Positions 1 through 64,000 of a stretch of 64,000 nucleotides of DNA are shown one piece after another (position 1 is the first letter of the stretch; the number at the start of each line of letters is the position of its first letter). The position numbers were made by a program, and so were the translations under genes. This DNA is from Escherichia phage vB_EcoP_ShWW44, in sequence record PQ900156.1; one strand, given 5' to 3'. Under the pieces are notes generated by a model. The model did no database searches and was not told the origin of the DNA. It was given only the letters and a program-made list of their open reading frames with translations.

Positions 1-48
1 TTGTAATGGCAGGATGGATAGCTTTTGCTATCTACTGTGTAAACAACT

Positions 49-77
49 AACCCTCTTAACGGAGGGTTTATTTTTTA
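49..77 (+). terminator. intrinsic terminator (hairpin + T-tract) ending the upstream gene outside the window
   Basis: Stem CCCTC/GAGGG with flanking A-T pairs, followed by TTTATTTTTT. Confidence 0.6.
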
Positions 78-123
78 CATGTCATGTATACTAATCCTGC
101 TATTTACTTATGAGGAAATTGAT

Positions 124-957
124 ATGCCAACTTTGAAAGTAGGTTTTAACAAAACCACTAATGTTGCAACTGTACTGGATGCAGGTGGTTCTATTCCAGG
201 TGGTTCCGTAGAAGTAGGTACTTTTGTACACCCGGATGCCACTTACCCTGATAGCTTAGTTATCTATCATGGAGTTCGTGATCTGTTGTATAAACGCTCT
301 GCTAAAAACCCTGCTGAAGAAGGCTTCTGGCCTAATAACATCGTGGATATGCAGTCTATCTCTATTGATATGAAAGCTACTCCACGACTGACTGTCGCTA
401 CCAAACTGTCTCGTGTAGTCTCCGCTATCGAAGGTGAAGACATTAACTGGCATGTTGATGTAGCAGGTGGTAAAGCACCATTTACTTATAAATGGCAATT
501 CAAAGTTGATACCGTTGGTGCAGCATTCGCTGATATTAGTTCCAGTACTAACCCATCTGCTGCTACTGCAACGCTGACTCTTAAAGACATAACAGCTGCT
601 TCTGCTGGTACTTATAAAGTGATTGTTACTGATGCTAATGGAACCACTGTAGAAGATGAGTCACTGCTGGCTGTAGGCTATTACGAAGCAAGCTCCCTGG
701 TAGCTACTCCTGCTTCACTGGCTCTGTCTGTTGCTGACGATCTTGCTGCTGGTAAAACCGTAACCATTGCTGCTATGCCTGTTGGTTCTTCTGCTGGTAC
801 TTTGTCTATCAAGACTGCTCCAGATTCTGCTCGTGCTACGGCTACCATTGCTGGTAACGTACTGACAGTTAAACCAGTGGCTGCTGGTGAAGCTACTTCT
901 GTAGTAGTTACCAATGGTACGGTCGATGTAACTATCCCTGTTACTGTTGCAGAATAA
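124..957 (+). CDS. Ig-like (Big_2-type) repeat protein, probable capsid decoration protein (N4 gp17-like by position)
   Basis: ORF track 79..957; start moved to ATG 124, which has GAGGA 8 nt upstream; Thr/Ala/Val-rich beta-repeat composition; lies first in the middle block as in N4. Confidence 0.55.
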   Translation: MPTLKVGFNKTTNVATVLDAGGSIPGGSVEVGTFVHPDATYPDSLVIYHGVRDLLYKRSAKNPAEEGFWPNNIVDMQSISIDMKATPRLTVATKLSRVVSAIEGEDINWHVDVAGGKAPFTYKWQFKVDTVGAAFADISSSTNPSAATATLTLKDITAASAGTYKVIVTDANGTTVEDESLLAVGYYEASSLVATPASLALSVADDLAAGKTVTIAAMPVGSSAGTLSIKTAPDSARATATIAGNVLTVKPVAAGEATSVVVTNGTVDVTIPVTVAE

Positions 958-979
958 GGGTATCCTTTTTTGGGGTTAT

Positions 980-1005
980 AGCCCTCCTTAGCGAGGGCTT
1001 TCTTG
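980..1005 (+). terminator. intrinsic terminator
   Basis: AGCCCTC-cttagc-GAGGGCT hairpin followed by TTTCTT. Confidence 0.6.
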
Positions 1006-1024
1006 TATCTATAGGAGAGTAAAA

Positions 1025-1339
1025 ATGGCGCAAAAATTGCGTGTATGGCACATTCCCCAAGTGCCAATGAAGGCATTTCAAGTAGAGACTAATAGTCTTC
1101 AGGAAGCTGTTAAGATTAAGAATGCGTTAGCAGATTATGATCTATTCCAATATGAGAACAATGTCAAAGGCGATTATGCTAATGCTAACGGTATTGAGAT
1201 GTGGGATGAGACTATCTCCGATCAAGAACTAGTGGAGATGGGTTTAGAAGACCGTTGGGTAGATTGGTATATTGAAACTGAAGATGGTTTCTTTGATGAC
1301 CCAGAAGAGTATCTGAATTATCTAATCAAGCAAGTATGA
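1025..1339 (+). CDS. hypothetical acidic protein (104 aa)
   Basis: ORF with AGGAGAG RBS; Asp/Glu-rich. Confidence 0.6.
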   Translation: MAQKLRVWHIPQVPMKAFQVETNSLQEAVKIKNALADYDLFQYENNVKGDYANANGIEMWDETISDQELVEMGLEDRWVDWYIETEDGFFDDPEEYLNYLIKQV

Positions 1340-1385
1340 TTGCTTTATTTGGGGTTATAAACCCTGAAATGAAACCCTCAAGTTT

Positions 1386-1415
1386 GACCTCCCTATTAAA
1401 GGGAGGTCTTTTTTT
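1386..1415 (+). terminator. intrinsic terminator
   Basis: GACCTCCC-tattaaa-GGGAGGTC hairpin followed by TTTTTTT. Confidence 0.7.
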
Positions 1416-1440
1416 GACTTAAACATTCTGGAGCCGGGAA

Positions 1441-1653
1441 ATGTATAAAGAGATTGCATTCTTCTCATTCTTACTTGGTGGTTTAATAGGTGCAGGATTT
1501 GTAGCTATTTCTAATACCTACTTTGGTTCTACTCCAAACTCTGTAACTCAAACCCTCAAGCATGAATGTGAATTGAATATCCCTCGTAATCAAAAATGTG
1601 TAATGCAGTTCGTACCGGAGAAAAATGAATATCCACAATCTACGTTTGGTTGA
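1441..1653 (+). CDS. small membrane protein (70 aa, one N-terminal TM helix)
   Basis: Hydrophobic segment FFSFLLGGLIGAGFVAI. Confidence 0.45.
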   Translation: MYKEIAFFSFLLGGLIGAGFVAISNTYFGSTPNSVTQTLKHECELNIPRNQKCVMQFVPEKNEYPQSTFG

Positions 1654-1885
1654 GAAACTGTATGAAGAATACAATGACAACCGACAGCAATTAGCTAGTT
1701 TGAAGAAGTCACCACATATGGTGAAAGTATCATTCAATGGTACGGATTTAGGACCGCAAGCCCGTACAAGAATACTTCCTGAACTACTGTCCTTTTATCA
1801 AAGGAGGGTTGCTGTTTTAGAGAAACGCTTTGAACATTTAGGTGTAGATTTATCACATCTTCCAGATGAAGGAGAAGATGAATGA
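1625..1885 (+). CDS. hypothetical protein (86 aa)
   Basis: ORF with GGAGAAAA RBS; 29-nt overlap with upstream ORF. Confidence 0.45.
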   Translation: MNIHNLRLVEKLYEEYNDNRQQLASLKKSPHMVKVSFNGTDLGPQARTRILPELLSFYQRRVAVLEKRFEHLGVDLSHLPDEGEDE

Positions 1886-2067
1886 AAGTAACCCAGTCCC
1901 AAGCAATCTTCCTTCGTATGGTTCAAGGTGGCTCTGCCACCAGCAACCGTAATAACAAAACCGCACAGTCCCTTAAGAAGCTGGGCTTAGTTCAGTTCAA
2001 TGCTGGTCTTGGGTGGTCATTAACCCTTATCGGTGTACTTAAACTCAATGAAATGAAAGGTAAATAA
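1882..2067 (+). CDS. hypothetical protein (61 aa)
   Basis: ATGA start/stop overlap with upstream ORF (translational coupling). Confidence 0.4.
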   Translation: MKVTQSQAIFLRMVQGGSATSNRNNKTAQSLKKLGLVQFNAGLGWSLTLIGVLKLNEMKGK

Positions 2068-2397
2068 ATGAAAACTTTACTTAAAGGTATTGCAGTAGCT
2101 GCGCTGATAGCTTTGGTTCCAAATGCACAAGCAGTTAAACCAGAACCAATTCTGGAAGGTGCTCAGGCTTACCTGGATGACACCCGTGATGCATTCGGAC
2201 AAGGGTTCTTCATGGGCAGTATGATCTCTTACATCGAGAACACAGATAACTGTGTACCGGATGGTATGAAGTATTCAGACATTCTGCCTAAGATTGCCAA
2301 AGTAGTTATTTATGACTCTGCAATCCTCAAATTGAAGAATACATCCCAAATTGTTGTGTACTCAGTACACAAGGCATATCCCTGCACCAAATCTTAA
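2068..2397 (+). CDS. secreted/periplasmic protein with N-terminal signal peptide
   Basis: MKTLLKGIAVAALIALVPNAQA has the n/h/c layout of a Sec signal with an AQA cleavage motif. Confidence 0.55.
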   Translation: MKTLLKGIAVAALIALVPNAQAVKPEPILEGAQAYLDDTRDAFGQGFFMGSMISYIENTDNCVPDGMKYSDILPKIAKVVIYDSAILKLKNTSQIVVYSVHKAYPCTKS

Positions 2398-2431
2398 TCA
2401 GTAATTCCATTAGCTTTAGGAGAGTAAGTAA

Positions 2432-3484
2432 ATGGCAAGCATCGACTCCTTGACCGTATGTAATACACGTCAAGCTCGTAACTTTATTATCCGTGCCCTT
2501 AGAGCAGGTAACGTACCGTTCCTGACTTCATCACCAGGAATGGGCAAATCTGCAATTATTCGTTCTGTTGCAGAAGAATTTGGTATGAAGCTGATAGACC
2601 ATCGTCTGTCTACTTCTGCCCCAGAAGATTTGTCTGGATTACCATTCCGTAATGGTGACCGTGCAGAGTTTATCCCATTCGCTGACCTATTCCCCATTGA
2701 AGGGGATGAAGTACCAGAAGGTTATAATGGTTGGCTCCTGTTCCTTGATGAGTTCCCGTCCGCTCGCAAAGAAGTAATAGCTGCTGCATACAAACTGATT
2801 CTAGACCGTATGACTGGTCAGAAAAAACTTCATCCTAACGTGATGATTGTCTGTGCTGGTAACAAAGCTACTGACCGTGCCATTGTTAACCCATTAGGTA
2901 CTGCAATGCAGTCTCGTGTGGTTCACTTTGAGATGGAACTTAACTTCGACATTTTTGTTGAAGACGTAATGATTCCTCAGCAATGGGATGAACGTCTGGT
3001 TGCATTCTTACATGCTAACCCTGGTTATCTGCATGACTTCGACCCAGCTCATAAGAACAAAACGTTCTGTTGTCCTCGTACTTGGGACTTTGTTAATAAA
3101 GACCTCAAGAACTTGCCAGAAGGTGCTCTGCCTGATGAGGATTCTATCTACTATGCAGGACACGTCACTGCTGGTAAGGCTACAGAGTTTGTTCAATTCA
3201 CTCAAGTATACAATCGTATGATTACGATTGAGAAGGTAGTTAAAGACCCACTGGGCTGTGCACTACCGGAGGATAACAACCTGTGCTGGGCTACTGTTAA
3301 CCATCTGGCTAACAAAACTACTGAAGAGAACTTTGCTGATGTTCTTCAGTACATTGAACGCTTTAAAACGTTCACCCATAAGATTCTGTACTTCCGTACA
3401 GTAGGCAATGCATTACCAGATCTTCTGGCTACCCCTGAATGGCGTAAGGCTGCTGCTAATATCTCTCGTTACATTCACGGATAA
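2432..3484 (+). CDS. MoxR-like AAA+ ATPase
   Basis: Walker A SSPGMGKSAI; Walker B LLFLDEF; AGGAGAG RBS. Confidence 0.7.
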   Translation: MASIDSLTVCNTRQARNFIIRALRAGNVPFLTSSPGMGKSAIIRSVAEEFGMKLIDHRLSTSAPEDLSGLPFRNGDRAEFIPFADLFPIEGDEVPEGYNGWLLFLDEFPSARKEVIAAAYKLILDRMTGQKKLHPNVMIVCAGNKATDRAIVNPLGTAMQSRVVHFEMELNFDIFVEDVMIPQQWDERLVAFLHANPGYLHDFDPAHKNKTFCCPRTWDFVNKDLKNLPEGALPDEDSIYYAGHVTAGKATEFVQFTQVYNRMITIEKVVKDPLGCALPEDNNLCWATVNHLANKTTEENFADVLQYIERFKTFTHKILYFRTVGNALPDLLATPEWRKAAANISRYIHG

Positions 3485-3491
3485 TCACAAC

Positions 3492-4667
3492 ATGAACCAA
3501 TTTCCTCAGCACACACTTAGTGATGAACAACTCATGCGTGAGTATGACCGTATTCAGGCTCAGGCGTTTCTCGGAGGCAGTGCTGCGTTCTTTGGTTCAT
3601 TACTGTGTAGTCTTAAATTCTCATGGAAACGCGAGGGTTGCCCCACTGCACGTACTGATGGGATAGAACTCCATTTCAATCCAGACTTCTTTATCTGGAT
3701 GTGTCCAGATGCAAGAGAAACAGTGCTTATGCATGAATTATGGCATGTGGCATATCTACATGACATTCGTCGTGGAAGACGTGACCCAGAAGTCTGGAAC
3801 CAGGCATGTGACCACTTCATTAACCTTCAGTTAGAAGAAGATGGCTACAAGTTCACTGGCATTGATAAAGGTATTTGCAAAGACCCTCAATATAAAGGAT
3901 GGGTCGAAGAAGACATCTACGATGACCTGATGAAGAACCCTCAGAAAAGGCAAAAGCCGTCGGGGGGTGCTGGAGCAGGTCTTGCTGGCGACATGAAATC
4001 CCCCACTTCGGGGCAGTCCCAGGGTGCTGTCGTCAACAACGTAGTACGTGCAATGCAGAGCCAGAAGATGGCTGGTGGACAGATGCCCGGTAAGGGTGCT
4101 GGTCGTATGGAAGAGGTTATTACCCAATTCCTTAAACCAGTAGTTCCCTGGCAGGAAGTTCTGATGAACTTCTTTACCGACATTGATGACACCCATTATA
4201 CGTGGGCCAGACCTAATCGTCGTTACACTGACATCTATCTACCTTCCCTGGAAGATGATGAAGGACGTTTACGTCACTTAGCATACTTTGAGGATGTATC
4301 TGGTTCTATTAGTGGTGCTGACTCTCTGCGTTTTAACTCAGAGGTTGCCTACGTTAAGAGCCAGTTCAATCCTAAGAAGATGTCCTTAATTACCTTCGAC
4401 GATATTATCCAAGAAGAGATGGACATCACTGAAGAAGATACTTTCGAAGAAATTAAGATTACAGGTCGTGGTGGTACAAACCTTGAACCAGTACGTGAAT
4501 GGATTATTAAGAATAAGCCAACCGCTGCAATCATATTCTCCGATATGTATGTTCGCCCAATGGAAGAATTGCCATTTGATATCCCTATCATCTGGTGTGT
4601 TCTAAATAATCCTAATGCTACCGTACCTTTTGGGGAGGTAGTTCATATCCCTAAAGGAATGAAATAA
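3492..4667 (+). CDS. VWA-domain protein with N-terminal HExxH metallopeptidase-like domain (partner of the AAA ATPase)
   Basis: HELWHVAYLH motif; start set to first ATG after the ATPase stop (track ORF begins at 3408 inside the ATPase gene). Confidence 0.6.
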   Translation: MNQFPQHTLSDEQLMREYDRIQAQAFLGGSAAFFGSLLCSLKFSWKREGCPTARTDGIELHFNPDFFIWMCPDARETVLMHELWHVAYLHDIRRGRRDPEVWNQACDHFINLQLEEDGYKFTGIDKGICKDPQYKGWVEEDIYDDLMKNPQKRQKPSGGAGAGLAGDMKSPTSGQSQGAVVNNVVRAMQSQKMAGGQMPGKGAGRMEEVITQFLKPVVPWQEVLMNFFTDIDDTHYTWARPNRRYTDIYLPSLEDDEGRLRHLAYFEDVSGSISGADSLRFNSEVAYVKSQFNPKKMSLITFDDIIQEEMDITEEDTFEEIKITGRGGTNLEPVREWIIKNKPTAAIIFSDMYVRPMEELPFDIPIIWCVLNNPNATVPFGEVVHIPKGMK

Positions 4668-5173
4668 TGGTTGTTAATGGTAATTCCCTGTATCGTTCAT
4701 CTCAACTGCTGGATGTCCCAGACCGTAAGGTATCTAAACACGGTGTAAGCTATGGATTGGGGGAAGCTGGTTATGATATTCGCATCAAACAAGATATTAC
4801 CTTCTATCGCTTATTTGGGTTGATTCCAATGGTGAAAGTCGTTGATGGAAATCAAGTATCACGCCATCTCGGTAAGTTCACATTGGCTTCAGCAATTGAG
4901 AAGTTCAACATGTCCCCATCCTGTGTAGCCATCGTTCACGATAAGTCTACTTGGGCAAGACGTGCATTATCTGTATTCAATACCGTAATAGAACCAGGAT
5001 GGAAAGGGTATTTGACTCTTGAACTGGTCTATCATGGTCGTAAGAAATTGCATATCCCGGCTGGTTCTGGGATAGCTCAAGTATTATTTCATCTGGTTCA
5101 GGAACCTGCTAATTACAATGGCAAGTACATGAACCAGGAAAACCAACCAGTAGCTGCAAGAAGCAGTAAATAA
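4667..5173 (+). CDS. dcd: dCTP deaminase / dUTPase-fold protein
   Basis: KSTWARRALSVFNTVIEPGWKGYLTLEL resembles the dCTP deaminase core; TAATG overlap with upstream gene. Confidence 0.6.
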   Translation: MVVNGNSLYRSSQLLDVPDRKVSKHGVSYGLGEAGYDIRIKQDITFYRLFGLIPMVKVVDGNQVSRHLGKFTLASAIEKFNMSPSCVAIVHDKSTWARRALSVFNTVIEPGWKGYLTLELVYHGRKKLHIPAGSGIAQVLFHLVQEPANYNGKYMNQENQPVAARSSK

Positions 5174-5182
5174 GGAAAACTC

Positions 5183-5392
5183 ATGTCAGTATTTCAAGTA
5201 ACTAATGCAACCTCAAATGTACGTGTAACCATTAATGCTGCAAACGTGATTGCAGTGGAACTGATTCCACTGTCTGATTGTGCACGTATCACATTCGTAA
5301 ATGATGGTGCTATGGAAACCAAAGAAACCTATCGTTCTGTGCGTAATTATCTGAAGAAAGCTCTTGCTCCAGCAAGTAAAGATGCTGAGTAA
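5183..5392 (+). CDS. hypothetical protein (69 aa)
   Basis: ORF only. Confidence 0.4.
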   Translation: MSVFQVTNATSNVRVTINAANVIAVELIPLSDCARITFVNDGAMETKETYRSVRNYLKKALAPASKDAE

Positions 5393-5406
5393 GTAGCTGC
5401 CTAGAT

Positions 5407-5430
5407 AGCCCAACTATGTTGGGCTATTTG
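5407..5430 (+). terminator. probable intrinsic terminator
   Basis: AGCCCAAC/GTTGGGCT hairpin followed by ATTTG. Confidence 0.45.
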
Positions 5431-5465
5431 CGAAGAAACTAACTCAACCCCACATAGGAACCATC

Positions 5466-5717
5466 ATGGAATCTTTAGCAGCAATCCTTGTACTGTTGTT
5501 TGTATTAGCCGTATACCTTATCCCTACTATCATTGCTTTTGCACGAGGTCATGCCTCTAAGTGGGGTATTGGTGTGCTTAATATCGTATTAGGCTGGTCA
5601 CTGGTATTTTGGGTAGTAGCACTTATTTGGGCACTGTCTAATAAAGGAACTACAATCGTTAACGTTGGCAGTGGTAACCAGTACAACGTGTCTCAAACGA
5701 GCAGCAAAGCAGAGTAA
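5466..5717 (+). CDS. superinfection-immunity (Imm)-like two-TM membrane protein
   Basis: 83 aa, two TM helices; LIPTIIAFARGH...LNIVLGWSLVFWVVALIWAL resembles the Imm family pattern. Confidence 0.6.
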   Translation: MESLAAILVLLFVLAVYLIPTIIAFARGHASKWGIGVLNIVLGWSLVFWVVALIWALSNKGTTIVNVGSGNQYNVSQTSSKAE

Positions 5718-5790
5718 CTAATCTAAGCATCATTAATAGGGTGCTTGTGGAAGTTACTTCCAGCTCATTGCTTATCCATCTCCTAACCCA

Positions 5791-5816
5791 AGCCCACCTA
5801 ACCCGTGGGCTTTTTT
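5791..5816 (+). terminator. intrinsic terminator
   Basis: AGCCCAC-ctaaccc-GTGGGCT followed by TTTTTT. Confidence 0.65.
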
Positions 5817-5862
5817 AATTACAGGTACTTCTTATGACAAACAGACGAATGGTAAGTCTATC

Positions 5863-6211
5863 TTGTATGGGCTGGACTTAAGTAAGCTAGAACAAACAGC
5901 AATGCTTACTTTAGGTAAAACTATCCATGACCAAGTGGAGAATGAAAATGTATTAGATCTTTACACAACAATGCAGGTTCTTGTTCAAAAAGATGGACTA
6001 CTAGCAGACCTTTTCCTTCATACATTCCCCCAGAACCGCATCTGAAATCTAAGGTAGACCGTATCATAGATAAGTTCTGGCTTAGCCCGTGTTATGACGA
6101 AATGCATCTTTACTTGGCTCAAATACAAAAGAATCCTTATACCAAAGATGTATTTAAGGGTAAGAGTACTACTCACCACTACCCCTGGTATAGAAGAGGT
6201 AGCAAATACTA
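5863..6211 (+). pseudogene. possibly frameshifted gene: ORF 5863..6045 continues in another frame to 6211
   Basis: Frame of 5863..6045 stops at 6043-6045; an ATG-less open frame runs 5946..6211 and ends overlapping the next start; homopolymer CCCCC at about 6026-6030 lies in the overlap. Confidence 0.3.
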
Positions 6212-6655
6212 ATGCGTATCCCATTCCTGAGAAAAAGGGAACGAAATCCTGTTCTTTACAATAAAGGCATAGAGGATGAGTATGAACTCAATCGTAAAGC
6301 TCGTTCCTACACAACAGAATTATTCATAGGGACTAGAAATCCTGATAGATTATTGGACTTTGTTTTTGAACAAGTCTTTATCATATACAGATTAGCTATG
6401 ACTGCTGGTTCACAAGAAGTGGGTGATAAGGCAAGACATGCTCTCTGTATGCTCCGTAAAGAGTATGAAGCCCTCATGTATGAAGACTTGTACTCCTTTA
6501 AAGAAGAAACCGCTGTAGCGTGTTCTGTGGCTCTTACTGAAGGTGTAGCAGTATTACAAGAACTACCTCGTAGTGAGTTTAAGCTGGTATACGCTCAGGT
6601 TAAGAGAATCACAGAGACGAGAAGTGGTATCACTAACTATCTAAGGTCATTCTAA
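6212..6655 (+). CDS. hypothetical protein (147 aa)
   Basis: ORF; stop overlaps thyX-like start. Confidence 0.55.
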   Translation: MRIPFLRKRERNPVLYNKGIEDEYELNRKARSYTTELFIGTRNPDRLLDFVFEQVFIIYRLAMTAGSQEVGDKARHALCMLRKEYEALMYEDLYSFKEETAVACSVALTEGVAVLQELPRSEFKLVYAQVKRITETRSGITNYLRSF

Positions 6656-7599
6656 TGATTAAGGCATCAGTTATTGCAGATTCCGTTCATCCAGAAACAG
6701 GAACTCGTATCACAACCTTTGAATTGGTTTATCCCCGATTCATTCACAGTGAATTTATGACTCACCGTGTATTCAACCGTAATGCTTCAAGTAGCCGTGC
6801 TATTCCTACTTCTAAATTAATTGAACAGGTTCGTAATGAACCAGTGATGCCAAGTCACTGGGGCAAGAACCAGAAAGGTATGCAAGCAGAAGAAGAACTC
6901 ACTCCTATGGAGATTGAGGATGCTAAGTTTATCTGGGATAACGCTGCATCTGCTGCTGCTGTGTACGCTGAACAGCTACGTCGTGGACAAGTACATAAGC
7001 AAATTGTTAACCGTATTCTGGAACCCTTCACACATATCCGTGTAGTAGTAACTTCAACTAGCTGGGCTAATTTCTATGGACTGCGTGACCACAAAGATGC
7101 ACAACCAGAGATTCGTGAACTGGCTCAAGCAATGCGTAAGGCACATGAAGAAAGCACACCAAGAGCATTACCGTATGGGCATTGGCATTTGCCATATATT
7201 GCTCATATTGACCGTGTTGGGGCTTACAATTTCTGCAAACGTAATCGAGTTACACGCGATGAACCAAGTGATGCAGAAGTATATGGCTTACTTCTCAAAG
7301 TAAGTGCTGCACGCTGTGCTCGTGCTTCTTATAACAACTTTGAAGGACGACCTTCTACTATCGAAGAAGACCTTGGCTTATTCGCTAAGTTAGTAGAAAA
7401 CCAACCTATTCATGCTTCACCAACGGAACATCAGGCTACGCCTATGAACCTTGGTGAAAAATATGTGAATAACATGAACCCAGTTACATGGGAACAAGGT
7501 GTTACATCCATGGATAAAGAAGGGAATCTGTACTCAGGTAACCTGCTCCACTTTATCCAATTCCGTAAATTAATTCCTGGTGAGACTATTACTGAATGA
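6655..7599 (+). CDS. thyX: flavin-dependent thymidylate synthase (ThyX)-like
   Basis: FMTHRVFNRNASSSRAIP fits the ThyX (R)HR-x7-S...R signature. Confidence 0.5.
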   Translation: MIKASVIADSVHPETGTRITTFELVYPRFIHSEFMTHRVFNRNASSSRAIPTSKLIEQVRNEPVMPSHWGKNQKGMQAEEELTPMEIEDAKFIWDNAASAAAVYAEQLRRGQVHKQIVNRILEPFTHIRVVVTSTSWANFYGLRDHKDAQPEIRELAQAMRKAHEESTPRALPYGHWHLPYIAHIDRVGAYNFCKRNRVTRDEPSDAEVYGLLLKVSAARCARASYNNFEGRPSTIEEDLGLFAKLVENQPIHASPTEHQATPMNLGEKYVNNMNPVTWEQGVTSMDKEGNLYSGNLLHFIQFRKLIPGETITE

Positions 7600-7834
7600 A
7601 AAACTAGCTCTATACGCAATGCTAATTAGTACCCTACTAACACTGACCTACGCATACAAAGTTGCCTTTGTCGTAGAAACAGATATGCAGTTCATTCGAG
7701 CTAGTATTCTGTTCTTTGTAAGTGAAATTGGTTTGTGGTGTATCTACTACTTTGCTCGTGACTACGAAGCAATTCGTGAGCAGGAAGAAGTAAAAAGACA
7801 AATGATACGATTTGTAGAACAAAATCGTAAGTAA
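7580..7834 (+). CDS. small membrane protein (84 aa, two TM)
   Basis: Hydrophobic segments LALYAMLISTLLTLTYAY and ILFFVSEIGLWCIYYF. Confidence 0.45.
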   Translation: MRLLLNEKLALYAMLISTLLTLTYAYKVAFVVETDMQFIRASILFFVSEIGLWCIYYFARDYEAIREQEEVKRQMIRFVEQNRK

Positions 7835-7839
7835 ACCTA

Positions 7840-7866
7840 AGACCTCCTCCGGGAGGTCTTTTTTTG
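7840..7866 (+). terminator. intrinsic terminator
   Basis: GACCTCC-tccg-GGAGGTC followed by TTTTTTT. Confidence 0.7.
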
Positions 7867-7894
7867 GTTTCAATTAACTCTTTCAGGAGGGCAT

Positions 7895-8107
7895 ATGCCT
7901 GCTAAATACCGTATCAAAGACACACCAGTAATGTGTGAAGGTGAGAAGGGTGACATTGTATATGCCTGTATTCAGGATGATTTCAATGCTGCTCTTATGT
8001 TAACCCAAATGACAAATACACTGCATGTATCAGTAACACTGGATCCTACTGGTGACTATCCATGCTTTCCTATTCCTGCCCATAACCTGGAGCAAATCCA
8101 TGATTAA
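7895..8107 (+). CDS. hypothetical protein (70 aa)
   Basis: ORF with GGAGGG RBS. Confidence 0.5.
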   Translation: MPAKYRIKDTPVMCEGEKGDIVYACIQDDFNAALMLTQMTNTLHVSVTLDPTGDYPCFPIPAHNLEQIHD

Positions 8108-8414
8108 CCCTGAAGTAATTCATAGTAAAACCGGTAAGGCTGTCCCACTTAGTGAGATTGCAGTTACAGGTGATATTGCTGCTTGTCCTGCAAATATCGC
8201 TTCCCTCTGTATGTGCATTGCCGCACTGGCAGAAGAACGTAAGTTATGGTTGGAACCAAGCAAGGAAATGATTCAGGCTGGTTTGGCTGAAGTAAAAACA
8301 CGTCTGAGAGAACTGGATGAAGAGAACGGCCCACTCCTTGGACCAACTGATAAACAAATATCAGATATGGCTGTGTTTGTATTGCAAGCAATGGCAGGTA
8401 AACGCAATGGCTAA
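8099..8414 (+). CDS. hypothetical protein (about 105 aa)
   Basis: Start trimmed to ATG overlapping upstream stop (ATGATTAA). Confidence 0.45.
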
Positions 8415-8598
8415 TGTAAATATCGCCTCAGAGAAAACGTATAGCATTCAGATTAACGGTTTAACCGAATATCAGGTCTTATTCCTAATGAATGCTTTTC
8501 AAAATAGTCCTGTAGGTCACCATCCTAATGATGAACCACGGGAAGAAGCTGAACTTCGTAAAGCTATTTTTGATAAGTGTAAACAAGTTCTAATGTAA
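8407..8598 (+). CDS. hypothetical protein (about 63 aa)
   Basis: Start trimmed to ATG overlapping upstream stop (ATGGCTAA). Confidence 0.4.
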   Translation: MANVNIASEKTYSIQINGLTEYQVLFLMNAFQNSPVGHHPNDEPREEAELRKAIFDKCKQVLM

Positions 8599-8625
8599 GC
8601 AACATTTAATCTGGAGAGTAAATAA

Positions 8626-11193
8626 ATGTTAGTTGCAGATACCAATGAAGTAGCTACCTCAGCGACACTGGGTGGCAAAGAAACAATTGCCTTTGGCATC
8701 TCTGATGACCCGGCATTCTTTCGCGTATTAAGTACTTCCCTGTATAACAATCCTACTCTGGCAGTAGTCCGTGAGACTATCTGTAACAGTTGGGATGCTC
8801 ATATTGAAGCAGGTAAAACTGATACTCCTATTCGTATCACCATTGATACAGACAACTTTATTACCTTCCGTGACTACGGTAATGGGATCCCGGATGAACT
8901 CATTGGTTCCATTTATGGTGTCTATGGTGCATCTACCAAGAAGTCCAACAGTAGTGTTACTGGTGGCTTTGGTCTGGGATGTAAATCCCCATTCGCTTAT
9001 ACAGATAGCTTCCAGGTTACTTCATGGAACCAAGGAAAGATGTCGGTATATAACGTAGCTAAGGCTGCGATTGAGAATGATGGTAAGCCGGGCATTGTTC
9101 CTATTGTTACCAATATTCCTACTGAGGAATCTGGTCTGGAAGTTAAATTCCAGTTAGGTAAACATGATGTAAATACCTTTGTGCATTACATCACATCAAT
9201 CGTATTTAACGGTGAGATTAAAGCTGAACTTAGCATTCCTAAACTAGTTAAAACAGAAGCAGGCAATAGTATTCAGCAAGGTAACTACACTTTACTGAAT
9301 ACATTGGGTATGTCATTTGAACCTGGTTCATATGATATGTCTGATAGCTGGTATCAGGGTTATATGGGTAACAGTAACATATTCGTTCGTTACGGTAACG
9401 TAATGTACCCCATAGTATCCAGCCCGGCTAGTGAAGAAGCTGTGGGCCTTATCCTCAACTTCATGAATATTATCGGTGCTGATAATTTAGTAGTTCAGGC
9501 TGCACCAGACACCTTAGCTATTGCTCCTAGTCGAGAAACGCTGTCTAACCAGAAGTTAACCGACGATGGTATTACTACTCTATGTGTAGATTTAGCAGAC
9601 CGTATGGAGAAAGAGATTAAGGCTAAGATTCCTGAAGCTATTAAACAGGTTGAAGAATACGCCTCCAAATCCTCTACTCGCTTCTGGGAATATCCATCAT
9701 TCCTGGGTGCTGTTACAGACAGAACTGTTCAACGCTATATGTCCTCTAGTTTGTGGGCTAAGCAACGTAAGCATTACATCAAGCACTGGCGTAACTTATC
9801 CAATAAGGCATTATTAGCTCGTCCTGAATATGCAGGTCTTAAAAAACTGTATGGTAAGGCTATGCGTGCTCTTAAGGATACTCGTGAAGAAAGTACATAC
9901 TCCCCATTCTCGGAATTAGTATATCGCCATCTGCACTTACCTCAGCTTGCTGCTTTAAAACCTACTGGTATTAAGTGGTCTGGTTACATAATGAATCAAG
10001 GTAACCGTGTTGACTTGGTAAAAGGTAAACTTACTGACTACTTTAGGATATACAATAACTCCCACCAAAGTATTGGCATATTCACTACCAAGAATGTTGT
10101 AGTTACCCGACGTTTATCTGATTGTGCAGACTCTTTCTCATACTTCCCTGAATACAACCGAGGTGACCTGGAGCGTACAGCTTTTGTTCACGTCGTTGGT
10201 CCTAAGAAAGGTGCAGCAGAAGAAGCTGTAGCTAAGTTCACTGCTATGGGTTATCAGGTAATTGACCTTACTCAATACAATGAGTGGGACAAACCAACTA
10301 ACTTCCGCAGAGAACAGGCTAAGTTAGTTGCTGAGAAACGTGCTAAGACAATAGCTGCTAATAAAACCAAAGCAGGAGGTAAAACTAATGCTCTGATTTC
10401 ATTGAATGCAGTTCTTGGTGCTACCCAGGTGCGGAATAAAAATGGAGATTGGGAACCCAAGCCGTATATTCAGAAAGAATTTGCTGACCCAAGCCGTCAT
10501 GAGAAATATGGTTTCGTTGAGGTAGAGAAGCCTAAGTACTACGTACTAGCCAATCAGGTTGGTTCTGGTAGTCCTGTAACTGCCAGAATTGGAACTATGT
10601 GGAAATGGTATGAGTTATCTGATGAGATGAGAGCAGAGACTGTTGTCTGCCGTAATCAAATCGAAGCTAACAAGGCCAAACGGAGAGGTGCTATCCACAT
10701 TGATGATGTTCGCTTTATGGAGCTGATGCCAGTTATTACCAGTAAAGGCTTCAAGAAATATGTTACTGAACACCGTATTGGTATTCTGGAATACGTAGGA
10801 CTGGATGACAGGGAATACTGGGAAATCCTCGACATACTGGGTCTAACATTCAAACCATTACAGAATCTGATTTTTAAACCAGAGTATGAATGGGCATATG
10901 AATTTCTACGGAATCGTCTACTCAACAACAAAGAAAAACTTGTTGAAATGGGTTGTATTAAGTCAGTGGATGACTTAGAGCCATATGCAATAATGACTAA
11001 TCCGCGTAATCATAAGTACTTTAAAATACTTAATGATTACAAAGAATTATTCAGTTATAGCTGGAATAAAAATGACATCCTACAGACGCTGGACTTAGGT
11101 AGTTTGGTCAAACACCTTAAGAAGAATCCAGAGGATATTCCTGGGTTTAAGTCCCTCTACCGTAATCGTCTAAATAAACTGAAAGGTAACTAA
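8626..11193 (+). CDS. rIIA: rIIA-like protein with N-terminal GHKL-type ATPase fold
   Basis: N-box ETICNSWDAHIEAG, G1 DYGNGIPDE, G2 TGGFGLGCKS; 855 aa; followed by a second large gene as in rIIA-rIIB pairs. Confidence 0.6.
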   Translation: MLVADTNEVATSATLGGKETIAFGISDDPAFFRVLSTSLYNNPTLAVVRETICNSWDAHIEAGKTDTPIRITIDTDNFITFRDYGNGIPDELIGSIYGVYGASTKKSNSSVTGGFGLGCKSPFAYTDSFQVTSWNQGKMSVYNVAKAAIENDGKPGIVPIVTNIPTEESGLEVKFQLGKHDVNTFVHYITSIVFNGEIKAELSIPKLVKTEAGNSIQQGNYTLLNTLGMSFEPGSYDMSDSWYQGYMGNSNIFVRYGNVMYPIVSSPASEEAVGLILNFMNIIGADNLVVQAAPDTLAIAPSRETLSNQKLTDDGITTLCVDLADRMEKEIKAKIPEAIKQVEEYASKSSTRFWEYPSFLGAVTDRTVQRYMSSSLWAKQRKHYIKHWRNLSNKALLARPEYAGLKKLYGKAMRALKDTREESTYSPFSELVYRHLHLPQLAALKPTGIKWSGYIMNQGNRVDLVKGKLTDYFRIYNNSHQSIGIFTTKNVVVTRRLSDCADSFSYFPEYNRGDLERTAFVHVVGPKKGAAEEAVAKFTAMGYQVIDLTQYNEWDKPTNFRREQAKLVAEKRAKTIAANKTKAGGKTNALISLNAVLGATQVRNKNGDWEPKPYIQKEFADPSRHEKYGFVEVEKPKYYVLANQVGSGSPVTARIGTMWKWYELSDEMRAETVVCRNQIEANKAKRRGAIHIDDVRFMELMPVITSKGFKKYVTEHRIGILEYVGLDDREYWEILDILGLTFKPLQNLIFKPEYEWAYEFLRNRLLNNKEKLVEMGCIKSVDDLEPYAIMTNPRNHKYFKILNDYKELFSYSWNKNDILQTLDLGSLVKHLKKNPEDIPGFKSLYRNRLNKLKGN

Positions 11194-11197
11194 TCTG

Positions 11198-13246
11198 ATG
11201 AAAATCGAACTGATTTCTATCATCGCACTGGCAGTTGACAGTCGTAACCTTACATTGTGGAAGCCCGATGGCTCCACGATTGTATATCCTCAGAGCGACC
11301 CACGGGTTGCTCGCATTGTATCTGAGGCTCAAACTAAAGGTCTGGGAACTACCAAAGACCAAATAGAAGTAAACATCGCACCAGAAGGAAACCTGCATAC
11401 TGAATATCTGGAAGCAGAGAAGAACACTAACGGATTCGTCCGTTTCTTCAAGGTAGCTAAAGCTAAACTCAAAGAGTTCTTCCAGGATGGTACAGGTGTT
11501 CAACCTGCACACGTATTATCTGATATTAAGCTGGGTAATCCTACTAAGACACTGGTGTCTAAAGCTATGGATACCTTCCTGGCTGTACAGGCTAATGAAC
11601 CAGAAGTAACTGTAACGAATGGTTGTTATGACAAACGTGACAACCTAATGTGGGTTACTGGCTGGGACAAAGACCATAACCATCTTGCACTGGTTCGTTT
11701 TATTAACGACGTACTGGGTTGGGGTTATGACCATACTAATCGCATCCTTGCACGGGAATGGCCTATTGGAATCCGTGCAGTATCCGATGATGAAATGAGT
11801 GAGTTTGCTAAGCAAGCCAAGCACATCAAAGGAGTGCATATTGTATTTACCAGTCGTGATGTAACGCCATTTCCATATGTAGAAGTAGCTAAAACTACGA
11901 ACCAGGATAAGCTGGCTGCTGCTTCTGAGAAGTTAGCTGCATTGGGGGCTATTAGCACCGATGATGCTAACTTCCACACCGAAGTGAAAGAAGACGAAGT
12001 GGTTGTTGCTGTTACCAACAATGGGGTTATACCTGGAGTTGAAAACCTGCATCGTCACTTGCGTCAGTCTGCCAAGCTGAAAGACTACAAGGGCTTTACT
12101 AAGTTCCTTGAGCGTCTGGCTCCGGTTATTAAAGACCGTCTGCACTCAGTAGAAGACCTGATGAAGTTCATGGAAACTGCTGAATTACCTATTGCCGATG
12201 ATGGTTCAATCCTGTTCCTTAAACGCCTTAAGTCTAGTGGTATAGAAAATGGTAAACGTGTATTCGTTGACTGTCACTCAGGTAATATTCGTCAGTGGGT
12301 AGGCTGTAAAGTGCAGGTACGTGAAGACCTGGTAGACCCTGACCGCCGTCAGGATTGTTCTAACGGTCTGCACGTAGCATCCATGAGCTATATACGTGGC
12401 TTCGGTGGTAACGTAACTATCCTTGGTAAAGTAGCACCGGAAGATGTATTTGCTGTTCCTGAGTACAGCACTAATAAGATGCGTGTATCTGCGTATCACA
12501 TTATTGCTGAACTACCGGAAGAGGAACGTAATAACGTTAACAATGGTATCTACCTGTCTAAGACAGAAGTAGGTAAGAAGCTACTTAATGATGCCATCGT
12601 TGGGAACCATAGCTCACCTACCACACTTATTATGGTTGGTGGTCATTATGGTACTAACCTCAAATACACTAATCTAACGTCCGGCTCTGTAGAACAATTC
12701 CGTACAGTTGCTAGTAAGGAAGCACTAAACATGGAAGAGTCACTGAATGAAGCTGTAGCTGCTGAACCAGTGAAAGCTACCGACCTTAAACCTGTTATTA
12801 AGAAGGCTCCTACTGTGAAAGAACAAATCCAGGAACTGGTCAAAGAGTTCCTTAATGCAACAACACCAGAAGATAAGTTAGCTGCTGCTGACCTTCTGGT
12901 AGAACTGCGTTCCAAAGCCAGAAAGCCTTGGGGTGCATTCGATGTAGGTAGTGATGTAGTAGCTAAGATTGCTGATGTACGTACTACCTATACAGCTAAG
13001 CCTATTGGTAAACCTAAAGCTGTTAAGCAGGATAAGACAGTTAAACCCACTAAATCTAAGCCTGCTATTAATGGTACTAATGCCAATATCATCAGAGGTT
13101 ATCTAGCAGATAGTGGTATGTCCGATTATCAGAAAGCCCACTCCATTCATGACCTGAAACGTGCAGCTAAGAAGTCATACGCTGCTATGGGTCTTACTGA
13201 AGAAGAGTGCAAAGCCATTGATAAACTGAAGCACCATCTTAAGTAA
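11198..13246 (+). CDS. rIIB: rIIB-like protein (by synteny only)
   Basis: 682-aa ORF immediately downstream of rIIA-like gene; no diagnostic motif read. Confidence 0.4.
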   Translation: MKIELISIIALAVDSRNLTLWKPDGSTIVYPQSDPRVARIVSEAQTKGLGTTKDQIEVNIAPEGNLHTEYLEAEKNTNGFVRFFKVAKAKLKEFFQDGTGVQPAHVLSDIKLGNPTKTLVSKAMDTFLAVQANEPEVTVTNGCYDKRDNLMWVTGWDKDHNHLALVRFINDVLGWGYDHTNRILAREWPIGIRAVSDDEMSEFAKQAKHIKGVHIVFTSRDVTPFPYVEVAKTTNQDKLAAASEKLAALGAISTDDANFHTEVKEDEVVVAVTNNGVIPGVENLHRHLRQSAKLKDYKGFTKFLERLAPVIKDRLHSVEDLMKFMETAELPIADDGSILFLKRLKSSGIENGKRVFVDCHSGNIRQWVGCKVQVREDLVDPDRRQDCSNGLHVASMSYIRGFGGNVTILGKVAPEDVFAVPEYSTNKMRVSAYHIIAELPEEERNNVNNGIYLSKTEVGKKLLNDAIVGNHSSPTTLIMVGGHYGTNLKYTNLTSGSVEQFRTVASKEALNMEESLNEAVAAEPVKATDLKPVIKKAPTVKEQIQELVKEFLNATTPEDKLAAADLLVELRSKARKPWGAFDVGSDVVAKIADVRTTYTAKPIGKPKAVKQDKTVKPTKSKPAINGTNANIIRGYLADSGMSDYQKAHSIHDLKRAAKKSYAAMGLTEEECKAIDKLKHHLK

Positions 13247-13260
13247 TAGCCTGTTCAAAT

Positions 13261-13292
13261 AGCCTCACTTATAATAAAGTGAGGCTATCTTT
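13261..13292 (+). terminator. intrinsic terminator
   Basis: 10-bp stem AGCCTCACTT/AAGTGAGGCT, loop ataata, then ATCTTT. Confidence 0.65.
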
Positions 13293-13308
13293 GAAGAGGA
13301 AATAAGCT

Positions 13309-13704
13309 ATGTCTAAAGTATTCAGAAGTAATCGCAAAGCAACTGATGAAGACATCATTCGTATGAATGCTGTTGGTCTGTCCCTCGCAACTATCGCTAA
13401 GACGTTGGGGGTTCACCCCACTACGGTTACTTTGCGATTGCGTTCTCTAAACATTGAACCAGCCGATACACGTCGGACGTTCATGGAAAACGTATTACGA
13501 CCTTTACCAACCCATGTGGCTGATTGGCTATCAGAACAAGTTGGTCCTGCTTATGAGATTCGTTCATATGTAAGAGACTTGATTCTGGAGGCATATAACA
13601 ATCGTCACCTTAACCAAGAGAGTGAGCATGACAAGTTCATCCGTTTGTACGCTGGCAAATACGGAAGCCTGGTTCCGGAAAGCAGTACCAAATCCGACGA
13701 GTAA
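13309..13704 (+). CDS. HTH DNA-binding protein
   Basis: Helix-turn-helix-like segment LSLATIAKTLGVHPTTVTLRL. Confidence 0.45.
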   Translation: MSKVFRSNRKATDEDIIRMNAVGLSLATIAKTLGVHPTTVTLRLRSLNIEPADTRRTFMENVLRPLPTHVADWLSEQVGPAYEIRSYVRDLILEAYNNRHLNQESEHDKFIRLYAGKYGSLVPESSTKSDE

Positions 13705-14083
13705 GAACATTAGTACCCAGATGGGTTGCCATCTGGAAGAAGTAGAAGAAATGCTTCAGACCATTTATCCAAATGGTAGTTACGATGCAGAATTACTGCA
13801 ACGTGCACAAGATGCCATTACAAATCTGGCAAACCATATGAAACGTAATGACGATGCTTATCGCATTGACGCTAGTACCAGTCTGCTGGATTCACTGGCA
13901 GATCAGATTGTTACAGCAACTGGCGTCGGTACTTTCCTTGGGATGAATGTCCCTGGAGCATTGGCTGAAGTCAATCGCTCAAACTATTCTAAGTTTGAAG
14001 ATGGGGAACCTGTCTTCAATGAGAATAAGAAAGTTATGAAAGGGAAAGACTACACTCCCCCGGATTTAACCCCTTACATCTAA
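13622..14083 (+). CDS. MazG-like all-alpha nucleotide pyrophosphohydrolase (start uncertain; may begin at ATG 13721)
   Basis: HLEEVEEM followed by LLDSLAD fits an EExxE...ExxD arrangement; track ORF overlaps the upstream gene by about 80 nt. Confidence 0.4.
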   Translation: MSMTSSSVCTLANTEAWFRKAVPNPTSKNISTQMGCHLEEVEEMLQTIYPNGSYDAELLQRAQDAITNLANHMKRNDDAYRIDASTSLLDSLADQIVTATGVGTFLGMNVPGALAEVNRSNYSKFEDGEPVFNENKKVMKGKDYTPPDLTPYI

Positions 14084-14104
14084 CCCTCTACGGAGGGTTT
14101 TTAC
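14083..14104 (+). terminator. intrinsic terminator
   Basis: AACCCTC-tacg-GAGGGTT followed by TTTT. Confidence 0.6.
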
Positions 14105-14115
14105 TGGAGATTTTA

Positions 14116-15426
14116 ATGTTTTCCAAACCTACCAAAGCCCCACTGAACAAGGGGCAAAAAGCGGTTGCGAAGGAGTTCTTCGACTTCCTGCTCAACCCTA
14201 ATGCTACCGAATTCAATATTAGTGGCCCTGGGGGAACTGGCAAGACATTCCTGATGTCGCACCTCATTGATGACACTATGCCTGCATATATGGAAACTTG
14301 CTCCCTTATGGGAACCAAGCCCCTGTATAACGAAGTTGTTATGACTGCGACCACGAACAAGGCTGCTGAAGTTCTGGCTCAGGCTACTGGACGTCCAACA
14401 TCTACCTATCATTCCTTTCAGGGACTGATTGTTAAGAATGACTTTAAGACTGGTGAGGCTAACGTCGTACCATCTAAATCATTCAATATTAAGAAGAACA
14501 AAATCATCTTCGTAGATGAAGCATCCATGATTGACCGTCAGTTACTTAAGTATGCTCGTGAAGGTACTCACCAGTGTAAGCTGGTATTCGTAGGAGATGC
14601 TTCTCAGCTTCTGCCTGTTAAAGAGAATAAGTCTCCGGTATATGCAGGTAATATCCCAACACACTATCTGACTGAACAGATGCGTACCGATGCACCGGAA
14701 CTCAAAGCATTGCACCAACAATTGCGTGATACGGTGGAAGGTAAGACGGGCTTCCTGCCTATTAAGTGTATTCCAGGCATTATTGACTGGGTACAAGAGG
14801 AAGAGATGGAGAAATTGGTTCTCAGTCACTTCACTCAACCTACTAATAGCCGTATTGTTGCTTATACGAATGACCAGGTTATTAATTACAATAACTACAT
14901 TCGTGAGGCCAACGGATACGTAGGTGAGTACTCCATTGGTGAACAGCTAGTCTCTAACTCTGCTGTTCGTTTAGGTGTGGATAATCGTCTGTCTATCGAA
15001 CAGGATGTAAAACTCATCGACCAGGATAGTAGTACTCGCATGATTAAGGTTACAGGTGACCTGGAACTGGAAGTTCGTGATAGTACTCTGGACCTTGGTT
15101 ATGGTGGTATTGTAAGTGAAGTTCCTGTTCCTACTGACCCAGACTACTTCAACCGTTTGGTTAAGTGGCTTGGTAAAGAGAAGAACTGGGAACCTTACTT
15201 CCGTCTTAAAGAAACCATTCCAGACCTGCGTGCTACTCATGCATGTACTGTCCATAAATCACAAGGCTCTACTTACGACACAATCTTTATTGATGCGAAT
15301 GACCTCTCAAGCTGTCGCCAACCTGATATGGTTGCTCGCCTGCTTTACGTCGGTGTGTCACGTGCCCGTAAGCGAGTAGTGTTCTATGGCAATCTTGCCA
15401 GTAAGTATGGTGGTCTAACTTTCTAA
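14116..15426 (+). CDS. SF1B DNA helicase (Dda/RecD-like)
   Basis: Walker A GPGGTGKT, Walker B IIFVDEASM, C-terminal VHKSQGSTYDTIFID. Confidence 0.8.
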   Translation: MFSKPTKAPLNKGQKAVAKEFFDFLLNPNATEFNISGPGGTGKTFLMSHLIDDTMPAYMETCSLMGTKPLYNEVVMTATTNKAAEVLAQATGRPTSTYHSFQGLIVKNDFKTGEANVVPSKSFNIKKNKIIFVDEASMIDRQLLKYAREGTHQCKLVFVGDASQLLPVKENKSPVYAGNIPTHYLTEQMRTDAPELKALHQQLRDTVEGKTGFLPIKCIPGIIDWVQEEEMEKLVLSHFTQPTNSRIVAYTNDQVINYNNYIREANGYVGEYSIGEQLVSNSAVRLGVDNRLSIEQDVKLIDQDSSTRMIKVTGDLELEVRDSTLDLGYGGIVSEVPVPTDPDYFNRLVKWLGKEKNWEPYFRLKETIPDLRATHACTVHKSQGSTYDTIFIDANDLSSCRQPDMVARLLYVGVSRARKRVVFYGNLASKYGGLTF

Positions 15427-15436
15427 GGGAGGATAT

Positions 15437-15967
15437 ATGCCTCAGATTGGTTCAGCGACTATTGGTCAGGTTGCCAATAGCAGTGAGATAGTCAAACACC
15501 TGTTCTTAGCAGAACTGGTTCGTCTTGATAGTGTGTTAAACGGTATCATTGATAAGAACGACCGTATCAATGGTATAGATGTATCGGCTGGATTCCTTTA
15601 TCAAGGGGAGTTCTATCAGCGTTCTAATGCTGCCAGACCTCCAACCTACGGTGAACGACTAACCCTTAATCCAGAACTATGGCCTGCAATGGACAAGTAT
15701 CTGAAAGCCTCCAGTCGTCTGATTATGGAAGTACACCTTGTGAACCAGACTGTATATCGCCTGGTTCGAGGTTGTATGTCTTATCAGGATGTACGTGATG
15801 CTTTACCTGAATGCCTGGTAGCTCAAGACCAGACTGGTAAGTACAAGGAACTACCACGTACTCGTGAAGCAGCCTGGACACTTGCTGGTGATCCCATGGC
15901 AATAAAACAATATGAGAAGATTCTTCCCTCTATTGAGTATTATGCAGCTTCCCATCTGATTTTCTAA
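15437..15967 (+). CDS. hypothetical protein (176 aa)
   Basis: ORF with GGGAGG RBS. Confidence 0.55.
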   Translation: MPQIGSATIGQVANSSEIVKHLFLAELVRLDSVLNGIIDKNDRINGIDVSAGFLYQGEFYQRSNAARPPTYGERLTLNPELWPAMDKYLKASSRLIMEVHLVNQTVYRLVRGCMSYQDVRDALPECLVAQDQTGKYKELPRTREAAWTLAGDPMAIKQYEKILPSIEYYAASHLIF

Positions 15968-15976
15968 GGTAAAGCT

Positions 15977-18556
15977 ATGCGTTACATCACCTCTCAAGAT
16001 ACGGGTAAGTATCCTATTGCTATCCTCGGTCATCAAATCCGAAGGGAGGAGATAATTAAAACCTACCTGCTGCCTAATGACCTAAGCATGGAAGATTTTA
16101 TCTTCATTGAACTTCATTCTGCCCCAGGTAAAAAGAAGACCCCTGCAAGGGAAATTAAAGAGTTCATACAGCAGGAACTGCAACAAGTACTGGATGATGC
16201 AGAGACTCAATACATAATCTGTACCGATTCTGATTACTTTAAAATACTGACTAAAGAAGCTAAAGCAGAGGCTAACCTCGGCTATGTTTGTGACTCAGTA
16301 TGGGGTAAGCAGAAGGTTATCTATGCACCTAGCTACAGGCAGGTCTTTTATAACCCACCTGTAGTGAAATCCAAGATTGCTCAGGGTATGGATGCATTAC
16401 TTAACCACATACGTGGTCAATATGCTGAACCAGGTCAAGGAATCATTGAGTTTGAAGCCTACCCGGATACCCCAGAAAAGATTAAAGCCTGGTTAGACCA
16501 GTTGCTTGAGATGAATAAGCCTCTGGCTATAGACATTGAAGCATTCGGTTTAAAGCACTATAACGCAGGCATAGGAACAATTACATTCTGTTGGAGTAAG
16601 ACACAAGGCATAGCCTTTAATGTGGACTACGAGCCGATTCCTGGGGCTACTGAAGCACCTTACGGGCGTATCAACAGAAATGATATTGTTCGAAATCTTC
16701 TACGTGAGTTCTTCATTAAGTACACCCAACGGCAGATGTATCACAATATTAGCTATGACGTGTACGTACTCATCTATCAGTTATTCATGGATAACCTGAT
16801 TGATACAGAAGGCTTATTACATGGCATGGAAATCATGCTACGTAACTGGGATTGCACTAAGTTAATCACCTACCTGGCTACTAATAGTTGTGCTGGTAAT
16901 CACCTTAGTCTGAAAGACCAGGCCCAGGAGTATGCTGGTAACTATGCTCAGGATGATATTAAAGACATTCGTCTTATTCCTAATGAGCAACTGTTACGTT
17001 ACAACCTCATTGATGGTTTATGTACGTGGTACACATATGAGAAGCACTGGGATACTCTCGTTGCTGATGACCAATTGGATGTTTACAACAACATCTTTAA
17101 GCCAGCTTGTGAAGATATTATCCAGATGCAGTTAACCGGTATGCCCATGAATATGGATACCGTTAACCAAGTAGCTAAGGAGATGGAAACTGACAGGAAC
17201 CAGGCTCTGAAAACTATTCGCGAGTCCAAGCTCATGAAGAACTTCACCCTGATGCTTCGTCAGGAATGGGTAGATGATAAGAATGCTAAGCTGAAGAAAA
17301 AACAAGTAACGCTTGCTGACTGTGACATCGAGTTTAATCCAAACTCTGGTCCACAACTACAGAAGCTGTTATTTGATTATATTGGCTTACCAGTTCTTGG
17401 TCTTACTAAGAGCAAGCAACCTGCTACTGATGGTGACACCATTAAAACACTGCGTACACATACGCAGAGTGAAGATGTTAAGGAACTGCTCAATGCACTT
17501 ATCGACTATAAGCTCGTGGATAAAATTATCACTTCATTCATCCCGGCTTTCCGTAATGCACAACCTGGGCCAGATGGATGGTACTACCTATTCGGCAACC
17601 TCAATCTGGGGGGAACGGTTTCTGGTAGATTATCTGCCTCCGAGCCAAATCTGCAAACCATTCCGTCTGGCTCCAAATACGCCAAGAAGATTAAAAAATG
17701 CTTCGAAGCACCACCAGGTTGGATCTTTTGTGGGCTGGACTTTGCAAGCCTTGAAGACCGTATCTCAGCTTTAACTACTAAAGACCCACAGAAGCTTAAG
17801 GTATATACCGATGGCTATGATGGTCACAGTCTCCGTGCATATGCTTACTTCGGTGAGCAGATGCCAGACATAGAAGACACGGTAGAATCCATTAACTCCA
17901 TTCAACACAAGTACAAATCATTACGTAGTGACTCGAAGGCTCCAACCTTCTTGCTTACCTATGGTGGTACGTATATGGGCTTAATGAAAAACTGTGGCTT
18001 CTCTGAAGAAAAGGCCAAGACTACAGAGAAACGTTATCACGACCTCTATGTAGTTAGCGACATGTGGGTTCAGGCTAAGCTAGACGAAGCTGCCAAAACT
18101 GGTTATGTTACTGCCGCATTCGGTTTGAGAGTGCGTACTCCTTTACTGGCTCAAGTATTACGTGGGACATGTAAGACTCCGTATGAAGCAGAAGCAGAAG
18201 GCAGAACTGCTGGTAATGCTTTAGGGCAAAGCTGGTGTCTACTGAATAACCGTGCTGGTTCAGAATTTATGCGTAAAGTCAGAGCCAGTGAGTTCAGGTT
18301 AGATATTCGTCCTAGTATTCATATTCACGATGCTCAGTACTTCATGATTCGTGACAACATGGATACCTTGCAATTCACGAACAAGCACTTGGTTGAAGCC
18401 GTTAACTGGCAAGACCATCCTGATATTGCTCATCCAGAAGTTGGTTTGGGTGGGGAACTATCCTTGTTTTACCCAACGTGGGCTAACGAGATTGAAATTC
18501 CAAATCACGCTACCCCAGAAGAAGTTCATCAAATAATTCAAAAGGCATTCGCATGA
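15977..18556 (+). CDS. family-A DNA polymerase
   Basis: Motif A GLDFASLEDR, motif B RSDSKAPTFLLTYGG, motif C IHIHDAQ; 859 aa. Confidence 0.8.
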   Translation: MRYITSQDTGKYPIAILGHQIRREEIIKTYLLPNDLSMEDFIFIELHSAPGKKKTPAREIKEFIQQELQQVLDDAETQYIICTDSDYFKILTKEAKAEANLGYVCDSVWGKQKVIYAPSYRQVFYNPPVVKSKIAQGMDALLNHIRGQYAEPGQGIIEFEAYPDTPEKIKAWLDQLLEMNKPLAIDIEAFGLKHYNAGIGTITFCWSKTQGIAFNVDYEPIPGATEAPYGRINRNDIVRNLLREFFIKYTQRQMYHNISYDVYVLIYQLFMDNLIDTEGLLHGMEIMLRNWDCTKLITYLATNSCAGNHLSLKDQAQEYAGNYAQDDIKDIRLIPNEQLLRYNLIDGLCTWYTYEKHWDTLVADDQLDVYNNIFKPACEDIIQMQLTGMPMNMDTVNQVAKEMETDRNQALKTIRESKLMKNFTLMLRQEWVDDKNAKLKKKQVTLADCDIEFNPNSGPQLQKLLFDYIGLPVLGLTKSKQPATDGDTIKTLRTHTQSEDVKELLNALIDYKLVDKIITSFIPAFRNAQPGPDGWYYLFGNLNLGGTVSGRLSASEPNLQTIPSGSKYAKKIKKCFEAPPGWIFCGLDFASLEDRISALTTKDPQKLKVYTDGYDGHSLRAYAYFGEQMPDIEDTVESINSIQHKYKSLRSDSKAPTFLLTYGGTYMGLMKNCGFSEEKAKTTEKRYHDLYVVSDMWVQAKLDEAAKTGYVTAAFGLRVRTPLLAQVLRGTCKTPYEAEAEGRTAGNALGQSWCLLNNRAGSEFMRKVRASEFRLDIRPSIHIHDAQYFMIRDNMDTLQFTNKHLVEAVNWQDHPDIAHPEVGLGGELSLFYPTWANEIEIPNHATPEEVHQIIQKAFA

Positions 18557-18858
18557 CCAAAAGTACTAAAGAAACTGTTGTCAGAAAATATCATTGGATG
18601 GTAGCAGCACAGGTAGTATTCCAACTTCCTAAAGTGGATGATGGTTCCCTGCTTACCATGAACACAATGTTGCTCACTGATGAACCTTATGTGACCTATA
18701 AAGATTTGGCCCGTGCCAATCACTCTCTGAAGATTAGTCTGGACCAGCGTTTCGATACCTCGGTTGACCTGAAAGACATCGTTTATCTGTCACTCAGCAA
18801 TCTGGGTCTGATGTCTGAACCAGAGTTCCAGGCAAACATGATTCCCAAGGGGGAATAA
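18553..18858 (+). CDS. hypothetical protein (101 aa)
   Basis: ORF; ATGA overlap with DNA polymerase stop. Confidence 0.5.
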   Translation: MTKSTKETVVRKYHWMVAAQVVFQLPKVDDGSLLTMNTMLLTDEPYVTYKDLARANHSLKISLDQRFDTSVDLKDIVYLSLSNLGLMSEPEFQANMIPKGE

Positions 18859-19325
18859 TGACTAAGCTCTCCGGTGGTCTTAATAACTACTATGTAGTTT
18901 CAGTTAAGAATCCCCAACGGAAAGAGCAAGAGCCATATCAAGCAGAGTGTGAGGATATTATCCAAGCACTGGGCATGACCTTCGATGAAGGTTGTGCCTT
19001 TAAAGCTCTGTGGCGAAATGCTGCTGCCCGTATGGGTAATGGTAAACCCGGTAATAGTGCTGTATATGATGCTGAGAAAATGGTTCATTATACGAACCGA
19101 ATTCTAGCTAAGGAGAAGTTAGTAGATGAATTGCCTGCCACAGATACCACTGCTATTGGGAGATGCTGGCATTACCCAGGAAATGGGAAGCCTTATATAA
19201 CAACAAACTTTCAGTTCATTGAGGTAGCCTACAAAGGTGAGCTAGATAATATAGTCAGCTATAACTTCGATGAGGTAGAGGGTATTCGCTGGAACCAGGT
19301 GCATAAATATAGGATTACCTACTAA
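18858..19325 (+). CDS. hypothetical protein (155 aa), possibly DUF3310-like
   Basis: YYVV...AFKALWRNAAARMGNGKPGNSAVYDAEKMVHY resembles the phage DUF3310 pattern (weak, from memory). Confidence 0.45.
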   Translation: MTKLSGGLNNYYVVSVKNPQRKEQEPYQAECEDIIQALGMTFDEGCAFKALWRNAAARMGNGKPGNSAVYDAEKMVHYTNRILAKEKLVDELPATDTTAIGRCWHYPGNGKPYITTNFQFIEVAYKGELDNIVSYNFDEVEGIRWNQVHKYRITY

Positions 19326-20305
19326 TGAAAATAACCAACAATCATGATGTCTCACTGGCTCTGGCTGTATGGCTATTACATGACGAGTATGATTACGTAG
19401 ACAATCCTAAGTATCTGTCTGTTACTACATTGCTTAAGCCCATTAAGCAAATCGTCATGAAACATCGTGTAGATTTAAGTGACCAGTCAATTGATGTTAT
19501 GGATTTTGTCTCCACATCAATGGGTACTGGTTTGCATGACTCTATCGAGAAAGCCTGGAAGCTGGGTCATAAGACTGCATTGAAGAAGTTGGGGTATCCT
19601 CAGCGAGTAATTGATGCAGTAGTCATTAACCCAACCAAAGCAGACTTTGATGCTAACCCTGACCTTATCCCAATCTACATTGAACAGCGTGGAACCAGGG
19701 TAGTTAAGGGTTGGACTATCGGTGGTAAGTTCGACATCGTAACAGAGGGTCTGTTGCAAGACTTTAAGTCCACCTCAACCTATTCCTGGGTTGCTGGTTC
19801 CCGTGATGATGAACACAAGATGCAAGGCAGCTTGTACCGTTGGATTCATAACGACATCATTACCGAGGATGTAATTCGTATTAACTACATCTTCACTGAC
19901 TTCATGAAGCATATGGCTAATAGCAATCCAAACTATCCTGCTAATCGTATTATGCATAAGGATATTCCGTTGCTATCTGTCGATAAGACTGAACGTTGGG
20001 TAGAAGAGAAGATTCACCTCATTGAGAAGTACTGGAATGCCCCTGAAGAGGAAATTCCTGAATGTACTGACGAGGAGTTGTGGCGAACAGAACCACAGTT
20101 CAAATACTTCTCTGATGCTTCTAAGGTAGATGTACCTGGAGCCAGAAGTACCAAAAACTTTGACGATATGGCATCTGCTCGTATCTTCATGGCTGAAAAA
20201 GGTGGCAAGGGTGCTATCAAGGTCGTGGAGGGGCAGGTTAAGCGTTGTCTGTACTGCCCTGTCGCATCCATTTGCAAACAAAGAGAGAGATATTTTCCAT
20301 CATGA
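19325..20305 (+). CDS. PD-(D/E)xK nuclease with C-terminal Cys cluster (RecB/Cas4-like)
   Basis: FDIV...QDFK fits D...(D/E)xK; C-terminal CLYCPVASIC (C-x2-C-x5-C) plus an upstream Cys. Confidence 0.45.
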   Translation: MKITNNHDVSLALAVWLLHDEYDYVDNPKYLSVTTLLKPIKQIVMKHRVDLSDQSIDVMDFVSTSMGTGLHDSIEKAWKLGHKTALKKLGYPQRVIDAVVINPTKADFDANPDLIPIYIEQRGTRVVKGWTIGGKFDIVTEGLLQDFKSTSTYSWVAGSRDDEHKMQGSLYRWIHNDIITEDVIRINYIFTDFMKHMANSNPNYPANRIMHKDIPLLSVDKTERWVEEKIHLIEKYWNAPEEEIPECTDEELWRTEPQFKYFSDASKVDVPGARSTKNFDDMASARIFMAEKGGKGAIKVVEGQVKRCLYCPVASICKQRERYFPS

Positions 20306-22455
20306 GTATTGACCTTACCGGAGTAGTGCATCATCCGGCGATTGAAGAAATCGTAGATGTGCTCTGCAATAAAACCCAGAATAATGACCGGGGATTTTTC
20401 CGTGTCGAAGTAGCCTACTTCTTGGCTAAAATGGCATCCTGCATGGGTGCAACCATCGTAACTAAAGATCGTGGTGACCTGCCGGTAAACATCTACGCTA
20501 TAGCGTTGGCTACATCTGGTTTCGGTAAAGGTCACTCAGTAAATATCATTGAAGACGGGTTCATGACTGGCTTCCGTAAACGCTTTATGGAAGACACCAT
20601 GCCCGTCATTGCAAATGATCGTCTATGGAAGATTGCTAACGAACGCTCTGCACGGCAGGGTACTGACCAGCAGGAAGAGTTTGATAAAGTTGAGGCAGAG
20701 TATAAACGTGCAGGGGCATATCCGTTTACGTTTGACTCAGGTACTCCACCAGCAGTTAAACAACTACGCCATAAACTATTAATGGCTGGATGTGGTTCAA
20801 TCAATCTTCAGATTGATGAAATTGGTTCGAACCTGTTGGCTAACATGGATGTACTAACCTTGTTCCTGGAGTTATATGACCAGGGAAAAGTAAAACAGAA
20901 GCTAACCAAGAATACTGCTGAAAGCGTTCGTGGTGAAGAATTGGATGGCAAAACTCCAACTAACCTGCTGCTGTTTGGTACACCAAGTAAGCTACTGGAT
21001 GGTGGTCAGACTGAAGACCAGTTCTATGGCTTTCTTGATATAGGGTATGCACGTCGCTGTCTGTTTGCCACTGGTCACTTAGACAAAAGAGCACATGCAA
21101 CACTAACCCCGGAAGAAATCTACCGTAACTTGATTAAACAAGATAACGTACAGACCCTTGGTAAGTGGGCTAACCATTTCCATAGTCTGGCTGATCCAAA
21201 CCTGTTTGGTTTTAAGATGGTTGTGGAAGATGCAGTGGGTATTGCTCTGATTGCTTACAAAATTGATTGTGAGAAACAAGCAGAAGCTATGGCTGACCAC
21301 GAAGAAATTCGTAAAGCTGAAATTTCCCACCGTTATTTCAAAGCACTTAAACTGGCAGGAGCACTGGCGTTTGTTGACCAGAGTTCATTCATTGAGATGA
21401 CTCACCTTAAACAAGCAATTCTGCTTGTAGAAGAATCTGGAGCAGCATTCCAGACAATCCTCAATCGTGAGAAGGCTTATGTGAAGCTGGCTAAATACAT
21501 TGCTTCTGTAGGTAAAGAAGTAACTCATGCTGACTTGGTGGAGTCATTGCCTTTCTATAAGAGCGGCAATGCAGCTCGTAATGAGATGATGACTCTTGCT
21601 ACAGCATGGGGATATAAACAGCACATCATCATTAAGAAAACCTTCAATGAAGGTATTGAATTCTTTCGTGGGGAAACTCTGAAAGAGACTGACATCAATG
21701 AGATGATAGTGGCATATAGTGATAGCTTTGCTTATGACTACATTGGTGAACGTGTACCGTTCGACCAGTTGCATGTATTAACCCAAGCTCCCGGTATGCA
21801 TTGGGTAAACCATCACATGAAGAATGGGCATCGTTCTGAAGAGAACGTTATTCCAGGATTTAACATGATTGTTATTGACTGTGATGGAGGAGTACCACTG
21901 CATACGTGCCATGAACTGATGAAGGAATATAAGTTCATGACCTATACCACTAAGCGTCATTCTGATGAAGAGAACCGATTCCGACTGATTATTCCAATGA
22001 ACTATGAGTTACATCTCGATACTGAGGAATACAAAGAGTTCATGAATAACGTTATGTCTTGGCTACCGTTTGAAACGGATGAATCTGCTAACCAACGGGC
22101 CAAGAAGTGGATGTCCTGTGAGACTGGTTCCTATCATTACAATCTTGAAGCAAATCTGCTGGATGTGCGTGACTTTATTCCTCGTACTAGTAAGAACGAG
22201 CAGTTCCAGAACCAGATGAAGGAAGTACAGTCGTTGGATAATCTGGAGCGTTGGTTCGCTAGTCGTATTGCTACCGGTAATCGTAATAATCAAATGATTA
22301 AGTACGCACTGGCATTGGTTGACAGTGGTTGGGACTTTGCTCAAGTACAGCAAGCCGTCCACTCATTCAATAAGAAACTGGCTAATCCATTACCAGATGA
22401 TGAATTGAATGCAACCGTAATGGTCACCGTGGCTAAACGCTTCGCTGGCAAGTAA
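20302..22455 (+). CDS. DNA primase (prim-pol-like core with PriCT-like C-terminus)
   Basis: NMIVIDCDGG DxD motif; C-terminal helical region resembling PriCT; start set to ATG 20302 after upstream stop. Confidence 0.5.
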   Translation: MSIDLTGVVHHPAIEEIVDVLCNKTQNNDRGFFRVEVAYFLAKMASCMGATIVTKDRGDLPVNIYAIALATSGFGKGHSVNIIEDGFMTGFRKRFMEDTMPVIANDRLWKIANERSARQGTDQQEEFDKVEAEYKRAGAYPFTFDSGTPPAVKQLRHKLLMAGCGSINLQIDEIGSNLLANMDVLTLFLELYDQGKVKQKLTKNTAESVRGEELDGKTPTNLLLFGTPSKLLDGGQTEDQFYGFLDIGYARRCLFATGHLDKRAHATLTPEEIYRNLIKQDNVQTLGKWANHFHSLADPNLFGFKMVVEDAVGIALIAYKIDCEKQAEAMADHEEIRKAEISHRYFKALKLAGALAFVDQSSFIEMTHLKQAILLVEESGAAFQTILNREKAYVKLAKYIASVGKEVTHADLVESLPFYKSGNAARNEMMTLATAWGYKQHIIIKKTFNEGIEFFRGETLKETDINEMIVAYSDSFAYDYIGERVPFDQLHVLTQAPGMHWVNHHMKNGHRSEENVIPGFNMIVIDCDGGVPLHTCHELMKEYKFMTYTTKRHSDEENRFRLIIPMNYELHLDTEEYKEFMNNVMSWLPFETDESANQRAKKWMSCETGSYHYNLEANLLDVRDFIPRTSKNEQFQNQMKEVQSLDNLERWFASRIATGNRNNQMIKYALALVDSGWDFAQVQQAVHSFNKKLANPLPDDELNATVMVTVAKRFAGK

Positions 22456-22456
22456 G

Positions 22457-22491
22457 CAAACAGGAGTCTTTCTTTGGTTTGAAGGACTCCT
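22457..22491 (+). other. 10-bp stem-loop downstream of primase gene, no T-tract
   Basis: AGGAGTCTTTC/GAAGGACTCC-type stem with 8-nt loop; not followed by a U-run, so terminator function is doubtful. Confidence 0.3.
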
Positions 22492-22511
22492 AAATTAAAT
22501 GAGGAAAAATA

Positions 22512-23264
22512 ATGTCCGAAGTAATTCCCAATGATATGAACACTCAGCTAATCCTGATTGCAGGATTCTCAGCGAGTGGTAAATCAGCATCACTGCGTAA
22601 CATCCGGAACCAGGAACGCTGGCTCTATCTGAATACTGAAGCAGGTAAACGTCTGCCTTTCCGTAATAAGTTCAATACCTACAACATTGAAGACCCATAC
22701 CAAATCTGGGAAGCATTTGATGTTGCATCTCCTGGTGGAGAAATGGCAGATGATGTTGATGGTATCATCATTGACTCAGCAACCTTTATGATGGATATGC
22801 TGGAATCTCAGTATGTACTGCCTTCTGCAAACACACAAAAGGCATGGGGTGACTTTGCACAGTTCTTTAAGATACTGCTGCAACAGAAAGTCGTTAAGTT
22901 TGGTAAGCCAGTGATTATTACTGCTCATGCTAAAGACGAACTGGATGAAGCTGCTGGTGTGATGAAAACGTTCATCCCAGTGAAAGGCTCTCTGAAGAAT
23001 AACGGGCTTGAAGCCTACTTCTCTACTGTGGTTTACGCAGAACGTGTAGACATCAAAGAACTGGAGAAGTATGGGAACAAGATGTTAGAAATTACGGAAG
23101 AGGAACGTGACTTAGGATATAAGCACGTATTCCAGACCCGTCCAACTAAGAAGTCGGTTGGTAAACGACTTCGTTCCCCAATGGGTATGTTCGATAAGTC
23201 CGAGACTTACATTGATAACGATGCCCAGAAACTCTTAGACCATCTGGCTGAATACTACGCTTAA
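22512..23264 (+). CDS. RecA-like NTPase (AAA_24/Sak4-like)
   Basis: Walker A GFSASGKSAS, Walker B-like GIIIDSA; 250 aa. Confidence 0.5.
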   Translation: MSEVIPNDMNTQLILIAGFSASGKSASLRNIRNQERWLYLNTEAGKRLPFRNKFNTYNIEDPYQIWEAFDVASPGGEMADDVDGIIIDSATFMMDMLESQYVLPSANTQKAWGDFAQFFKILLQQKVVKFGKPVIITAHAKDELDEAAGVMKTFIPVKGSLKNNGLEAYFSTVVYAERVDIKELEKYGNKMLEITEEERDLGYKHVFQTRPTKKSVGKRLRSPMGMFDKSETYIDNDAQKLLDHLAEYYA

Positions 23265-23303
23265 GCGTTTGCCTGGTTGTTAATCACTTATTAGGAAAAT
23301 CAT

Positions 23304-24107
23304 ATGTCATTGTTCAGTAATCTGAAAGAAAAAACCAAAAACGTTGAAGCTGTTAAAGACTCCCTGGGTGGTGGTGGCTTCGGTGCAAAAGAGTCCGATA
23401 TCTACACTGGTACTGTAAAAGTAGCTTACGTAGGCAAAGCTGACTCTGGTGCAGACTGGATGCAGTTAATCATCGAAGACCTGAAGAACTCAGATAGCGT
23501 ACCTGCCGGTGAGTTCCGTGCTCAGGTGTACTTCACTTCTGGTAATGCTAAAGGTAACAAGCCGACTTACGAGAAGAACGGTAAAGAATACTTCCTGCCT
23601 GGCTACACTGTCATTAATGACATGATGCTGATGGCTACTGGTACTGAACTGCCTGAAGCAGACTTCGAAGAGAAGATTGTTAAAGTCTACGATTTCGATG
23701 CTAAAGCAGAAGTTAATAAGTCTGTCATGGTTCCAGTTGAACTGGTTGGGCAGACTGTTACCTTCGCTCTGGAAAAGGTTCTGGAATCCAAGCAGGTTAA
23801 GGGTGACAACGGTTACGTTGATTCCGGTGAAACTCGTGAAGTAAACGAGATTCAGAAAGTGTTTCACCCGGAACTGCTGGTCACAGTCGTCGAGGCTCAG
23901 GAAGCAGAGAAGGCTGAGAAAGAACTGACCCCAGAACTGGCTGTATTCTATGCAGCATGGTTAGAGAAGAACAAAGGCAAGACTCGTGATAAGACCAAGG
24001 GTTCTGCTGGTGGTAATGGTAAAGGTGGCTTACCTCCTAAACCAGGTGCAGGTGCTGGCACGGGTACTGCTCCTGCTGGTGGTAAATCACTGTTCGGTAA
24101 ACGTTAA
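23304..24107 (+). CDS. single-stranded DNA-binding protein (N4 gp45-like by size and position)
   Basis: 267 aa, Gly-rich C-terminal tail; sits after primase and ATPase as in N4. Confidence 0.45.
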   Translation: MSLFSNLKEKTKNVEAVKDSLGGGGFGAKESDIYTGTVKVAYVGKADSGADWMQLIIEDLKNSDSVPAGEFRAQVYFTSGNAKGNKPTYEKNGKEYFLPGYTVINDMMLMATGTELPEADFEEKIVKVYDFDAKAEVNKSVMVPVELVGQTVTFALEKVLESKQVKGDNGYVDSGETREVNEIQKVFHPELLVTVVEAQEAEKAEKELTPELAVFYAAWLEKNKGKTRDKTKGSAGGNGKGGLPPKPGAGAGTGTAPAGGKSLFGKR

Positions 24108-24661
24108 TGAAAATCCCAATTGTCGGTGCAGACATTAGTCTCCGCAATTGGGGTTTAGCTCGTGGGATGCTGGACATTGAGTCCGGCGTCTTTGAGCAGG
24201 TCGAACTTAAGCTGGTTCAAACTGGAGTTGACCACAACAAACAAGTTCGAACCAACTCCAAAGATATACAAGCCGCTCACGATTTGTTTCTTGGTTGTGA
24301 GGAATGGATACGATCTGCTAAAGCAGTATTCGTAGAAGTACCGGTAGGCTCTCAGTCTGCTAACGGTATGAAATCCTACGGTGTATGCGTAGGATTAATA
24401 GGTGCATTTCGTGCATTGGGTTGTCCAATCTTTGAAGTATCCCCAATTGAAAACAAACTTGCACTGGTAGGTGATAAAACTGCAGCCAAGGACACGATGA
24501 TTCGTGCTGCTCATGCCATCTATCCTGAAGCCAACTGGCTCACTGATAAGAAAGGCAAACTTCTGAATAAGAATGAGCACTTAGCTGATGCAATCGGTGC
24601 AATCCATGCTGGTGTAAATCTCCCAGCTTTCCAGAACCTTATTAAGTTATTAAAGGCGTAA
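24107..24661 (+). CDS. RuvC-like Holliday junction resolvase
   Basis: N-terminal MKIPIVGADISLRNWGLA resembles the RuvC/YqgF first-strand Asp motif. Confidence 0.45.
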   Translation: MKIPIVGADISLRNWGLARGMLDIESGVFEQVELKLVQTGVDHNKQVRTNSKDIQAAHDLFLGCEEWIRSAKAVFVEVPVGSQSANGMKSYGVCVGLIGAFRALGCPIFEVSPIENKLALVGDKTAAKDTMIRAAHAIYPEANWLTDKKGKLLNKNEHLADAIGAIHAGVNLPAFQNLIKLLKA

Positions 24662-24662
24662 T

Positions 24663-25106
24663 ATGCAAATCATTTTGAACCAGTCCGAAGTAGAAGCTGC
24701 TGTACAGGCTTATGTAGATGATCAAATCAATCTTGCTGGTGACATTAATATTGTCATCAATGCAGATGGTACTGCCTCTGTTGGTATCAACGAAGAGGTA
24801 AGTCACGAAGATGACTCCCCACCCGTGGTAGAGAAGAAAACTCGTCGTTCTCGTAAGAACCCACAAGAAGCTAAACACCGTCCGGTAGAACCAGAGCCGG
24901 AAGAAGTAGTTGGAGAGCTAAAGGTGGAAGAAACCCAGACCTCTACTGGTGGTCCGAACGAGAGTTCTACGCCGGAACCTGAAGAAGAAGCAGTAGCTGA
25001 ACCAGAAGCACAAGAAGAAGTTGTGCAGGAAGAGGTTAAGGCTGAAGAACCGGCAGAGAAACCTGCTACTAAGCCTTCACTGTTCGCTGGCCTAAAACGT
25101 AGTTAA
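24663..25106 (+). CDS. highly acidic, low-complexity protein (147 aa)
   Basis: Glu/Pro-rich repeats (PEPEE, EEVVQEEV). Confidence 0.55.
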   Translation: MQIILNQSEVEAAVQAYVDDQINLAGDINIVINADGTASVGINEEVSHEDDSPPVVEKKTRRSRKNPQEAKHRPVEPEPEEVVGELKVEETQTSTGGPNESSTPEPEEEAVAEPEAQEEVVQEEVKAEEPAEKPATKPSLFAGLKRS

Positions 25107-25337
25107 TCTGGTAGGTGGCTCAGAAGCTGCTGCTAGGTGTGGTAGTGTTTATAGTCCTGATGCTACTACTGGTCAGGATTATAGACGTGTCGGCTCCATA
25201 CATAGCTTTTATCATCACTGTCATTATCCTGTGGAAATGCAGTGGTAAACACGGTGGTGACAAGCCGCCAGAGTAACAACAACCGAACCAGTGTGCAGGA
25301 ATACTCTCCCCTGTGCATTGGTTCAACTGAAGCTAAT

Positions 25338-25508
25338 ATGAACAAATTTACTATTCACTGGCTCAATGGAAAGGTTAGTTCTTTCATGGGTGAAGAACCC
25401 GTTGAAGGAAAGAAAGTATTTCACATTGAATCGGAAGGATGCAAAATCTTAGTACCGTATGCTTGGTATAAAGAAGGTGAAGTAGAAGCATTAAAAAAGA
25501 GTAGTTAA
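25338..25508 (+). CDS. small hypothetical protein (about 56 aa)
   Basis: Track ORF 25242..25508 starts with GTG; first ATG at 25338; weak RBS. Confidence 0.25.
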   Translation: MNKFTIHWLNGKVSSFMGEEPVEGKKVFHIESEGCKILVPYAWYKEGEVEALKKSS

Positions 25509-25907
25509 TATCGTGAAGGGTTCTGTTAGAATCCTTTGAGATAGGAACTCCTATCATAACCTTTCTTAACTTAATCCTTGCCGTATGGCACTGACGCTAG
25601 GGTTTATGCCCATCCGTCAGGTAGACTATTTTAAGAATGGGTTATCACAGAAAATGTAAAGCAACATTCGGGTTAATCAATGGCCTCTCTCTATAGGGGC
25701 CATTTCTGAATCTTAGGCTATATCCCAAAGGTTAGTATCTTTGGGATAAGGCTTCAGATCCCTTATAAACTAACGCTCATGTTGAGCATAACACTAACCC
25801 CTACTGGCGGGTAATTCGATACGCTAGTCCTACAGCATCGAATTGTTAGGTCTTACATGCAACATAGGGTATAAAGGGAGGATTCGTCCCCTCCCTCCTA
25901 TTATAAT

Positions 25908-25977
25908 GGTCGGGGTAGCACGTAGGCATGTGCAGAAGGTCGCTACTTCTCTCGCTGGTTCGAATCCAGCCCCTGAC
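25908..25977 (+). tRNA. probable tRNA (isotype unresolved; anticodon loop read as GTCGCTA)
   Basis: 7-bp acceptor stem GTCGGGG/CCCTGAC, D-stem GCAC/GTGC with GG in loop, perfect stem AGAAG/CTTCT, T-arm GCTGG-TTCGAAT-CCAGC; TATAAT element just upstream; variable loop only 3 nt. Confidence 0.45.
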
Positions 25978-26433
25978 CTACTGACATCCTATCAATGAGT
26001 ACATTAGGCTAACGTGCGGAGGTTTACACTGTAGCCGGTGTAGGTGGAGAAGACGGCAGGGTAGCTACCTGTGCTTAGTGTACTCTTTGATAGTTTTCGT
26101 AAGCGATTATGCGGTTTTTTAGAAATGAACCAATAACATAAATGCAAACGATGATGTTGTTCTGATGGCGGCGTAATAGCCTGTAAGTCAGCAAGGTCTT
26201 CCTATTCCTTGTAAATAAATTCGGCGCAGTGGCCCGCTGTAATTAATAATGGGCACACAACAGGTAAGAGCATTGGGTAATGTCAGCCTTGGTTCGAAGT
26301 CGAAAGACATGCGGTAATACCCAGCCAAAGTTCCAGTGCTCTTTCCGTTGTGGAAATGCAAGCACAACAAGTCCAGACGATATCTGAGTGACTTTAAAAA
26401 CAGATGGAGCCAGGTGGAATCCCTGGCAATCTA

Positions 26434-26499
26434 TTCCGGTGTAGGTACTAGTGTCGTGCACGGCATGAGTGTTCTGGTTCGAGTCCAGACGCCGGAACC
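26434..26499 (+). ncRNA. tRNA-like element: acceptor stem + T-arm + encoded CCA, no D or anticodon arm found
   Basis: 5' TCCGGTG pairs 3' CGCCGGA (one G-U); T-arm TCTGG-TTCGAGT-CCAGA; discriminator A then CCA; only 31 nt between acceptor and T-stem. Confidence 0.35.
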
Positions 26500-26597
26500 A
26501 ATTACCAGTTGCACGAGATGGCTTGGCATGTTCAAGTTTGGACTAAGTGTGACACCGCTAGATTGGAGGGCTGCTGCGGTAAGCTATAGACTCCAAC

Positions 26598-26625
26598 CGG
26601 GGGTTCGAATCCCTCACTGGTAACC
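26598..26625 (+). ncRNA. tRNA-like 3' module (T-arm + acceptor 3' strand + CCA)
   Basis: GGGGG-TTCGAAT-CCCTC, then ACTGGTA-A-CCA; only exact 5' partner TACCAGT is at 26502-26508, about 90 nt upstream. Confidence 0.3.
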
Positions 26626-26713
26626 AATTCAAAGTAGCATTGCACTAATCCATCCCGGAGTTCAAAGACCAAACATGGAGCAGTGCTACTTTGAATTAGA
26701 AGAATTAAGGTGG

Positions 26714-26752
26714 GTCTGGTGAAGTAGATAGGGTTCGATTCCCTCCGGTAGA
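26714..26752 (+). ncRNA. tRNA-like minihelix (acceptor-like stem + T-arm)
   Basis: TCTGGTG ... TAGGG-TTCGATT-CCCTC ... CGGTAGA; acceptor arms resemble those of element 26434-26499. Confidence 0.25.
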
Positions 26753-26794
26753 GTAATCTACTAGCGTGCTTGGTGCATGAATAAGACTTAATAC

Positions 26795-26822
26795 TGGTGG
26801 TTCGATTCCATCCCCCACTACC
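26795..26822 (+). ncRNA. tRNA-like 3' module (T-arm + acceptor 3' strand + CCA)
   Basis: GGTGG-TTCGATT-CCATC, then CCCCACT-A-CCA; no complementary 5' strand found within 80 nt. Confidence 0.25.
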
Positions 26823-27351
26823 AATTTGAGGTGTAACAGTTAAATCCAGTTGCCGGAAGTGCTATTCTAGATACGCTGCCAATGTGTGAACGGTAAGGCT
26901 GTACAGGACTCGGACTCCCACCTCAAACCAAAGTCGCCAGGTACTTATGGCAAACGGGTAGTAACGAACTAGTCATTCGTCAAACGCCCAACCTATTACG
27001 AGTCAGCAAGAACGCCTTCACTTAAACTTAAACAATATGAAAGCTTAACGCAGATAATATGTAGGGGTATGTAAGGATTGCGAAGAAGGAGCCAGTTAAA
27101 GCCTGGCATGACTCACCTATTAATAGAGAACATAGTCCTGATTGCATTGCACTCTAAAGACAATGCCGGTGAGACAGTCCGGCACTCTAATTATTGTAAA
27201 CATACCCACTGACGAGTGGGTATGAGTATGAGCAGACTATAATGCTCAAGTACAGTTATCTATTATCGGACTATCAATCCTGTTTGCTGGTACAAGCACC
27301 GGTGGTAATAGTTAACTGGCCTAGTCTCGTTAGCTGCGTTAAAGCTACTGA

Positions 27352-27376
27352 GTCCCTCTTCGGAGGAACTTTTTTA
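27352..27376 (+). terminator. intrinsic terminator with UUCG tetraloop closing the non-coding locus
   Basis: CCTC-ttcg-GAGG core with flanking pairs, followed by TTTTTTATTT. Confidence 0.5.
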
Positions 27377-27398
27377 TTTGAAAGTAGGAGAAATACTA

Positions 27399-27673
27399 TG
27401 GCTAAATATCGTAAAAAACCTGTTGAGATTGAAGCTTTTCAATGGGACGGTAGTCTTAATCTGAACAAAGAACCAACTTGGATAGTAGATGCTCTTCATA
27501 ATGGGGTAGTCTGGTTCTCTGGGAAGGATAATAAATTATGTATCAGAACTCTGGAGGGTATCTTAACTGCTTCCCCCAATGACTATATTATCCAAGGTAT
27601 ACATGGGGAGCTATATCCGTGTAAACCAGATATATTCCTGGAAACCTATATCAAATCAACAACCGTAAGCTGA
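27399..27673 (+). CDS. hypothetical protein (91 aa)
   Basis: Start set to ATG with strong RBS AGTAGGAGAAA (track ORF starts 27242). Confidence 0.6.
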
Positions 27674-27677
27674 AACT

Positions 27678-27836
27678 ATGATTGACCTAATTTCTACTCC
27701 GTATGCCTATGAGGTAACGGATAACCGAGGACATAAGTACTTGGTATTTGCAGGTAGCGTAGCCTATAACAACGCAGTCATGTTTAAGCACACACTAAAA
27801 CCACTCTATGAGGTTAATAATGGCAACAGTAAGTAA
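27678..27836 (+). CDS. small hypothetical protein (about 52 aa; below the ORF-track cutoff)
   Basis: ATG 4 nt after upstream stop; overlaps next gene start; weak RBS. Confidence 0.25.
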   Translation: MIDLISTPYAYEVTDNRGHKYLVFAGSVAYNNAVMFKHTLKPLYEVNNGNSK

Positions 27837-28200
27837 AGAAACAATCGAAGCTAAGATTAAGAGCGTTTACTATTTTAACGGTGCTGATGCAGTGAAGTCT
27901 GCATTCGTTGACCCTTCTGCACTACCGGCAGATGATTTGGCTAACCTGGGTCTAACAACCCATTGCATTATAATCCTGGAAAACGGATTCAAAATTGAAG
28001 GCGTATCTGCCTGTGTAGACCCAACTATCTATGATGAACAGAAGGGTCGTCAGTATGCATATGAAAATGCATTCAATAAGATTTGGGAATTAGAAGGTTA
28101 CCTACTACGTCAGGCACTGCATGAGAAAGAGGAGACTGCTAAAGATCTAGCTTCCTTTGCAGAAAACAACACCTGTGATGGTGGTGGTTGTACAATCTGA
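27820..28200 (+). CDS. N4 gp49-like small protein (family assignment tentative)
   Basis: Start at ATG with GAGG RBS; sits just upstream of the vRNAP gene; family recalled from memory only. Confidence 0.45.
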   Translation: MATVSKETIEAKIKSVYYFNGADAVKSAFVDPSALPADDLANLGLTTHCIIILENGFKIEGVSACVDPTIYDEQKGRQYAYENAFNKIWELEGYLLRQALHEKEETAKDLASFAENNTCDGGGCTI

Positions 28201-28282
28201 TCCAAAGGTGTAAGGTAGTTTTTACCGAAAGGTACTGAACTACCCGACAAAGTAGCAAGGCTCAAAAAGCCAAAACAAAACA

Positions 28283-28306
28283 AGCCCTCCTAGTGAGGGC
28301 TTTCTC
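28283..28306 (+). terminator. intrinsic terminator
   Basis: AGCCCTC-ctagt-GAGGGCT followed by TTCTCATTT. Confidence 0.6.
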
Positions 28307-28333
28307 ATTTAATGGAAAGACTCTAGGAGCACT

Positions 28334-28627
28334 ATGGAACTCTTTAAGAAGGGTCAGCTTATACCAAAGCGTATTGGTGGATTACATGTCCATCGTAAAG
28401 CCCGACACCGTTTAACCTTTGGTTGTGATGTACAAATTGATGGTAATAGCTGGATTGCTGTACCGGATACAGGAATTGCAATGGTTCTCTGTAAGAAGTT
28501 AGGTATTCGCAGAAACAACGGTACTTACCAAAACGTAGATGCAGATTTTGTAGATATTTACTTTGAAGCTAACAAGATTGATTATGTAATCAAGACTGGC
28601 AAAAAGATTCTTGTAGTTAAGAAATAA
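28334..28627 (+). CDS. hypothetical basic protein (97 aa)
   Basis: ORF with AGGAG RBS. Confidence 0.55.
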   Translation: MELFKKGQLIPKRIGGLHVHRKARHRLTFGCDVQIDGNSWIAVPDTGIAMVLCKKLGIRRNNGTYQNVDADFVDIYFEANKIDYVIKTGKKILVVKK

Positions 28628-28632
28628 AACAG

Positions 28633-28658
28633 AAGCCCCTCATTAGAGGGGCTTTTTC
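28633..28658. terminator. bidirectional intrinsic terminator between convergent genes
   Basis: AGCCCCTC-atta-GAGGGGCT flanked by an A-run upstream and TTTTT downstream. Confidence 0.7.
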
Positions 28659-28660
28659 AT

Positions 28661-31600
28661 TTAGTTAGTAAGATTGAGCCAAGGGTTCAGGTTATGGGCA
28701 CGCAAGCCTTGACCAAAACCGAAGGAGTAACCGAGGTTGCCCTGTGCAGCAATACTAAAGATGTTGTCCTGAATAGGCAAACCAACATTACCAAACATGG
28801 TAGGGGTTGGTGCTAACATAGCCATAGCAGCATGTACTGGGTTATTACGAATCATGGACACTGCAACTTTTGCAGAACGAATCTTAAAGTTGTAGAACCA
28901 CATCAGACCAACACTTTCCATATATCCACGGAAGCGACCAGGTAAACGGTCATAGTTAATGAACTCTTCTGTTACACGTCCCAGTGCCTCTTCACGAGTC
29001 TTACCTTTACGCTGAGTCAGTTCATCATAGATGATTGCTTTAGCAATAAAGTCAGAGTACTCAACTGTCTTCTGGATACCCTGGAAGAGAGCAGTATCCT
29101 TAGGGATAAGTGCATAACGACCTGCGTTACGTACAGACTTAGGCAGCTTATCAGCCAGCTTATCCATGTACTCGTGAAGTTTACCTTCAGTAATCAGGAT
29201 GTCATCACGTCCAATACCTGCGTCTGCAATTGAGGAGAACTCGCCAGCTTCCAGCAGAGGCCAGATACTTAAACGCTTATGGCTATCCGTGATGGACTGA
29301 ATCTCGGCCTTCAGCTTACGAATCTGGTTCGGGTTAGTAGCTGCACGTAATTCTGCTTCTGCATCTACCTGACGCAGACGAGATTTCAGGTACTGGTTAA
29401 TCTCAGCAGTCTTCTGTGGAATGCTCTTAGCAATGTTCTTAACAGGCACACCACGAGCAACCATCTGGTAAAGGTTAGCCAGGAAGTTAACAGCAGGTAC
29501 AACTACTGACTTAACCACAATCAGAGTCTTAGCTTCTTTAACTAAGTTCTGAACCAGGTTCTCACCACCCATTACATACTTATAGGCACGGTTACCAAAT
29601 ACACCCATCATAGCTTTCTTGAAGGTATCCAGTGTTTCTGGGGACCAGCGAGAATTACCAGACCAGGCATCACCAACAGAAGCTGCACGATAACCCAGAG
29701 CATCATTGAGCATGTCACGACGTACCCACAACTCACCTGGGCCAAACAGACTTTCTGCTTTCTGACGAGTTTCACTGTTCATCAGTTTAAGAGCATCAGC
29801 AGTCACTGGGTCCAGTTTAGAACCAAGAAGGTTAACGTACTGGGACTTATTAGATGCAGACATCTTAATGTCGTTCTCATACATGCTATGCAGGTTCTCA
29901 ATCAGCATATCGTTGAAACGCTGAGCCTTAGCTTCTTCCACCTGGCGACCACGCCATACACCGATTGCACGAGCAAGATGGTTCTCACCCTCAATATGCT
30001 TCAGCATGTTAGGGTCAATAGATTGCTCATAAGCAACTACATTACCATTGGCATCATATACAGGCAGCAGTGGTTCATTGCCACGTTCACCACGAGCCTG
30101 TGCTTTAGTGATACGGTCTACGGAAGGCTTGTCAGTAATACGACCAGCTACCATGGTTCCCATCGTAAAGCCTGTACCAAGGTCTACACCACCAGCAGTA
30201 TTTCGAACGTTCTGCAGGATACCTTGTGAGAACGGAGCCTGTGCCTGTACTGGTGCAAAGTAGTAGCTACGTGCTGGTCCACGGTTAGCAGAGCTACCTT
30301 GATATGTACCCAGACGTACATAGGATTTCTCAATCAAATCAGCAAACTGACTATCTTCAGCAACAATCAGGTTAACACCTTGCTTGCTATCACTAGGTAT
30401 ATATCCTTTGTACTGGTTCAAGGTTGCACGACTATCAGACTTAGCTTTAGCCATTTCATCTTTACGCTGACCAACCAGGTAAGAAGTAGCAAAGTCCATG
30501 CCTTCAATTTCTGTCTGAGCCAGTGAAGATAACACCTCACGGTCAGTCTTATTCATTGCTTCCAGTGCATACAGCGTAATGAGTTTATCCAGTTGAGCTA
30601 CATCTACAACGGAACGTGTAGTCTTACGTTCACCCAGTAAACGAGAAATTGCAGTAGCATTACGCAGCAGGTTATTACCAACCGTACCATTAATCATGTA
30701 CTGAGCCAGTTGCTTAGATTTACGATTAATCAGAGGCCAGTTACGTCCAGCTTGTTTCTGCAAATCTGCTTCCAGTTTATTAACCTCACGGTCAACAATC
30801 TTTTGGTCAGTCAGCAGGTCACGGATTTCATCCAGAGACATAGTATCTCGCAGAACAGCTAAGTCAGTTTTACCCATACCAGTATGCATTGCTTTCCACT
30901 CATCATTGGTCAGCTTACGGCTGAACTTAGATGCGATAGTGGTAGGCAAATGTTCACGGAACTGTTGACGGTCAGCCTGTACCTGTGCACGTACTGCTTT
31001 AATCAAATCATATACAGAAGCATTGCTCTTAGTACGTCCGATTATGTCATTAACCAGGTCATGGAAAGGCTGCCATACTTTACCCTGGTTCATTGCAGCC
31101 ATAACACCTTCAGCTACGATTGAACCATTCTTCTCTGTAGCAATAGCAGCTACCAATTGTGCAGCATGAGCAGCACCTTTAACCAATGGGTTCTTGGTAT
31201 TAGCTGCAACTTCACGAGCACCTTCCAAAGCACGGGTAGACAGTACATCAATAGAGTCCACCAGATACTGGTTAGCACGGTCGATAGCATTACCAGTAGG
31301 TGTAGCAACGGAATCATAGAAGGACTCTGCATTAAGACTGGTCTGCATGATTGTCTGAGCCAGTGCATCCATACCTTCCTGTACGTTAGTAGCTTTAGTA
31401 TCACCTGCTACACGAGCATTCAGACTAGCCATTGCAGCAGTACCGATGTTAGTCAGCATTGCGTCAACAGTATTGCCAGATTTCTTATCTGCTTTCATAA
31501 CAGGAATGTCAGCCAGTACCTTACGTACTTCTTCACTTACCATTGCCAGACCAACAAAGGTAGGCAATAAAGAAGAGCGACCCTGTGCATCAAACTCAAT

Positions 31601-34600
31601 GTTGTTAGCACCCATGATGGTATCGAACTTCTGCTGTGCATAGTAACGGTCAGCAGGGTTAGTACTATCTGGGTCAGCCATGAACGATTCAACAGTTAGG
31701 TTCTTAGTAACATGTGTGTAGTATTCCTGTGCACGAGCCATAGCAGCAGGGTTAATAGCAGCCTCAGTAGCCAGTGCAGCAACGATGTTAGTGAAGAGAC
31801 GCTGTTCCTGCATATTCATGGTGAAGCCATGGGCCTGAACATCACGGGTTACTTTGGTTGCATTTACTACTGCATCAGAGAACTTACCTTTACGAATTAC
31901 TTGCTGTACTGGTTCTGAACCAATGTAGTCAGTAATCAGCTTATCAAAGGTCTTACCTAACTCTTCCAGACGAGTATTGTCACCATATGCTTTGTTATGG
32001 AACAGGGTAGTGTCTTTGGCTACAGCAGCAGTAGGAGCTTGTCCACGCATTACTACAGCAGAGTTAAACAGTAGGCCAGAGAACATATCATCTGCATTAG
32101 CCGGAGCTTTCTTACGTCCAAATACCAGACGCTTGATTGCTTCATATACAGCCTGAACCATAGCTTTAAGTGCAGTGGTTTTCTTCTGCTTACCAATCAG
32201 TTCACGGTTGGTTAAACCCCAGGCCATGTACTCATTTAGTGCAGCAGCTTTAGCCATTGCTGGTTCAATAAAGCCATTGGACAGGTGACCGTTAATGGTA
32301 TTGAGTGCATCAGCATATGCTTCACGTACTGCCGGAGATTCATCCTTAACATCCAGAGCACGAAACTGGTTCATCAGGTCTTCAATATTCTGAACTGCTT
32401 CATTAGGAGTACCTTCATAATGAGCCAGTACAGATTCAAAAGTAGAGGCATGTACCAACTCATGAACCAGAGTCTCTAAGGAAGGGGTAACTAAATAGAT
32501 GGTCTTATCTTCAAAGTTAGTCCAGCCGTATGCATTACCAGCTTCAGCAGCTTCAATATCTTCCGGTGCTGGGCGAGTAATATTCTTCTCAATAGCATAG
32601 GCATCCAATTGAGCAGGTGTACCATAAACAACCTTATAGTCTTTAGCAGCGAGAGATTTCTGTATTTCTTTCAGTACTGCTTGCTGTTCAGGAGACATCT
32701 CTTTAGCCAGCTTAGAGATAGCAGTATTAGACAGCAGACGTACACCAGACTTCAGTACACGACCAACCTGTTCCATTGCTGGTACTTCTTTCACTGGTTC
32801 TGCTTTAGTAGCACGTACTGCATCACGACGCTTGTTTAATTCAGCATCAAACAGTTCGTTTAGCTTAGCTACTTGCTGGTCTACAGTAAGACCTTCCAGA
32901 GAGATTTTACCGTTGTTCACATAAGGAGCACCAACAGCAGCCATCTGGTCAACGGTGACTTGTACCTGGTCCATTACCTTGTGACGAATATCTACACCCA
33001 AAGCAATGTTACGCAGATTGCGTTCAATTAATGCAATACCAGAATCTTTAATCATAGAAATTTTATAATCTCTATCACCATCTACTCTGGTAATCTGAGC
33101 ACGCTGGTCATACTCCAGAGCAGATTTAGCGATAGCCTGTTTGGTTTCATCAGACAGTTTGCTGAAATCTACGTTCTTATGAAACTTAGCAAAGGAGTCA
33201 TAAACATTCTTGATAGGATTACCCTGCCAGGAAGTATATACAGCCTCATTAGCTTTACGACTTGCGTCAGTGATGTCATTGATACCAATGTTCATACCAT
33301 CAAAGATTTTCAGGGTATTCTTCGGAGCACCTTTCATAGTAGAAAGGGTCTGCATCATCATGCCATCACCAGTACCGATGGTCATAAACGGAATACCTGC
33401 AACACCTGCCTGTGAAGGAGCATAGATGCTCATTGGCACACGCATACGGTCATCTAAGTTGGTAGCCAATACTTGGTTAGCAACATCAGTATTCTCGCTA
33501 CCAGCAATGTAGAAAGTCTGGGAACCAGTCTCAATCATTGGAGCCAGTGGAGATAAGTGATTCTGAATTTCATTCAGTTCTTTCTGAGTTAAGAAATCAC
33601 CTTTCTTCCATGTTGGGTCTTTTTCTTTTTCTGCCAGTTTAGCCTGTACTGCCTGTTGGAACATATCCTGCAATACCAGTGATTGAATCTGAGTAGCCTT
33701 CTGCAAATTTTCAGTAGAGTACATCAGACCTTCACCAACAGTATTTCGGATACCATGTCGCATTGGCTCAACGAACAAGTGAAGCATGTTCTCTTGTAAG
33801 TTCTTCAGAGCATTACCGGATACAGTAAACTTCTGAGGGTCTAATTTACCGGTCAGAGCACCTTCTACCTGCTGAATAGACAACTCACCTTTACGCATAA
33901 CTGGAACATTGCCAGTTAGTGCTTCCATAGAAGTAAGGAAAGTATCCAGCATAGCCTGAGCATCGGCCTCAGACGCAGCCTCCTTACCAAACATAGCCAT
34001 AGCCGGGGAAATGCTAGGGTCAGCAGCACGGGCTTGCAGAACGTCACTGAAGCGTTCATAGATGGTATCAGTAATTGCACTAACCATTTTGCCAGCAATA
34101 CCACGAGCACCTGAACCATAAATGGTAATGGTCAGTGGGTTTTTAGCGATACCGCGTTTCAGGTCCAGAGTACCATCTTCCTTAAGATTGAAGTCTTTAA
34201 TGAATAGGTCCATTAACTTCTGGAGATGCTTCATCTGGTTCGTAACAGGAACGTTGTTACGATAAGTATTACGCAATTCATTCAGATGCCTTTGTAGACT
34301 ATTAGTGGATGCTTCATACAGGTCAACGCTGTCCTCATGCGAATGATGCTCGTTCATAGTCTTGCCAGCTTTACCGAAGAACAAGCCACCTTTAGCAGTA
34401 TTCTTAATCCAGTCTGGAGTGAACTTACCACCCGTCATTAATACCATTGCGTTGATTGGTCCGTTGGTTACACCATCAGCTTCAACGTACAGTGGGGTAT
34501 TAAAGTTGGCACGGTCATCACTGTTAAGATAACAGGCATACTCCATCAGAGCCATGAGAGCTACAAATGATTTATCATTACCCAAAGGGGTCTTCAGAAT

Positions 34601-37600
34601 ATCCACAGCATCAGTAGGTAAGTGCCCAGACTTATCAAACTCAACCATCATATCAACGGCAGGTTTCAATTTACCTTCCAGAGCTTTAGTCAGCTCATCC
34701 GACATAACTTCACGGGACATTTTATGAACTTTGATACCCAATGCCTGAGCCAGTCCAAGCTGGAAGTCAGAGAAGTCTTGACTGTTTTCATTACTTAAGT
34801 CGATGGTAGAGAAAGTTGGTAGGATTGCTTCACGTACCAGCTTAGCTGATTGTGGGTTGTTCTTACCAAGCATCTGCATACGACCTACACGGGTCATGTT
34901 GTAGCCGTAGTGAATAGGTGTAGTGCCAATGTCTTCTCTCTGTTCCTTAATCTGATTGATAACACCAAACAATGGAATCTTTGCATGGACTACGGACAGG
35001 TTCTTACCTTCCAGAGATTTAGCAGTATTCACATTCAGCAATTCTGGGGTAAGAGCACCAGCACCCATCAGTTCCAGAATGTTGTCACGACCCATTGCTT
35101 CATAGAAGTTAACCATAGGCATATGTACACGGAACTCTGTAGCCTGTTCTGCCTTAAGGGCAGCTTTCTGTTCCGGGGTATTCTTAACAGCCGGGTTACG
35201 TAACTGAGTTTGAGCCACAGAAGGGATATCATCACCCAGGTACAGTTTCTCTTCTGGTTCTAAAAGGACAGCTTCCTCAATAGCAGTAGGGAATTTGTTA
35301 ATGGCATCGTTATCATCTAACTTCTCAATGGTATACAGACCAACAGTCTTATTAGATTCTGGGTCAATCTCAGACACATCCAGCATAGACTCTTTAACTT
35401 CACCCATCTCAATGAGAGAAGACAGAATCTCTGTAGCCATTGCCATTGGGATACCCTTGGTATAACCCAGAGGTGCATTAGGATTACGATTAAGTCCCCA
35501 GTAAGATTCAATCTTTTGAGCCAATGAGTTAGTAGCTTCAACCAGAGTCTGAGCATTCTCGAAGTCAGCCAGAATACCTTCAGGTAACAGGGATGCTTCT
35601 ACACCAGTAATAGCAGCTACGTCTTTCATGTCTTTAATGGCAGCATTCTGTGTAGCAGTTAATCGCCATTGCAGACCAGCAAGTACAGCAGTCTCTAACA
35701 ACTGGTCATTGAACTTAAAGGTGTCACCATCTTTCTCTACGATGTTAAGTAACTTACCACCTACCCAACGGTTGGCCTCAGTACCTTCTGCAAAACGTTT
35801 ACCAACGTTCTTGTTAGAAAGGAACTTAGCAAGACGGTCAGACAGAGTAGTCTTCAGAGTTTCACCAAAATCAAACAAGTCCTGATAACGCTTAATCACA
35901 TCACTTGTGAGAGCGTTATTTTCTTTTTGAGTAAATGCTTCAAAGCGAGCAGCAGAAGACAGTGCTTTCTTAACATCAGTCAAAGGAGACACAGAACCAA
36001 TGGTACGAGACTTAGGTTCTTCTGGCAGAGAAAATGCTTTAAGGAACTGGTTCGGTGTCTTGTCATTGTTATAGACAGGGAACACTGTTTCCATTTCCGA
36101 TAGAGGTTTACCACCAACAGTATAGTCTGCTTTCAGTTGAGCCAGTGATACTTCTTCTTTCTCAACGTTATTGGTATTAAGCCCAGATGTATCTACACCA
36201 ATCTGAATCAGTGCATTGTTTGCTTCTACGAATGATTGAACAGTATTGAATTGTTCAGCAGTTAGCTTCTGATTATCAAACAATTGCAGAGATACGAACG
36301 GTTGCTCACTACCTTTATAGAAAGTAGAACGTACAGCACCAGTATCCAGAGACATGTCACGATAACCATCATGACCAAATACGTCAGACAGACTGATATG
36401 GTCGCCATTGGAACCAACAACAGTACCATCAGCGAATAGCCATGGACTATCTCTACGGTCACCATACTTATTAAGAGTATCTTGTGAAATAGTATTCTCT
36501 TTCACATAAGAATCTCTTTCAGATTCAGTAGGCTGTTCAACGATATCCTGTTTTTCAGACTGGTTCTCAGGTTCTTTTACAGTCTGTGGTTTAGACTCTT
36601 TAATAGTAGGTTCTGTTTTAACAGCTTCACTAACAGAGGGTTTAGTCTGTACAGTAGGGGTAACTGGTTCCTGTTTCGTAACAGGAGTTTCATCAACCTG
36701 ATTCACTGGTTCATTAGTCTGTTGGGATTGAGCAGCATCAAGATTGCCCTGACGGAACTCTTTAACTACCTGGGCAGCAGGTTTGTCCAGACGTGAATCC
36801 AATGGGGTAACTTTCACATGAGAAACATTAAGCTCCGGGTAAGCCGTAGCAAGTGCGTTAGCAATATCAGCTACGGTTTTGGCCTCCAGTCCTACTTGCT
36901 GGGCAAACTTAACAGACTTGGTATCATACGGATTGACACCGAGGCCAGTACGACTACGTACCCATTCACGCGAGGGAGTAAGAGCCTGATAATGGACAGA
37001 CTTATTCTTATCCGCATTCCCAGAAATCAGATGCTCATTCAACGCTCCGACCTTATTCTGCATGTGCTGGGCGAACTTCATAAAGTCGTCGAGATAAGCG
37101 GAGGCCAAATCGAAGTTACCAGAGTTGTACGCAGAACGAATGCGTTTAGCATGTTGCAACGCAGAGTACTGGCCTTCATTAGAACGAGATTCGTCGGTTT
37201 TAATCTGTTTACTAACAATGTCTTGAGGACGTAAGCCTAGTTCTTCTGCTTTAGCGTCAAATTCTCGTGCTCCTTGCAATAGAGCAGCAGCAGATTGCAG
37301 GGCAGCACGCTGACGATTCCCCAGTGTAATCTTACCTTCACTTGCATGTTTCAGAACCATGTTCACTGAATCTGCATCCAGTACTTCTGGAGACATATCA
37401 GCAGCCATAGCAATGTTGTTTGCCTGGGCTTGGTTAGCTTCTTCGGTAGCTTTCAGTTTACCTGCTTCAGCCTGTTCCTGAATCATGGAATGGATGGCAC
37501 GGAATGCACGGAGTACCTTCGGTGTATTCTGTACATTAGCCATCAGACCAGAGAACTGGTCAACGATATTAGCAGCAGGAGAACCCTGTTCCAGATTAGC

Positions 37601-39448
37601 CAGAGCACCCGGGTCACGGTTAATGAAGCTATCCATAGACATAATGTTGTCATACATCTGGATTGCAGCTTCCATTTGAACGTTAGGGTCTTCGGCAGTA
37701 TTAACCAGGTCAGCCATCTTCTGAATAGCTTCAACACGGTTAGTGGAACCAGAAACAGCTTCACGGATTGCTGGACTAGCTTGCTCCAGTTCTACTGGGT
37801 CAAACTTCATTACCTGAGTTAAGTCAGCAGCATACTGTGTAGCAGCAGCTTTCTCTTCAGGAGAAATATCCATTGCATCCACTGCTTCCTGAACAGTTGC
37901 TTGTGCTTGTTCTGCCTGAGCAGTAGCTTCTTGTGCAGCAGCGTTAACCGTAGCGTCTGATACAGGGGATGCTTGTTCGTTACGCTTAGCAACTTCTTCA
38001 CCACGCTGAACCAGGATGTTAGTAATAGGAGAAGCTACTTTTGCTAGTGCCTTACCAGCCAAAGAAGCACCAGCCAGGGTAGTACGTACAGCAGGACCAA
38101 CGGCAGCACCAGCAGCCTTAACAGTTGCACCAGGAGCTTGAGCAACTCCAGCAGAACCAAAGCCATACAATGCACCAAGACCAGTTTGTTCACCCACACC
38201 TTTAAGCAAATCACGCTTAGCATCTACATTACCCTGAATTGCCTTGTTCTGTGCGAACTGACTTGTACCAGACTGGATACCTTCTTCTACAGTCTCACGC
38301 AACATGTTAGAACCAGCACCAACCAGTGAACCTACCTTAAGTGGGTTAAGTTCAAACTTGGATACCAGTGGACCAGTAAGAGCAGCAACCGGAGCAGTTA
38401 AGCCAGCAGCAGTGATACCTGTTTCAGACGCAGTTTGACGACGTGCTTCTTCAGGAGATAAACCATCTTTAATATGCTGTTGGTATACAGGGGATTTAGC
38501 AGCCAGTTCACTGAACGGCATTTCCATAATTTCATTAGCAGTCTGTTGGTATGCTCCACCAGCTTCCATTCCACCAATTGCTATAGCAGGCGCAGCAACA
38601 CGACCAGTAGCCATTGCAACCTGTGCAGGACGTGAACCTAACTCAGCAGCTAGGGTAATACCCTTAACAGCTTTATCACCACCTACCATTACTTTACCGA
38701 GAGCAGATACACCACGGATAAGTGGACCACCGGTAAACAGAGAACCAACACCCTCAGCCAGACCATCTGTAGCAGCCATGCCATTGGACAAAGTGTTAGC
38801 AACTGAATCGTAAGCATCACGACCAATGCGAGACAGAGAAGCAACGAGTTCACTTTCTCCTTTATCAATATCCTGCTTATAGAGTTTCTCGTTTTCCTGA
38901 GCAGATATTACGTTCTGGTTCTGTACTACATTACGACGAGCATTCAGTGCATCAGACTGTAGGTTGTGTACACCTTTATTCAACCAGTCAAGACCGGAAG
39001 CAATGGATGCCCCGGCATTATCATTGACCAAACCTGTACCAAGAGCAGCAATGCCCCCAAGGGTATTAGCAACACCAAGACCAACACCAGAAAGGGTATC
39101 ACCAAGTGCTTCACCATATGTACGACTCTTAGTTAAATCACGACGAACAGCATTAGCTGCATTGACACGAGCATTGAGAATATCCATTCCTTGCTCATTG
39201 CCATACTTGTTTATGATTTCAAGAGGGGAGGCATTAGTAAAATCTGCCTGAATAGAACCTGGTTCAAATGCACCAGCACCTAAATCACCGGCACGGCCTG
39301 CCTGTAACTGGTAGGCGTTCTGTGGGGTTAATTGGAAAGGGCTTTGCCCTTGTTCAGCTTGTTTCCGAGAGGTTGCAGTAGAGACATCGACTTGCTTAGC
39401 AGTAGTGATGCTGTCTGCGAAACCTGCCAGACGGTCAAATGTTGACAT
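28661..39448 (-). CDS. giant virion-encapsidated RNA polymerase (N4 vRNAP-like)
   Basis: About 3600 aa; T7-like motif A YVEADGVTNGP, motif B RGIAKNPLTITIYGSG, motif C LKIFDGMNIG with the A and C aspartates about 392 residues apart; track start 39466 is TTG, ATG with AGGAA RBS is at 39448. Confidence 0.85.
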   Translation of the reverse strand: MSTFDRLAGFADSITTAKQVDVSTATSRKQAEQGQSPFQLTPQNAYQLQAGRAGDLGAGAFEPGSIQADFTNASPLEIINKYGNEQGMDILNARVNAANAVRRDLTKSRTYGEALGDTLSGVGLGVANTLGGIAALGTGLVNDNAGASIASGLDWLNKGVHNLQSDALNARRNVVQNQNVISAQENEKLYKQDIDKGESELVASLSRIGRDAYDSVANTLSNGMAATDGLAEGVGSLFTGGPLIRGVSALGKVMVGGDKAVKGITLAAELGSRPAQVAMATGRVAAPAIAIGGMEAGGAYQQTANEIMEMPFSELAAKSPVYQQHIKDGLSPEEARRQTASETGITAAGLTAPVAALTGPLVSKFELNPLKVGSLVGAGSNMLRETVEEGIQSGTSQFAQNKAIQGNVDAKRDLLKGVGEQTGLGALYGFGSAGVAQAPGATVKAAGAAVGPAVRTTLAGASLAGKALAKVASPITNILVQRGEEVAKRNEQASPVSDATVNAAAQEATAQAEQAQATVQEAVDAMDISPEEKAAATQYAADLTQVMKFDPVELEQASPAIREAVSGSTNRVEAIQKMADLVNTAEDPNVQMEAAIQMYDNIMSMDSFINRDPGALANLEQGSPAANIVDQFSGLMANVQNTPKVLRAFRAIHSMIQEQAEAGKLKATEEANQAQANNIAMAADMSPEVLDADSVNMVLKHASEGKITLGNRQRAALQSAAALLQGAREFDAKAEELGLRPQDIVSKQIKTDESRSNEGQYSALQHAKRIRSAYNSGNFDLASAYLDDFMKFAQHMQNKVGALNEHLISGNADKNKSVHYQALTPSREWVRSRTGLGVNPYDTKSVKFAQQVGLEAKTVADIANALATAYPELNVSHVKVTPLDSRLDKPAAQVVKEFRQGNLDAAQSQQTNEPVNQVDETPVTKQEPVTPTVQTKPSVSEAVKTEPTIKESKPQTVKEPENQSEKQDIVEQPTESERDSYVKENTISQDTLNKYGDRRDSPWLFADGTVVGSNGDHISLSDVFGHDGYRDMSLDTGAVRSTFYKGSEQPFVSLQLFDNQKLTAEQFNTVQSFVEANNALIQIGVDTSGLNTNNVEKEEVSLAQLKADYTVGGKPLSEMETVFPVYNNDKTPNQFLKAFSLPEEPKSRTIGSVSPLTDVKKALSSAARFEAFTQKENNALTSDVIKRYQDLFDFGETLKTTLSDRLAKFLSNKNVGKRFAEGTEANRWVGGKLLNIVEKDGDTFKFNDQLLETAVLAGLQWRLTATQNAAIKDMKDVAAITGVEASLLPEGILADFENAQTLVEATNSLAQKIESYWGLNRNPNAPLGYTKGIPMAMATEILSSLIEMGEVKESMLDVSEIDPESNKTVGLYTIEKLDDNDAINKFPTAIEEAVLLEPEEKLYLGDDIPSVAQTQLRNPAVKNTPEQKAALKAEQATEFRVHMPMVNFYEAMGRDNILELMGAGALTPELLNVNTAKSLEGKNLSVVHAKIPLFGVINQIKEQREDIGTTPIHYGYNMTRVGRMQMLGKNNPQSAKLVREAILPTFSTIDLSNENSQDFSDFQLGLAQALGIKVHKMSREVMSDELTKALEGKLKPAVDMMVEFDKSGHLPTDAVDILKTPLGNDKSFVALMALMEYACYLNSDDRANFNTPLYVEADGVTNGPINAMVLMTGGKFTPDWIKNTAKGGLFFGKAGKTMNEHHSHEDSVDLYEASTNSLQRHLNELRNTYRNNVPVTNQMKHLQKLMDLFIKDFNLKEDGTLDLKRGIAKNPLTITIYGSGARGIAGKMVSAITDTIYERFSDVLQARAADPSISPAMAMFGKEAASEADAQAMLDTFLTSMEALTGNVPVMRKGELSIQQVEGALTGKLDPQKFTVSGNALKNLQENMLHLFVEPMRHGIRNTVGEGLMYSTENLQKATQIQSLVLQDMFQQAVQAKLAEKEKDPTWKKGDFLTQKELNEIQNHLSPLAPMIETGSQTFYIAGSENTDVANQVLATNLDDRMRVPMSIYAPSQAGVAGIPFMTIGTGDGMMMQTLSTMKGAPKNTLKIFDGMNIGINDITDASRKANEAVYTSWQGNPIKNVYDSFAKFHKNVDFSKLSDETKQAIAKSALEYDQRAQITRVDGDRDYKISMIKDSGIALIERNLRNIALGVDIRHKVMDQVQVTVDQMAAVGAPYVNNGKISLEGLTVDQQVAKLNELFDAELNKRRDAVRATKAEPVKEVPAMEQVGRVLKSGVRLLSNTAISKLAKEMSPEQQAVLKEIQKSLAAKDYKVVYGTPAQLDAYAIEKNITRPAPEDIEAAEAGNAYGWTNFEDKTIYLVTPSLETLVHELVHASTFESVLAHYEGTPNEAVQNIEDLMNQFRALDVKDESPAVREAYADALNTINGHLSNGFIEPAMAKAAALNEYMAWGLTNRELIGKQKKTTALKAMVQAVYEAIKRLVFGRKKAPANADDMFSGLLFNSAVVMRGQAPTAAVAKDTTLFHNKAYGDNTRLEELGKTFDKLITDYIGSEPVQQVIRKGKFSDAVVNATKVTRDVQAHGFTMNMQEQRLFTNIVAALATEAAINPAAMARAQEYYTHVTKNLTVESFMADPDSTNPADRYYAQQKFDTIMGANNIEFDAQGRSSLLPTFVGLAMVSEEVRKVLADIPVMKADKKSGNTVDAMLTNIGTAAMASLNARVAGDTKATNVQEGMDALAQTIMQTSLNAESFYDSVATPTGNAIDRANQYLVDSIDVLSTRALEGAREVAANTKNPLVKGAAHAAQLVAAIATEKNGSIVAEGVMAAMNQGKVWQPFHDLVNDIIGRTKSNASVYDLIKAVRAQVQADRQQFREHLPTTIASKFSRKLTNDEWKAMHTGMGKTDLAVLRDTMSLDEIRDLLTDQKIVDREVNKLEADLQKQAGRNWPLINRKSKQLAQYMINGTVGNNLLRNATAISRLLGERKTTRSVVDVAQLDKLITLYALEAMNKTDREVLSSLAQTEIEGMDFATSYLVGQRKDEMAKAKSDSRATLNQYKGYIPSDSKQGVNLIVAEDSQFADLIEKSYVRLGTYQGSSANRGPARSYYFAPVQAQAPFSQGILQNVRNTAGGVDLGTGFTMGTMVAGRITDKPSVDRITKAQARGERGNEPLLPVYDANGNVVAYEQSIDPNMLKHIEGENHLARAIGVWRGRQVEEAKAQRFNDMLIENLHSMYENDIKMSASNKSQYVNLLGSKLDPVTADALKLMNSETRQKAESLFGPGELWVRRDMLNDALGYRAASVGDAWSGNSRWSPETLDTFKKAMMGVFGNRAYKYVMGGENLVQNLVKEAKTLIVVKSVVVPAVNFLANLYQMVARGVPVKNIAKSIPQKTAEINQYLKSRLRQVDAEAELRAATNPNQIRKLKAEIQSITDSHKRLSIWPLLEAGEFSSIADAGIGRDDILITEGKLHEYMDKLADKLPKSVRNAGRYALIPKDTALFQGIQKTVEYSDFIAKAIIYDELTQRKGKTREEALGRVTEEFINYDRLPGRFRGYMESVGLMWFYNFKIRSAKVAVSMIRNNPVHAAMAMLAPTPTMFGNVGLPIQDNIFSIAAQGNLGYSFGFGQGLRAHNLNPWLNLTN

Positions 39449-39517
39449 AGCAAGATTCCTGTTCAAACTTATATCGTATAAGAAGATTCACTGTACAGTA
39501 AGTGAATGTAAGAGAAA

Positions 39518-39533
39518 AGCCCCGGATGGGGCT
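39518..39533 (-). terminator. intrinsic terminator immediately upstream of the vRNAP gene
   Basis: AGCCCC-ggat-GGGGCT hairpin with U-tracts on both strands. Confidence 0.55.
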
Positions 39534-39551
39534 TTATTAGTATGTAAGATT

Positions 39552-41498
39552 TTATCGAGGTTGCATATAGGGAGGTAAACCCTCTGCTAATTTTCGATAA
39601 CGTTTAGCTCGTTCTTCATCTTCACGACTACGCTCACGTTCTACTGAAACATTAGAACGGAAGTTCTGTGGAACCAGGTTTCCTTGGTTAGCTACCACAG
39701 TATTAACAGCAGCATCGAGTGCAGCTCGTGCCCTTGCTAACTCAGCCTCACGAGCAGGGATAGTAGCAGCAAGCCCACTTTGACCAGCAGCTACACGACG
39801 ACGGGTATCAGCGAGTAAGGCTTCTGCTTGTGTTACCTGGTTCTGAGCGTTTTCAATATTACCCTGTACCTGAGTAAGAACATTATCACGAGCAGTAGCT
39901 TCAATACCTTCCCCACGTCGTACTGAACGTGCTAGTTCTCTGGCAACGGTATCGTCAATACGAATACCTCCTCCACCTTCATTGGAGATGAATGGGTTAA
40001 GTGCATCAAGTGCTCGACTAATCATACCTTCCGGTACGTTGGTAGTAGATTGTTTAAGAATCTCGGCAGCTACAGCAGGAGACTGCCCGGATTCCTGCAT
40101 AACATCATTCAGTCGAGCTATCATCCATCCTTTCTCAGAACCTTTGAAAGCATCCTTAAGAAGACGGTCTGCTACTTCACCAATGGTAGAGTTGTCACGC
40201 AATGCACGGGCATAGTTAGCAGTAATGGTTCCAGTATTATCTTCAGACTGACGTGCGGCAACTGTATTGCCTGCCATGTTTGAGACTACTTGTTGGGTCT
40301 GTAACTGATCAATAGGAGCACCTACTTCTGCCTGTGCAATTAACTGACGTGCTTCACTCCATGGCATATCCTTATAACCACCTACACCCAAGTCAGGCAA
40401 TGCAGCCCAAGTCTTGGAAAGGTTACCATTCTTACGGTCATTGAAGATTGCTTCAGCTATTTTGTCCTGTACTTCAGGAGTCATTTGCTGATTACGCCAA
40501 TCCGAACCAAGTACCTTGGGAGCATAGTCTTCCAGAGTAGCTTTATTAATCTGGAATGCTCCTACAGGAGAATGACCTTGCGACGGGTTATTAATCATAG
40601 TTTGCTGATGATTGGTAACCTCACCAAGGGTCATCTCGGTAATAGGCTTATCAGTAGCAGCAAAGGTATAGGTTGCATCGTAAGGTGATCCAGAACGAGT
40701 ACCAGCAGTGCCTGGAGCAGAACCAGAAGCAGACGTTGCATAAGTACCTGGGAATCTCTGGTTCACACCTCGCATGATTGCAGCACGTACACCAGGGGAA
40801 GCATTCTGCATAGCAGACTCTGCCAATGTAAGAGCATCCATAGGAGTGGAAGCACTACGGAAAATATCCGTCAGTATACCGGATGCAGCTTGTGAATCAG
40901 CATCATTACGTTGAGTCACACCCAAATCAAAGCGGTTCTGTGCTTGGTTAATAGCCTGACCACCTTGACCTTGCAGACGACTTAACATATCCAGTTGTTG
41001 GTCAGCAGGAAGTGCAGACAGTGCATCACGAGTCTGACTCAATGCAGCATTAATACGATTCTGGTCACCAGACTGATAAGCCTCAGACAATAAACGAATA
41101 GCTGGAGATGCATTATCTAATGCAGAGTCAGTATTCTGTAAACGACCAAACGTATAAGCATTGAAGTCATTAATTCCCTGTTGCCCTTGCTGAGTCAGAA
41201 GTGTACTTGCTCGCTCATCCAGATTCTGAAGGGTATGTTGGTTTACCAATGAAGGGTCAACCCCCTGAAATAGTGCACCGGATGCCAAAGCATTACGGTA
41301 TTCAGTAGGGTCTTGATACTGCATAGCATTCATCATGACGGCATTGCCAGCCTCCTGCTTGGCAGCGTTCTGGAAATTACCCAGTGCATCACTTAAGCCG
41401 GAGGTGGCGTTACCAATCATGTTGCCAAATGTGCGAATGCTGTCACCAACTCCAGAGAAGTTAGGTGCATCAACATTACGCCATGTAATTTGAGCCAT
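39552..41498 (-). CDS. virion protein (N4 gp51/52 position), possible lysozyme-like segment
   Basis: 648 aa; AGGAAA RBS; SPVGAFQINKATLEDY weakly resembles glycosidase motifs. Confidence 0.5.
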   Translation of the reverse strand: MAQITWRNVDAPNFSGVGDSIRTFGNMIGNATSGLSDALGNFQNAAKQEAGNAVMMNAMQYQDPTEYRNALASGALFQGVDPSLVNQHTLQNLDERASTLLTQQGQQGINDFNAYTFGRLQNTDSALDNASPAIRLLSEAYQSGDQNRINAALSQTRDALSALPADQQLDMLSRLQGQGGQAINQAQNRFDLGVTQRNDADSQAASGILTDIFRSASTPMDALTLAESAMQNASPGVRAAIMRGVNQRFPGTYATSASGSAPGTAGTRSGSPYDATYTFAATDKPITEMTLGEVTNHQQTMINNPSQGHSPVGAFQINKATLEDYAPKVLGSDWRNQQMTPEVQDKIAEAIFNDRKNGNLSKTWAALPDLGVGGYKDMPWSEARQLIAQAEVGAPIDQLQTQQVVSNMAGNTVAARQSEDNTGTITANYARALRDNSTIGEVADRLLKDAFKGSEKGWMIARLNDVMQESGQSPAVAAEILKQSTTNVPEGMISRALDALNPFISNEGGGGIRIDDTVARELARSVRRGEGIEATARDNVLTQVQGNIENAQNQVTQAEALLADTRRRVAAGQSGLAATIPAREAELARARAALDAAVNTVVANQGNLVPQNFRSNVSVERERSREDEERAKRYRKLAEGLPPYMQPR

Positions 41499-41510
41499 GA
41501 TGGTTTCCTA

Positions 41511-41954
41511 TTAACGAGTTAGCTTGTTAGCTGCAATGTAAGCATCAGCAGTAGATTGGTCACGGTTCTCTGCTGTAGCACGGCTACGAGCACGGTCTTC
41601 CAGCGCAGTGTTATAAGACTTAATCTGGTTGTTCAGGTTAGTGTTAGTAACACTCTTAGTAAAGTTCAACTGGTCTTTGGCTAACTTATTGGCCTGAAAA
41701 CCACCATAGATATTAGCTAATGAACCAATAGCACCTAGTCCTAACTGGAAGGTTGGTACGTTCAGACCCAACTGATTAGCTGAACCAGACAGGAAAGAAG
41801 TAGGGGTAGATGCACCCAAATTAGTACCCATACCAATAGCTGCACCTGGGTTATAGTTCATAGCTGGGGTATTAAAGTTCTGATTGTTATTAGACATCCA
41901 AGACATAGCAGCTGGCTGTGGGGTTTGGTTGCCTGTTAAGAATGACAAATCCAT
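41511..41954 (-). CDS. virion protein, hypothetical (about 148 aa)
   Basis: Start trimmed to ATG with AGGAGA RBS (track start is TTG). Confidence 0.5.
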   Translation of the reverse strand: MDLSFLTGNQTPQPAAMSWMSNNNQNFNTPAMNYNPGAAIGMGTNLGASTPTSFLSGSANQLGLNVPTFQLGLGAIGSLANIYGGFQANKLAKDQLNFTKSVTNTNLNNQIKSYNTALEDRARSRATAENRDQSTADAYIAANKLTR

Positions 41955-41967
41955 GGGGATTCTCCTG

Positions 41968-44622
41968 TTAAACAAGGTCAGTATTAAGGGTCATGTCAGA
42001 GAAGCTGCCAACCATGTTTAAAGACATGTCAGCTATATCTGAACCAGTCATGAGAGTACGTGACAGGAATGAATCCATTGACTCCATTGACACGAATTGC
42101 ATTGGGTCAATTACACCCTGTCCAGCAGTACCAAACATTTCTTCATACTGCTTATTGATTGCCATCATATCAGTATTGTACTGCTGCATTACACTCTCTG
42201 CTTTCTGAATAGTAGCAGCCGTAGATGCATTAATATACTGACTAATACCATTACCTACTGAACTGGTAAGCTGCATGATGTTTTGGGCATTCATCATTTC
42301 ACCGGCTAAGGTAGATAATGATGTACCAGTAGACATAGCAGTACCAACATTCATAGCTACCATTGAAGCAATTGCAGCAATAATAAAGCCTAGTTTGTCG
42401 CCAAACAGTGAAGTGGATACTTTAGTAATAATGGATATCAGAATCATTGCAGCAATGGCATTTGCTACAGCACCAACTATCACGGCAGCTAATCCAGCAA
42501 ACCCAAGAGATGCACCAACTGCACCATATGCTCCAAGTATACCTGCACCACCAGTACCCATAGTGAATACGGATACAACGACTGCAACTACAACCACCAC
42601 AATCTTAAAGGCAGATGTTTGATACCACTTCTGCTTAACCTTCTTATATGAGTTCATCACTAAGTAGGAACAGGCAGTAGATAATTGAGTACTTCGAACC
42701 AGTGACATTGAACGGTAGATGTTAGTGTGCAGTGGAATAATAAATCCACTCTCTTCTGCATCACCCATTGCCTCAGCAACATCAATGTGCACTGACTTAT
42801 TCTTATATACCCAGTTATTGTGGTTTAAACCTAGTACTCTGAGTTTACGGTAAGTGTTATTACCATCCTGCCAGAGTAACTCATACTCCTGCATAGAGTA
42901 GAATGTATATGTAACCTCCAGCTTCTTAACTGAACCTGAGTTACTAGCAGTATGTATGTTCTTGCGAGTAAGGGTTATATCTCCTGCATATCTGGCTCGA
43001 AGTTGTCCCTGCTTAGCACCAGACCATGCTTGCCCTGAGTGAGTAGTTTCAGATACATAGTTCCAGCCAATAGTCATGTCATACTTGTACTGCTTATTAC
43101 TATGTACCCTAAACTCTCGCTTAGGTATGACTGGGTATTCTGGTAGTGGAGGAGGTGTTCCAACAATCTGACCTTCCTGCCTGTTCCACCATTCTACATA
43201 AGCATCGACTGCATCATTAGCTGCCTGATAGCCTGCAATTACTGCTTCCAGTGTCGGGTAGGTTGGGTCAGGTGGAAATGCTTCAGTAGCCATCTGAAAG
43301 AAACGGTAGATGTATTCTTTAGCAGTATCCTCTGGGGTATTAAGAGATACACCGAATGTGCCATAAATGTACTGAATATCACCTATGTGATCATTCTTCT
43401 TAAGCTCTGTCACTACCTTATCGATTTTTCCACCAGTAGCTTTATAAAGAGCCTTTTTACAGTGAGGGTAGATTGAGTCATTCTCTACCCACTGTTTATC
43501 GTTCCTGATTGGAATGAATGGGTAGAATCGGTTATCAGTAGCCTCAGTATTAAACAGTGAGTCTAGAGCAACGTTACCAGAGTTCTGCTTATAGATAAGC
43601 ATCTTAGGTGTACCTACAGCAGTCATCTCAGTATCAGTACGAGTAGTCTGGGATGAGTACTTACGAACCAGTGTCTCTGTAGTTGTAGTAATTGTATCGG
43701 TACGGGTAACACCACCACCTATATCAACTACATTAGTTGTTACAGTAGTACTGGACTGAACCTCACCAAACTTTTTATGGGTCATTACCCTGTCAGATAC
43801 AACTACAGTTACATCATCAGGTTTCTCAGTGAATCCCTTACGGTAAACCTTAACGTAAGAGTTCCAGTTATCCACACTTGGTTCGGTGACAGTACTATCT
43901 TCATCCGGTCTACCATCAGAGTAAACAGAATGAGTATGTATAGTCTTAGTAAGATTGGTTGTATTAGCTGTTGTATCACTTGATACGGTAGTCCATAGCA
44001 AAGTGGAGGGTAAGTCATCCTCACTATCATAGACAGTAGTCGGTCCTACTACAGGTGGATTAGTAGATGGGGACTTATAGAATGAGTAATCAGCATAGAG
44101 ATACAAAGCACCTGGTTCAAAGTTAGTAGGTGTGAATTTAATAGTGGAACCTCCATCCAGAGAGGTCATAGTAATTTCATTGGTATCTTCATCAATGTCT
44201 ATGTCGAATCGTTCCATGATTCGACTTGGAGCATTCTCATAAAGATACTGGTCACACCATTGCTCAAAGTCAGCAAAGCCTATCTCTGCTGCCTGAACAT
44301 AAACGGATTCCCCAGCAGGTGGTGTAATTTGACCCTCTATTACAGTAGGGTCAATCTTAGCCAGTACACCTAATGAAGAACCAGCCATACCAACTTCTGA
44401 ATCATAGTGGTTCTTACTCCAGCTGGAGAACAGTCGCATACGAATACCCGGCCCATTCAGATAACTATCAGAGATAGTGTCTGCCATAGTGAATCCTGTA
44501 TTGGAAACAATGTTACCAATGACTACAGTCTTCATATAGTTTGGGCGTTTGTGTATATCCCCTGCCATGTTATAGACAGAGGATGCTACGTATACTTTAG
44601 TCTTCCCACTGAATAAGCCCAT
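41968..44622 (-). CDS. large virion protein with C-terminal hydrophobic Gly/Ala-rich segments (possible ejection/channel protein)
   Basis: 884 aa; C-terminal about 150 aa contain several TM-like Gly/Ala/Val-rich helices. Confidence 0.5.
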   Translation of the reverse strand: MGLFSGKTKVYVASSVYNMAGDIHKRPNYMKTVVIGNIVSNTGFTMADTISDSYLNGPGIRMRLFSSWSKNHYDSEVGMAGSSLGVLAKIDPTVIEGQITPPAGESVYVQAAEIGFADFEQWCDQYLYENAPSRIMERFDIDIDEDTNEITMTSLDGGSTIKFTPTNFEPGALYLYADYSFYKSPSTNPPVVGPTTVYDSEDDLPSTLLWTTVSSDTTANTTNLTKTIHTHSVYSDGRPDEDSTVTEPSVDNWNSYVKVYRKGFTEKPDDVTVVVSDRVMTHKKFGEVQSSTTVTTNVVDIGGGVTRTDTITTTTETLVRKYSSQTTRTDTEMTAVGTPKMLIYKQNSGNVALDSLFNTEATDNRFYPFIPIRNDKQWVENDSIYPHCKKALYKATGGKIDKVVTELKKNDHIGDIQYIYGTFGVSLNTPEDTAKEYIYRFFQMATEAFPPDPTYPTLEAVIAGYQAANDAVDAYVEWWNRQEGQIVGTPPPLPEYPVIPKREFRVHSNKQYKYDMTIGWNYVSETTHSGQAWSGAKQGQLRARYAGDITLTRKNIHTASNSGSVKKLEVTYTFYSMQEYELLWQDGNNTYRKLRVLGLNHNNWVYKNKSVHIDVAEAMGDAEESGFIIPLHTNIYRSMSLVRSTQLSTACSYLVMNSYKKVKQKWYQTSAFKIVVVVVAVVVSVFTMGTGGAGILGAYGAVGASLGFAGLAAVIVGAVANAIAAMILISIITKVSTSLFGDKLGFIIAAIASMVAMNVGTAMSTGTSLSTLAGEMMNAQNIMQLTSSVGNGISQYINASTAATIQKAESVMQQYNTDMMAINKQYEEMFGTAGQGVIDPMQFVSMESMDSFLSRTLMTGSDIADMSLNMVGSFSDMTLNTDLV

Positions 44623-44623
44623 A

Positions 44624-45466
44624 TTAGTTCAGCCCGTTGTTAGACTTCAGCTTGGTCAAAATGGTATCAATACTTGCGTTAGTGAAACCATTAGGTGGAT
44701 TCAAGCCTTCATCAATAGTTTTCTGAGTAATCCATGCATCAGTAAACAGCTTAGATGCTTTAACTTCTGCATCCCGTTGATAAGAAGTAATCTGTTGAGA
44801 GTACAACTCTTTCTGTTTACCTACAGAACCAGTAACTAGTGTTCCATCACTACGGGTATCCAGTGTCTGTGCACGTTGTGCTTCGGTCTGCTCAGTAACC
44901 AGCTTAAGCTGTTGAGGTAACATCTGACTGGCGTTAAACAATGCAGCACAGTATGTCTCAGACTCAGTAGCAATTTTCATCTTAGTAAGAGCATATTCAC
45001 TCTTAGCAGACAGTGCCTGAATCTTAGCCAATACAAACTGTGCTTTAGAAGTTGCCAGTGTGACACGAGCAGTAACTGCTTGAATCTGTGCCATAGCAGC
45101 AGCCCAGTATGCTTGGTCACGACCAAGTAAGAACTGAACAGCATTACTCATGCAGGATTCCATCATAGCAATATATGCTTTGGTATATTCACCACCTGTA
45201 ATACGGTTAGCCTTAAACTCAGCTTTAAGGTGATTATGTGCAGATTCCATTAATGCATCAAACGTACCACTACCACCTACTTCACGGGTAGTAAGTGATT
45301 CATTGGATATTTTATCAATAGCACCAAAGATTGGAGAATCATCCCCACCAGGGATATCCCATTCAGGGCCAGACATATCAATATCAGGAAGGGTAAAGTC
45401 ATCACCCTTAGTTAACTCTTCTAGGAGTCGGTTAGCTTCTACCTCAGCAGAACAAGACATAATCAT
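44624..45466 (-). CDS. virion structural protein, hypothetical (280 aa)
   Basis: ORF in late block between capsid and tail/ejection genes. Confidence 0.5.
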
Positions 45467-45536
45467 TCCTCTTGGTTCAAAAAGAAACGGCCCACGGAGT
45501 TACCCCAGTGAGCCGTGTTGAACTGTAGCTTATACG

Positions 45537-46178
45537 TTAATCGTTAAGGCTACCAGCAGCAATCTGTGCTTGAGCCAGTTGAGCTAATTCTGCTTCAGTC
45601 AACGGAGGCAGTACTTCAATGGAGAACTCACGTGCTTCTGTTGCACGGATATCTGGTAAGCCATTCTTACCTTTACGAGTGGTAATGTTAATGAACTTAC
45701 GCTCTTTAAGGAACTCGTAGATACAGTACGGAATATGATAACCATTGTCGGTTACTTCACCGAATGGAACAAACTTACGCACAGTACCCATATATTCGTT
45801 AGCTACGGTGATAATCTCACCCGGCAGGTCTTTCTTCTTGGGGTCAAGGTTCTGGATACGTACACGAATCAGTCGAGTCTGTTCTGCACGAATCTTCTGA
45901 CCCAGGGTCATCTTCTTAACGCCAGCTTCTTGATTAGCACCTAGTGGGTTAACAGCAGCTTCTTCTACTACTGGTTCATCTTTTACTTGTGCAGCTTCAA
46001 TCTTCTCACGAAGCTTCTCAACGGAAATGTTGTTAGAGAACTTGATATTCATCAACGTTGCACGTTGCTTAAGAACTTCAAGTTCACTAGGCATTGCAAT
46101 ATCGTTAACGGTATCTTCGTTGCCCTGTACGTTCACTTCTACGTCAGTGGTCGGTTTATCGTTAATGCTCATGTTCAT
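45537..46178 (-). CDS. virion structural protein, hypothetical (213 aa)
   Basis: ORF directly downstream of the major capsid gene. Confidence 0.5.
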   Translation of the reverse strand: MNMSINDKPTTDVEVNVQGNEDTVNDIAMPSELEVLKQRATLMNIKFSNNISVEKLREKIEAAQVKDEPVVEEAAVNPLGANQEAGVKKMTLGQKIRAEQTRLIRVRIQNLDPKKKDLPGEIITVANEYMGTVRKFVPFGEVTDNGYHIPYCIYEFLKERKFINITTRKGKNGLPDIRATEAREFSIEVLPPLTEAELAQLAQAQIAAGSLND

Positions 46179-46207
46179 ATTTCCTGTGGTTCATTTAGTT
46201 TTATTAA

Positions 46208-46236
46208 GAGGGGGACATAAGTCCCCCTTGTTTTAT
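46208..46236. other. GC-rich stem-loop downstream of the capsid gene; T-tract is on the plus strand
   Basis: GGGGGAC-ataa-GTCCCCC; plus strand follows with TTGTTTTATTT, minus-strand transcript follows with UCUUAAU. Confidence 0.4.
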
Positions 46237-46245
46237 TTCGGACTA

Positions 46246-47448
46246 TTACAGAGGAGCAACAGTCTTAATCAGAGCCAGACGTTCTGGGCGTTTAACCAGG
46301 ATACCATAGTACCACTTGATAGAACTGAAGCCAGTTTCACCATACGGGTCATTACGGTCAGCAGTTTCTTTACCAGGCATCTTAGTCATGATGGTGAACT
46401 TAACAGACTTACCATCAGTCTGGAAGCCAATGGTAGAGAAGGAATCATCACCAACTACCAGCATCGGGAACACATCGTAGTGCTCCTGACCAGATACCAT
46501 AGAAGTACGGTAACCTGGGTTAGTAGTAACCTGTGCACCAGCACCTGCCCAGTGCAGCATTTCAGGAACCTGGATAATACGGAACTTATCAATACAACCG
46601 ATTTCACCATTCATCAGAGTACCAGCATCAGCATAGTGCTGAACTTCGATGAATGCTTTGTTACCGAACAGGTCTTTCATCGCTTTCAGTTCTGGAACCA
46701 GCTCAGAACCAACGTACATTACACGAGTACCACCAAGTACTTTGGTATCTGTCAGTTTAGAACCAGTGATGATAGTAGTCTGGGTCGGAGTACGGTTCTC
46801 AGTAAGAATCTGGTCAAGACGCATCAGGTTCTTATAAGAAACTACAGACGGGGTAGAACCTTCACCGGTGATGGTTGCATCAGAGACAGCAGCACCTGCA
46901 TACAGTACAGTACCAGCAGCAGCCAGCAGGTCTTTTTGGAGAACAGCTTCAGTCAACTGTACAGCACCGTTCATCAGTTCACGAGACAGGTGTTCTTTCA
47001 GTTGATCATCGGAATCAAAGTCCAGAGACTCTTGAGTAAATTCGTAGAAGAAGCCGAACTTATGAATAGAACCTTCACGAGCCAGACGAGTAAAGCCTAC
47101 ACGGTTAACACGACCACCATTCTCTGACAGCAGAGGCAGTTTAGAAGTAATGTTACCTACGTCTTTGGAAGAACCGTACAGGTTACCGTTAACGATGGTA
47201 GCACCATTAGCATCAATACCCTGGTCGTTAATGTTCTTATCGTCGAGCAGAGGAACGTACTCATATACCTTAACAGTCTTACCGTAGTTCTTCGGCATGT
47301 TAACGGTGTTAGCCAGAGGCATAAAATACTGATCTTTACGGGACTGAATAATAGCTTTCTTCAGCCAGTAATAGGTATTCATCTGGTCGGAACCAGCACC
47401 ATCAATGCTAGATTTCTGACCGTCAATTGGAGCGTTATAGTTTAACAT
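46246..47448 (-). CDS. major capsid protein (N4 gp56-like by size and position)
   Basis: 400 aa; AGGAATGAGA RBS; followed by strong stem-loop; synteny with portal. Confidence 0.6.
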
Positions 47449-47464
47449 ATCATCTCATTCCTGT

Positions 47465-48685
47465 TTAAAGACTACCCGGTACTGGGAGTTTAGCGAAATC
47501 TTCATCACTCATAGCGAGTGGGTTTACAATAGGTGTTGCTTTACGTGTAGCAGCCCGATTAAGGGAAGCTGCTTTAGCTTGCTCGTTGTTAGCCAGAGTC
47601 TGCTTAGGTTGTGCCACACGCACTACCGGCTGAACTGCTGGTTTAACTGCTTGTACTGGTTCAGGCTTAGCCACTTGGTTAAATGCTCCCTGTTGTGCAA
47701 GGAGGTTACCAACGTAGTTATAAGCCTGAATGAACGGAGTACCTACCGGAATCTGACCTAACACCTGAAGACGATTCACTTCATTAGCAATGGTGTCATA
47801 AATACCATTCTCACGTTGTTCGTGAATGGTGTGGAGTAAGCCACGATTCTGATAAAGAGCATCTTTACTGGCAGCATCCCATGTCGAGCTAATAACACCT
47901 AATGTAGCTTGTCCTTCTTGAGTAGACTTTAAGTCGTCAATTTCGGTTGCAAAATCTGCTTCGGTGTCTGTAACACGGTGTTTGCCACCCTGGTAGTTAA
48001 TCTCCTCTTCTGGATTAAAGTCCAGAGGATCTGTACCAGAGTCTTTCAACAACTTTTTAATGGCTTCAGGATTCTTCTTATCCAGGTCAATCAGGAAAGA
48101 AAGTTTATCCTCATCCATTAAACCGTTGTTCTGTAGCATCAGCATTACCTTACGGTACGGCTGAAGTTCTTGCATCTTACGAGTATAGTTAGCACCCATC
48201 TGCATCAGGCTAATGGCCTCCTCCGGTGAACGGGGAGTAATCATTTTGCCGTTAGCTTTAAAAGGAGCCATCAACTTCTCATAACCTTCCTTATAGTTGA
48301 AGTCAGCAGGCAGACCTTCAGACTGTTTGCCTTCTTCTTTCTGTTCCTGGCCTGGTTCAGCAGTAGAAGGTTCAGCTTCAGTAATCGGCTTACCGTTACT
48401 ATCAACTTCTGTGTCAACAACTTTATCATCAACTTTATCAGAAGTTAAAGAATTTGCTGAATCATCTTCATCTGGGTCAGGTTCAGTGGGGGTTTCTTCA
48501 GTTGGTAGGTCTTCAACAGCAGAGGGGTCAACTTCTTCATCAGGAGTCTGTACGCCGTTGGTTTCTGGGTTGTTCTGAGTGGAAGTATCTTCCTCAGCAA
48601 TAATAGCTGGGGCTTCCATATTCAGAATCTCATCATCCGACATTGCGAGAATGTCGGAAGCTGTGGTTGCAGCTTCCGTAGTCAT
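47465..48685 (-). CDS. acidic/Pro-rich protein upstream of capsid gene, possible scaffolding protein
   Basis: N-terminal 130 aa rich in D/E/P/T; position between portal and capsid. Confidence 0.4.
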   Translation of the reverse strand: MTTEAATTASDILAMSDDEILNMEAPAIIAEEDTSTQNNPETNGVQTPDEEVDPSAVEDLPTEETPTEPDPDEDDSANSLTSDKVDDKVVDTEVDSNGKPITEAEPSTAEPGQEQKEEGKQSEGLPADFNYKEGYEKLMAPFKANGKMITPRSPEEAISLMQMGANYTRKMQELQPYRKVMLMLQNNGLMDEDKLSFLIDLDKKNPEAIKKLLKDSGTDPLDFNPEEEINYQGGKHRVTDTEADFATEIDDLKSTQEGQATLGVISSTWDAASKDALYQNRGLLHTIHEQRENGIYDTIANEVNRLQVLGQIPVGTPFIQAYNYVGNLLAQQGAFNQVAKPEPVQAVKPAVQPVVRVAQPKQTLANNEQAKAASLNRAATRKATPIVNPLAMSDEDFAKLPVPGSL

Positions 48686-48704
48686 AGGAAATATCTCCGG
48701 TTAA

Positions 48705-49049
48705 TTATTCGTCTTCAGGTTCAGCACGAACTGCATCGAGTTCTTCTTCTACCTGAAGAATAACGTCAGCTTCATTCTCACCCATACGAATGGCGAGGTC
48801 GAGCCAACGACGTAAGTGACCAGCAGCTTGGGCCATATTCAGTGCATCTGCACGGTTATTAGGTTCAAGCAGTGGGTCACCAGACTCCTGCACGTAACGT
48901 GCACAATCTTCCACACAGAACTGGCGAAGGATTACTTTACGGAACAGTGGGTTCTCCAGAAGTTTACGTACATCTTCTGCATGTGCAACTGCACCTTTAG
49001 CAGCTTCCAGTCGATGTTCCAGTCCTGCGATTGTTGATTCTTTACTCAT
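48705..49049 (-). CDS. hypothetical protein (114 aa)
   Basis: ORF between portal and scaffold-like gene. Confidence 0.5.
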   Translation of the reverse strand: MSKESTIAGLEHRLEAAKGAVAHAEDVRKLLENPLFRKVILRQFCVEDCARYVQESGDPLLEPNNRADALNMAQAAGHLRRWLDLAIRMGENEADVILQVEEELDAVRAEPEDE

Positions 49050-49062
49050 GTGAAGGTCTGCC

Positions 49063-51333
49063 TTATAAGTTCATACCAAGAGCCGATGCTGGGTCTTGGC
49101 TAGGGTCATAAAACTGGGAACTAAGTGAATAAGTCGGGTCTTGCTGTGCAGCTAAGTCACGTTCCTGTAAAGAGTTCCCGTTAGTCAAAGCATTATATCC
49201 GACAGCAGCAGATATGTTGGGGGTAGTTTCACCTTCTTTAGTAGGTGTTGTCAACGCCTTAGTTATTTGAAGGTTCTGGTTTCCTTGAGATTGTGCTTTT
49301 TGTTTCTCCATATCACGAGCATGTTTAGTACCAGATTCCTGTTCCAGATAATCCAGGTCTTTGAGGTCACCGCTAGAAATAGCTTCTTTAGCCTTAGCAT
49401 TATTGAGTGCAATCTTACTTTTCAACTCTTCATTCTCAAGCTGTGCTTTCTGAATTGCTAATTGCTTAAGCTGTTCTTCCATAGGGTCTGGTTGTGGTTT
49501 CCAGGTACGTAATTCATGAGCAAGGTCTGGCATACGTTTAAGTTCTGCAATCTTAGCTACAAGAGATAACGTAATAGTCTGGTCAACTGTATTACCTAAC
49601 GTTTGAACCATGAAGCTCAAATCCTGAGATTTCTGGTTATCAATTTCAGCAGTATTAATATCAACCTCAATATCGAAGTTACCTTTAAGGTCTTCACGGT
49701 TAATTTCTACATACTGCTCATTAGTAATACGTACTACTTCCTTCTCAGATAAGAACACAGCATTCATTGCACAAATCTTAGTACCAATGTCTGCCATACC
49801 CTTAGCTAATCGGCGAAGGATTGCCATCTCACGTTTGGATGCTGCATCAAGTGCACCGCGGATACCAGCAGCTACATCTCCATAAGCTGCACCAGTTACA
49901 CCACCAGAAAATGCTTTAACACCAGTTAGTGCCTCTGCTTCCTGGTTCTGCATCTGAGTCATTACTATTGCCGACTGAGGTAACTCAGGGAACTTGTGTT
50001 CCATAATGGCCTGACTAGGATTCCCCTGCATTGGGTTGTATTCATAGTCTTGCCCATCATCATATCGACGACGGTTTAGAGTATCTAACATCCCTTTAGG
50101 ATAACCACGTTGCCCGTTTGCACTTCGACCCAACAGGTCAATCATCCCACGCATTGTTGCACCAAGAATTGCTTGGTTATCCCCTAGTAGTTCAGCGTCA
50201 GCTTCACCAAAGAGTTCACGTTTACGTGGCATGTAAGGGACAACTACCAGAGGTAACTTACCATCTGGGAATGGGTTCTTCTCCATACGAATAAGAGTAG
50301 AACCAATCCAGGTAGCAACAATTGGTTCCAGTGAACCGTCATCATTAATGTCGTAAAATCCCCAGTACTCATAAGCAACTACTTTCTTACGTAATGCATC
50401 TTTAAACTGGAAATCACCAGGAGTTTTACTTTCATGGTCTGGGTCAGTCATAGGGCTAGAACTTTCCCAGTCAATTTTATCCAGATTGTGATAGCGGTCT
50501 TTGTTCTTCATGAGGTCTGCTTTGCAAGTCTCAAATGAGATAACTGCATAAAGAGCCTTATCCAAATCACCATTACAGCTTGGGTCAATAACTACGTTGT
50601 TGGGGTTAAGCATTTCAACAGTAGGTCTGTTAACCAGTGCTTTTTCTACTTCTACTTCAGTAACACCCGTCTGGATTGCATAGGTAGCTTCCCCAGTTTC
50701 ATTGAAGTAGTTAACAGCTTCCTTAATATCTTCTGGCATCGTTTCGTCATATTCACGAGGATTCTCTGCCTGAAGCTGTAAAGCCTGCTGAAGAATATCT
50801 GCTTGTTCCTGGTTCTCAATTGGATACAACTGGAAGACTGGGGTTTCTGTTTTAATCTTAACAGTCTTACGTTCCCAACCAATACGAGCAATGCCAGTAC
50901 CATCGTCTACGACACTGTGTACGTAATCATCCACCAGTTTTACTTTATTAAGCTGGGTACGGAATTGGTAGTTAAGCACTAGTTCATTCTGACGTGCAGC
51001 TAACTCATCCTCAAAAGTAACAGGGGTTACTTTAAAAAGTTTGTTAGACGAGAGGAATGGTTCTGACAATGGTGCATAACGCCATTCTGCCTGACGGCGA
51101 ACCAGTCTAGGCTGGACTTGGGAACGGCCCTTAACCTTTGGGGGTTTAGCCTTACCCTTAACTTCCATCAAGTCATTCCACTCACGAATCTGAGCCATGA
51201 TTGCATCGTGAGCAGGTTTAGCTGATTCCAAATCACCTTTCAGTAATTGGATACTTGGTTCCTTCTTCCAGTCCGTTAACTTCTCTGATTGAGCCGGGTC
51301 TGGTAAAGGCTTAAAAGTGTCTTGGTGTTCCAT
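49063..51333 (-). CDS. portal protein (N4 gp59-like by size and position)
   Basis: 756 aa; position between lysis cassette and capsid module. Confidence 0.55.
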
Positions 51334-51335
51334 AG

Positions 51336-51863
51336 TTATTCCTGTTCAAAAAGTTTACGGTCAGCCTGAATCTGTTTACCCAACTCAATTAGTTGGCTGT
51401 CACGGAGTCTAACAGTTGCCCGGAGTTCTTCAACCAAACGTCTGCCTTCTTCAAGACTGTTGTCGAGTCTGGCTGCATGGCTTGCAAGACTTCTGCACTC
51501 AAGGGTTCCGGCTTCGGCTTGACGTTTATATACCGATGCTCGCCTTTCAGACTGTTGCATCCGGCTGTCGTAATCACTGCTAACGCGAGCAAGCTCGCTT
51601 GCGTAATTACTCTCAGCCGTCTGCAACCGGGAAGTGAGTAACCCGACTTCATAACTATGGTTTCTTTGGAGAGCATTGTATTTGTCCTGTAATTTTTGTA
51701 TTGCCTTTTGGTCTTCAACCTTTTGGTCATCCCATTTCTTTTGAACAGTAGACTGTCCATTGGAATTACCCCAAAAGTAAATGGTGGCCCCTAGGACCAC
51801 CACCAGAAGATAAGGCCAACCTTTAGAGATTAGCATCTTCATTACATGCCTCCAGTGGCACAT
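51336..51863 (-). CDS. i-spanin (Rz-like): N-terminal TM plus periplasmic coiled-coil
   Basis: [18 protein letters not shown] then charged helical region; start may be an internal ATG (about 51842 or 51836). Confidence 0.55.
51389..51652 (-). CDS. o-spanin (Rz1-like) lipoprotein embedded in the i-spanin gene in another frame
   Basis: Signal with RRLR n-region, [12 protein letters not shown] lipobox-like, Pro-rich mature part KPKPEP; start set to internal Met of track ORF 51389..51760. Confidence 0.5.
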   Translation of the reverse strand: MKSGYSLPGCRRLRVITQASLLALAVITTAGCNSLKGEHRYINVKPKPEPLSAEVLQAMQPDSTTVLKKADVWLKNSGQLLDSVTAN

Positions 51864-52458
51864 TGCCTATTCGGTTAGCTACCCAACCATATGTAAAGTC
51901 TGGCATGTTTAATGAGGTGTAGTGGTTCAGTTGTTTGGCATCAAGTAACTTAATCATTACCTTACATGCTGCAACTTTGCCTCGTTTTTTCTGTAATGCT
52001 TTATATGCATTAACAGTACTTGCACCGACTTTACCATCAACCTGTATTTTAGGGTAGTCTTTGCCATCACGGGACATTTCATTAAGAGATTGCTGTAACC
52101 ACTTAGCCGGACGAGTTACACCAGTGTTAACACCAGCATCTACCAGCTTGTGTGTTACAGCAGGAGATATATCAGCGAAGGCTACGAAGTTAGGCTTAAG
52201 TACATAGTCATCAATGTATATCTCAGCAGCCATCTCTTTAGATAAACCTTTCATAGAACCATCCCAACCATACTCAGTAGCCAGAACTTCTTTGTGAGAT
52301 TTAGCTACAGATTGAGTAATGCCATGATTAGTTTCCCCACCTGGGTCACGAGGATTGTTTACATATCCCCCTTCCATATAGAACACTGCCCCCAGGATAG
52401 CAGCGACAACTCCTCCCACTGTACCACCTTTCGCAGCAAGTTTCTGTTTAGCTTTCAT
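51823..52458 (-). CDS. endolysin, GH108-type muramidase with possible SAR signal-anchor
   Basis: EGGYVNNPRDPGGETNHGIT motif; N-terminal Gly/Ala-rich weak TM GGTVGGVVAAILGAVFY. Confidence 0.65.
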   Translation of the reverse strand: MKAKQKLAAKGGTVGGVVAAILGAVFYMEGGYVNNPRDPGGETNHGITQSVAKSHKEVLATEYGWDGSMKGLSKEMAAEIYIDDYVLKPNFVAFADISPAVTHKLVDAGVNTGVTRPAKWLQQSLNEMSRDGKDYPKIQVDGKVGASTVNAYKALQKKRGKVAACKVMIKLLDAKQLNHYTSLNMPDFTYGWVANRIGNVPLEACNEDANL

Positions 52459-52708
52459 GTGAATCTTCCTTTGGTCGGAATCGTATCAATCTGCCTATGA
52501 TGTTTAAGGCAAACAGTGCGATTGCAATATTGGAACCATGGGGAATATCTTCCAGGATGTGACGAGGTAGTCCTGTCAGCATTGGTTGAATAATATCTAT
52601 GGCAGAAAACATAATTAACCCAAATGTACTAATCTGAATGGATGCCCACTTCCAGCATCTTTTCCAGTTAGGTACTAACTCAATCTTTCTTTTTAACCTG
52701 CGAACCAT
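52448..52708 (-). CDS. holin/pinholin candidate (two TM helices)
   Basis: TM segments ASIQISTFGLIMFSAI and NIAIALFALNIIG; immediately upstream of endolysin; start trimmed to internal Met. Confidence 0.45.
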   Translation of the reverse strand: MVRRLKRKIELVPNWKRCWKWASIQISTFGLIMFSAIDIIQPMLTGLPRHILEDIPHGSNIAIALFALNIIGRLIRFRPKEDSHES

Positions 52709-53022
52709 GCGAATATCTCCCGTCTTGCAGCAGCCAATACACCAATAATTGCACCTGCTCCAGCCCACACCCACTTACCAAAAATTCCAGCACCAACAAC
52801 TTTATGCTTAATGGTGATGAACTCTTCAATAGTAGGTTCATTTTTAGCTAAGCTATCCTCCACATTTTTCAGCCTATTGCCTATGTCATTGATTGAATCC
52901 CGTAGTTCCACCAGAGTTTCCTCCAGTTTCTCACGGTCCTGCCTGTCCCTTGTCTGGTTCTCAAACAGAGTCTTCAATCGTTCCTCCAGTCTGACTAGAA
53001 GCAGTTCACCCGATTCATTCAT
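52693..53022 (-). CDS. lysis-associated membrane protein (N-terminal coiled-coil, C-terminal Gly-zipper TM)
   Basis: C-terminal VVGAGIFGKWVWAGAGAIIGVLAAA; first gene of the lysis cassette. Confidence 0.4.
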   Translation of the reverse strand: MNESGELLLVRLEERLKTLFENQTRDRQDREKLEETLVELRDSINDIGNRLKNVEDSLAKNEPTIEEFITIKHKVVGAGIFGKWVWAGAGAIIGVLAAARREIFAWFAG

Positions 53023-53201
53023 AATATTACCGTAGTTGTGTAGTTAGATTCCCCAATAGGGCCATATCATAAGATGACTCTTAGATAATACTTAGTATGA
53101 TGGGGTACATCCAGACATAGTGTCTGCCTTAGACATTATTGTAAGAAGTGCAGGTACAGTGAGAGAATGGGGAATGCAAACAGTAAACTCTATATAGGAA
53201 A

Positions 53202-53226
53202 AGCCCCCTTAATTGGGGGCTTTTAG
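53202..53226 (-). terminator. bidirectional intrinsic terminator after tailspike gene
   Basis: AGCCCCC-ttaatt-GGGGGCT with U-tracts on both strands. Confidence 0.6.
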
Positions 53227-53238
53227 TAATGTCACATG

Positions 53239-55146
53239 TTATACAAAGTAAACCAATGTACCTATGATACGTGAATTATTCCCCAGTGCTGCAACAGAAC
53301 CAGAAATACCCACTGCTGAGGCTGTAGATGCAGAGATCATGATATTGGAGTTCAGTGCTTCTGCTCGGATATACAAGCCATAAACAGGTAAGGCAAGTTC
53401 AGCATAGTAGCCTACACTACCTGTACCTGTGGTATCACCACACGCAAAAGGCAGACCTAAAATTGCTGACTGATTCCCTGTACCAATAGTATTGATATGA
53501 ATATCAAACTCTACTGTTACCTTACGACCTTCTTTACGGTACTTACCCTTCTGAATGTTATAAGTAGCATTACCACCTACAGAAGGGGTCCATGTACCTT
53601 CTATAACATCAGAGGATGTCCATGCATTTGGTGATAATGGTGGGTTATTGACAACAGTGAATTTAGCACCAGCACCTGAGTTGTAGGGGATGAATACAGG
53701 ATTAATACGAGCAAAGGTGTTATTAACCTGTTCATCAAGGTTGTTCATATCAATCAGAACCTGTCCATTAGCAAATGTACTAACAGCAATATCCTCTACT
53801 ACCCAATCACGTAGCTTAACGTTACCATCCATCATTCCGATGATGCGACCATTATTCCCTATCTTCTCACTATGCATGTTGATGTAACAGTTACGGATTC
53901 GTACACTCTGTGGGAAAAGGTAGTTTGCAGGATTAGTCTTGTCACTAAGTACTGAAACCATCCAAGGTCGTACAGCTGTACTCACCTCTGTGTAGTATCC
54001 ATCAATAATAGCACCGTGAGCATTTGGCCCAAGAAGAATACCTCCAGTACAGTGGTGTGCGTTACCTCCAATTACACGGCACATTGTAGAGTTGATATAT
54101 GCAAAGTAACCTAAGTCTTGGTTATCGTATGCACCCATTGAGCAATCACGTATGGTAAATCGTGAGTTACCGCCATCATAGGCACTACCATCAGTCTTCT
54201 TGCCAAGGAGAGCTATGAAACTACCAGTTGCTACTGTACTGAAGTAGGTATGTTTCTCACAACACTCAATGATCCCATCCCAGTTCTCATACTGAGAATA
54301 GATGTCATAGGTTGCAGAGTTACCATAGTCCATAAAGATGCAGTATCTGATTCTAGGTGTGAATACGAAGGACTTAATGAAAATACCGAAACCTGCTTGC
54401 ACACCACCAGTGAATCGCAGACCCTCTATAGTGTATTCAGACTGATAGAAGTTATCAGCAGTAGGTGCATCTTCTGGAGTTGGGTCACCTAAGTACATTG
54501 CTGCACCAGTACCTGAGTAGTCCAGAGTAGCTGACTGAAAACCATATACTGCTACAGGGCGTGTAAAGTTTATACCAGTAGTATACTTATAATGACCAGC
54601 AGGAAAGATAACAGAAATGGGTGCAGAGTATTTGGCTCGGGAGTTTACCCAAGCAACCATAGCCTGAATAGCAGCAGTGTCATCGGTAATCCCATCACCT
54701 ACTGCACCAAAGTCCTTCAGACTTACCCAATCACCTAATGCAGCCTGTACAGTGCGAGCAACTTCACCAACACGTCCGGTAATGTGACCAACCTTACTAG
54801 AGCCAGTGTTAGAAGCCAGTTCGTCATATACTGCTGTAATGGCTTCATTGACTCGTACAGCAATGTCATTTGGTGCAGGAAGTAGACTAACGGTAATACC
54901 CCCTGGGTTATAGGTTAATTGGTCACCATTTACATTAGCAATGGTTGCCCCGGAGGGGAGAGTAGGTAAAGTCCATATCTTCTTAGCATTACGATCGAAG
55001 AGTATAGTCTTATCATCTAGCAATGTATTAGTATTCGTACTGAGAATAACTTTACCTTCTGCTACGTTACATGCACGAGCAATGGCTTGTATATTGGTAA
55101 GAATACCCGTAGAGCCTTTACCACCTTGAGAGAACATCTCGTTCAT
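53239..55146 (-). CDS. tailspike/tail fibre with pectate-lyase-like beta-helix domain (depolymerase candidate)
   Basis: DFGAVGDGITDDTAAIQAMVAW motif typical of Pectate_lyase_3 domains; 635 aa. Confidence 0.65.
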   Translation of the reverse strand: MNEMFSQGGKGSTGILTNIQAIARACNVAEGKVILSTNTNTLLDDKTILFDRNAKKIWTLPTLPSGATIANVNGDQLTYNPGGITVSLLPAPNDIAVRVNEAITAVYDELASNTGSSKVGHITGRVGEVARTVQAALGDWVSLKDFGAVGDGITDDTAAIQAMVAWVNSRAKYSAPISVIFPAGHYKYTTGINFTRPVAVYGFQSATLDYSGTGAAMYLGDPTPEDAPTADNFYQSEYTIEGLRFTGGVQAGFGIFIKSFVFTPRIRYCIFMDYGNSATYDIYSQYENWDGIIECCEKHTYFSTVATGSFIALLGKKTDGSAYDGGNSRFTIRDCSMGAYDNQDLGYFAYINSTMCRVIGGNAHHCTGGILLGPNAHGAIIDGYYTEVSTAVRPWMVSVLSDKTNPANYLFPQSVRIRNCYINMHSEKIGNNGRIIGMMDGNVKLRDWVVEDIAVSTFANGQVLIDMNNLDEQVNNTFARINPVFIPYNSGAGAKFTVVNNPPLSPNAWTSSDVIEGTWTPSVGGNATYNIQKGKYRKEGRKVTVEFDIHINTIGTGNQSAILGLPFACGDTTGTGSVGYYAELALPVYGLYIRAEALNSNIMISASTASAVGISGSVAALGNNSRIIGTLVYFV

Positions 55147-55437
55147 AGCAACCTCTTTGTTTTTCTAGAAGACCTCGCTTCAGCGGGGTCTTATAACTAG
55201 GTAAGTACACGGTAGCGTAGGCCAGTATGCATTATCTTATCTAGACTTTTCCTCTTACTAGATACAATAACCATCCATTCCCTCCTACAATGTTACACCA
55301 ACCTTTCATATTAATACTTGGAATACACTAAGAGCAAACCTAGATAGTCAGGGAACAAGTCATAGACTCCAGAGCGGCACTCATAGGTGTGCTGTGAGCT
55401 ATCATAGGTCTGCCCTTGTGTACACTAAGATATTAAC

Positions 55438-55590
55438 CTGCTTACGCAGAAGATACAGAAGGTTTCTTCATTGCACGACGTTGTACATCCTTAGCAATGG
55501 CGTAAGCCTGCTTAGGGTCACACTCTTCCTTGATGAGTTCTTCTGTGTTCCGGCGTACAGCACTTTGCTTAACTGACTTGATTAATGGCA
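55438..55590 (-). CDS. small basic protein (about 50 aa) translationally coupled to tailspike 2
   Basis: TGATG stop/start overlap with upstream tailspike gene; below ORF-track cutoff; coordinates +/-2 nt. Confidence 0.3.
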
Positions 55591-58428
55591 TCACTCTTCA
55601 GTCCCAAGTCTGCTCGTTACCTCTGGTATGACTGTCACTTGCATTGTTTGACCTGCGTGCCCATTGATTACCTTGATACGAATAAGATTAGCTGTGGAGG
55701 AATCATCACTAACAGTAATATCGCCAGTATTTACCCCTACTGCTCCGTATTTATCACCAAAGCTAACAGTAACAGAGGAACCGAATACTGCATGTCTCCC
55801 ATCGACACGATAGGAAGAAAAGTTTCCTGTAGAAACGTTACGGATAAGAACCCACAGACTAAGTCCACGGAAAGACAAAGTACCATTTGTTGATACAGGT
55901 AACTCAATAGTAGCTGACCCACCTTGTACAATTTCTCCTGCATACTTAGATTTGTATAGGTACTTCCCTGGCAAATCTAGGTATTCTTCATTTACACGAA
56001 GAAGATTGTTAATGTGCATTGCGTCAGTTCTGTTTGTAACAGGGGATTCATCAACTCCAACATCAAAGTTGTCATAACTATAAACTTTGCCGCCTGAACC
56101 ACTAAAGAGTAAGTTAGTGCCATGTAAGTTATTATGACGCACCGTATGGTTAGCACCGGAATGGCGAATAATGGTTATACCTCTAACACCAGACACACCA
56201 TAACAATCATTACCCTCAATAGAAGCGGAATCAACAGAATCATCTAAGAATATACAGTTAGGAACATCCTTGCCAGTGATATGGTTGCCACGTATAGTCA
56301 AGTTACGGTGACGACCTGTTGGGCTTTGGCCAAACTTACTGACGTAAATGCGAGGTACATTGTTTCCTACTACTGATACGTTCTCAGAGTTGTTAGATTG
56401 TGCAGTAATGAAAATCCTATCCGTGCAGGTGTTACCTATTACGTTAATGTTGCTAGTGTCATCTATCCATAGCAGTTTATGGAAGATATTACCAGTAACA
56501 ACACCGTAGCTTATCTGGTTATTCTCAATCTCTAAGGATCCATATTCATTGTCATGGTCATAGTTACCAATAACCACCAAAGAGCCGTTACCATTAATGA
56601 AGTTATAAGAAGTAGCATTCTTGCCACCATACGTCGAGTTACCTATGCACTTGGCATTGGTCACACCTACGTGTTGAAAGTGGCCTCTATCTTTACCATC
56701 TTTAGGCTGAACTGAAGTACAGCCCATAATAGAGGTGTCACGAACTACTCTGTTGGTAGGATCGCTTTCTGACGCATCGTAGGAGCGACCTCGGAAGTCT
56801 GTGTTATAGAAGAAACCCTCGAAACGCGCACCATGTACCTTGATGTCCTCATAGTCTCTACCGTCTTCATAGGCCAATATTTGAAATGCACGACATGCGT
56901 TGTCATATCTCGCAGCAGTAAGTGTCCCTGTCAAGAAACTACGAAACTTACTTGTTTTGATACGAATACACTCAAACTGCAAGTCTGCATCTCCAACTAG
57001 TGTAATAGGTTTGTCCACGGTAACAGTACCAAACCTATAGGGTCCGCCATAGAAACCTAAAGTACCTCCAGACGGAGTCGCATCAATTGCAGCTTGAATG
57101 GCGTAAGTACTATCTGTTGTAAGATTGGGCACTGCACCAAAATCTTTGACACTAACACTATCTTCTGCCCGTTCCTGCAATGTACGAGAAATTGTCCCAG
57201 GCAAAGGAATCTTAATACCAATCTTACTTGCACCGGAATCACTAGCTAAATCCGCTTTATATGCAGTCAGCTCATCTCTTACTGGAGATGGTACAGGAAG
57301 TAGATCAACAACAATTTCGCCAGGGGAATATGTTAACTTACCTGCATTAACAGACTGAATATATACATTCGCTGGTAATGAAGGTAACCCATATGACTTC
57401 TGCTCACTAACAGAGTAGACAATCTTTTTACCATTCAATAATTGCGTAGTGTCAGTGCTAAGAATTACTTCACTATCCTTAACGTTAGTAGCACGAGCAA
57501 CTTCCTGAAGAGTATGGTCTGATGTTTCCAGTACCTGTGTTTCTCCCCCAATCTGTACAATCAGACGGTCATTGGTTGCCAGCGGCTCAGTAAGAAGGAT
57601 ACGCTGGTTATCTGGGTCAGCAGTATATGACTCAGTGGTTAATCCTTTATACAAACGAAGACCATTCTTATACACAGCAGGAATAGACTGGAAGGTATAA
57701 GGAATAGTAATAACCTGCTCACCACCTACAGCAGCACCATTGTTGTATAACCAGTTAATCTGAACCCAATCACTAACATTAGGATTATCCGGTACAGCAG
57801 GAACTCCAGTCAGAAGGAATACTACTTCATCACCCTCTTCCAAAGGTTGAGCCAGAGTTACAGACAGACTATCTGCGTTAAACTCAAAGCCACGCCCTAC
57901 ATACTGCATGTCTCCATTAATAATAATGAAAGGCACACCTACCGTACCATCTGGTACGTTGATTGTAGTTTCGCCACCAGCAGCAGAACCATTGCAGTAC
58001 ACCCATGGAATATACGCACCTTCCCCGGAGGAAGTACCACCACTATTGGAGCCAGAAGTAGCAACAGTAATCCACGAACCAATTGCTTCTGGGTCATCTG
58101 GTATGATGCCGGTACGGTCACCTTCTACATATAAGTAGTCTGTTACCTGACGGTCACCTGCACGAGAGAAGCCATAGATACGTGCATACTTAGCTTTAGT
58201 AGTTAGTGCTTTGAGTTCTGCTTCAGACTGTACACCAAGTACCATTCCATACTGGTTAAGGAAATCATACAGGAGTTTAAGATTACCCAGGTTGCAGTAC
58301 ACAGTACGAACCACATGGTAAGCATTACCAAGTAGTGCATCTACCATTGGGTCATTGGAACTATTCTGGCAGTAAGGATTAGTCCAATCCTGTTTTGCAT
58401 CAAAGGGGTTGTGTGCGTTCATCGCCAT
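55591..58428 (-). CDS. tailspike with right-handed parallel beta-helix (second depolymerase candidate)
   Basis: VKDFGAVPNLTTDSTYAIQAAIDA plus repeated NxxIxGN beta-helix rungs; 945 aa. Confidence 0.65.
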   Translation of the reverse strand: MAMNAHNPFDAKQDWTNPYCQNSSNDPMVDALLGNAYHVVRTVYCNLGNLKLLYDFLNQYGMVLGVQSEAELKALTTKAKYARIYGFSRAGDRQVTDYLYVEGDRTGIIPDDPEAIGSWITVATSGSNSGGTSSGEGAYIPWVYCNGSAAGGETTINVPDGTVGVPFIIINGDMQYVGRGFEFNADSLSVTLAQPLEEGDEVVFLLTGVPAVPDNPNVSDWVQINWLYNNGAAVGGEQVITIPYTFQSIPAVYKNGLRLYKGLTTESYTADPDNQRILLTEPLATNDRLIVQIGGETQVLETSDHTLQEVARATNVKDSEVILSTDTTQLLNGKKIVYSVSEQKSYGLPSLPANVYIQSVNAGKLTYSPGEIVVDLLPVPSPVRDELTAYKADLASDSGASKIGIKIPLPGTISRTLQERAEDSVSVKDFGAVPNLTTDSTYAIQAAIDATPSGGTLGFYGGPYRFGTVTVDKPITLVGDADLQFECIRIKTSKFRSFLTGTLTAARYDNACRAFQILAYEDGRDYEDIKVHGARFEGFFYNTDFRGRSYDASESDPTNRVVRDTSIMGCTSVQPKDGKDRGHFQHVGVTNAKCIGNSTYGGKNATSYNFINGNGSLVVIGNYDHDNEYGSLEIENNQISYGVVTGNIFHKLLWIDDTSNINVIGNTCTDRIFITAQSNNSENVSVVGNNVPRIYVSKFGQSPTGRHRNLTIRGNHITGKDVPNCIFLDDSVDSASIEGNDCYGVSGVRGITIIRHSGANHTVRHNNLHGTNLLFSGSGGKVYSYDNFDVGVDESPVTNRTDAMHINNLLRVNEEYLDLPGKYLYKSKYAGEIVQGGSATIELPVSTNGTLSFRGLSLWVLIRNVSTGNFSSYRVDGRHAVFGSSVTVSFGDKYGAVGVNTGDITVSDDSSTANLIRIKVINGHAGQTMQVTVIPEVTSRLGTEE

Positions 58429-59129
58429 CCTCGTTGTTCAAATTTAGTTTCGGTAATTGAAATACTTCCATTAGCCAGGTCGTAATCAACAACCTCACCA
58501 CAGATGCTTTCATACGTTTGCAGATACTCTGCTGCCTTAGCGTTAGCTTCAGGAGTATTCAAACCAGTGTGGTAACGATAACCCACCCAGTTATGAAGTG
58601 CCGTCATTAGCGTATCAGCTAAATCAACCTCCTGTTCTTCATCACCCGTAAGTACTGGGTGCTTAGCTTGATAAGTTACGTTAAGTGCCTCGAAGTGTCG
58701 AGGTCGCATACACTGAATAGTATCAGGCCGAGGAGTGAAGATTGCATGGGGGTCTGAATCGTCGTTAAGTCTACGGCGATTCCCTAAGTTATCAAACACA
58801 TTTAAGATTTTAATAACATCATCCTGGAAAGGTTTCATGAACCCATCCATGATGTATGGATATTGAATCTCTAGAGTAGGCTTAGTAAATTTGGAGTAAG
58901 CATATCTGGATTGAAGGGGATAATCAGTACGACCTTCCTTCATCTCTACTATGCAGCTATTAGTCCTTAAAGGGAAACGACTATGTAGTCGTACCAGCCC
59001 TTCATTAATAGCAGCCAATATCTCAGGCTTGCTATCTGGTTCAATATCTAATCTGTCATCCGTGACTGCACCAGTACCTTTCAAGGTACTTAGTGCTAAG
59101 CCACGATATACTTCTGATAATTTTTGCAT
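58419..59129 (-). CDS. virion/tail-associated protein, hypothetical (236 aa)
   Basis: ORF between large terminase and tailspike genes. Confidence 0.5.
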   Translation of the reverse strand: MQKLSEVYRGLALSTLKGTGAVTDDRLDIEPDSKPEILAAINEGLVRLHSRFPLRTNSCIVEMKEGRTDYPLQSRYAYSKFTKPTLEIQYPYIMDGFMKPFQDDVIKILNVFDNLGNRRRLNDDSDPHAIFTPRPDTIQCMRPRHFEALNVTYQAKHPVLTGDEEQEVDLADTLMTALHNWVGYRYHTGLNTPEANAKAAEYLQTYESICGEVVDYDLANGSISITETKFEQRGWR

Positions 59130-59135
59130 GGTTCC

Positions 59136-60746
59136 TCACACAATATATGAACGTAGAGGGTTAACACTATCTTCTTCTTCATCATCCCACATCGGGTCAC
59201 CTTTATTATCCACCATAGTCATACCTGCTTGTGGTTTCCATGGATTGAGATAACCCAGCATAGAGATAGTATCAATACAGTCATCCTTACCTTTGATTCC
59301 ATTAATGGTAGCTAGTTTAATCTGGCCCATGAACAGACCCATAATAGTTGAATCTCTCAACTCTTCCGGGAAATACATCTTACCAGCTTTGAACCATGGA
59401 ACTACCAGGTTAAAGCGTGACAGCTTAGAAGTTACAGGACGTATGCCTGGCTTACCACCCTCAGAGGATGCAAAGTTAAAGAAGACATTACGGTTAATCA
59501 TTTCTTTCTGAAGGAGTGAAATGAATCCATTCTGTTGTCCTGTGATTTCGACCCCAACGTTTTGTGGTTGGTATTCTTGAACCAGACGGAACAGGTCATC
59601 GAAGTTTTTATCCATAAGCTGACGATTAGCCACACCATCAACCCAGAACCAATCTCCATTAGAACTATAAGCCCAAACTGATATGACACTGTAGTCACTG
59701 GTCTGTTTCTCCGAAGTAGCAAAGTCGGTTGTAATGTAATAGTTGTAGCAGGACTTCATCCTTAACAGTTGTTGTCTGCTATACCATCTAATTTCACTAT
59801 CCTGAACCAGTCTCTCATCCTCAGAACTAATACGTAACATAAGTTCCTGATAGAAGCCTGCCAGCTTACCTGTCTTAACTGCCATGTCATATTGGGCTTT
59901 AATGTAGTCGTAAGAGAAACGGTCATCCCATGCACCCTGAAATTCTTCTCTGCTACATGGGAACTTCTCACATACAGGCCATACGTTGACATCCCATGCA
60001 CCAGACTCAACTGCTTCAATGATAATGTCTTCCTTATTAAAGGGAGTACCGTTGAAGATTACTTTACGACGAGTAGGGTCAAGAGCATGGTTCACGCCTT
60101 TATAGACGGTGTCTTTAATAGCTTCCATGCTTGTCTTGGAGTTAGCATCGCCATCACTAATCAAGTCATCCAGTACACAGAGTGTTGGACGTTTACCATA
60201 TATCTTCGTACCACGAAGACCTGTCTTAGCACCAAACAGCTTAACACCAAGTCGATGCCCTTCTACATTACGAAACTCTAATAGGTTATCCGTAAAGGTA
60301 GCTTCAGGTATCCATTGCTGAAGGAACTCACTATTCTTATAACGGAACTCAATATTCTTACGTGCAGACTTAGCACCGTTATCCATTGAGTCAGATACGT
60401 AAATCATTCCTTCTACTTTACCTAGGCTAGGTAAGTGACCAAACACTGCCAGGAATAAAGTAAAGTATTCCATGAACACAGCAGTCTTACCTGCACCACG
60501 GAAGCACAGGTTAACTACATACTGGTTCGGGCTAATCATCTTATCCAGCATCTTCAAGTGAACTGGGGGTGTTTTGTTGGATTCACCTTCTTTGCCATTA
60601 ACCAACTTAATAAAGTTGGCAAAGGTAAGAGCAAACTGACTGGGAACATAGTTGGAAGAGTTTAGGTGGGAGTAATCCACCTGGTCTAGCCATTCATCCA
60701 GTTCCTGTTTAATTAACTCAGACATCTGTAATGTCCTCATCTGCAC
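59136..60746 (-). CDS. terminase large subunit
   Basis: Walker A-like RGAGKTAVF, Walker B-like region, C-terminal nuclease-like acidic residues; 536 aa. Confidence 0.7.
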   Translation of the reverse strand: MQMRTLQMSELIKQELDEWLDQVDYSHLNSSNYVPSQFALTFANFIKLVNGKEGESNKTPPVHLKMLDKMISPNQYVVNLCFRGAGKTAVFMEYFTLFLAVFGHLPSLGKVEGMIYVSDSMDNGAKSARKNIEFRYKNSEFLQQWIPEATFTDNLLEFRNVEGHRLGVKLFGAKTGLRGTKIYGKRPTLCVLDDLISDGDANSKTSMEAIKDTVYKGVNHALDPTRRKVIFNGTPFNKEDIIIEAVESGAWDVNVWPVCEKFPCSREEFQGAWDDRFSYDYIKAQYDMAVKTGKLAGFYQELMLRISSEDERLVQDSEIRWYSRQQLLRMKSCYNYYITTDFATSEKQTSDYSVISVWAYSSNGDWFWVDGVANRQLMDKNFDDLFRLVQEYQPQNVGVEITGQQNGFISLLQKEMINRNVFFNFASSEGGKPGIRPVTSKLSRFNLVVPWFKAGKMYFPEELRDSTIMGLFMGQIKLATINGIKGKDDCIDTISMLGYLNPWKPQAGMTMVDNKGDPMWDDEEEDSVNPLRSYIV

Positions 60747-61407
60747 GTACTAGTTTAGAACCAGCAACCTCTTTGGTAGGTACACCACTATTGATTGCAT
60801 TAATTTGCTGTTCAGCCAATGCAGCAAGTGTTGCCTTGAGGTCAGTTAATCCAGAGTTCTCTCTCAAGTCCAGATTGATATTCGTTACCTGGTCTTTCGG
60901 TTTAGCTAAGTGAGTAAGGATAGAGTTAGCTGCATCACATCTTACTTTCTCACTTGCTGCTGAAGTCATTAGTTCAACCTGAACGTTGATGGCCTTCTGA
61001 TAATTGTCCTGGTTCACAATCCACACTGGAACCAAACTTTGTTCCATGATGAGGTTAACTAACTTACCCCTGTGATAAGCAGATACATAAGCACTAATAT
61101 CTTTCTCACTGGTTCCTCGTGCTACTAGTTCTGCTTGTCGGTTAGGGAATGTTTTGAAGTAGGCTTCCTTATTTGAGTAGCCCATATGTTTATAAGTTAC
61201 ATACTGAACTGCATTCATGTAGTCCTGTGTCTTAAACTTACCTTCCTTCATTACACCAGAGTAGGAGATAAAGTTTTCACGGAAGGACTCAGCAACCAGT
61301 TGGTCTTGGGTAATGTTGTTAATTGTATCTACTAACTCTTGGGTCACACTGTTTTTGAAGTTAGCAGGTAGTGCATTAATAATCTGCTGCTTAGTTAGTT
61401 CACTCAT
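60718..61407 (-). CDS. first gene of late block; possible terminase small subunit (position only)
   Basis: 229-aa ORF overlapping the large terminase start by 29 nt. Confidence 0.35.
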   Translation of the reverse strand: MSELTKQQIINALPANFKNSVTQELVDTINNITQDQLVAESFRENFISYSGVMKEGKFKTQDYMNAVQYVTYKHMGYSNKEAYFKTFPNRQAELVARGTSEKDISAYVSAYHRGKLVNLIMEQSLVPVWIVNQDNYQKAINVQVELMTSAASEKVRCDAANSILTHLAKPKDQVTNINLDLRENSGLTDLKATLAALAEQQINAINSGVPTKEVAGSKLVRADEDITDV

Positions 61408-61578
61408 ACTTATCTCGCTACAAAGTTATGTCTATTAAAGAAGATTCTTTTCTTGGGGTGAGTTACCCCTTGAAGAAACGATACCATACAGTTACACTTT
61501 AGTCATGATATAGAAAAAGTTCATGATACTAAATAGTATGTAATGTTCCGATGACCCTATTCCCAAAAGGAGTAACCT

Positions 61579-61869
61579 TTGAGAATCTATATGAGAGTCC
61601 ACGACTCTAAAGATGTATACAAAGAGCTAGACCACACTAAAGCTGGTATTCTTTCAGATGACATTATCATCACACATGATGAAGACACCTACCATGAATT
61701 AGCTGGGATGATGCTTTTAGAGAATCATCCAGGCATTAAAATCTTAGAACCAAGAGAAACATACTCTTTAGAAAAACGCCTTTCAGCTCTTGTGTTCTTC
61801 ACAAAATTACCTCATAGTGTCTCCGTCAGGCGAAGCAAAGACAGTGTTCGGATGACGGTGACGATGTGA
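61579..61869 (+). CDS. early protein, hypothetical (96 aa)
   Basis: AAGGAG RBS; track start is TTG at 61579, first ATG at 61591. Confidence 0.5.
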   Translation: MRIYMRVHDSKDVYKELDHTKAGILSDDIIITHDEDTYHELAGMMLLENHPGIKILEPRETYSLEKRLSALVFFTKLPHSVSVRRSKDSVRMTVTM

Positions 61870-62017
61870 TTAGTCATGCCGCCTAGTAGACAGTGGCGGT
61901 ACTCGTAAAGAGTTAATAACTTCTACAGTCAGGGTTGCCCGGCTCCTTTCCTACCTAGTAGGCTAACGATACACATGTATCTAGGGTGATGAACTGACCC
62001 GTGATAGAAAACGGTAA

Positions 62018-62053
62018 GGGGTAGAGTCGAGAGGCTCTACCCCATTTCTTTTT
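62018..62053 (+). terminator. intrinsic terminator in early region
   Basis: GGGGTAGAG-tcgagagg-CTCTACCCC followed by ATTTCTTTTT. Confidence 0.65.
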
Positions 62054-62069
62054 AAGGAGGTATGAAATT

Positions 62070-62468
62070 ATGAGCATCTACGCTTTTGATATTGATATTA
62101 CCGGTGTACTACGCAAGCAAGAACCATATTACCTAGAGGAACCAGAGGTAGTAAGTAAGATGATTACCCCAAGACAATCAGTATTCTTTCCTGATTGCGA
62201 GGAATCACACGAGATTATTGGTTCTTTCTTCTTATCCAACCTGCAACTTAACACTGAGATACTTACTGAACCAAAGGTATATGATCTTACTGAGTATAGC
62301 GACTTCGAAACATTCTTCCCAGGAGTCAGATTCTATAAAGTACCTGGTTGGGAAATGATAGCTGACCATAACGTCTTTAATAAAACACTTTCTATTTACT
62401 TCAGACCTATCCCTAAAGGAAGGAAAATCAATCATGAAATTCATATTGACCGCCCCCAGTTTTATTAA
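62070..62468 (+). CDS. early protein, hypothetical (132 aa)
   Basis: AGGAGG RBS. Confidence 0.6.
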   Translation: MSIYAFDIDITGVLRKQEPYYLEEPEVVSKMITPRQSVFFPDCEESHEIIGSFFLSNLQLNTEILTEPKVYDLTEYSDFETFFPGVRFYKVPGWEMIADHNVFNKTLSIYFRPIPKGRKINHEIHIDRPQFY

Positions 62469-62748
62469 AGGGGAATCCTTGTACACAACAGACTTCACTT
62501 TAGAAGAGGTTATAGATAGCAACCCTCAACATGTAATCCTGGTTCCTACCTTAGAGGACTACCATGAAGTAAGAGGTCAACTCTTCTTAGCAGGGAATGA
62601 CCGTAAGGTTGTGTGTATCATTCCACCGTCTGTCTATATAGACTATCAGGCTTATGATGCTATCCCTTACATGTTGGTATCCGATGGCTACCAGTGGGAA
62701 AGTCGTTATGAGAATGAGGAATACCGTTACTACTATGTAAGGAAGTAA
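62434..62748 (+). CDS. early protein, hypothetical (104 aa)
   Basis: ORF overlapping upstream gene by 35 nt. Confidence 0.5.
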   Translation: MKFILTAPSFIKGESLYTTDFTLEEVIDSNPQHVILVPTLEDYHEVRGQLFLAGNDRKVVCIIPPSVYIDYQAYDAIPYMLVSDGYQWESRYENEEYRYYYVRK

Positions 62749-62751
62749 GCT

Positions 62752-63075
62752 ATGTACCTGTACTCATTAGTTGCACTACGTACTTGTTATTATCCCCATA
62801 CACTAACTGGACAATATTCTGGCAATGGTAAGGTGGAGAGTACTACCATCCTGTATGAGCCAAGTGAAGAAGCAGATGTGTTCATTGGTACTTGCCTGCT
62901 GTTGGGGCAACCTATCAAATTCATTAAGATAGATAGATCCGTAGAAATACCGGAACACACCAGTGTGTACATACTATCTGAGAATGAACCTATGGTAGTT
63001 ACTACCCTTACAGGTAGACTTATTACCCTCTACCCTTCCACCTCATATTTATCTAGCGACGAGTGTGCCCTATGA
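62752..63075 (+). CDS. early protein, hypothetical (107 aa)
   Basis: ORF tightly packed after previous gene. Confidence 0.5.
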   Translation: MYLYSLVALRTCYYPHTLTGQYSGNGKVESTTILYEPSEEADVFIGTCLLLGQPIKFIKIDRSVEIPEHTSVYILSENEPMVVTTLTGRLITLYPSTSYLSSDECAL

Positions 63076-63413
63076 ATAGAGTACTGTACCTTCATCAATA
63101 TACAGATGATGTCTCTGTTTACTCCGAGAATGTCAATAAAGCTATTGATTGGTTACTGCCACAAGACTGTCATATGCTTATGCTATCTGGCGAGTTAGCA
63201 GATAGTACCCGTGGTTCCATCCTTCTACTTAACAGTCTAGCTAAGTTAACCATCCTTAACCCAGGTGAATCCATAGAGATACCTGCAGGTGAATCTGCAT
63301 TTTTGTTCTTTGAACCAAGGATAGAAGAAGGGTTTGTTGGGCTTACTATAGATAGCAGACCTAATAAAGATTTTAAAAGAGTACGTATCATCACCCCAAG
63401 GGTATCTCTATGA
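63063..63413 (+). CDS. early protein, hypothetical (116 aa)
   Basis: ORF overlapping neighbours by a few nt. Confidence 0.5.
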   Translation: MCPMNRVLYLHQYTDDVSVYSENVNKAIDWLLPQDCHMLMLSGELADSTRGSILLLNSLAKLTILNPGESIEIPAGESAFLFFEPRIEEGFVGLTIDSRPNKDFKRVRIITPRVSL

Positions 63414-63739
63414 AACTAAACACATCCCCCTATCCAGTACAGCTAGAAGTAGTATTTGACCAGGATACCTTCATTAAAAAGTACAAGAAACTTAAAGGGT
63501 ATGAGCCAGACTTGGACGATTGTAAGGGGTATACTTCTTACTCTGGAAATCGAGTATTGATCGGTATCTTTAGGGAACCTTTACATACACTCATCCACGA
63601 ACTCAATCATTTCTGTTTATGGGTGTTTGACTACATAGGTATGCCTATAAACTCTGCCAATAGTGAAGCATATTGCTATTACTATGACCATATCTTCTCC
63701 CAGATTCCTTCCTCCTATTTAACTGCTTATAAGGGCTAA
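63410..63739 (+). CDS. small HExxH protein (putative mini zinc-metallopeptidase)
   Basis: LIHELNHFCLW contains HExxH; 109 aa; ATGA overlap with upstream gene. Confidence 0.5.
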   Translation: MKLNTSPYPVQLEVVFDQDTFIKKYKKLKGYEPDLDDCKGYTSYSGNRVLIGIFREPLHTLIHELNHFCLWVFDYIGMPINSANSEAYCYYYDHIFSQIPSSYLTAYKG

Positions 63740-63740
63740 C

Positions 63741-63875
63741 ATGTGGTATGTAACAGTCAAGGGCTTACCTGAACCAGTAATAGTACACAGCCTAGCTTTC
63801 GTAGAAGTTGGTGGACCATTGCTTGTAAACGGTAAGCTGTATGAGGTTTTAGGTATTAAACGCTATGACGAATAA
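63741..63875 (+). CDS. small hypothetical protein (44 aa; below ORF-track cutoff)
   Basis: ATG 2 nt after upstream stop; ends just before hairpin 63876-63893. Confidence 0.3.
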   Translation: MWYVTVKGLPEPVIVHSLAFVEVGGPLLVNGKLYEVLGIKRYDE

Positions 63876-64000
63876 GGGGTAGATAGCTACCCCAACCATC
63901 TTTCATATTAATACCTCAAAGCTATCTGCTTATAGAGATAGTGCCTATAATATTTTTGCATGTCAAAATTGTGATAGCTATGTACAGCCATAGTGGTGTG

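Follow-up and report, generated by a model that had tools for sequence, protein, structure and literature searches.

A conserved gp42-type exonuclease with a RecB/Cas4-like fold and a non-canonical cysteine layout in an N4-like Escherichia phage

The window analysed here, a stretch of 64,000 nucleotides from Escherichia phage vB_EcoP_ShWW44 (PQ900156.1), was assigned to Gamaleyavirus (G7C/N4-like, Schitoviridae). On its plus strand, at 19325..20305, lies a gp42-type exonuclease gene encoding a PD-(D/E)XK nuclease of the RecB/Cas4 fold. The gene starts with ATG and encodes 326 aa, its end coordinate including the TGA stop, and the interval given in the earlier note coincides exactly with this reading frame. 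The 11-kb stretch around the gene shares 95% DNA identity with Escherichia phage St11Ph5 and other G7C-like phages. Matched to N4, the gene order reads Dda-like helicase (gp37), gp38, DNA polymerase (gp39), gp40, gp41, gp42, primase (gp43), gp44, gp45 and gp46.

Directly upstream of the exonuclease, the gene at the gp41 position (18858..19325, plus strand) encodes a protein of 155 aa, and its stop codon overlaps the exonuclease start codon (TAATG). Downstream follows the DNA primase gene (gp43, or 'DNS protein'; 20302..22455, plus strand), recognised by PriCT_1 (E 9e-7) and PHROG 2135 'DNA primase' (E = 0), so that the nuclease gene does sit beside the primase, as had been claimed for it. Here the exonuclease TGA stop and the primase ATG at 20302 overlap as ATGA and, given the two overlaps, the three genes are tightly packed head to tail. 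A longer, TTG-started reading frame (20245..22455) was rejected as the primase start, because the ATG at 20302 fits both the St11Ph5 record and the ATGA overlap.

The primase is followed on the same strand by three further genes of the module. The first encodes a Sak4-like ssDNA annealing protein (gp44; 22512..23264), which matched PHROG 124 (E 1.2e-49) and Pfam AAA_24 and could be the partner annealase of the exonuclease. The second encodes an N4-type SSB (gp45; 23304..24107; PHROG 743, E 2e-89) and the third a RuvC-like Holliday junction resolvase (gp46; 24107..24661), identified by PHROG 159 (E 1.8e-41) and by the St11Ph5 annotation. The order exonuclease, primase, Sak4-like protein, SSB and RuvC-like resolvase is identical in the window, N4 and St11Ph5. 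The Sak4-like protein also gave a weak NCBIfam match to the BREX-3 P-loop protein BrxF (E 0.002, 17.9 bits with a cutoff of 50) that covers the Walker A region only and probably reflects generic P-loop similarity.

Several other features of the region were recorded. The 155-aa protein at the gp41 position matched PHROG 9919 over its full length, and its first ~87 residues matched the C-terminal ends of longer proteins, one of them PHROG 7063 '3'-phosphatase, 5'-polynucleotide kinase' (profile positions 229-305 of 316). In several relatives, phi G17 and KP8 among them, a polynucleotide kinase/phosphatase is annotated directly upstream of the exonuclease, and the window phage seems to retain at this position only the domain shared with such proteins. 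For the relatives Bp4, PBM-2, UE-S5b and others, the alignment to 14000..25000 of the window splits into two to three pieces; some close relatives have a DNA polymerase or primase annotation divided in two, or an HNH homing endonuclease adjoining the exonuclease, and the window itself carries intact genes where the region of these relatives is split. A single tRNA-Ala gene (anticodon CGC; 25908..25979, plus strand) follows downstream after the replication module, in a relative position that matches St11Ph5. A reading frame of 3,601 aa on the minus strand (28661..39466) lies where N4 has its virion RNA polymerase (gp50), and near 28 kb, at the switch of the coding strand, the cumulative GC skew changes direction.

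Judged by its sequence, the gene is the conserved Schitoviridae core gene gp42, already annotated as an exonuclease. Its product is 100% identical at the amino-acid level to gp42 of St11Ph5 (YP_010659900.1), which RefSeq labels "exonuclease", and 71% identical to gp42 of phage N4 (YP_950520.1), which bears the same label. In a profile scan the protein matched PHROG 2139 'exonuclease' over residues 1-325 (E 8.1e-152). A tblastn search recovered a full-length gp42 homologue in 471 phage records, nearly all of them N4-like podoviruses with genomes of 70-78 kb and hosts from many genera. The "N4 gp42-like protein" has been listed among the few orthologues common to all N4-like phages (PMC3853248), and in 2009 its function was given as "unknown" (PMC2784036). 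In the N4-like roseophage vB_DshP-R7L, a gp42-like exonuclease and a gp45-like SSB were reported in virion preparations by SDS-PAGE (PMC11934525), which could reflect either packaging or carry-over. The searchable literature yielded no biochemical study of any member of the gp42 family, only mentions in genome annotations. A phage-coded 5'→3' exonuclease was reportedly described among the N4 replication functions in the 1980s; our literature search found no paper tying this classical activity to gp42 or gene 42.

To characterise residue conservation we ran a profile against 1.84 billion cluster representatives and obtained 4,045 relatives at E <= 0.001. The query and 144 of the best 150 of these, 32-53% identical to it, were aligned (n = 145). 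G67, H71, E120, G134, D137, D146, K148, Q167, Y171, P205 and C247 are invariant in all 145 sequences, and two more columns are nearly so (R122 in 144 and E75 in 141). These residues include the motifs of RecB-type nucleases, which a motif script located on the window protein as FDIV (136-139), QDFK (145-148) and QGSLY (167-171). The motif I region with G67, H71 and E75 is encoded at 19523..19549, the motif II aspartate D137, within GKFDIV, at 19733..19735, motif III with D146-F-K148 at 19760..19768, and the RecB-family QhxxY motif, Q167-G-S-L-Y171, at 19823..19837, all on the plus strand. The last of these motifs is critical for the activity of Cas4 (PMC4176176). The PD-(D/E)xK-like core, which the earlier note had read from FDIV and QDFK, is therefore real, D137, D146 and K148 being present in 145/145 aligned sequences. 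The same catalytic residues are retained by four distant relatives from outside Schitoviridae with 25-26% identity, namely those of Leptospira phage LE4, Pelagibacter phage Baldr, Planktothrix phage Pag-Yong1 and the Methanomicrobiales-associated Caudoviricetes vir555.

The AlphaFold2 model, calculated from an alignment of 20 sequences, is of high confidence, with a mean pLDDT of 86.9 and a pTM of 0.75. D137 and D146-x-K148 sit on its strands 130-135/138-140 and 143-150, Q167 and Y171 on helix 161-174, and H71 and E75 on helix 67-88. Motifs II and III on the central beta-sheet, the QhxxY helix, the motif I helix and the RecB-like fold are together the features expected of a RecB-family PD-(D/E)XK nuclease. 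The best Foldseek match of the model was the [4Fe-4S] nuclease Cas4 SSO0001 of S. solfataricus (PDB 4ic1, E 1.4e-7), and its structural neighbours include Dna2, MGME1 and EXO5. Among the viral models of BFVD, the first match was an N4-like orthologue (TM 0.88), and Cas4-like proteins from archaeal viruses and uncultured phages came next. A nuclease-fold match and conserved catalytic residues are thus both present, the former from the comparison with 4ic1 and the latter from the 145 aligned sequences, and the reading of gp42 as a RecB/Cas4-family nuclease is supported.

The AddB-type Pfam family PDDEXK_1 (PF12705) matched the query with 17.5 bits (E 0.0041), below the gathering score of 22, and at E <= 0.01 it matched 52 of the 145 family members, with a best E of 3.7e-7. 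A secondary match was obtained to the Cas4-like PHROG 1706 (E 2.6e-10). Searches against solved structures gave chance-level matches only when the single protein was used, and nothing relevant when profiles of 20, 145 and 10 sequences were used. To see at the level of single residues whether K38 takes the place of the canonical N-terminal cysteine, we also compared gp42 by hhalign with a genuine Cas4 family, represented by Synechocystis slr7015 with 30 of its relatives and by the fragments 7mi4 and 8d3l. Local matches to slr7015 were weak only (E 0.011-0.014, probability 3-4%), and the local alignment was limited to two weak segments, one around the Cys triad at E 0.014 and one around motif II at E 0.086. 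The pairing of gp42 residues 261-317 with Cas4 residues 127-180 in these alignments probably does not represent true topological equivalence. The relationship between gp42 and Cas4 is visible only at the level of the fold and through the weak Pfam and PHROG matches.

The Cas4 fold raises the question of a Cas4-like role, in which gp42 would be a counter-defence or CRISPR-interfering protein or a nuclease degrading host DNA. Roles of this kind have been reported for phage Cas4-like proteins, including that of Campylobacter phages, which drives the acquisition of host-derived spacers (PMC4283603, PMC5704561), and one homologue of gp42 is annotated as 'CRISPR-associated exonuclease, Cas4 family'. 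However, Pfam Cas_Cas4 (PF01930/DUF83) matched neither the query nor any of the 145 relatives at E <= 0.01, the NCBIfam and PADLOC scans of gp42 gave no matches, and the association of the gene is with annealases rather than cas genes. Moreover, it is a core gene with a fixed place in a replication/recombination module, found in 471 phage records from many host genera. We therefore consider such a role very improbable, and a defence or anti-defence reading of the protein was dropped after the empty NCBIfam and PADLOC scans.

The protein contains only four cysteines in all, C247, C308, C311 and C317, and these are also the only conserved cysteine columns of the family alignment. Three of them form the C-terminal C-x2-C-x5-C cluster to which the earlier note had drawn attention (CLYCPVASIC, residues 308-317; 20246..20275, plus strand), with the same spacing as the canonical C-terminal triad of Cas4 and AddB (PMC4176176). 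The bare pattern is not rare, with 13 occurrences when the window is translated in all six frames, and the triad gains its significance from conservation in relatives and from the fold. Of the 150 cluster representatives, 147 carry C-x2-C-x5-C, and the three without it seem to be fragments; in the alignment C308, C311 and C317 are present in 144/145 sequences, the remaining one being gapped there. The distant relatives carry C-x3-C-x5-C or C-x4-C-x5-C in place of the C-x2-C-x5-C of the N4-like phages.

Regarding the fourth cysteine, the situation differs from that in Cas4. The defining features of Cas4 proteins are RecB motifs I, II and III, the QhxxY motif and four conserved cysteines, and in iron-staple nucleases the fourth cysteine lies at the N-terminus, ahead of the core, which lets the cluster staple the N-terminal part to the C-terminal one (PMC4176176). 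In SSO0001 the cluster cysteines are Cys32, Cys188, Cys191 and Cys197. The query has no cysteine before residue 247, and the alignment has no conserved cysteine column before this position. The proposed arrangement of an Fe-S RecB/Cas4 nuclease consequently holds for the C-terminal triad, which conforms, but not for the canonical N-terminal cysteine, which is absent; C247 stands after the core instead. This residue (20063..20065, plus strand), located in 'PECTDEELW' and invariant in 145/145 sequences, may be the fourth ligand of the metal cluster. The cysteine is also retained, as 'xCT(D/E)EExW', by the four distant relatives at 25-26% identity. C247 lies about ten residues past the long helix 219-236, which is about where the Cys triad starts in a Cas4 of 190 residues. 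Between C247 and the triad the model places an insertion of ~55 aa with a strand-strand-helix-strand arrangement (residues ~249-306; 20069..20242, plus strand; pLDDT 77-92), for which canonical Cas4 proteins (~190-200 aa) have no counterpart.

We looked for the place where the N-terminal ligand would be expected. The N-terminal helix segment S32-R48 (LSVTTLLKPIKQIVMKHR; 19418..19468, plus strand) is the putative counterpart of the Cas4 'YCPR' helix. In gp42 it begins S32-V-T-T-L-L-K38-P-I-K-Q-I-V-M, while genuine Cas4 proteins have, for example, L-N-x-x-x-Y-C-P-R-x-x-Y-L. S32, T34, L36 and L45 are almost invariant in the gp42 family, and position 38 is occupied by K, R or Q, never by Cys, with K38 in the query. 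We infer that K38 is the positional equivalent of the canonical N-terminal cysteine, an assignment that stays short of proof because the profile-profile matches to Cas4 are weak and local. C247 would then substitute for the N-terminal cluster ligand.

The absence of the canonical N-terminal ligand means that cluster binding may differ from that in Cas4, or that the site may hold Zn. In the latter case the four cysteines would coordinate a structural Zn2+ in a zinc-ribbon or treble-clef-like module, and the nuclease would otherwise be as proposed here. We judge zinc unlikely, and an Fe-S cluster at this site seems the better reading. It may be that gp42/PHROG 2139 represents a distinct iron-staple variant, in which the first ligand has moved from the N-terminal helix, where Lys/Arg replaces Cys at position 38, to the post-core 'PxCT(D/E)EELW' cysteine and in which the same nuclease serves as the partner of three unrelated annealase families (Sak4, RecT and Erf); our confidence in this combined proposal falls a little short of even. 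With all four ligands in the C-terminal third, the cluster would no longer staple the N- to the C-terminal part. If the proposal is true, the relocated cluster may organise a separate module, for example for binding DNA ends or a partner, and the gp42 family would be a portable resection module.

The link to annealases comes from the gene neighbourhoods. Outside Schitoviridae, the collection examined contains PHROG-2139 homologues in four other phage lineages. In Leptospira phage LE4 a RecT/Bet-like annealase lies one small reading frame upstream of the exonuclease homologue (locus 2732-4909, homologue 4001-4909). In Caudoviricetes vir555 an Erf-like annealase gene overlaps the 3' end of the exonuclease gene (locus 4001-5612), and in Planktothrix phage Pag-Yong1 an Erf-like protein is encoded two genes downstream (locus 3956-6481). 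The annealase annotations at these three loci were confirmed by PHROG scans. Near the homologue of Pelagibacter phage Baldr we recognised no annealase. In the window the Sak4-like annealase gene is located two genes downstream of the exonuclease. Three unrelated annealase families (Sak4, RecT and Erf) are thus found near a single exonuclease family in four of the five lineages, the N4-like phages included. Exonuclease/annealase pairing, including that of Sak4 with an exonuclease, has been described, and a 5'→3' exonuclease is the typical partner of a phage annealase (PMC2896510, PMC3483164). Sak4 itself is a RecA-core annealase stimulated by its cognate N4-type/DUF669 SSB (PMC5928155). Annealase pairing is the classic signature of a two-component recombinase, and this is the strongest argument for gp42 as an end-resecting recombination partner.

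On this basis gp42 is probably the Fe-S RecB/Cas4-fold exonuclease half of a phage exonuclease/annealase recombination system. The earlier suggestion of a recombination or end-processing exonuclease likewise draws support from the fold, the conserved residues, the orthology to N4 gp42 and the annealase-linked neighbourhoods. The protein would act as a stand-alone, divalent-metal-dependent DNA exonuclease with a predicted active site formed by H71/E75 (motif I), D137 (motif II), D146-x-K148 (motif III) and Q167xxxY171. The cluster module would comprise the four cysteines, C247 plus C308-x2-C311-x5-C317, and its putative Fe-S cluster may stabilise the nuclease domain or the binding of DNA ends, as in Cas4 and AddB. 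We propose that gp42 resects dsDNA ends in the 5'→3' direction, that the N4-type SSB (gp45) covers the 3' single strand left behind, that the Sak4-like annealase (gp44) then anneals the covered strand, and that the RuvC-like gp46 resolves the resulting junctions. Such a pathway could underlie replication that depends on recombination, the formation of concatemers and the repair of the genome, which is linear and terminally redundant. The presumed polarity is taken by analogy from relatives only: those Cas4 enzymes that have been characterised act as 5'→3' exonucleases and contain Fe-S clusters, and the Cas4 protein SSO1391 cuts in both directions (PMC4176176).

The arrangement in the N4-like phages, where the exonuclease gene overlaps the primase gene and not the annealase gene, is equally compatible with a role on the lagging strand. 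The protein could be a replication nuclease like Dna2, MGME1 or EXO5, all three of which are among its structural neighbours, and could remove RNA primers and 5' flaps. It would then stand in for the 5'→3' exonuclease domain absent from the phage DNA polymerase, and the N4-type polymerase does lack such a domain (PMC2784036). However, outside the N4-like phages the family adjoins annealases, not primases or polymerases, and we see a replication nuclease as a rather unlikely explanation. The two roles are in any case compatible and not mutually exclusive.

RefSeq, UniRef and PHROGs already label gp42 "exonuclease" or "PD-(D/E)XK nuclease"; the finding is therefore not a novel one, and its importance beyond annotation is small. 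Our analysis adds support for the label at the level of the fold and of individual residues, and a gene-context case, drawn across unrelated phages, for gp42 as the resection partner of the Sak4-like/SSB/RuvC-like module. Beyond the existing annotation goes the non-canonical cysteine layout, with no N-terminal ligand, an invariant post-core cysteine and an inserted module, which together with the pairing with Sak4, RecT and Erf annealases makes a modest, testable hypothesis. If confirmed biochemically, gp42, gp44 and gp45 would be a candidate set for Sak4-based dsDNA recombineering, and the relocated ligand would add modest but real evidence on the evolution of the Fe-S "staple" in RecB-type nucleases.

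Compared with known systems, the protein is closest to N4 gp42 and PHROG 2139, with which it shares the length, the motifs and the place between gp41 and the primase gp43. There is no difference of substance, and the window gene is a member of this family, whose name comes from homology only. From Cas4 (DUF83; SSO0001, PDB 4ic1, and Pcal_0546, 4r5q) it differs in its length, which is greater by ~120 residues and includes an insertion at residues 89-114 as well as the C-terminal one of ~55 aa, and in having neither a CRISPR context nor a PF01930 match. It also lacks the N-terminal ligand that SSO0001 has in Cys32 and has the invariant Cys247 after the core instead. Unlike the iron-staple domains of AddB, AdnB, Dna2 and EXO5 (PF12705), it stands alone without a helicase domain, and its first cysteine is placed differently. 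Lambda Exo (Red-alpha) and RecE, which supply the exonuclease half of the Red-alpha/beta and RecET systems, lack a Cys cluster, in contrast to gp42, and have Red-beta/RecT as partners, whereas the annealase near the N4-like exonuclease is a Sak4-like RecA-core ATPase, accompanied by an N4-type SSB.

Follow-up and report, generated by a model that had tools for sequence, protein, structure and literature searches.

A same-strand array of tRNA-like modules, long hairpins and a tmRNA-type tag template in Escherichia phage vB_EcoP_ShWW44

Do clustered tRNA-like 3′ ends without an intact cloverleaf represent the remains of tRNA genes, or small RNAs built on part of the tRNA scaffold? The question is raised by a locus of about 1.9 kb (25509-27398, plus strand) in a 64,000-nt stretch of DNA from Escherichia phage vB_EcoP_ShWW44 (PQ900156.1), the whole of which is referred to here as the window. 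A first-pass annotation had recognized five near-identical T-arm motifs at this locus and had put forward both readings. Here we find that 25509-27398 is a single same-strand untranslated array in which tRNA-like modules alternate with long hairpins and a tmRNA-type tag template (Table 1). The tRNA-OTHER and pseudo labels of phage genomes, and the unannotated gaps in their tRNA clusters, may hide functional RNA families on a tRNA scaffold; the species 1 and 2 RNAs of T4 have posed the same puzzle for decades, and the comparative variation is now sufficient for experiments to be designed.

Extent and setting of the array

The window contains five copies of GGTTCRANTCC, always on the plus strand and always within 25957-26809, against a mean of 0.15 occurrences in shuffled windows, none of 100 of which reached five; the clustering described in the first-pass annotation is therefore borne out. 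ARAGORN calls only one gene over the whole window, a tRNA-Ala(cgc) at 25908-25979 (module A), and Rfam returns no match at its gathering thresholds. At relaxed thresholds the general tRNA model RF00005 is not listed in 25300-27600 even at E up to 10, and the sole tRNA-clan match in that interval is module A against tRNA-Sec (30.2 bits, threshold 47). Ordinary full-length tRNAs covering all T-arm motifs are not returned by either program, and the earlier remark that only the first motif belongs to a roughly complete tRNA holds.

There is no convincing protein gene in the region. None of its seven ORFs (44-95 aa) has a Pfam match, and only one of the seven has a PHROG match, to a 40-residue family with no assigned function. 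The array occupies the slot used for tRNA genes in N4-like relatives, where ordinary tRNAs are found in N4 (Asn, Ser, Thr, Pro), KP8 (Asn, Pro, Gln) and ECBP1 (Ile); compared with these phages, ShWW44 is without any canonical tRNA and yet keeps the mimics. The locus is mosaic among relatives, and neighbouring elements carry the annotation tRNA-OTHER or pseudo. The 5′ part of the array contains a sub-threshold STnc100-like match (25617-25712; Rfam, relaxed thresholds), and 25739-25909 resembles unannotated DNA from Kuravirus-like phages. At the other end, a terminator-like hairpin that a consensus scan did not pick up closes the array just ahead of the next gene (ATG at 27398), and N4 has a clearer terminator at the equivalent position.

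Table 1 Features of the array, with positions in the window and the basis on which each was delimited
Feature	Positions	Strand	Basis
Structured ORF-free 5′ part	25509..25907	+	88-94% conserved in Gamaleyavirus relatives
Module A, near-complete cloverleaf, tRNA-Ala(cgc)	25908..25979	+	ARAGORN
T-arm motif GGTTCGAATCC	25957 and 26602	+	pattern search
hpA, 21-bp long-range hairpin with variable apex	25989..26093	+	pairing of 25989-26009 with 26073-26093
Leader of tmRNA-type template	26094..26143	+	colinear with E. coli ssrA nucleotides 54-89
Tag reading frame, ANDDVVLMAA and two stops	26144..26179	+	Rfam tmRNA_permuted (sub-threshold); comparison of DNA versions
Helix-5-like pairing and H-type pseudoknot	26162..26224	+	covariation, 22 sequences
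Hairpin with conserved 15-nt loop	26232..26254	+	comparison across phage groups
Module U, long helix with variable apical insert	26255..26353	+	stem comparison
Module X, highly conserved, ending in hairpin GCCAGG-UGGAAUC-CCUGGC	26369..26433	+	17 loci, 89-100% identical
Module B, 66-nt tRNA-like RNA	26435..26500	+	covariation; conservation
T-arm motif GGTTCGAGTCC	26476	+	pattern search
Module C, 124-nt tRNA-like RNA	26503..26626	+	covariation
hpC, 17-bp spacer hairpin	26627..26700	+	fold z = -6.1
Module D, 115-nt nested tRNA-like RNA	26709..26823	+	covariation
T-arm motif GGTTCGATTCC	26732 and 26799	+	pattern search
hpD, long-range stem UUUGAGGUG...CACCUCAAA around ~85 nt	26826..26927	+	identity to N4, 8 loci
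Module Y, conserved 3′ element	27049..27190	+	stem covariation, conserved loop
Terminator-like hairpin followed by T run	27352..27379	+	direct reading of sequence

Structure and conservation of the modules and hairpins

Module B has a 7-bp acceptor stem (UCCGGUG/CGCCGGA), a linker UAGG, a T arm at 26473-26489 and A73-CCA, and a single 10-bp hairpin capped by UGCA replaces both the D and the anticodon arms. The acceptor stem of module C (TACCAGT/ACTGGTA) is combined with internal hairpins, a T arm at 26599-26615 and A-CCA, and its 6-bp "anticodon" stem closes a 22-nt loop, GGCUGCUGCGGUAAGCUAUAGA, that is invariant in eight sequences. In module D an outer acceptor stem, formed by GGTGGG (26709-26714) and CCCACT (26814-26819), encloses two T arms (26729-26745 and 26796-26812) and two small hairpins. 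The spacing between acceptor strand and T stem is 31 nt in B, as had been stated (correct at 26435-26496), 89 nt in C and 80 nt in D, compared with ~38-55 nt in canonical tRNAs, and none of the three shows the D arm, 5-bp anticodon stem and 7-nt loop of a canonical cloverleaf. The tRNA top half, taken as a 7-bp acceptor stem, a T arm (5 bp, UUCRANY loop) and discriminator-CCA, is complete in B and C (7/7 pairs); D has 6/7 acceptor pairs and a non-conserved CCA, and A has the stem and T arm and no CCA. The three encoded A-CCA ends noted earlier are all present, as A-CCA-AT at 26497-26502, 26623-26628 and 26820-26825. ACCAAT is the invariable end of B and C and a tail shared with genuine tRNAs of N4-like phages, whereas the A-CCA that D carries in ShWW44 becomes CCA, CCT, CCC or TCC in relatives. 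Two similar acceptor arms had also been proposed; TCCGGTG is indeed the acceptor strand of B, but TCTGGTG (26716) lies inside module D, where only CTGG (26717-26720) pairs, with CCGG (26746-26749) past the inner T arm. Position 3:70 is C-G in B and C and U-A in D, so that G3:U70 is absent from all three and AlaRS should not charge them as it does tmRNA.

Comparison with relatives showed B, C and D to be conserved, with compensatory changes, in N4-like phages that belong to three genera (relatives of the N4, Gamaleyavirus and Kaypoctavirus groups). In alignments of only 7-8 related sequences, gathered by conserved core patterns in a way that favours conserved-looking results, the helices are 98.1% paired in B (4 compensatory pairs), 99.5% in C (5 compensatory pairs, three of them in the acceptor stem) and 97.5% in D (13 compensatory pairs over six helices). 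Sliding the pairing partners by 1-3 columns left 0-3 compensatory pairs, and no shuffle matched the covariation score. Module B of N4 is 95.6% identical to that of ShWW44 amid flanking DNA that cannot be aligned. Fold z-scores are -2.2 for B and unremarkable for C (-0.8) and D (-0.95). Each family has its own insert in place of the D and anticodon arms, and these inserts are themselves conserved. A census of 22 N4-like loci yielded further families of the same design, in which acceptor stem, T arm and NCCA are combined with an insert of 31-113 nt, and an acceptor consensus UCC(G/A)G...C(C/U)GGA-ACCA is common to several unrelated insert families. The first-pass annotation had overlooked these larger-insert families, the drift of the module D CCA and the tag template at 26094-26254.

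Module A, with its T arm at 25954-25970 and a 7-nt anticodon loop, is closer to an ordinary tRNA; its CCA is not encoded, it lacks G3:U70, it has U at position 37, and its fold z-score is -3.2. In its ECBP1 orthologue the acceptor and anticodon stems are interrupted by A.C and U.U mismatches, which, together with the drifting CCA of module D, the mosaic locus and the tRNA-OTHER or pseudo labels of its neighbours, would suit pseudogenes, that is, tRNA genes now decayed or disrupted and functionless. For B, C and D decay is contradicted because helices and inserts are conserved across genera with compensatory changes, and B persists where its flanks do not. Judged from these comparisons, B, C and D appear not to be decayed tRNA genes, and for the modules as a whole we regard the pseudogene reading as very improbable. 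The modules might instead be atypical tRNAs that do decode, for instance once introns or expanded loops have been removed. The anticodon loop of module A could be cited for this, as could tRNAs of some relatives in which the D arms are proper and the anticodon region is enlarged by a long insertion (L076:1017), but B offers no site for an anticodon, the loop of C is invariant and far exceeds seven nucleotides, the region returns no RF00005 match (E up to 10), and bacteria are not known to splice out inserts of 15-60 nt; we consider this reading extremely improbable.

The remaining elements of the array are mostly long helices. The 3′ strand of hpA continues directly into the leader of the tag template; its stem (CCTATCAATGAG...CTCTTTGATAG) is conserved and its apex is replaced in KP8, L015, L062 and others. 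Module U forms the helix CACAAC-A-GG-U-AAGAGCAUU ... AGUGCUCUU-U-CC-GUUGUG, whose stem covaries in Felix-type phages (AAGGGTAT/AGTACCCT) and of which lambdoid prophages carry a second copy upstream of the template. In N4-like phages module X always lies directly 5′ of a B-type module, and its hairpin appears in SEzh_1 as the compensatory variant GCATG/CATGC. The spacer hairpins are very stable: none of 200 shuffles folds as well as hpC, at the base of which an upstream CCAAUUC pairs with a downstream GAAUUGG; in relatives the stems are entirely different and the AATTC...GAATT base is retained. The fold of hpD is not better than that of shuffles; its sequence is 98.9% identical to N4, with 92-99% identity over eight loci. 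Module Y contains the hairpin GCCGG-UGAGACAGU-CCGGC (27165-27183), whose stem covaries (GCCGG/CCGGC, ATTGG/CCAAT, ACTGG/CCAGT) around a conserved loop, and its 5′ part is present also in SEzh_1.

The tag template and its distribution

Between hpA and module U lies a tmRNA-type template (26094-26254) with a GCA resume codon, ten codons encoding ANDDVVLMAA, a stop, a covarying helix and a pseudoknot. Its leader contains the in-frame stops TAG and TGA and has AUAAAU directly before the resume codon, which places U at -5 and A at -4. The frame reads GCA AAC GAT GAT GTT GTT CTG ATG GCG GCG TAA TAG and has no start codon. Ten codons and a stop are found in all 23 DNA versions compared, and codons 1-3 and 10 change only synonymously among them, which argues for the tag being translated; 26144-26176 thus combines the resume codon, missing start codon, stop and peptide-level constraint of a tmRNA tag. 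The best Rfam match of the template is RF04321 (tmRNA_permuted; 31 bits, E = 6e-4, threshold 47; 27-33 bits in relatives), in an alignment that bypasses the whole tRNA domain, reducing 113 model positions to 13 nt, and RF00023 scores 12-15 bits (threshold 47). Neither ARAGORN nor Rfam made a tmRNA call in any phage context tested.

The helix-5-like pairing joins CTGA (26162-26165) to TCAG (26188-26191), and the pseudoknot consists of stem 1, CAAGG (26192-26196) with CCTTG (26207-26211), and stem 2, in which the loop CCTA (26201-26204) pairs with TCGG (26221-26224). Over 22 sequences, 99.3% of cells are paired, with five compensatory pairs (34 cells) against 0-1 in slid controls. The hairpin that follows has a 15-nt loop (GCTGTAATTAATAAT in ShWW44; consensus GGTGTGATTAATAA) on stems that are wholly different in each phage group (GCCC/GGGC, TCCCTGA/TCAGGGA, GGCGGGAG/CTCCCGCC, GCCCAC/GTGGGC). 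PK1 was not convincingly found by inspection and PK3-4 is not recognizable, other helices (module U) standing downstream of the template instead. No tRNA-like domain encloses the template: in 49 representative loci the acceptor stems all close locally, and for no downstream T arm with NCCA was a 7/7 complementary 5′ strand found at a conserved position upstream of the tag. A search for conserved complementarity between template and modules found none.

N4-like, Felix-, Vi01- and Skate-like phages carry the template without annotation, as do lambdoid prophages and Klebsiella plasmids. It has spread to at least five phage groups, to prophages of pathogenic E. coli (e.g. O26:H11) and to Klebsiella plasmids; its lambdoid-prophage form occurs in 137 of 5426 E. 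coli genomes, in the late-operon leader, which in Shiga-toxin phages is the site of tRNA and toxin genes. A tRNA or tRNA-like gene lies ~100-450 nt 3′ of the tag in every context but SEzh_1. The template of Felix-type phages has an ordinary tRNA-Arg at its border and a promoter-like sequence only ~45 nt ahead of the tag; in wV8 an element with G3:U70 sits where relatives have an ordinary tRNA-Arg(UCU). The SEzh_1 template has its own promoter-like sequence and terminator hairpin in a 49-kb genome in which we found neither tRNA nor T-arm module, and N4 has modules B and X without the template. Since each can thus occur alone, template and modules need not function together.

Candidate roles and likeness to known RNAs

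The template resembles one-piece tmRNA (SsrA) in its resume codon, U-5/A-4 and lack of a start codon, in a 10-codon tag that starts AND and ends hydrophobic-Ala-Ala before the stop, in a helix that takes in the end of the tag and is followed by a pseudoknot, and in being colinear with E. coli ssrA nucleotides 54-149; modules B-D share acceptor stem, T arm and ACCA with the tRNA-like domain. Unlike one-piece tmRNA, the template lacks an enclosing tRNA-like domain, G3:U70 and a recognizable PK1 or PK3-4. The sub-threshold RF04321 match points to the two-piece, permuted tmRNAs of alpha- and beta-proteobacteria and cyanobacteria, but the coding piece of these starts with a 5′ acceptor strand that pairs to the acceptor piece, and no such strand or pairing is found at the template. 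Nor is the permuted order seen: the elements upstream of the template (module A; tRNAs in KP8 and wV8) are complete by themselves, and no complementary acceptor strand was found between them and the tag.

These comparisons bear on whether one module could be the missing acceptor piece of a split phage tmRNA, which would be charged and, with the template, add ANDDVVLMAA to stalled chains. Two-piece tmRNAs occur in nature (PMC11915505), a template devoid of its own tRNA-like domain lies no more than 260 nt from module B, the outline of B is appropriate (acceptor stem, T arm, a helix for the anticodon arm, a D region that is reduced but has GG, A73-CCA), and a tRNA or tRNA-like gene follows the tag almost everywhere. 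However, no module has G3:U70, every acceptor stem is locally closed, nothing conserved ahead of the tag could serve as a 5′ strand for any 3′ strand, template-module complementarity was not found, each partner occurs without the other (N4, SEzh_1), and the element adjoining the template differs in every phage group. We judge this explanation distinctly unlikely.

An even chance, in our estimate, attaches to the reading that we prefer, in which the locus is a polycistronic RNA-gene array whose tRNA-like top halves serve as handles for RNase P and 3′ maturation and whose released RNAs are tRNA/tmRNA mimics. The five T-arm motifs would then mark four genes, in the N4-like tRNA slot, for tRNA-shaped RNAs unable to decode, each with an acceptor stem stacked on a canonical T arm, with A-CCA-AU encoded in B and C, and with the D and anticodon arms replaced by a 10-bp hairpin (B), an invariant 22-nt loop and extra hairpins (C) or a second T arm and hairpins (D). 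The whole array would be transcribed as one precursor, host RNase P would cleave at the 5′ end of each acceptor stem, and host 3′-end enzymes would trim back to CCA; the spacer hairpins, which pair CCA with a downstream UGG, may open first, possibly via RNase III. The tRNA-like ends would both punctuate the precursor and stabilize the released RNAs, and the inserts of these RNAs would be displayed to host factors. We think that they would most probably act on ribosome rescue and tRNA handling (SmpB, EF-Tu, CCA enzyme, RNase P), because a tmRNA-derived tag template neighbours the modules and B has the outline of the tmRNA tRNA-like domain; the link to ribosome rescue is plausible.

Processing might also be the whole of the matter, the modules acting as punctuation only, cut by RNase P and 3′ exonuclease to free neighbouring RNAs such as the tag template and the hairpin RNAs, with no later role. 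The modules do flank other conserved RNAs, the module X-B and template-C junctions are fixed, the ACCAAT tail stands at all junctions, and in Felix-type phages an ordinary tRNA-Arg takes the place next to the template. Pure punctuation would, however, have nothing to release between B and C, which directly adjoin (26500/26503), would not need inserts that are invariant or covarying, and fails to account for the SEzh_1 template, with a promoter-like sequence, a terminator hairpin and no tRNA-like element; we consider it unlikely. The earlier proposal of small RNAs mimicking tRNA 3′ ends stands as regards anatomy, given the acceptor stem and canonical T arm, with A-CCA in B and C, whereas the decoy role attached to it is a proposal. 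As decoys or sponges, the modules would occupy host defence effectors that read acceptor, T arm and CCA (tRNA-cleaving or -modifying toxins, nucleases), shielding the tRNA pool independently of the template. They keep exactly the enzyme-read part of a tRNA, A73-CCA included, and do without an anticodon; one acceptor consensus recurs in several unrelated insert families; ShWW44 has lost all canonical tRNAs and keeps the mimics; and tRNA tails and anticodon loops are reported to be immune targets (PMC12851939, PMC13191261). Invariant inserts, such as the 22-nt loop of module C, suggest a specific partner over a generic tRNA surface, and we hold the decoy role to be doubtful.

A bolder reading, likewise doubtful at present, is that the template (ANDDVVLMAA and variants) is a mobile and hitherto unrecognized "half-tmRNA" of enterobacterial phages and prophages which, having no tRNA-like domain of its own, would be fed to stalled ribosomes via host SmpB/tmRNA or via separate acceptor RNAs such as B-D. 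The phage could then re-tag or divert rescue products during infection or prophage induction, template and tRNA-shaped RNAs being the halves of a split trans-translation toolkit. The template is a testable oddity, with synonymous codon change and yet no start codon or tRNA-like domain. Its use would imply either a new mode of template loading into stalled ribosomes or a virus that manipulates ribosome rescue and ClpXP degradation; unused, it would still mark an abundant unannotated RNA gene.

The tmRNA relative of mycobacteriophage DS6A was reported as little more than a tRNA-like domain, and strong inhibition of tmRNA, perhaps through titration of SmpB, is described for a molecule of this kind whether or not it can be charged (PMC4131195). 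Judged from the published description of that element, module B has its outline only, with acceptor stem, T arm, CCA, a helix for the anticodon arm and no tag frame, and without G3:U70. In its 5′ part and T arm module B may be more akin to a tRNA-Asn-type gene such as E. coli tRNA-Asn. The bacterial Y RNAs termed YrlA are non-coding; in them a tRNA-like domain, made up of a T arm, a D-arm mimic and an acceptor-like stem, continues into a long helix, RNase P cleavage and CCA addition occur in some of them, and phages have YrlA as well (PMC4201824). YrlA lies beside a Ro60/Rsr gene and carries the Ro-binding motif GNCGAAN0-1G, whereas the ends of the array modules form an acceptor stem and not a Ro-binding stem; no YrlA match appeared in an Rfam scan at E up to 10 with a library whose YrlA model is unconfirmed, and no Ro60-type annotation was seen in the relatives' regions viewed.

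A close parallel in arrangement is with T4 rnaC (species 1) and rnaD (species 2), non-coding RNAs of 119-139 nt inside the T4 tRNA cluster and on the tRNA strand, which are not known to have a decoding anticodon arm. The array modules are likewise non-decoding, same-strand RNAs in a tRNA slot with a tRNA-like 3′ portion. As in the modules, the T arm close to the 3′ end of rnaC (CCGGGTTCGAATCCCGG) is canonical, and the rnaD terminus, GCGCACCA, precedes AAT (CACCA+AAU), comparable to the A-CCA-AT of modules B-D. No sequence similarity is obvious by eye in the unaligned sequences, and a tmRNA-type tag template, which adjoins the modules in ShWW44, was not seen in the part of the T4 tRNA cluster examined. 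Unlike rnaC and rnaD, the array modules have complete, locally closed acceptor stems of 6-7 bp and fall into several insert families.

T-arm modules and their genomic setting

The finding at 25509-27398 is real and amounts to more than a cluster of broken tRNAs: the array joins T4-like, putatively stable RNAs on a tRNA scaffold with a tmRNA-derived gene that has no tRNA-like domain. A pattern search of the window for GGTTCRANTCC returned five copies, each on the + strand (25957, 26476, 26602, 26732 and 26799), a number never reached in shuffled sequence (mean 0.15). A script search for T arms with a 7-nt strand behind them and a complementary strand upstream recovered four closed modules, of which B, C and D terminate in A-CCA-AT. 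The five motifs, their spacing and the A-CCA ends stand as the first-pass annotation described them, but TCTGGTG (26716), which it took for an acceptor strand, sits inside module D instead.

Coordinates of the main elements of the array
Element	Window position	Strand	Remarks
Module A	25908-25979	+	acceptor strand to T stem 38 nt; without CCA
Tag template	26094-26254		tag frame 26144-26179
Module U	26255-26353		
Module X	26369-26433		65 nt
Module B	26435-26500	+	acceptor strand to T stem 31 nt
Module C	26503-26626	+	acceptor strand to T stem 89 nt
Module D	26709-26823	+	spacing 80 nt; second, inner T arm at 26729
Module Y	27049-27190		hairpin 27165-27183

Only the first T-arm element had been considered a near-complete tRNA, and ARAGORN agrees, calling module A, as tRNA-Ala(cgc), as the sole gene in the window. 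Rfam at curated thresholds gave no match in the window; with relaxed thresholds across 25300-27600, the general tRNA model listed none, and the only tRNA-clan match was that of module A to tRNA-Sec (30.2 of 47 bits). The tool part of the tRNAscan/ARAGORN/Rfam check, run with ARAGORN and Rfam, returned no full-length tRNAs covering the remaining motifs. That the modules are genuine decoding tRNAs is the least probable of the readings weighed here.

The window phage belongs to Gamaleyavirus, among the G7C-like phages of the N4-like Schitoviridae; over segment 25480-27420 it shares 97.5% identity with phage St11Ph5. The array is flanked by + strand genes, with the giant virion RNA polymerase ORF just downstream on the opposite strand. 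The ORFs inside are short and match no protein family, and a protein-coding reading of the region was rejected on that ground. The same slot holds a 1.5-kb gap with tRNA-Asn, -Ser, -Thr and -Pro in N4, tRNA-Asn, -Pro and -Gln in KP8, and tRNA-Ile in ECBP1. No Rfam-threshold tRNA occurs in this phage (window 1-64000), which has kept the mimics and lost the real tRNAs, whereas ordinary tRNAs persist in the slot of those three relatives. The locus is mosaic, modules having been gained, lost and swapped among relatives, and its breakpoints often coincide with the common ...ACCAAT tails. A scan for sigma-70 promoters and terminators gave matches no more frequent than in shuffles.

Conserved folds of the modules

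The alignment with N4-like relatives proposed by the first-pass annotation revealed compensatory changes in modules B (4), C (5) and D (13), in alignments that are small, of related sequences, and gathered by conserved core patterns. Module B is 95.6% identical in N4, where the bulk of the surrounding gap is unalignable. Its proposed fold comprises an 8-bp acceptor stem, a 9-bp hairpin with a UGCA cap and a 5-bp T stem; it is 98.1% paired, with four pairs changed on both sides, in seven non-identical sequences that represent N4, Gamaleyavirus, Kaypoctavirus and metagenomic relatives. Its covariation score was reached by none of 500 shuffles, and slid partners give 0-1 such pairs. Module C is 99.5% paired in eight sequences; three of its five compensatory pairs lie in the acceptor stem (TACCAGT/ACTGGTA, TATCAGT/ACTGATA, TACTGGT/ACCAGTA), and no sequence differs in the 22-nt loop that its 6-bp 'anticodon' stem closes. 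In module D (seven sequences, 97.5% paired) the compensatory pairs are spread over six helices, both T arms among them; its outer acceptor stem varies as GGTGGG/CCCACT, GACGGG/CCCGTT and GGCAAG/CTTGCC, and its 3' tail among relatives reads CCA, CCT, CCC or TCC.

Since these folds are conserved with compensatory changes, simple decay, put forward in the suggestion of decayed tRNA genes, is excluded for B, C and D. The case is weakest for module A, which folds well (z = -3.2) but has neither CCA nor G3:U70, and whose ECBP1 orthologue carries stem mismatches. Taken over the modules together, a pseudogene origin is very improbable, ranking just ahead of decoding tRNAs.

Further families of the same design (acceptor stem, canonical T arm, NCCA) emerged from a census of 22 N4-like loci, their inserts ranging from 31 to 113 nt. 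A 'long-B' family has an acceptor consensus in common with B (UCCAGGA...UCCUGGA-ACCA), and some are tRNAs with a GNRA-capped extension instead of an anticodon arm. The closest described analogues are the T4 species 1 and 2 RNAs (rnaC and rnaD, positions 1409-1672 of the T4 locus L101), which lie inside the T4 tRNA cluster. In species 1 RNA a canonical T arm lies close to the 3' end, and species 2 RNA ends in CACCA-AAT (GCGCACCA followed by AAT), the tail style of the modules here. The idea of tRNA mimicry is also common to Y RNAs, which require a Ro60 context (PMC4201824); a Y RNA identity is not supported, as the relaxed Rfam scan gave no YrlA match and the regions of relatives that were viewed showed no Ro60-type annotation.

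As a separate observation, a 32-nt element, GCAGG-AGAGCTTCG(G/A)AAGAACAAGGTG-CCTGT, takes the place of the anticodon arm in two settings: a tRNA-like gene of an N4-like contig (L063:4599-4690) and, about 250-310 nt past the tag, a tRNA-like cloverleaf following the template in lambdoid prophages (L023). It resembles a portable RNA module that has been inserted into differing tRNA scaffolds.

The tag template and the search for its tRNA-like domain

A tmRNA-type tag template lies inside the noted array and was overlooked in the first reading. In the relaxed Rfam scan, the permuted tmRNA model gave a sub-threshold match at 26073-26176 (31 bits, E = 6e-4), with the aligned part AUAAAU GCA AAC GAU GAU GUU GUU CUG AUG GCG GCG UAA. 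The tag frame has no start codon, and stops lie in frame upstream. U-5/A-4 ahead of the resume codon correspond to U85/A86 of E. coli ssrA, bases to which a role has been attributed, and the template segment is colinear with ssrA nucleotides 54-149. A helix including the tag end and an H-type pseudoknot are 99.3% paired in 22 diverse sequences, with five compensatory pairs (34 cells) vs 0-1 in slid controls.

BLAST showed window 26089-26275 to be conserved, unannotated, in very different phages: Skatevirus SEzh_1 (84% identity), Kuttervirus PhaxI (80%), Felixounavirus wV8 (71%) and Webervirus-like Klebsiella phages, as well as lambdoid prophages and Klebsiella plasmids. The latter, of about 110 kb and typed non-mobilizable, we take to be phage-plasmids. 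In all, at least five phage groups carry the conserved template, and it is annotated in none. A pattern scan of IMG/VR yielded 83 template loci in 23 distinct DNA versions, all with the ten codons and stop, encoding ANDDVVLMAA, ANDNVFLAVA, ANDSEVLMAA, ANDEQFLAVA and single-residue variants. Codons 1-3 and 10 change only synonymously at the third position (GCA/GCT, AAC/AAT, GAT/GAC, GCG/GCT/GCC), and codon 7 is invariant. Of 5426 complete E. coli genomes, 137 carry the template core, always on the chromosome and never annotated; strain 11368 (O26:H11) has it between the Q antiterminator and holin genes. A wider lambdoid query that includes flanking modules reaches 464 E. coli genomes, and its parts beyond the core also match 264 plasmid places.

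Literature searches on phage or prophage tmRNA-like genes and on these tag peptides returned only tmRNA database papers as relevant. The phage tmRNAs named in a 2014 survey are those of mycobacteriophages and Bacillus phage G (PMC4131195). The template appears to be undescribed in the literature searched, the 79 phage sequences counted by the 2025 tmRNA database (PMC11915505) lying outside the comparison. The tRNA-like-domain element of mycobacteriophage DS6A, sought as a direct comparison, was not found by ARAGORN, Rfam or the T-loop pattern.

The template may be likened to the mRNA-like half of tmRNA; it does not qualify as either a one-piece or a permuted tmRNA, for it is not enclosed by a tRNA-like domain, lacks G3:U70 and falls short of the curated score. 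In none of the template contexts is a tmRNA called by ARAGORN or Rfam. Across 49 representative loci, all T arms downstream that carry an NCCA tail close their acceptor stems locally, and no complementary strand upstream of the tag was found at a conserved position.

Several candidate domains were rejected. A one-piece tmRNA across 26035-26502 was suggested by an 11-nt repeat, CCGGTGTAGGT (26036 and 26436), as distal 5' acceptor strand; the copy at 26036 is part of a local hairpin in the apex of the long hairpin hpA, is missing in KP8, the relative loci L062 and L078, and others, and turns up in L054, a locus lacking module B. The place of a tRNA-like element of wV8 with G3:U70 and A73 is taken in relatives by an ordinary tRNA-Arg(UCU). 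The KP8 terminal hairpin that repeats the upstream tRNA acceptor stem (TCCCCGT/ACGGGGA) is not in ECBP1 or other variant-2 phages. The long-range acceptor candidate GCTGTTT of Kuttervirus is taken up by a local 12-bp hairpin, and the plasmid L100, which is related to L077, lacks the L077 candidate GAGTGAT. On inspection, a PK1 pairing between the leader CTTTGCGG and CCACAAAG showed no covariation between groups, and a duplex of the template with host ssrA was no better than shuffles (-73.7 vs a shuffle mean of -79.7 kcal/mol).

In SEzh_1 the template is flanked by promoter-like sequence and a terminator hairpin, and the 49-kb genome lacks, over its full length, any tRNA, tmRNA or excess of T-loop motifs; N4 has modules X and B and no template. 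Template and tRNA-like modules are therefore separable. That the modules are acceptor pieces of a split tmRNA is accordingly doubtful, if better placed than a pseudogene origin. In several N4-like lineages, A-ACCA-AT directly follows the template's last hairpin (e.g. KP8 ...ACGGGGAACCAATAT), so its 3' end may be matured like that of a tRNA in those phages. In lambdoid prophages, a tRNA-like cloverleaf ending in G-CCA directly follows module U.

Proposed working of the array and its other elements

Taking motifs, conserved folds, array organisation and tag template as observations, we infer a mechanism in which transcription of the array would yield a single precursor or a small number of them. 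The acceptor/T-arm top halves would be read by RNase P and 3'-end enzymes, excising B, C and D as stable RNAs, and the same cuts would set the ends of neighbouring RNAs. Spacer hairpins are predicted to pair the CCA with a downstream UGG, and a double-strand-specific nuclease may open them first. Pure punctuation, in which such cuts are the whole role of the modules, is improbable, though somewhat less so than a split tmRNA. On the main reading, the released modules would display, on a tRNA scaffold, inserts that are either invariant or covarying.

The modules could thereby act as top-half mimics toward host proteins that handle tRNA or tmRNA, a general reading to which we assign an even chance. 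About half of that share falls to ribosome rescue as the specific target: module B shares the outline of the tRNA-like domain of tmRNA, and a molecule consisting of that domain only is reported to inhibit tmRNA, chargeable or not (PMC4131195). The same tRNA scaffold could instead serve as a decoy for tRNA-targeting defences, an unlikely reading that nevertheless heads the rivals, followed in descending order by punctuation, split tmRNA, pseudogenes and decoding tRNAs.

Where ACCAAUU ends a tRNA-like module, a long hairpin comes next (window 26497-26510, 26623-26640, 26690-26708 and 26820-26835). At its base CCAAUUC pairs with GAAUUGG, so that the CCA would be sequestered in the precursor. The spacer hairpins are very stable (hpC, z = -6.1), and their stems are swapped wholesale among relatives.

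Module U is a long helix (AAGAGCAUU/AGUGCUCUU together with CACAAC/GUUGUG) whose apical inserts are interchangeable (also in the relative loci L023 and L011), and lies on either side of the tag template, depending on the phage. Module X, 89-100% identical in 17 loci, closes with a hairpin whose UGGAAUC loop is T-loop-like; in N4-like phages it always stands directly 5' of B-type modules, and it also occurs in SEzh_1, where module B is absent. The module Y hairpin has a conserved loop, UGAGACAGU, on a covarying stem (GCCGG/CCGGC here, ATTGG/CCAAT in N4, ACTGG/CCAGT in KP8), and part of this module follows the template RNA of SEzh_1.

Directly upstream of module A, window 25739-25909 contains a strong hairpin (AGGGAGG...CCTCCCT) and is 72-78% similar to unannotated DNA of IME267, EK010 and SU10, phages of about 76-78 kb that we take to be Kuravirus-like. 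The Rfam model of the Salmonella sRNA STnc100 matched window 25617-25712 below threshold (32 bits vs 47, E = 1.3e-4), mainly through a GC-rich hairpin, GGCCUCUCUCUAUAGGGGCC.

Follow-up and report, generated by a model that had tools for sequence, protein, structure and literature searches.

Full tmRNAs are encoded by Bxz1-like mycobacteriophages and by Bacillus phage G, and mycobacteriophage DS6A is reported to carry a TLD-only tmRNA, half of the molecule, which is believed to disturb trans-translation in the host (PMC4131195, PMC11915505). The small RNAs AgvB and AsxR are listed among the prophage-associated sRNAs (10.64898/2026.05.13.724894), and the tRNA cluster of T4 encodes species 1 and 2 (rnaC and rnaD), two small, stable RNAs whose function is unknown. 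In phage tRNA regions, annotation is usually limited to canonical tRNAs, and our literature search for tmRNA-like elements in enterobacterial phages found none.

Here, we analyzed a window of 64,000 nucleotides from Escherichia phage vB_EcoP_ShWW44 (PQ900156.1), an N4-like coliphage, in which a gap in the annotation holds conserved and apparently horizontally exchanged RNA cassettes. Such cassettes are present even in classic phages, namely N4, P1, and the lambdoid prophages. With moderate confidence, and as one joint claim, we regard as the best explanation an array of RNA cassettes that includes a tmRNA-derived cassette, which would anneal to the host tmRNA and offer a tag of its own.

The RNA array and its modules

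The locus (25509-27398, ~1.9 kb) lies between a gp47.2-like ORF and the following ORF, and its counterpart in N4 is the unannotated gp47-gp48 gap. It reads as a mosaic of about a dozen cassettes for small structured RNAs, arrayed head to tail on the plus strand, on which all of the features described below lie. Besides long-stem cassettes, the array contains tRNA-like modules with an encoded CCA that show compensatory changes, and the 170-nt tmRNA-derived element at 26092-26261 (the tag element); its 3' end is a UUCG-loop intrinsic terminator. A protein-coding reading was dropped, as the ORFs tested from the locus had no match in Pfam and their sole match in PHROG was a 40-aa family of unknown function. 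The Rfam scan of the whole window gave no match at the gathering threshold and only sub-threshold matches by E-value, and no array promoter was found in the sigma-70 scan of the array, where no site was prominent.

The initial annotation had proposed structured non-coding RNA here from the density of stable hairpins. The conclusion holds, because several modules show compensatory base changes and the modules are conserved across unrelated phage families, whereas the density argument is weak. The locus has three perfect hairpins of at least 8 bp, compared to 0.42 +/- 0.69 in dinucleotide shuffles (three or more in 4 of 300). However, at least three are also found in 16 of the 125 windows of equal size in this 64 kb, and by sliding-window folding z-scores the locus could not be told apart from the remainder of the window (Mann-Whitney p = 0.40), which places the density only weakly above chance. 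The real signal of the locus is comparative, rather than one of hairpin density; for hairpin 1 and several modules, which do not vary among relatives, the structures are predicted ones.

All of the hairpins named in that annotation are present, displaced by 1-5 nt from where they had been placed. Conservation in relatives was found for hairpin 1, the 7-bp stem (hairpin 3), and the hairpin at 27164-27184, but not for hairpin 2 or, beyond St11Ph5, for an identical hairpin 4. The long-range closing stems, the tag element, and the conserved element around 27164-27184 had not been noted in the initial annotation.

Upstream of the array, an sRNA-like stretch (25617-25712) ends in a terminator-like hairpin at 25681-25702 (UGGCCUCU/AGGGGCCA; dG -12.5). 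This stretch, which is conserved in Gamaleyaviruses, matched STnc100 (RF02076) at 32 bits, short of the gathering score of 47 and with 106 nt of the model deleted internally, and 27247-27381 matched the same family at 15.6 bits, also below that score.

For hairpin 1, ATCCCAAAG/CTTTGGGAT at 25722-25747 lies within a perfect 10-bp stem (25721-25748), which is the core of a 21-bp imperfect hairpin (25710-25759; dG -25.8, z -5.2; equally stable shuffles 0/200). It is near-invariant in nine Gamaleyaviruses, leaving no covariation to score, and is a candidate for RNase III-type double-strand processing at the array's 5' boundary. For hairpin 2 (25813-25844; AATTCGAT/ATCGAATT, an 8-bp perfect stem with a 16-nt loop), the stem is perfect only in the ShWW44 phage, 5/8 and 7/8 pairs are kept in St11Ph5 and G7C, respectively, and ECBP1, nithesis, and PhAPEC5 have large indels in the region. 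This hairpin is probably a chance structure, not a conserved element.

For hairpin 3, the 7-bp stem AGGGAGG/CCTCCCT (25875-25896) is followed by UAUUAUAAU, and the feature extends to 25907. The stem is kept in eight relatives, and an A>G change in nithesis leaves the pair as G-U. The order of stem, TATAAT, and tRNA proposed previously is correct insofar as the TATAAT (25902-25907) directly abuts a tRNA-like module starting at 25908; this module, however, is aberrant and scores below the Rfam tRNA gathering score. The UAUUAURA stretch after the stem is retained even in relatives without the downstream tRNA-like module, and was not scored as a promoter in the sigma-70 scan.

For hairpin 4, ATACCCACT/AGTGGGTAT at 27202-27223 lies within a 10-bp stem (27201-27224; CAUACCCACU-GACG-AGUGGGUAUG). 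It is absent in nithesis, G7C, and N4, and a hairpin CAUACC.../...GGUGUAUG occupies its position in ECBP1, KP8, and Jgk1; it is a variable hairpin at a conserved position. The last cassette (27229-27376) opens with a hairpin that carries TATAAT in its loop (27229-27248); a Y-shaped fold (27249-27322) and the terminator follow, and the fold of 27196-27345 has a z-score of -3.5. The terminator that had been taken to close the locus is real. Its stem (27350-27370) has the core CCTC-TTCG-GAGG (27355-27366), then T6, the U6 tract running to 27376 at the end of the unit. The GC-rich stem, UUCG tetraloop, and U6 are shared with Rho-independent terminators, with one pair broken by a G>A mismatch in the window; the stem is conserved and perfect in relatives (GTCCCTC-TTCG-GAGGGAC), and the corresponding position in G7C and PhAPEC5 carries an annotated terminator. 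The simple terminator scan did not list 27350-27376.

No canonical tRNA (cloverleaf, 7-nt anticodon loop, Rfam score of at least 29 bits) was found in the window at the gathering threshold. Module A (25908-25979) is an aberrant cloverleaf, called 'Ala-CGC' by ARAGORN. Its anticodon loop contains G32 and U37, its variable loop is 3 nt long, and CCA is not encoded; its best Rfam match was tRNA-Sec (30 bits, gathering 47), and its fold has a z-score of -3.25. A normal anticodon arm is missing from modules D and E, both of which have the 7-bp acceptor on a 5-bp T-stem, UUCGANU loop, discriminator, and CCA of tRNA-like mimics. In module D (26435-26500), which follows a group of hairpins at 26370-26434, the acceptor UCCGGUG/CGCCGGA encloses a single hairpin with a 4-nt loop and a T-arm, followed by A and CCA. 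Together with the preceding hairpins, it is 95.6% identical in N4, inside the gp47-gp48 gap. In Klebsiella phage KP8, the T-stem of module D shows the compensatory change UCUGG/CCAGA to GUUGG/CCAAC, and a hairpin of the region changes from GUGUCG/CGGCAU to GCGUUG/CAAACG. Module E (26503-26626), starting 2 nt 3' of the module D CCA, is a 124-nt tRNA-like RNA with the acceptor UACCAGU/ACUGGUA, T-arm, A, and CCA; relatives have the compensatory acceptor UAUCAGU/ACUGAUA and the T-stem GGAGG/CCUUC. A resemblance between module E and the 3' portion of E. coli tmRNA was rejected, since the supposed 10-nt match proved shorter (K-12 reads ...GACUGACUAAG...) and Rfam matched the T-arm only.

The long-stem cassettes share inner AGCAUUG/CAGUGCU pairs. 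Module B (25991-26091; dG -38.6, z -3.1) is a diverged member of this AGCAUUG...CAGUGCU stem class, and its 3' strand GUGUACUCUUUGAU aligns with GUGCUCUUUCCGAU from other loci. The cassette at 26256-26352 (CACAACAGGUAAG-AGCAUUG...CAGUGCU-CUUUCCGUUGUG, 64-nt insert; z -4.3) matches part of the unrelated Salmonella phage seszw at 98% identity, and its stems enclose dozens of differing inserts in other phage loci. The cassette at 26627-26696 has 17 bp (dG -28.4, z -6.1; equally stable shuffles 0/200). Module F (26709-26826) has two T-arm motifs, ends in ACCA, and has a homologue in T4-like phage VR5, between tRNA-Met and tRNA-Arg. Module G (26825-26930), with the closing stem UUUGAGGUG/CACCUCAAA and then CCA, is 98.9% identical in N4. 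The thermodynamic z-scores of modules F and G were not significant. A YrlA (Y RNA-like) identity of the long-stem and T-arm cassettes was unsupported, as the sole YrlA match overlapped true tRNAs.

The locus is 97.5% identical in St11Ph5. In the remaining N4-like phages, it is present piecewise, with modules missing or in another order, and individual modules are 80-98% identical in other phage families. These comparisons suggest that the cassettes have been swapped one by one among unrelated enterobacterial phages. The long closing stems and tRNA-like ends suggest that the cassettes would be excised from a common precursor by RNase P and double-strand or single-strand endonucleases.

It is quite improbable that the locus is instead a decaying tRNA cluster of pseudo-tRNAs, junk, and chance hairpins, whose only function is an occasional intact tRNA. 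Modules are gained and lost freely, relatives carry a canonical tRNA-Ile at the same place where the ShWW44 phage has none, and the unexceptional hairpin density and folding z-scores and the unconserved hairpin 2 speak for decay. However, compensatory substitutions preserve the stems of modules D, E, and K and of the tag element, modules are 95-99% conserved between N4 and the ShWW44 phage despite differing flanks, and six or more phage groups have retained the tag element.

Module K (27122-27191) is ~70 nt long and covaries strongly among the genera of N4-like phages. Its outer stem (27122-27128/27185-27191) encloses a 35-nt near-invariant interior and the inner hairpin TGCCGG/CCGGCA at 27164-27184. 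The direct repeat GCACTCTAA that had been reported around this hairpin is, on comparison with relatives, a coincidence of one lineage. In an alignment of module K from 12 N4-like phages of at least three genera (A3), 93.6% of the cells were paired, compared to 19-53% for slid alignments, 10 of 13 pairs had changed on both sides, and none of 500 shuffles was as good. The column pair 18/75 is UG in 6/12 sequences, and this keeping of plus-strand G-U pairs points to RNA-level rather than DNA-level selection.

These pairs bear on the notion that the hairpins act as DNA, as promoters for an N4-type RNA polymerase or as replication or packaging signals. The N4 virion RNA polymerase uses hairpin promoters, and the TATTATRA after hairpin 3 is conserved. 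However, N4 early promoters have 5-7-bp stems, 3-nt loops, and conserved flanks and lie at the genome end, whereas the loops here are of 4, 8, 9, and 16 nt; with the G-U pairs of module K, this leaves a DNA-level role hardly credible.

The tag element

The element at 26092-26261 appears to be a tmRNA-derived RNA that retains the message part and is missing the tRNA part. In the message part (26132-26179), a 12-nt A-rich linker (26132-26143) leads to GCA at 26144, and the 10-codon tag frame (26144-26173, ANDDVVLMAA) is followed by the stops UAA and UAG (26174-26179). The resume codon, A-rich linker, and short frame with a hydrophobic end are those of a tmRNA; AUAAAU|GCA is the 'resume consensus' of ARAGORN, and the region aligns with the E. 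coli tag region. Across the family, the linker before the resume codon is near-invariant. The frame occurs in 27 distinct nucleotide versions encoding 15 peptides, every one of exactly 10 codons with an in-frame stop. The peptides follow A-N-[DE]...[LM]x[AV]A, with synonymous changes (such as GCU AAU in Ackermannviridae contigs) and interchangeable stop codons. These features suggest that the tag frame is under coding constraint, as a translated frame would be.

In the 3' domain (26162-26261), helix 5 (26162-26191) has the stops in its loop. It is followed by a pseudoknot (stem 26192-26196/26207-26211; CCUA at 26201-26204 with UCGG at 26221-26224, one mismatch in the window) and then by a hairpin (26232-26254), whose loop GU(G/A)AUUAAUAA is conserved. 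In an alignment of 38 tag elements (A1), 92.1% of the cells were paired, compared to 33-50% for slid alignments, 13 pairs had changed on both sides, and none of 500 shuffles was as good. Covariation was seen in the outer and inner stems of helix 5 and in both stems of the pseudoknot, which corresponds to PK2 of tmRNA. The covariance model R1 scored 184.7 bits (E 1.5e-47) on the window element and 127-185 bits in 15 phage or prophage loci, versus 12-33 bits on bona fide tmRNAs.

The tRNA-like domain of tmRNA (acceptor stem with G3:U70, T-arm, CCA) was not found, nor were an upstream PK1 or PK3, PK4, and the helix 2 ring closure. Only 52 nt, with a self-fold of -3.6 kcal/mol, lie upstream of the resume codon in the element, and downstream there is one hairpin, then unrelated cassettes. 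All Rfam scores of the element were below gathering: tmRNA_permuted 31 (47), beta_tmRNA 16.7 (84), and tmRNA 12.4 (47). An ARAGORN tmRNA search of the window and 7+34 family loci found none, while it did detect 26 tmRNAs in other loci retrieved in the same scan as the family, and runs on the tag loci with introns and very low thresholds gave inconsistent calls only. In a T-arm motif scan of the family loci, many had no T-arm, and a search of the window for complements of the element's conserved loops found none. A hidden tRNA-like domain was therefore rejected.

The missing acceptor could also be supplied by a module of the phage (A, D, E, or a T-arm cassette), the tag element then being the coding piece of a genuine two-piece tmRNA. 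Modules D and E, with their 7-bp acceptor, T-arm, discriminator A, CCA, and compensatory changes, would suit this role, T-arm cassettes adjoin the tag element in some prophage loci, and an aberrant tRNA-like RNA lies ~200 nt upstream in the window and in Ackermannviridae. However, many tag loci have no T-arm or only a canonical tRNA-Arg or tRNA-Met, G3:U70 was read in none of the modules, no complement to the tag element was found elsewhere in the window, and N4 carries module D and not the tag element. The arrangement of permuted two-piece tmRNAs, with an upstream acceptor piece and a coding piece starting GGGG...GGUUUCGAC, was not found, and real permuted examples differ. In siphophages, a promoter stands ~13 nt upstream of the tag element, where an acceptor piece would be, and in P1 and Erwinia prophages a terminator lies at that place. 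A two-piece tmRNA made from phage parts is thus highly improbable.

The tag element was found in 571 phage records and is annotated in none of them. Its carriers are N4-like, Vi1-like, and Felix O1-like phages, several siphophage groups, P1 and P1-like plasmids, and lambdoid prophages, in which Q and the holin gene flank it. The siphophage copies have a TTGACA-17-TAGATT promoter of their own, with tRNA genes following. A GTDB scan gave only seven loci, including one chance match in a coding region and one P1-like contig within a Bacillota bin. The curated tmRNA database requires a CCA tail (PMC11915505), and its pipeline would therefore discard forms like the tag element.

The 5' domain and host tmRNA

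The 5' domain of the tag element (26092-26131; AGUUUUCGU-AA-GCGAUUAUGCGGUUUUUUAGAAAUGAACC) is antisense-like to nt 56-105 of E. coli tmRNA, and the covariance model places it on the minus strand of E. coli ssrA. The complementarity spans from the 3' half of host PK1 through tag codon 5, and the domain stands where the acceptor stem and T-arm are missing. RNAduplex gave -37.2 kcal/mol with 35/40 nt paired, a value matched by 0/150 shuffles (-21.8 +/- 2.2), compared to -18.0 against the element's own downstream part and -3.6 for the self-fold. In a sliding control, other, GC-richer 40-nt windows reached similar duplex energies; duplex energy was therefore dropped as the sole pairing statistic, and colinear alignment scores with shuffle and genome-window controls were adopted. 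An intramolecular helix GUUUU/GAAAC in the 5' domain was also rejected, as it had no both-side changes and the self-fold was only -3.6 kcal/mol, and the antisense reading replaced it.

In the wobble-aware colinear alignment, the window version scored 34, which was reached by 17/5000 shuffles and 48/25,584 genome windows, a moderate signal (~0.3% and ~0.2%, respectively; p about 0.003). Family members score up to 50, and the lambdoid and P1 variants 44-50 versus a control maximum of 38-39. Complementarity beyond chance is thus kept across the family, and the strong antisense signal is that of the longer variants, the lambdoid and P1 ones. Where family members carry substitutions on one side only, these can still wobble-pair with the host sequence, which is fixed. 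Lineages pair in differing registers (GCGACUUU-GCGG, GCGAUUAU-GCGG, GCGUCUAUUUU, and GCGAUUGUUUUU, all against host AAAAAAUAGUCGC), and pairing with E. coli tmRNA is only weak for the Felix O1-type and L044-type variants. The complementarity could be a relic of an inverted tmRNA gene duplication.

As the most likely mechanism, the 5' domain would anneal to the host tmRNA over PK1, the linker, and the first tag codons. The duplex would mask the host resume codon and place the phage tag frame 12 nt downstream, compared to the 11 nt between pseudoknot 1 and the resume codon in E. coli tmRNA, and ribosomes rescued by host Ala-tmRNA/SmpB would then resume on the tag that the phage encodes. We tentatively propose that hundreds of enterobacterial phages may encode such a ~170-nt 'tag-swap' RNA, which would pair with host tmRNA, borrow its Ala-charged TLD and SmpB, and replace ANDENYALAA by an ANDDVVLMAA-type tag, forming a trans-assembled, chimeric host-phage two-piece tmRNA.

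The same complementarity to nt 56-105 and the same lack of a tRNA-like domain would be seen if the element merely inhibited host tmRNA as an antisense RNA or guided RNase III to it, blocking or destroying trans-translation during infection, with the tag frame an untranslated leftover of ancestry. The TLD-only form reported from DS6A, which has been shown to inhibit tmRNA, speaks for this reading (PMC4131195, PMC11915505). A leftover frame should decay, yet the 27 versions all keep 10 codons, the A-N-D/E start, the hydrophobic ...A end, and the stop; moreover, helix 5 and the pseudoknot covary, and the linker before the resume codon is near-invariant. We thus consider pure inhibition rather unlikely.

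If the pairing with host tmRNA is true, the tag element would be the first antisense RNA to regulate or hijack trans-translation. The pairing would account for a tag template that functions without its own tRNA domain, and would give a direct handle on the tmRNA dependence of some phages. Lambda-immP22 hybrids and phage Mu are dependent on tmRNA. If only the antisense part is functional, the element would still represent a new class of anti-host RNA, in ~1% of sequenced phages.

Comparison with known systems

Like the modules of the array, T4 rnaC and rnaD are co-oriented in the tRNA cluster, and the 3' end of rnaC has a T-arm and an acceptor-like stem as do modules D, E, and F. No sequence homology was found between rnaC or rnaD and the locus or tag element, and a tag element homologous to rnaD was rejected, with scattered 7-mers only and no covariance-model match.

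The lambdoid late-leader sRNAs (STnc100/PasD, AgvB, and AsxR) share the niche of the prophage tag element between Q and the lysis genes, and the GUGGUGAAU...CACCAC cassettes adjoining the tag element are sub-threshold STnc100 matches. AgvB and AsxR act by pairing with host sRNAs; the proposed target of the tag element is tmRNA and not an Hfq sRNA, and the element has a coding-type tag frame in addition.

The tag element shares with one-piece and permuted tmRNAs the A-rich linker ...AUAAAU, the GCA resume codon, the ANDxxxLxAA-type 10-codon tag, the stops in the helix 5 loop, and the H-type pseudoknot directly after helix 5. Unlike tmRNA, it has no acceptor stem, T-arm, CCA, or PK1, is ~170 nt long with an antisense-like 5' end, and lies inside phage tRNA/sRNA arrays. 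Both the DS6A form and the tag element are phage-borne tmRNA half-molecules. Whereas DS6A keeps the tRNA-like half without the tag, the tag element, in phages of Enterobacterales, keeps the tag half without the tRNA-like half, and is thus the mirror image of the TLD-only phage tmRNA, missed by both ARAGORN and Rfam.

Setting and hairpins of the locus

The phage belongs to the G7C/Gamaleyavirus group of N4-like podophages. Its locus at 25500-27400 is 97.5% identical to that of Escherichia phage St11Ph5 and, piecewise, 87-94% identical to those of ECBP1, Bp4 and others. The gp45-gp47.2 block flanks it on one side, and on the other lie small ORFs that precede the gene for the 3601-aa virion RNA polymerase (opposite strand); the equivalent site in phage N4 is a 1.5-kb gap without annotation between gp47 and gp48. 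ARAGORN called one 'tRNA-Ala(CGC)' in the window, at 25908-25979 (module A), and Rfam at gathering thresholds returned no match in the window, tRNA included. In addition, the segment 25501-25620, directly 3' of the upstream ORF stop (25508), folded with a dG of -38.3 (z -5.2 against shuffles) and may represent an extra cassette or a 3'-UTR structure. PHROG 37481 (40 aa, function unknown) matched a TTG-started ORF at 25843-25995, running across hairpin 3 and the tRNA-like module; it is probably a family of spurious ORF calls over the relatives' non-coding locus, such as the eight 'hypothetical proteins' of nithesis.

The initial annotation had argued for structured non-coding RNAs from the density of stable hairpins, closed by a UUCG-loop terminator. 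All of the named hairpins are present, at positions displaced by 1-5 nt: hairpin 1 at 25722-25747, hairpin 2 at 25813-25844, the 7-bp stem (hairpin 3) at 25875-25896, the hairpin between direct repeats at 27164-27184, hairpin 4 at 27202-27223, and the terminator core at 27355-27366, followed by a T6 tract. The 1.9-kb locus contains three perfect hairpins of at least 8 bp, versus 0.42 ± 0.69 in dinucleotide shuffles (three in 4 of 300). The density argument is nevertheless weak, because at least three such hairpins also occur in 13% of the genome's windows of this size and the sliding 120-nt folding z-scores of the locus are no different from those in the rest of the window (p = 0.40). Individual stretches clearly exceed shuffles in stability, namely 25703-25762 (z -5.2), 26256-26358 (-4.3), 26627-26700 (-6.1) and 27196-27345 (-3.5). 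The structured RNAs and the terminator are upheld on comparative grounds; the hairpins are real and individually ordinary, and one of them is probably fortuitous.

Hairpin 1 is the core of an imperfect 21-bp hairpin at 25710-25759 (dG -25.8), near-invariant across nine Gamaleyaviruses and thus uninformative on covariation; given its length, it could plausibly serve as a double-strand processing site. Hairpin 2 is perfect in this phage alone (5 of 8 pairs kept in St11Ph5, 7 of 8 in G7C), and its region carries large indels among relatives. The 7-bp stem ahead of the TATAAT is conserved in relatives, and UAUUAURA 3' of it is retained even by those without the tRNA-like module. The conserved module K has as its inner helix the hairpin flanked by the GCACTCTAA repeats. 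The direct repeat is lineage-specific, its second copy being the 3' strands of both module K stems as they read in this lineage. Outside this phage, hairpin 4 itself recurs only in St11Ph5, and ECBP1, KP8 and Jgk1 have a hairpin CAUACC.../...GGUGUAUG at its position. The terminator is conserved: its stem is perfect in relatives, and G7C and PhAPEC5 have it annotated. The loop of hairpin 27229-27248, about 110 nt 5' of the terminator, contains a perfect TATAAT (27239-27244), to which a search assigned no -35 box; as a promoter, this element would yield a terminator-ended sRNA of about 125 nt.

A tmRNA-derived tag element

Partial matches to tmRNA_permuted and beta_tmRNA appeared at 26073-26225 when Rfam was used in E-value mode. 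The RNA at 26092-26261, the tag element, contains AUAAAU GCA AAC GAU GAU GUU GUU CUG AUG GCG GCG UAA UAG, encoding the tag ANDDVVLMAA. Its covariance model, R1, scored 184.7 bits on the window and only 12-33 bits on real tmRNAs. In an alignment of 38 sequences with a hand-drawn structure, 92.1% of cells were paired, versus 33-50% when slid, and both-side changes occurred at 13 pairs, with none of 500 shuffles as good; covariation was seen in helix 5, both pseudoknot stems and the last hairpin.

Of 50,697 phage records, 571 contain the element, and none has it annotated. It lies within the tRNA cluster of Felix O1/Moogle-like phages, between Q and the holin gene in lambdoid prophages, and between dmt and tRNA-Asn in P1-like plasmids (589 places in E. 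coli plasmids); in 47-kb siphophages it follows a TTGACA-17-TAGATT promoter of its own; it is also present in Vi1-like phages and absent from N4, G7C and pSb-1. Among GTDB species representatives it was confined to Enterobacterales.

The tag frame exists in 27 nucleotide versions that give 15 peptides, all of which start A-N-D/E and end in A. Every frame has exactly 10 codons before UAA, UAG or UGA; ANDDVVLMAA has six different encodings, and the other two frames contain stops at variable positions. In Ackermannviridae contigs the frame begins GCU AAU GAU... (ANDSEVLMAA), and in Erwinia phage Aioli it encodes ANDSEMRVAA. This pattern, read from the sequences, is the signature of a translated tag. 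No accompanying tRNA-like domain (TLD), however, was detected in element-bearing loci, and a search of the window turned up no partner for the element.

Phage tmRNAs in the literature are those of mycobacteriophages and Bacillus phage G only, plus the TLD-only DS6A form, and the tmRNA database pipeline discards forms without a CCA tail. The locus thus contains a tmRNA derivative that is widespread among enterobacterial phages and apparently undescribed.

In P1-type phage-plasmids, namely the E. coli P1-like plasmid pM121-2 (L131, 2000-3130) and locus L143, the tag element (tag ANDDLMMVAA) lies directly 3' of a terminator downstream of dmt. After it come long-stem cassettes, then tRNA-Asn and tRNA-Thr, a T-arm cassette and a cassette resembling STnc100; in this whole series the tRNAs alone are annotated. 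Among IMG/VR loci L012-L121, the 14-mer ATAAATGCAAACGA also led to viral contigs of environmental metagenomes on which ARAGORN called 24 permuted and 2 standard tmRNA genes, with tags such as ANDERFLMAA and ANDNFASQDFALAA. They could be two-piece tmRNAs borne by phages, or else host flanks.

Complementarity of the 5' domain to host tmRNA

Run against E. coli K-12 ssrA, R1 aligned with its tag and helix 5 portion on the sense strand and with its 5' domain (26092-26131) on the antisense strand. As a reverse complement, the phage sequence AGUUUUCGU..GCGA(C/U)U(U/A)U GCGG.UUUUUA.. corresponds to tmRNA ...UAAAAAGCCGCAAAAAAUAGUCGCAAACGACGAAAACU at nt about 56-105, a stretch that runs from the 3' half of pseudoknot 1 through the linker and the resume codon to the end of codons 1-5; the candidate pairing blocks are AGUUUUCGU and GCGAUUAU. 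RNAduplex paired 35 of 40 nt with tmRNA nt 56-106 at -37.2 kcal/mol, versus -21.8 ± 2.2 kcal/mol for dinucleotide shuffles (0 of 150 as good), -18.0 for the domain against its own downstream part and -16 to -23 against five non-enterobacterial tmRNAs; its self-fold was -3.6 kcal/mol.

Energy alone is not decisive, because GC-richer windows reached -38 to -42 kcal/mol in a sliding control, and colinear, wobble-aware complementarity was therefore scored instead. The window scored 34, equalled in 17 of 5000 shuffles and 48 of 25,584 genome windows, and the lambdoid and P1 variants scored 44-50, beyond all controls (maximum 38-39). One-sided variants in the family (GUGGCU, GUGACU or GCGGCU for GCGACU; GCUG for GCGG) retain pairing with the fixed host sequence, and complementarity is kept in lineage-specific registers, e.g. 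GCGUCUAUUUU and GCGAUUGUUUUU. The 5' domain ends 12 nt before the resume codon; in E. coli the corresponding distance from pseudoknot 1 is 11 nt.

These comparisons show that the tag element is an RNA of the tmRNA type which is conserved, covaries and lacks a TLD, and which combines a coding-type tag with a 5' domain of antisense character. The 5' domain may anneal to the single-stranded linker and tag start of the host tmRNA and invade its pseudoknot 1, which would mask the host resume codon; the phage tag frame would then substitute for the host's, with ribosomes delivered to it by host Ala-tmRNA/SmpB. Rival readings are that the element is a pure antisense inhibitor, that it works with a phage-encoded acceptor partner, or that it is an evolutionary relic; for the hairpins, roles at the DNA level are a further rival. 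The proposed substitution of the tag frame would be an unusual mode of action, and a testable one.

Mosaic composition of the array

Compared with eleven N4-like phages, the locus is a mosaic whose modules are present, absent or reordered; in KP8, for example, the order is tag element, E, D. Module K, an element of about 70 nt (27122-27191), is common to N4, KP8, G7C, Jgk1 and others. Its inner stem is UGCCGG/CCGGCA in the window, UAUUGG/CCAAUA in N4, CACUGG/CCAGUG in G7C and UACUGG/CCAGUA in KP8, and its outer stem AUAGAG/CUCUA in the window and UAGCAGU/GCUGCUA elsewhere. Both-side changes were found at 10 of 13 pairs, and 93.6% of cells were paired, versus 19-53% when slid.

In modules D (26435-26500) and E (26503-26626), spaced by 2 nt, a 7-bp acceptor stem is combined with a T-arm, a discriminator A and an encoded CCA. 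In relatives their acceptor and T stems are altered compensatorily: UCUGG/CCAGA to GUUGG/CCAAC in D, and UACCAGU/ACUGGUA to UAUCAGU/ACUGAUA (acceptor) and GGGGG/CCCUC to GGAGG/CCUUC in E. These changes mark both modules as selected tRNA mimics; tRNAs they are not, since they are without a normal anticodon arm. An aberrant tRNA-like RNA on which ARAGORN makes no call lies about 210 nt upstream of the tag in three Ackermannviridae loci (L005, L180, L205), with acceptor GGCGAGG/CCUCGCC, a T-arm and the 3' end AACA; its position relative to the tag element is that of module A.

A recurrent cassette with the closing stem CACAACAGGUAAG-AGCAUUG...CAGUGCU-CUUUCCGUUGUG carries dozens of different inserts; in the window it lies at 26256-26352, with diverged versions at 25991-26091 and 26627-26696. 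Two IMG/VR contigs (L024 and L093) share one insert (UCCCUUAUGGGGCUUGGCUUAAAUGCA...) within differing closing stems (ACAGGUAAGAGCAUU... versus AACAUUCUAAAGGGUA...), and the closing stems are therefore swapped like RNA helices rather than kept as sites of defined sequence.

The segment 26252-26353, with its long-stem cassette, is 98% identical in unrelated Salmonella siphophages of about 40 kb, e.g. seszw (MZ375309), which implies a recent transfer of this single cassette between podophage and siphophage. Segment 26363-26430 matched Klebsiella phages and 9NA-like phages, 26724-26814 matched T4-like phages at a site between tRNA-Met and tRNA-Arg, and 26832-26920 and 26370-26503 are 96-99% identical to N4. 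HNH or GIY-YIG homing endonuclease genes adjoin several such arrays (G7C gp47.1, KFSST1, pYD38-A, Aioli, T4 segB). Related loci contain GUGGUGAAU...CACCAC cassettes with below-threshold matches to STnc100, which, like PasD, is a known prophage sRNA. The closest classical analogue of the locus is provided by the species 1 and 2 RNAs of the T4 tRNA cluster.
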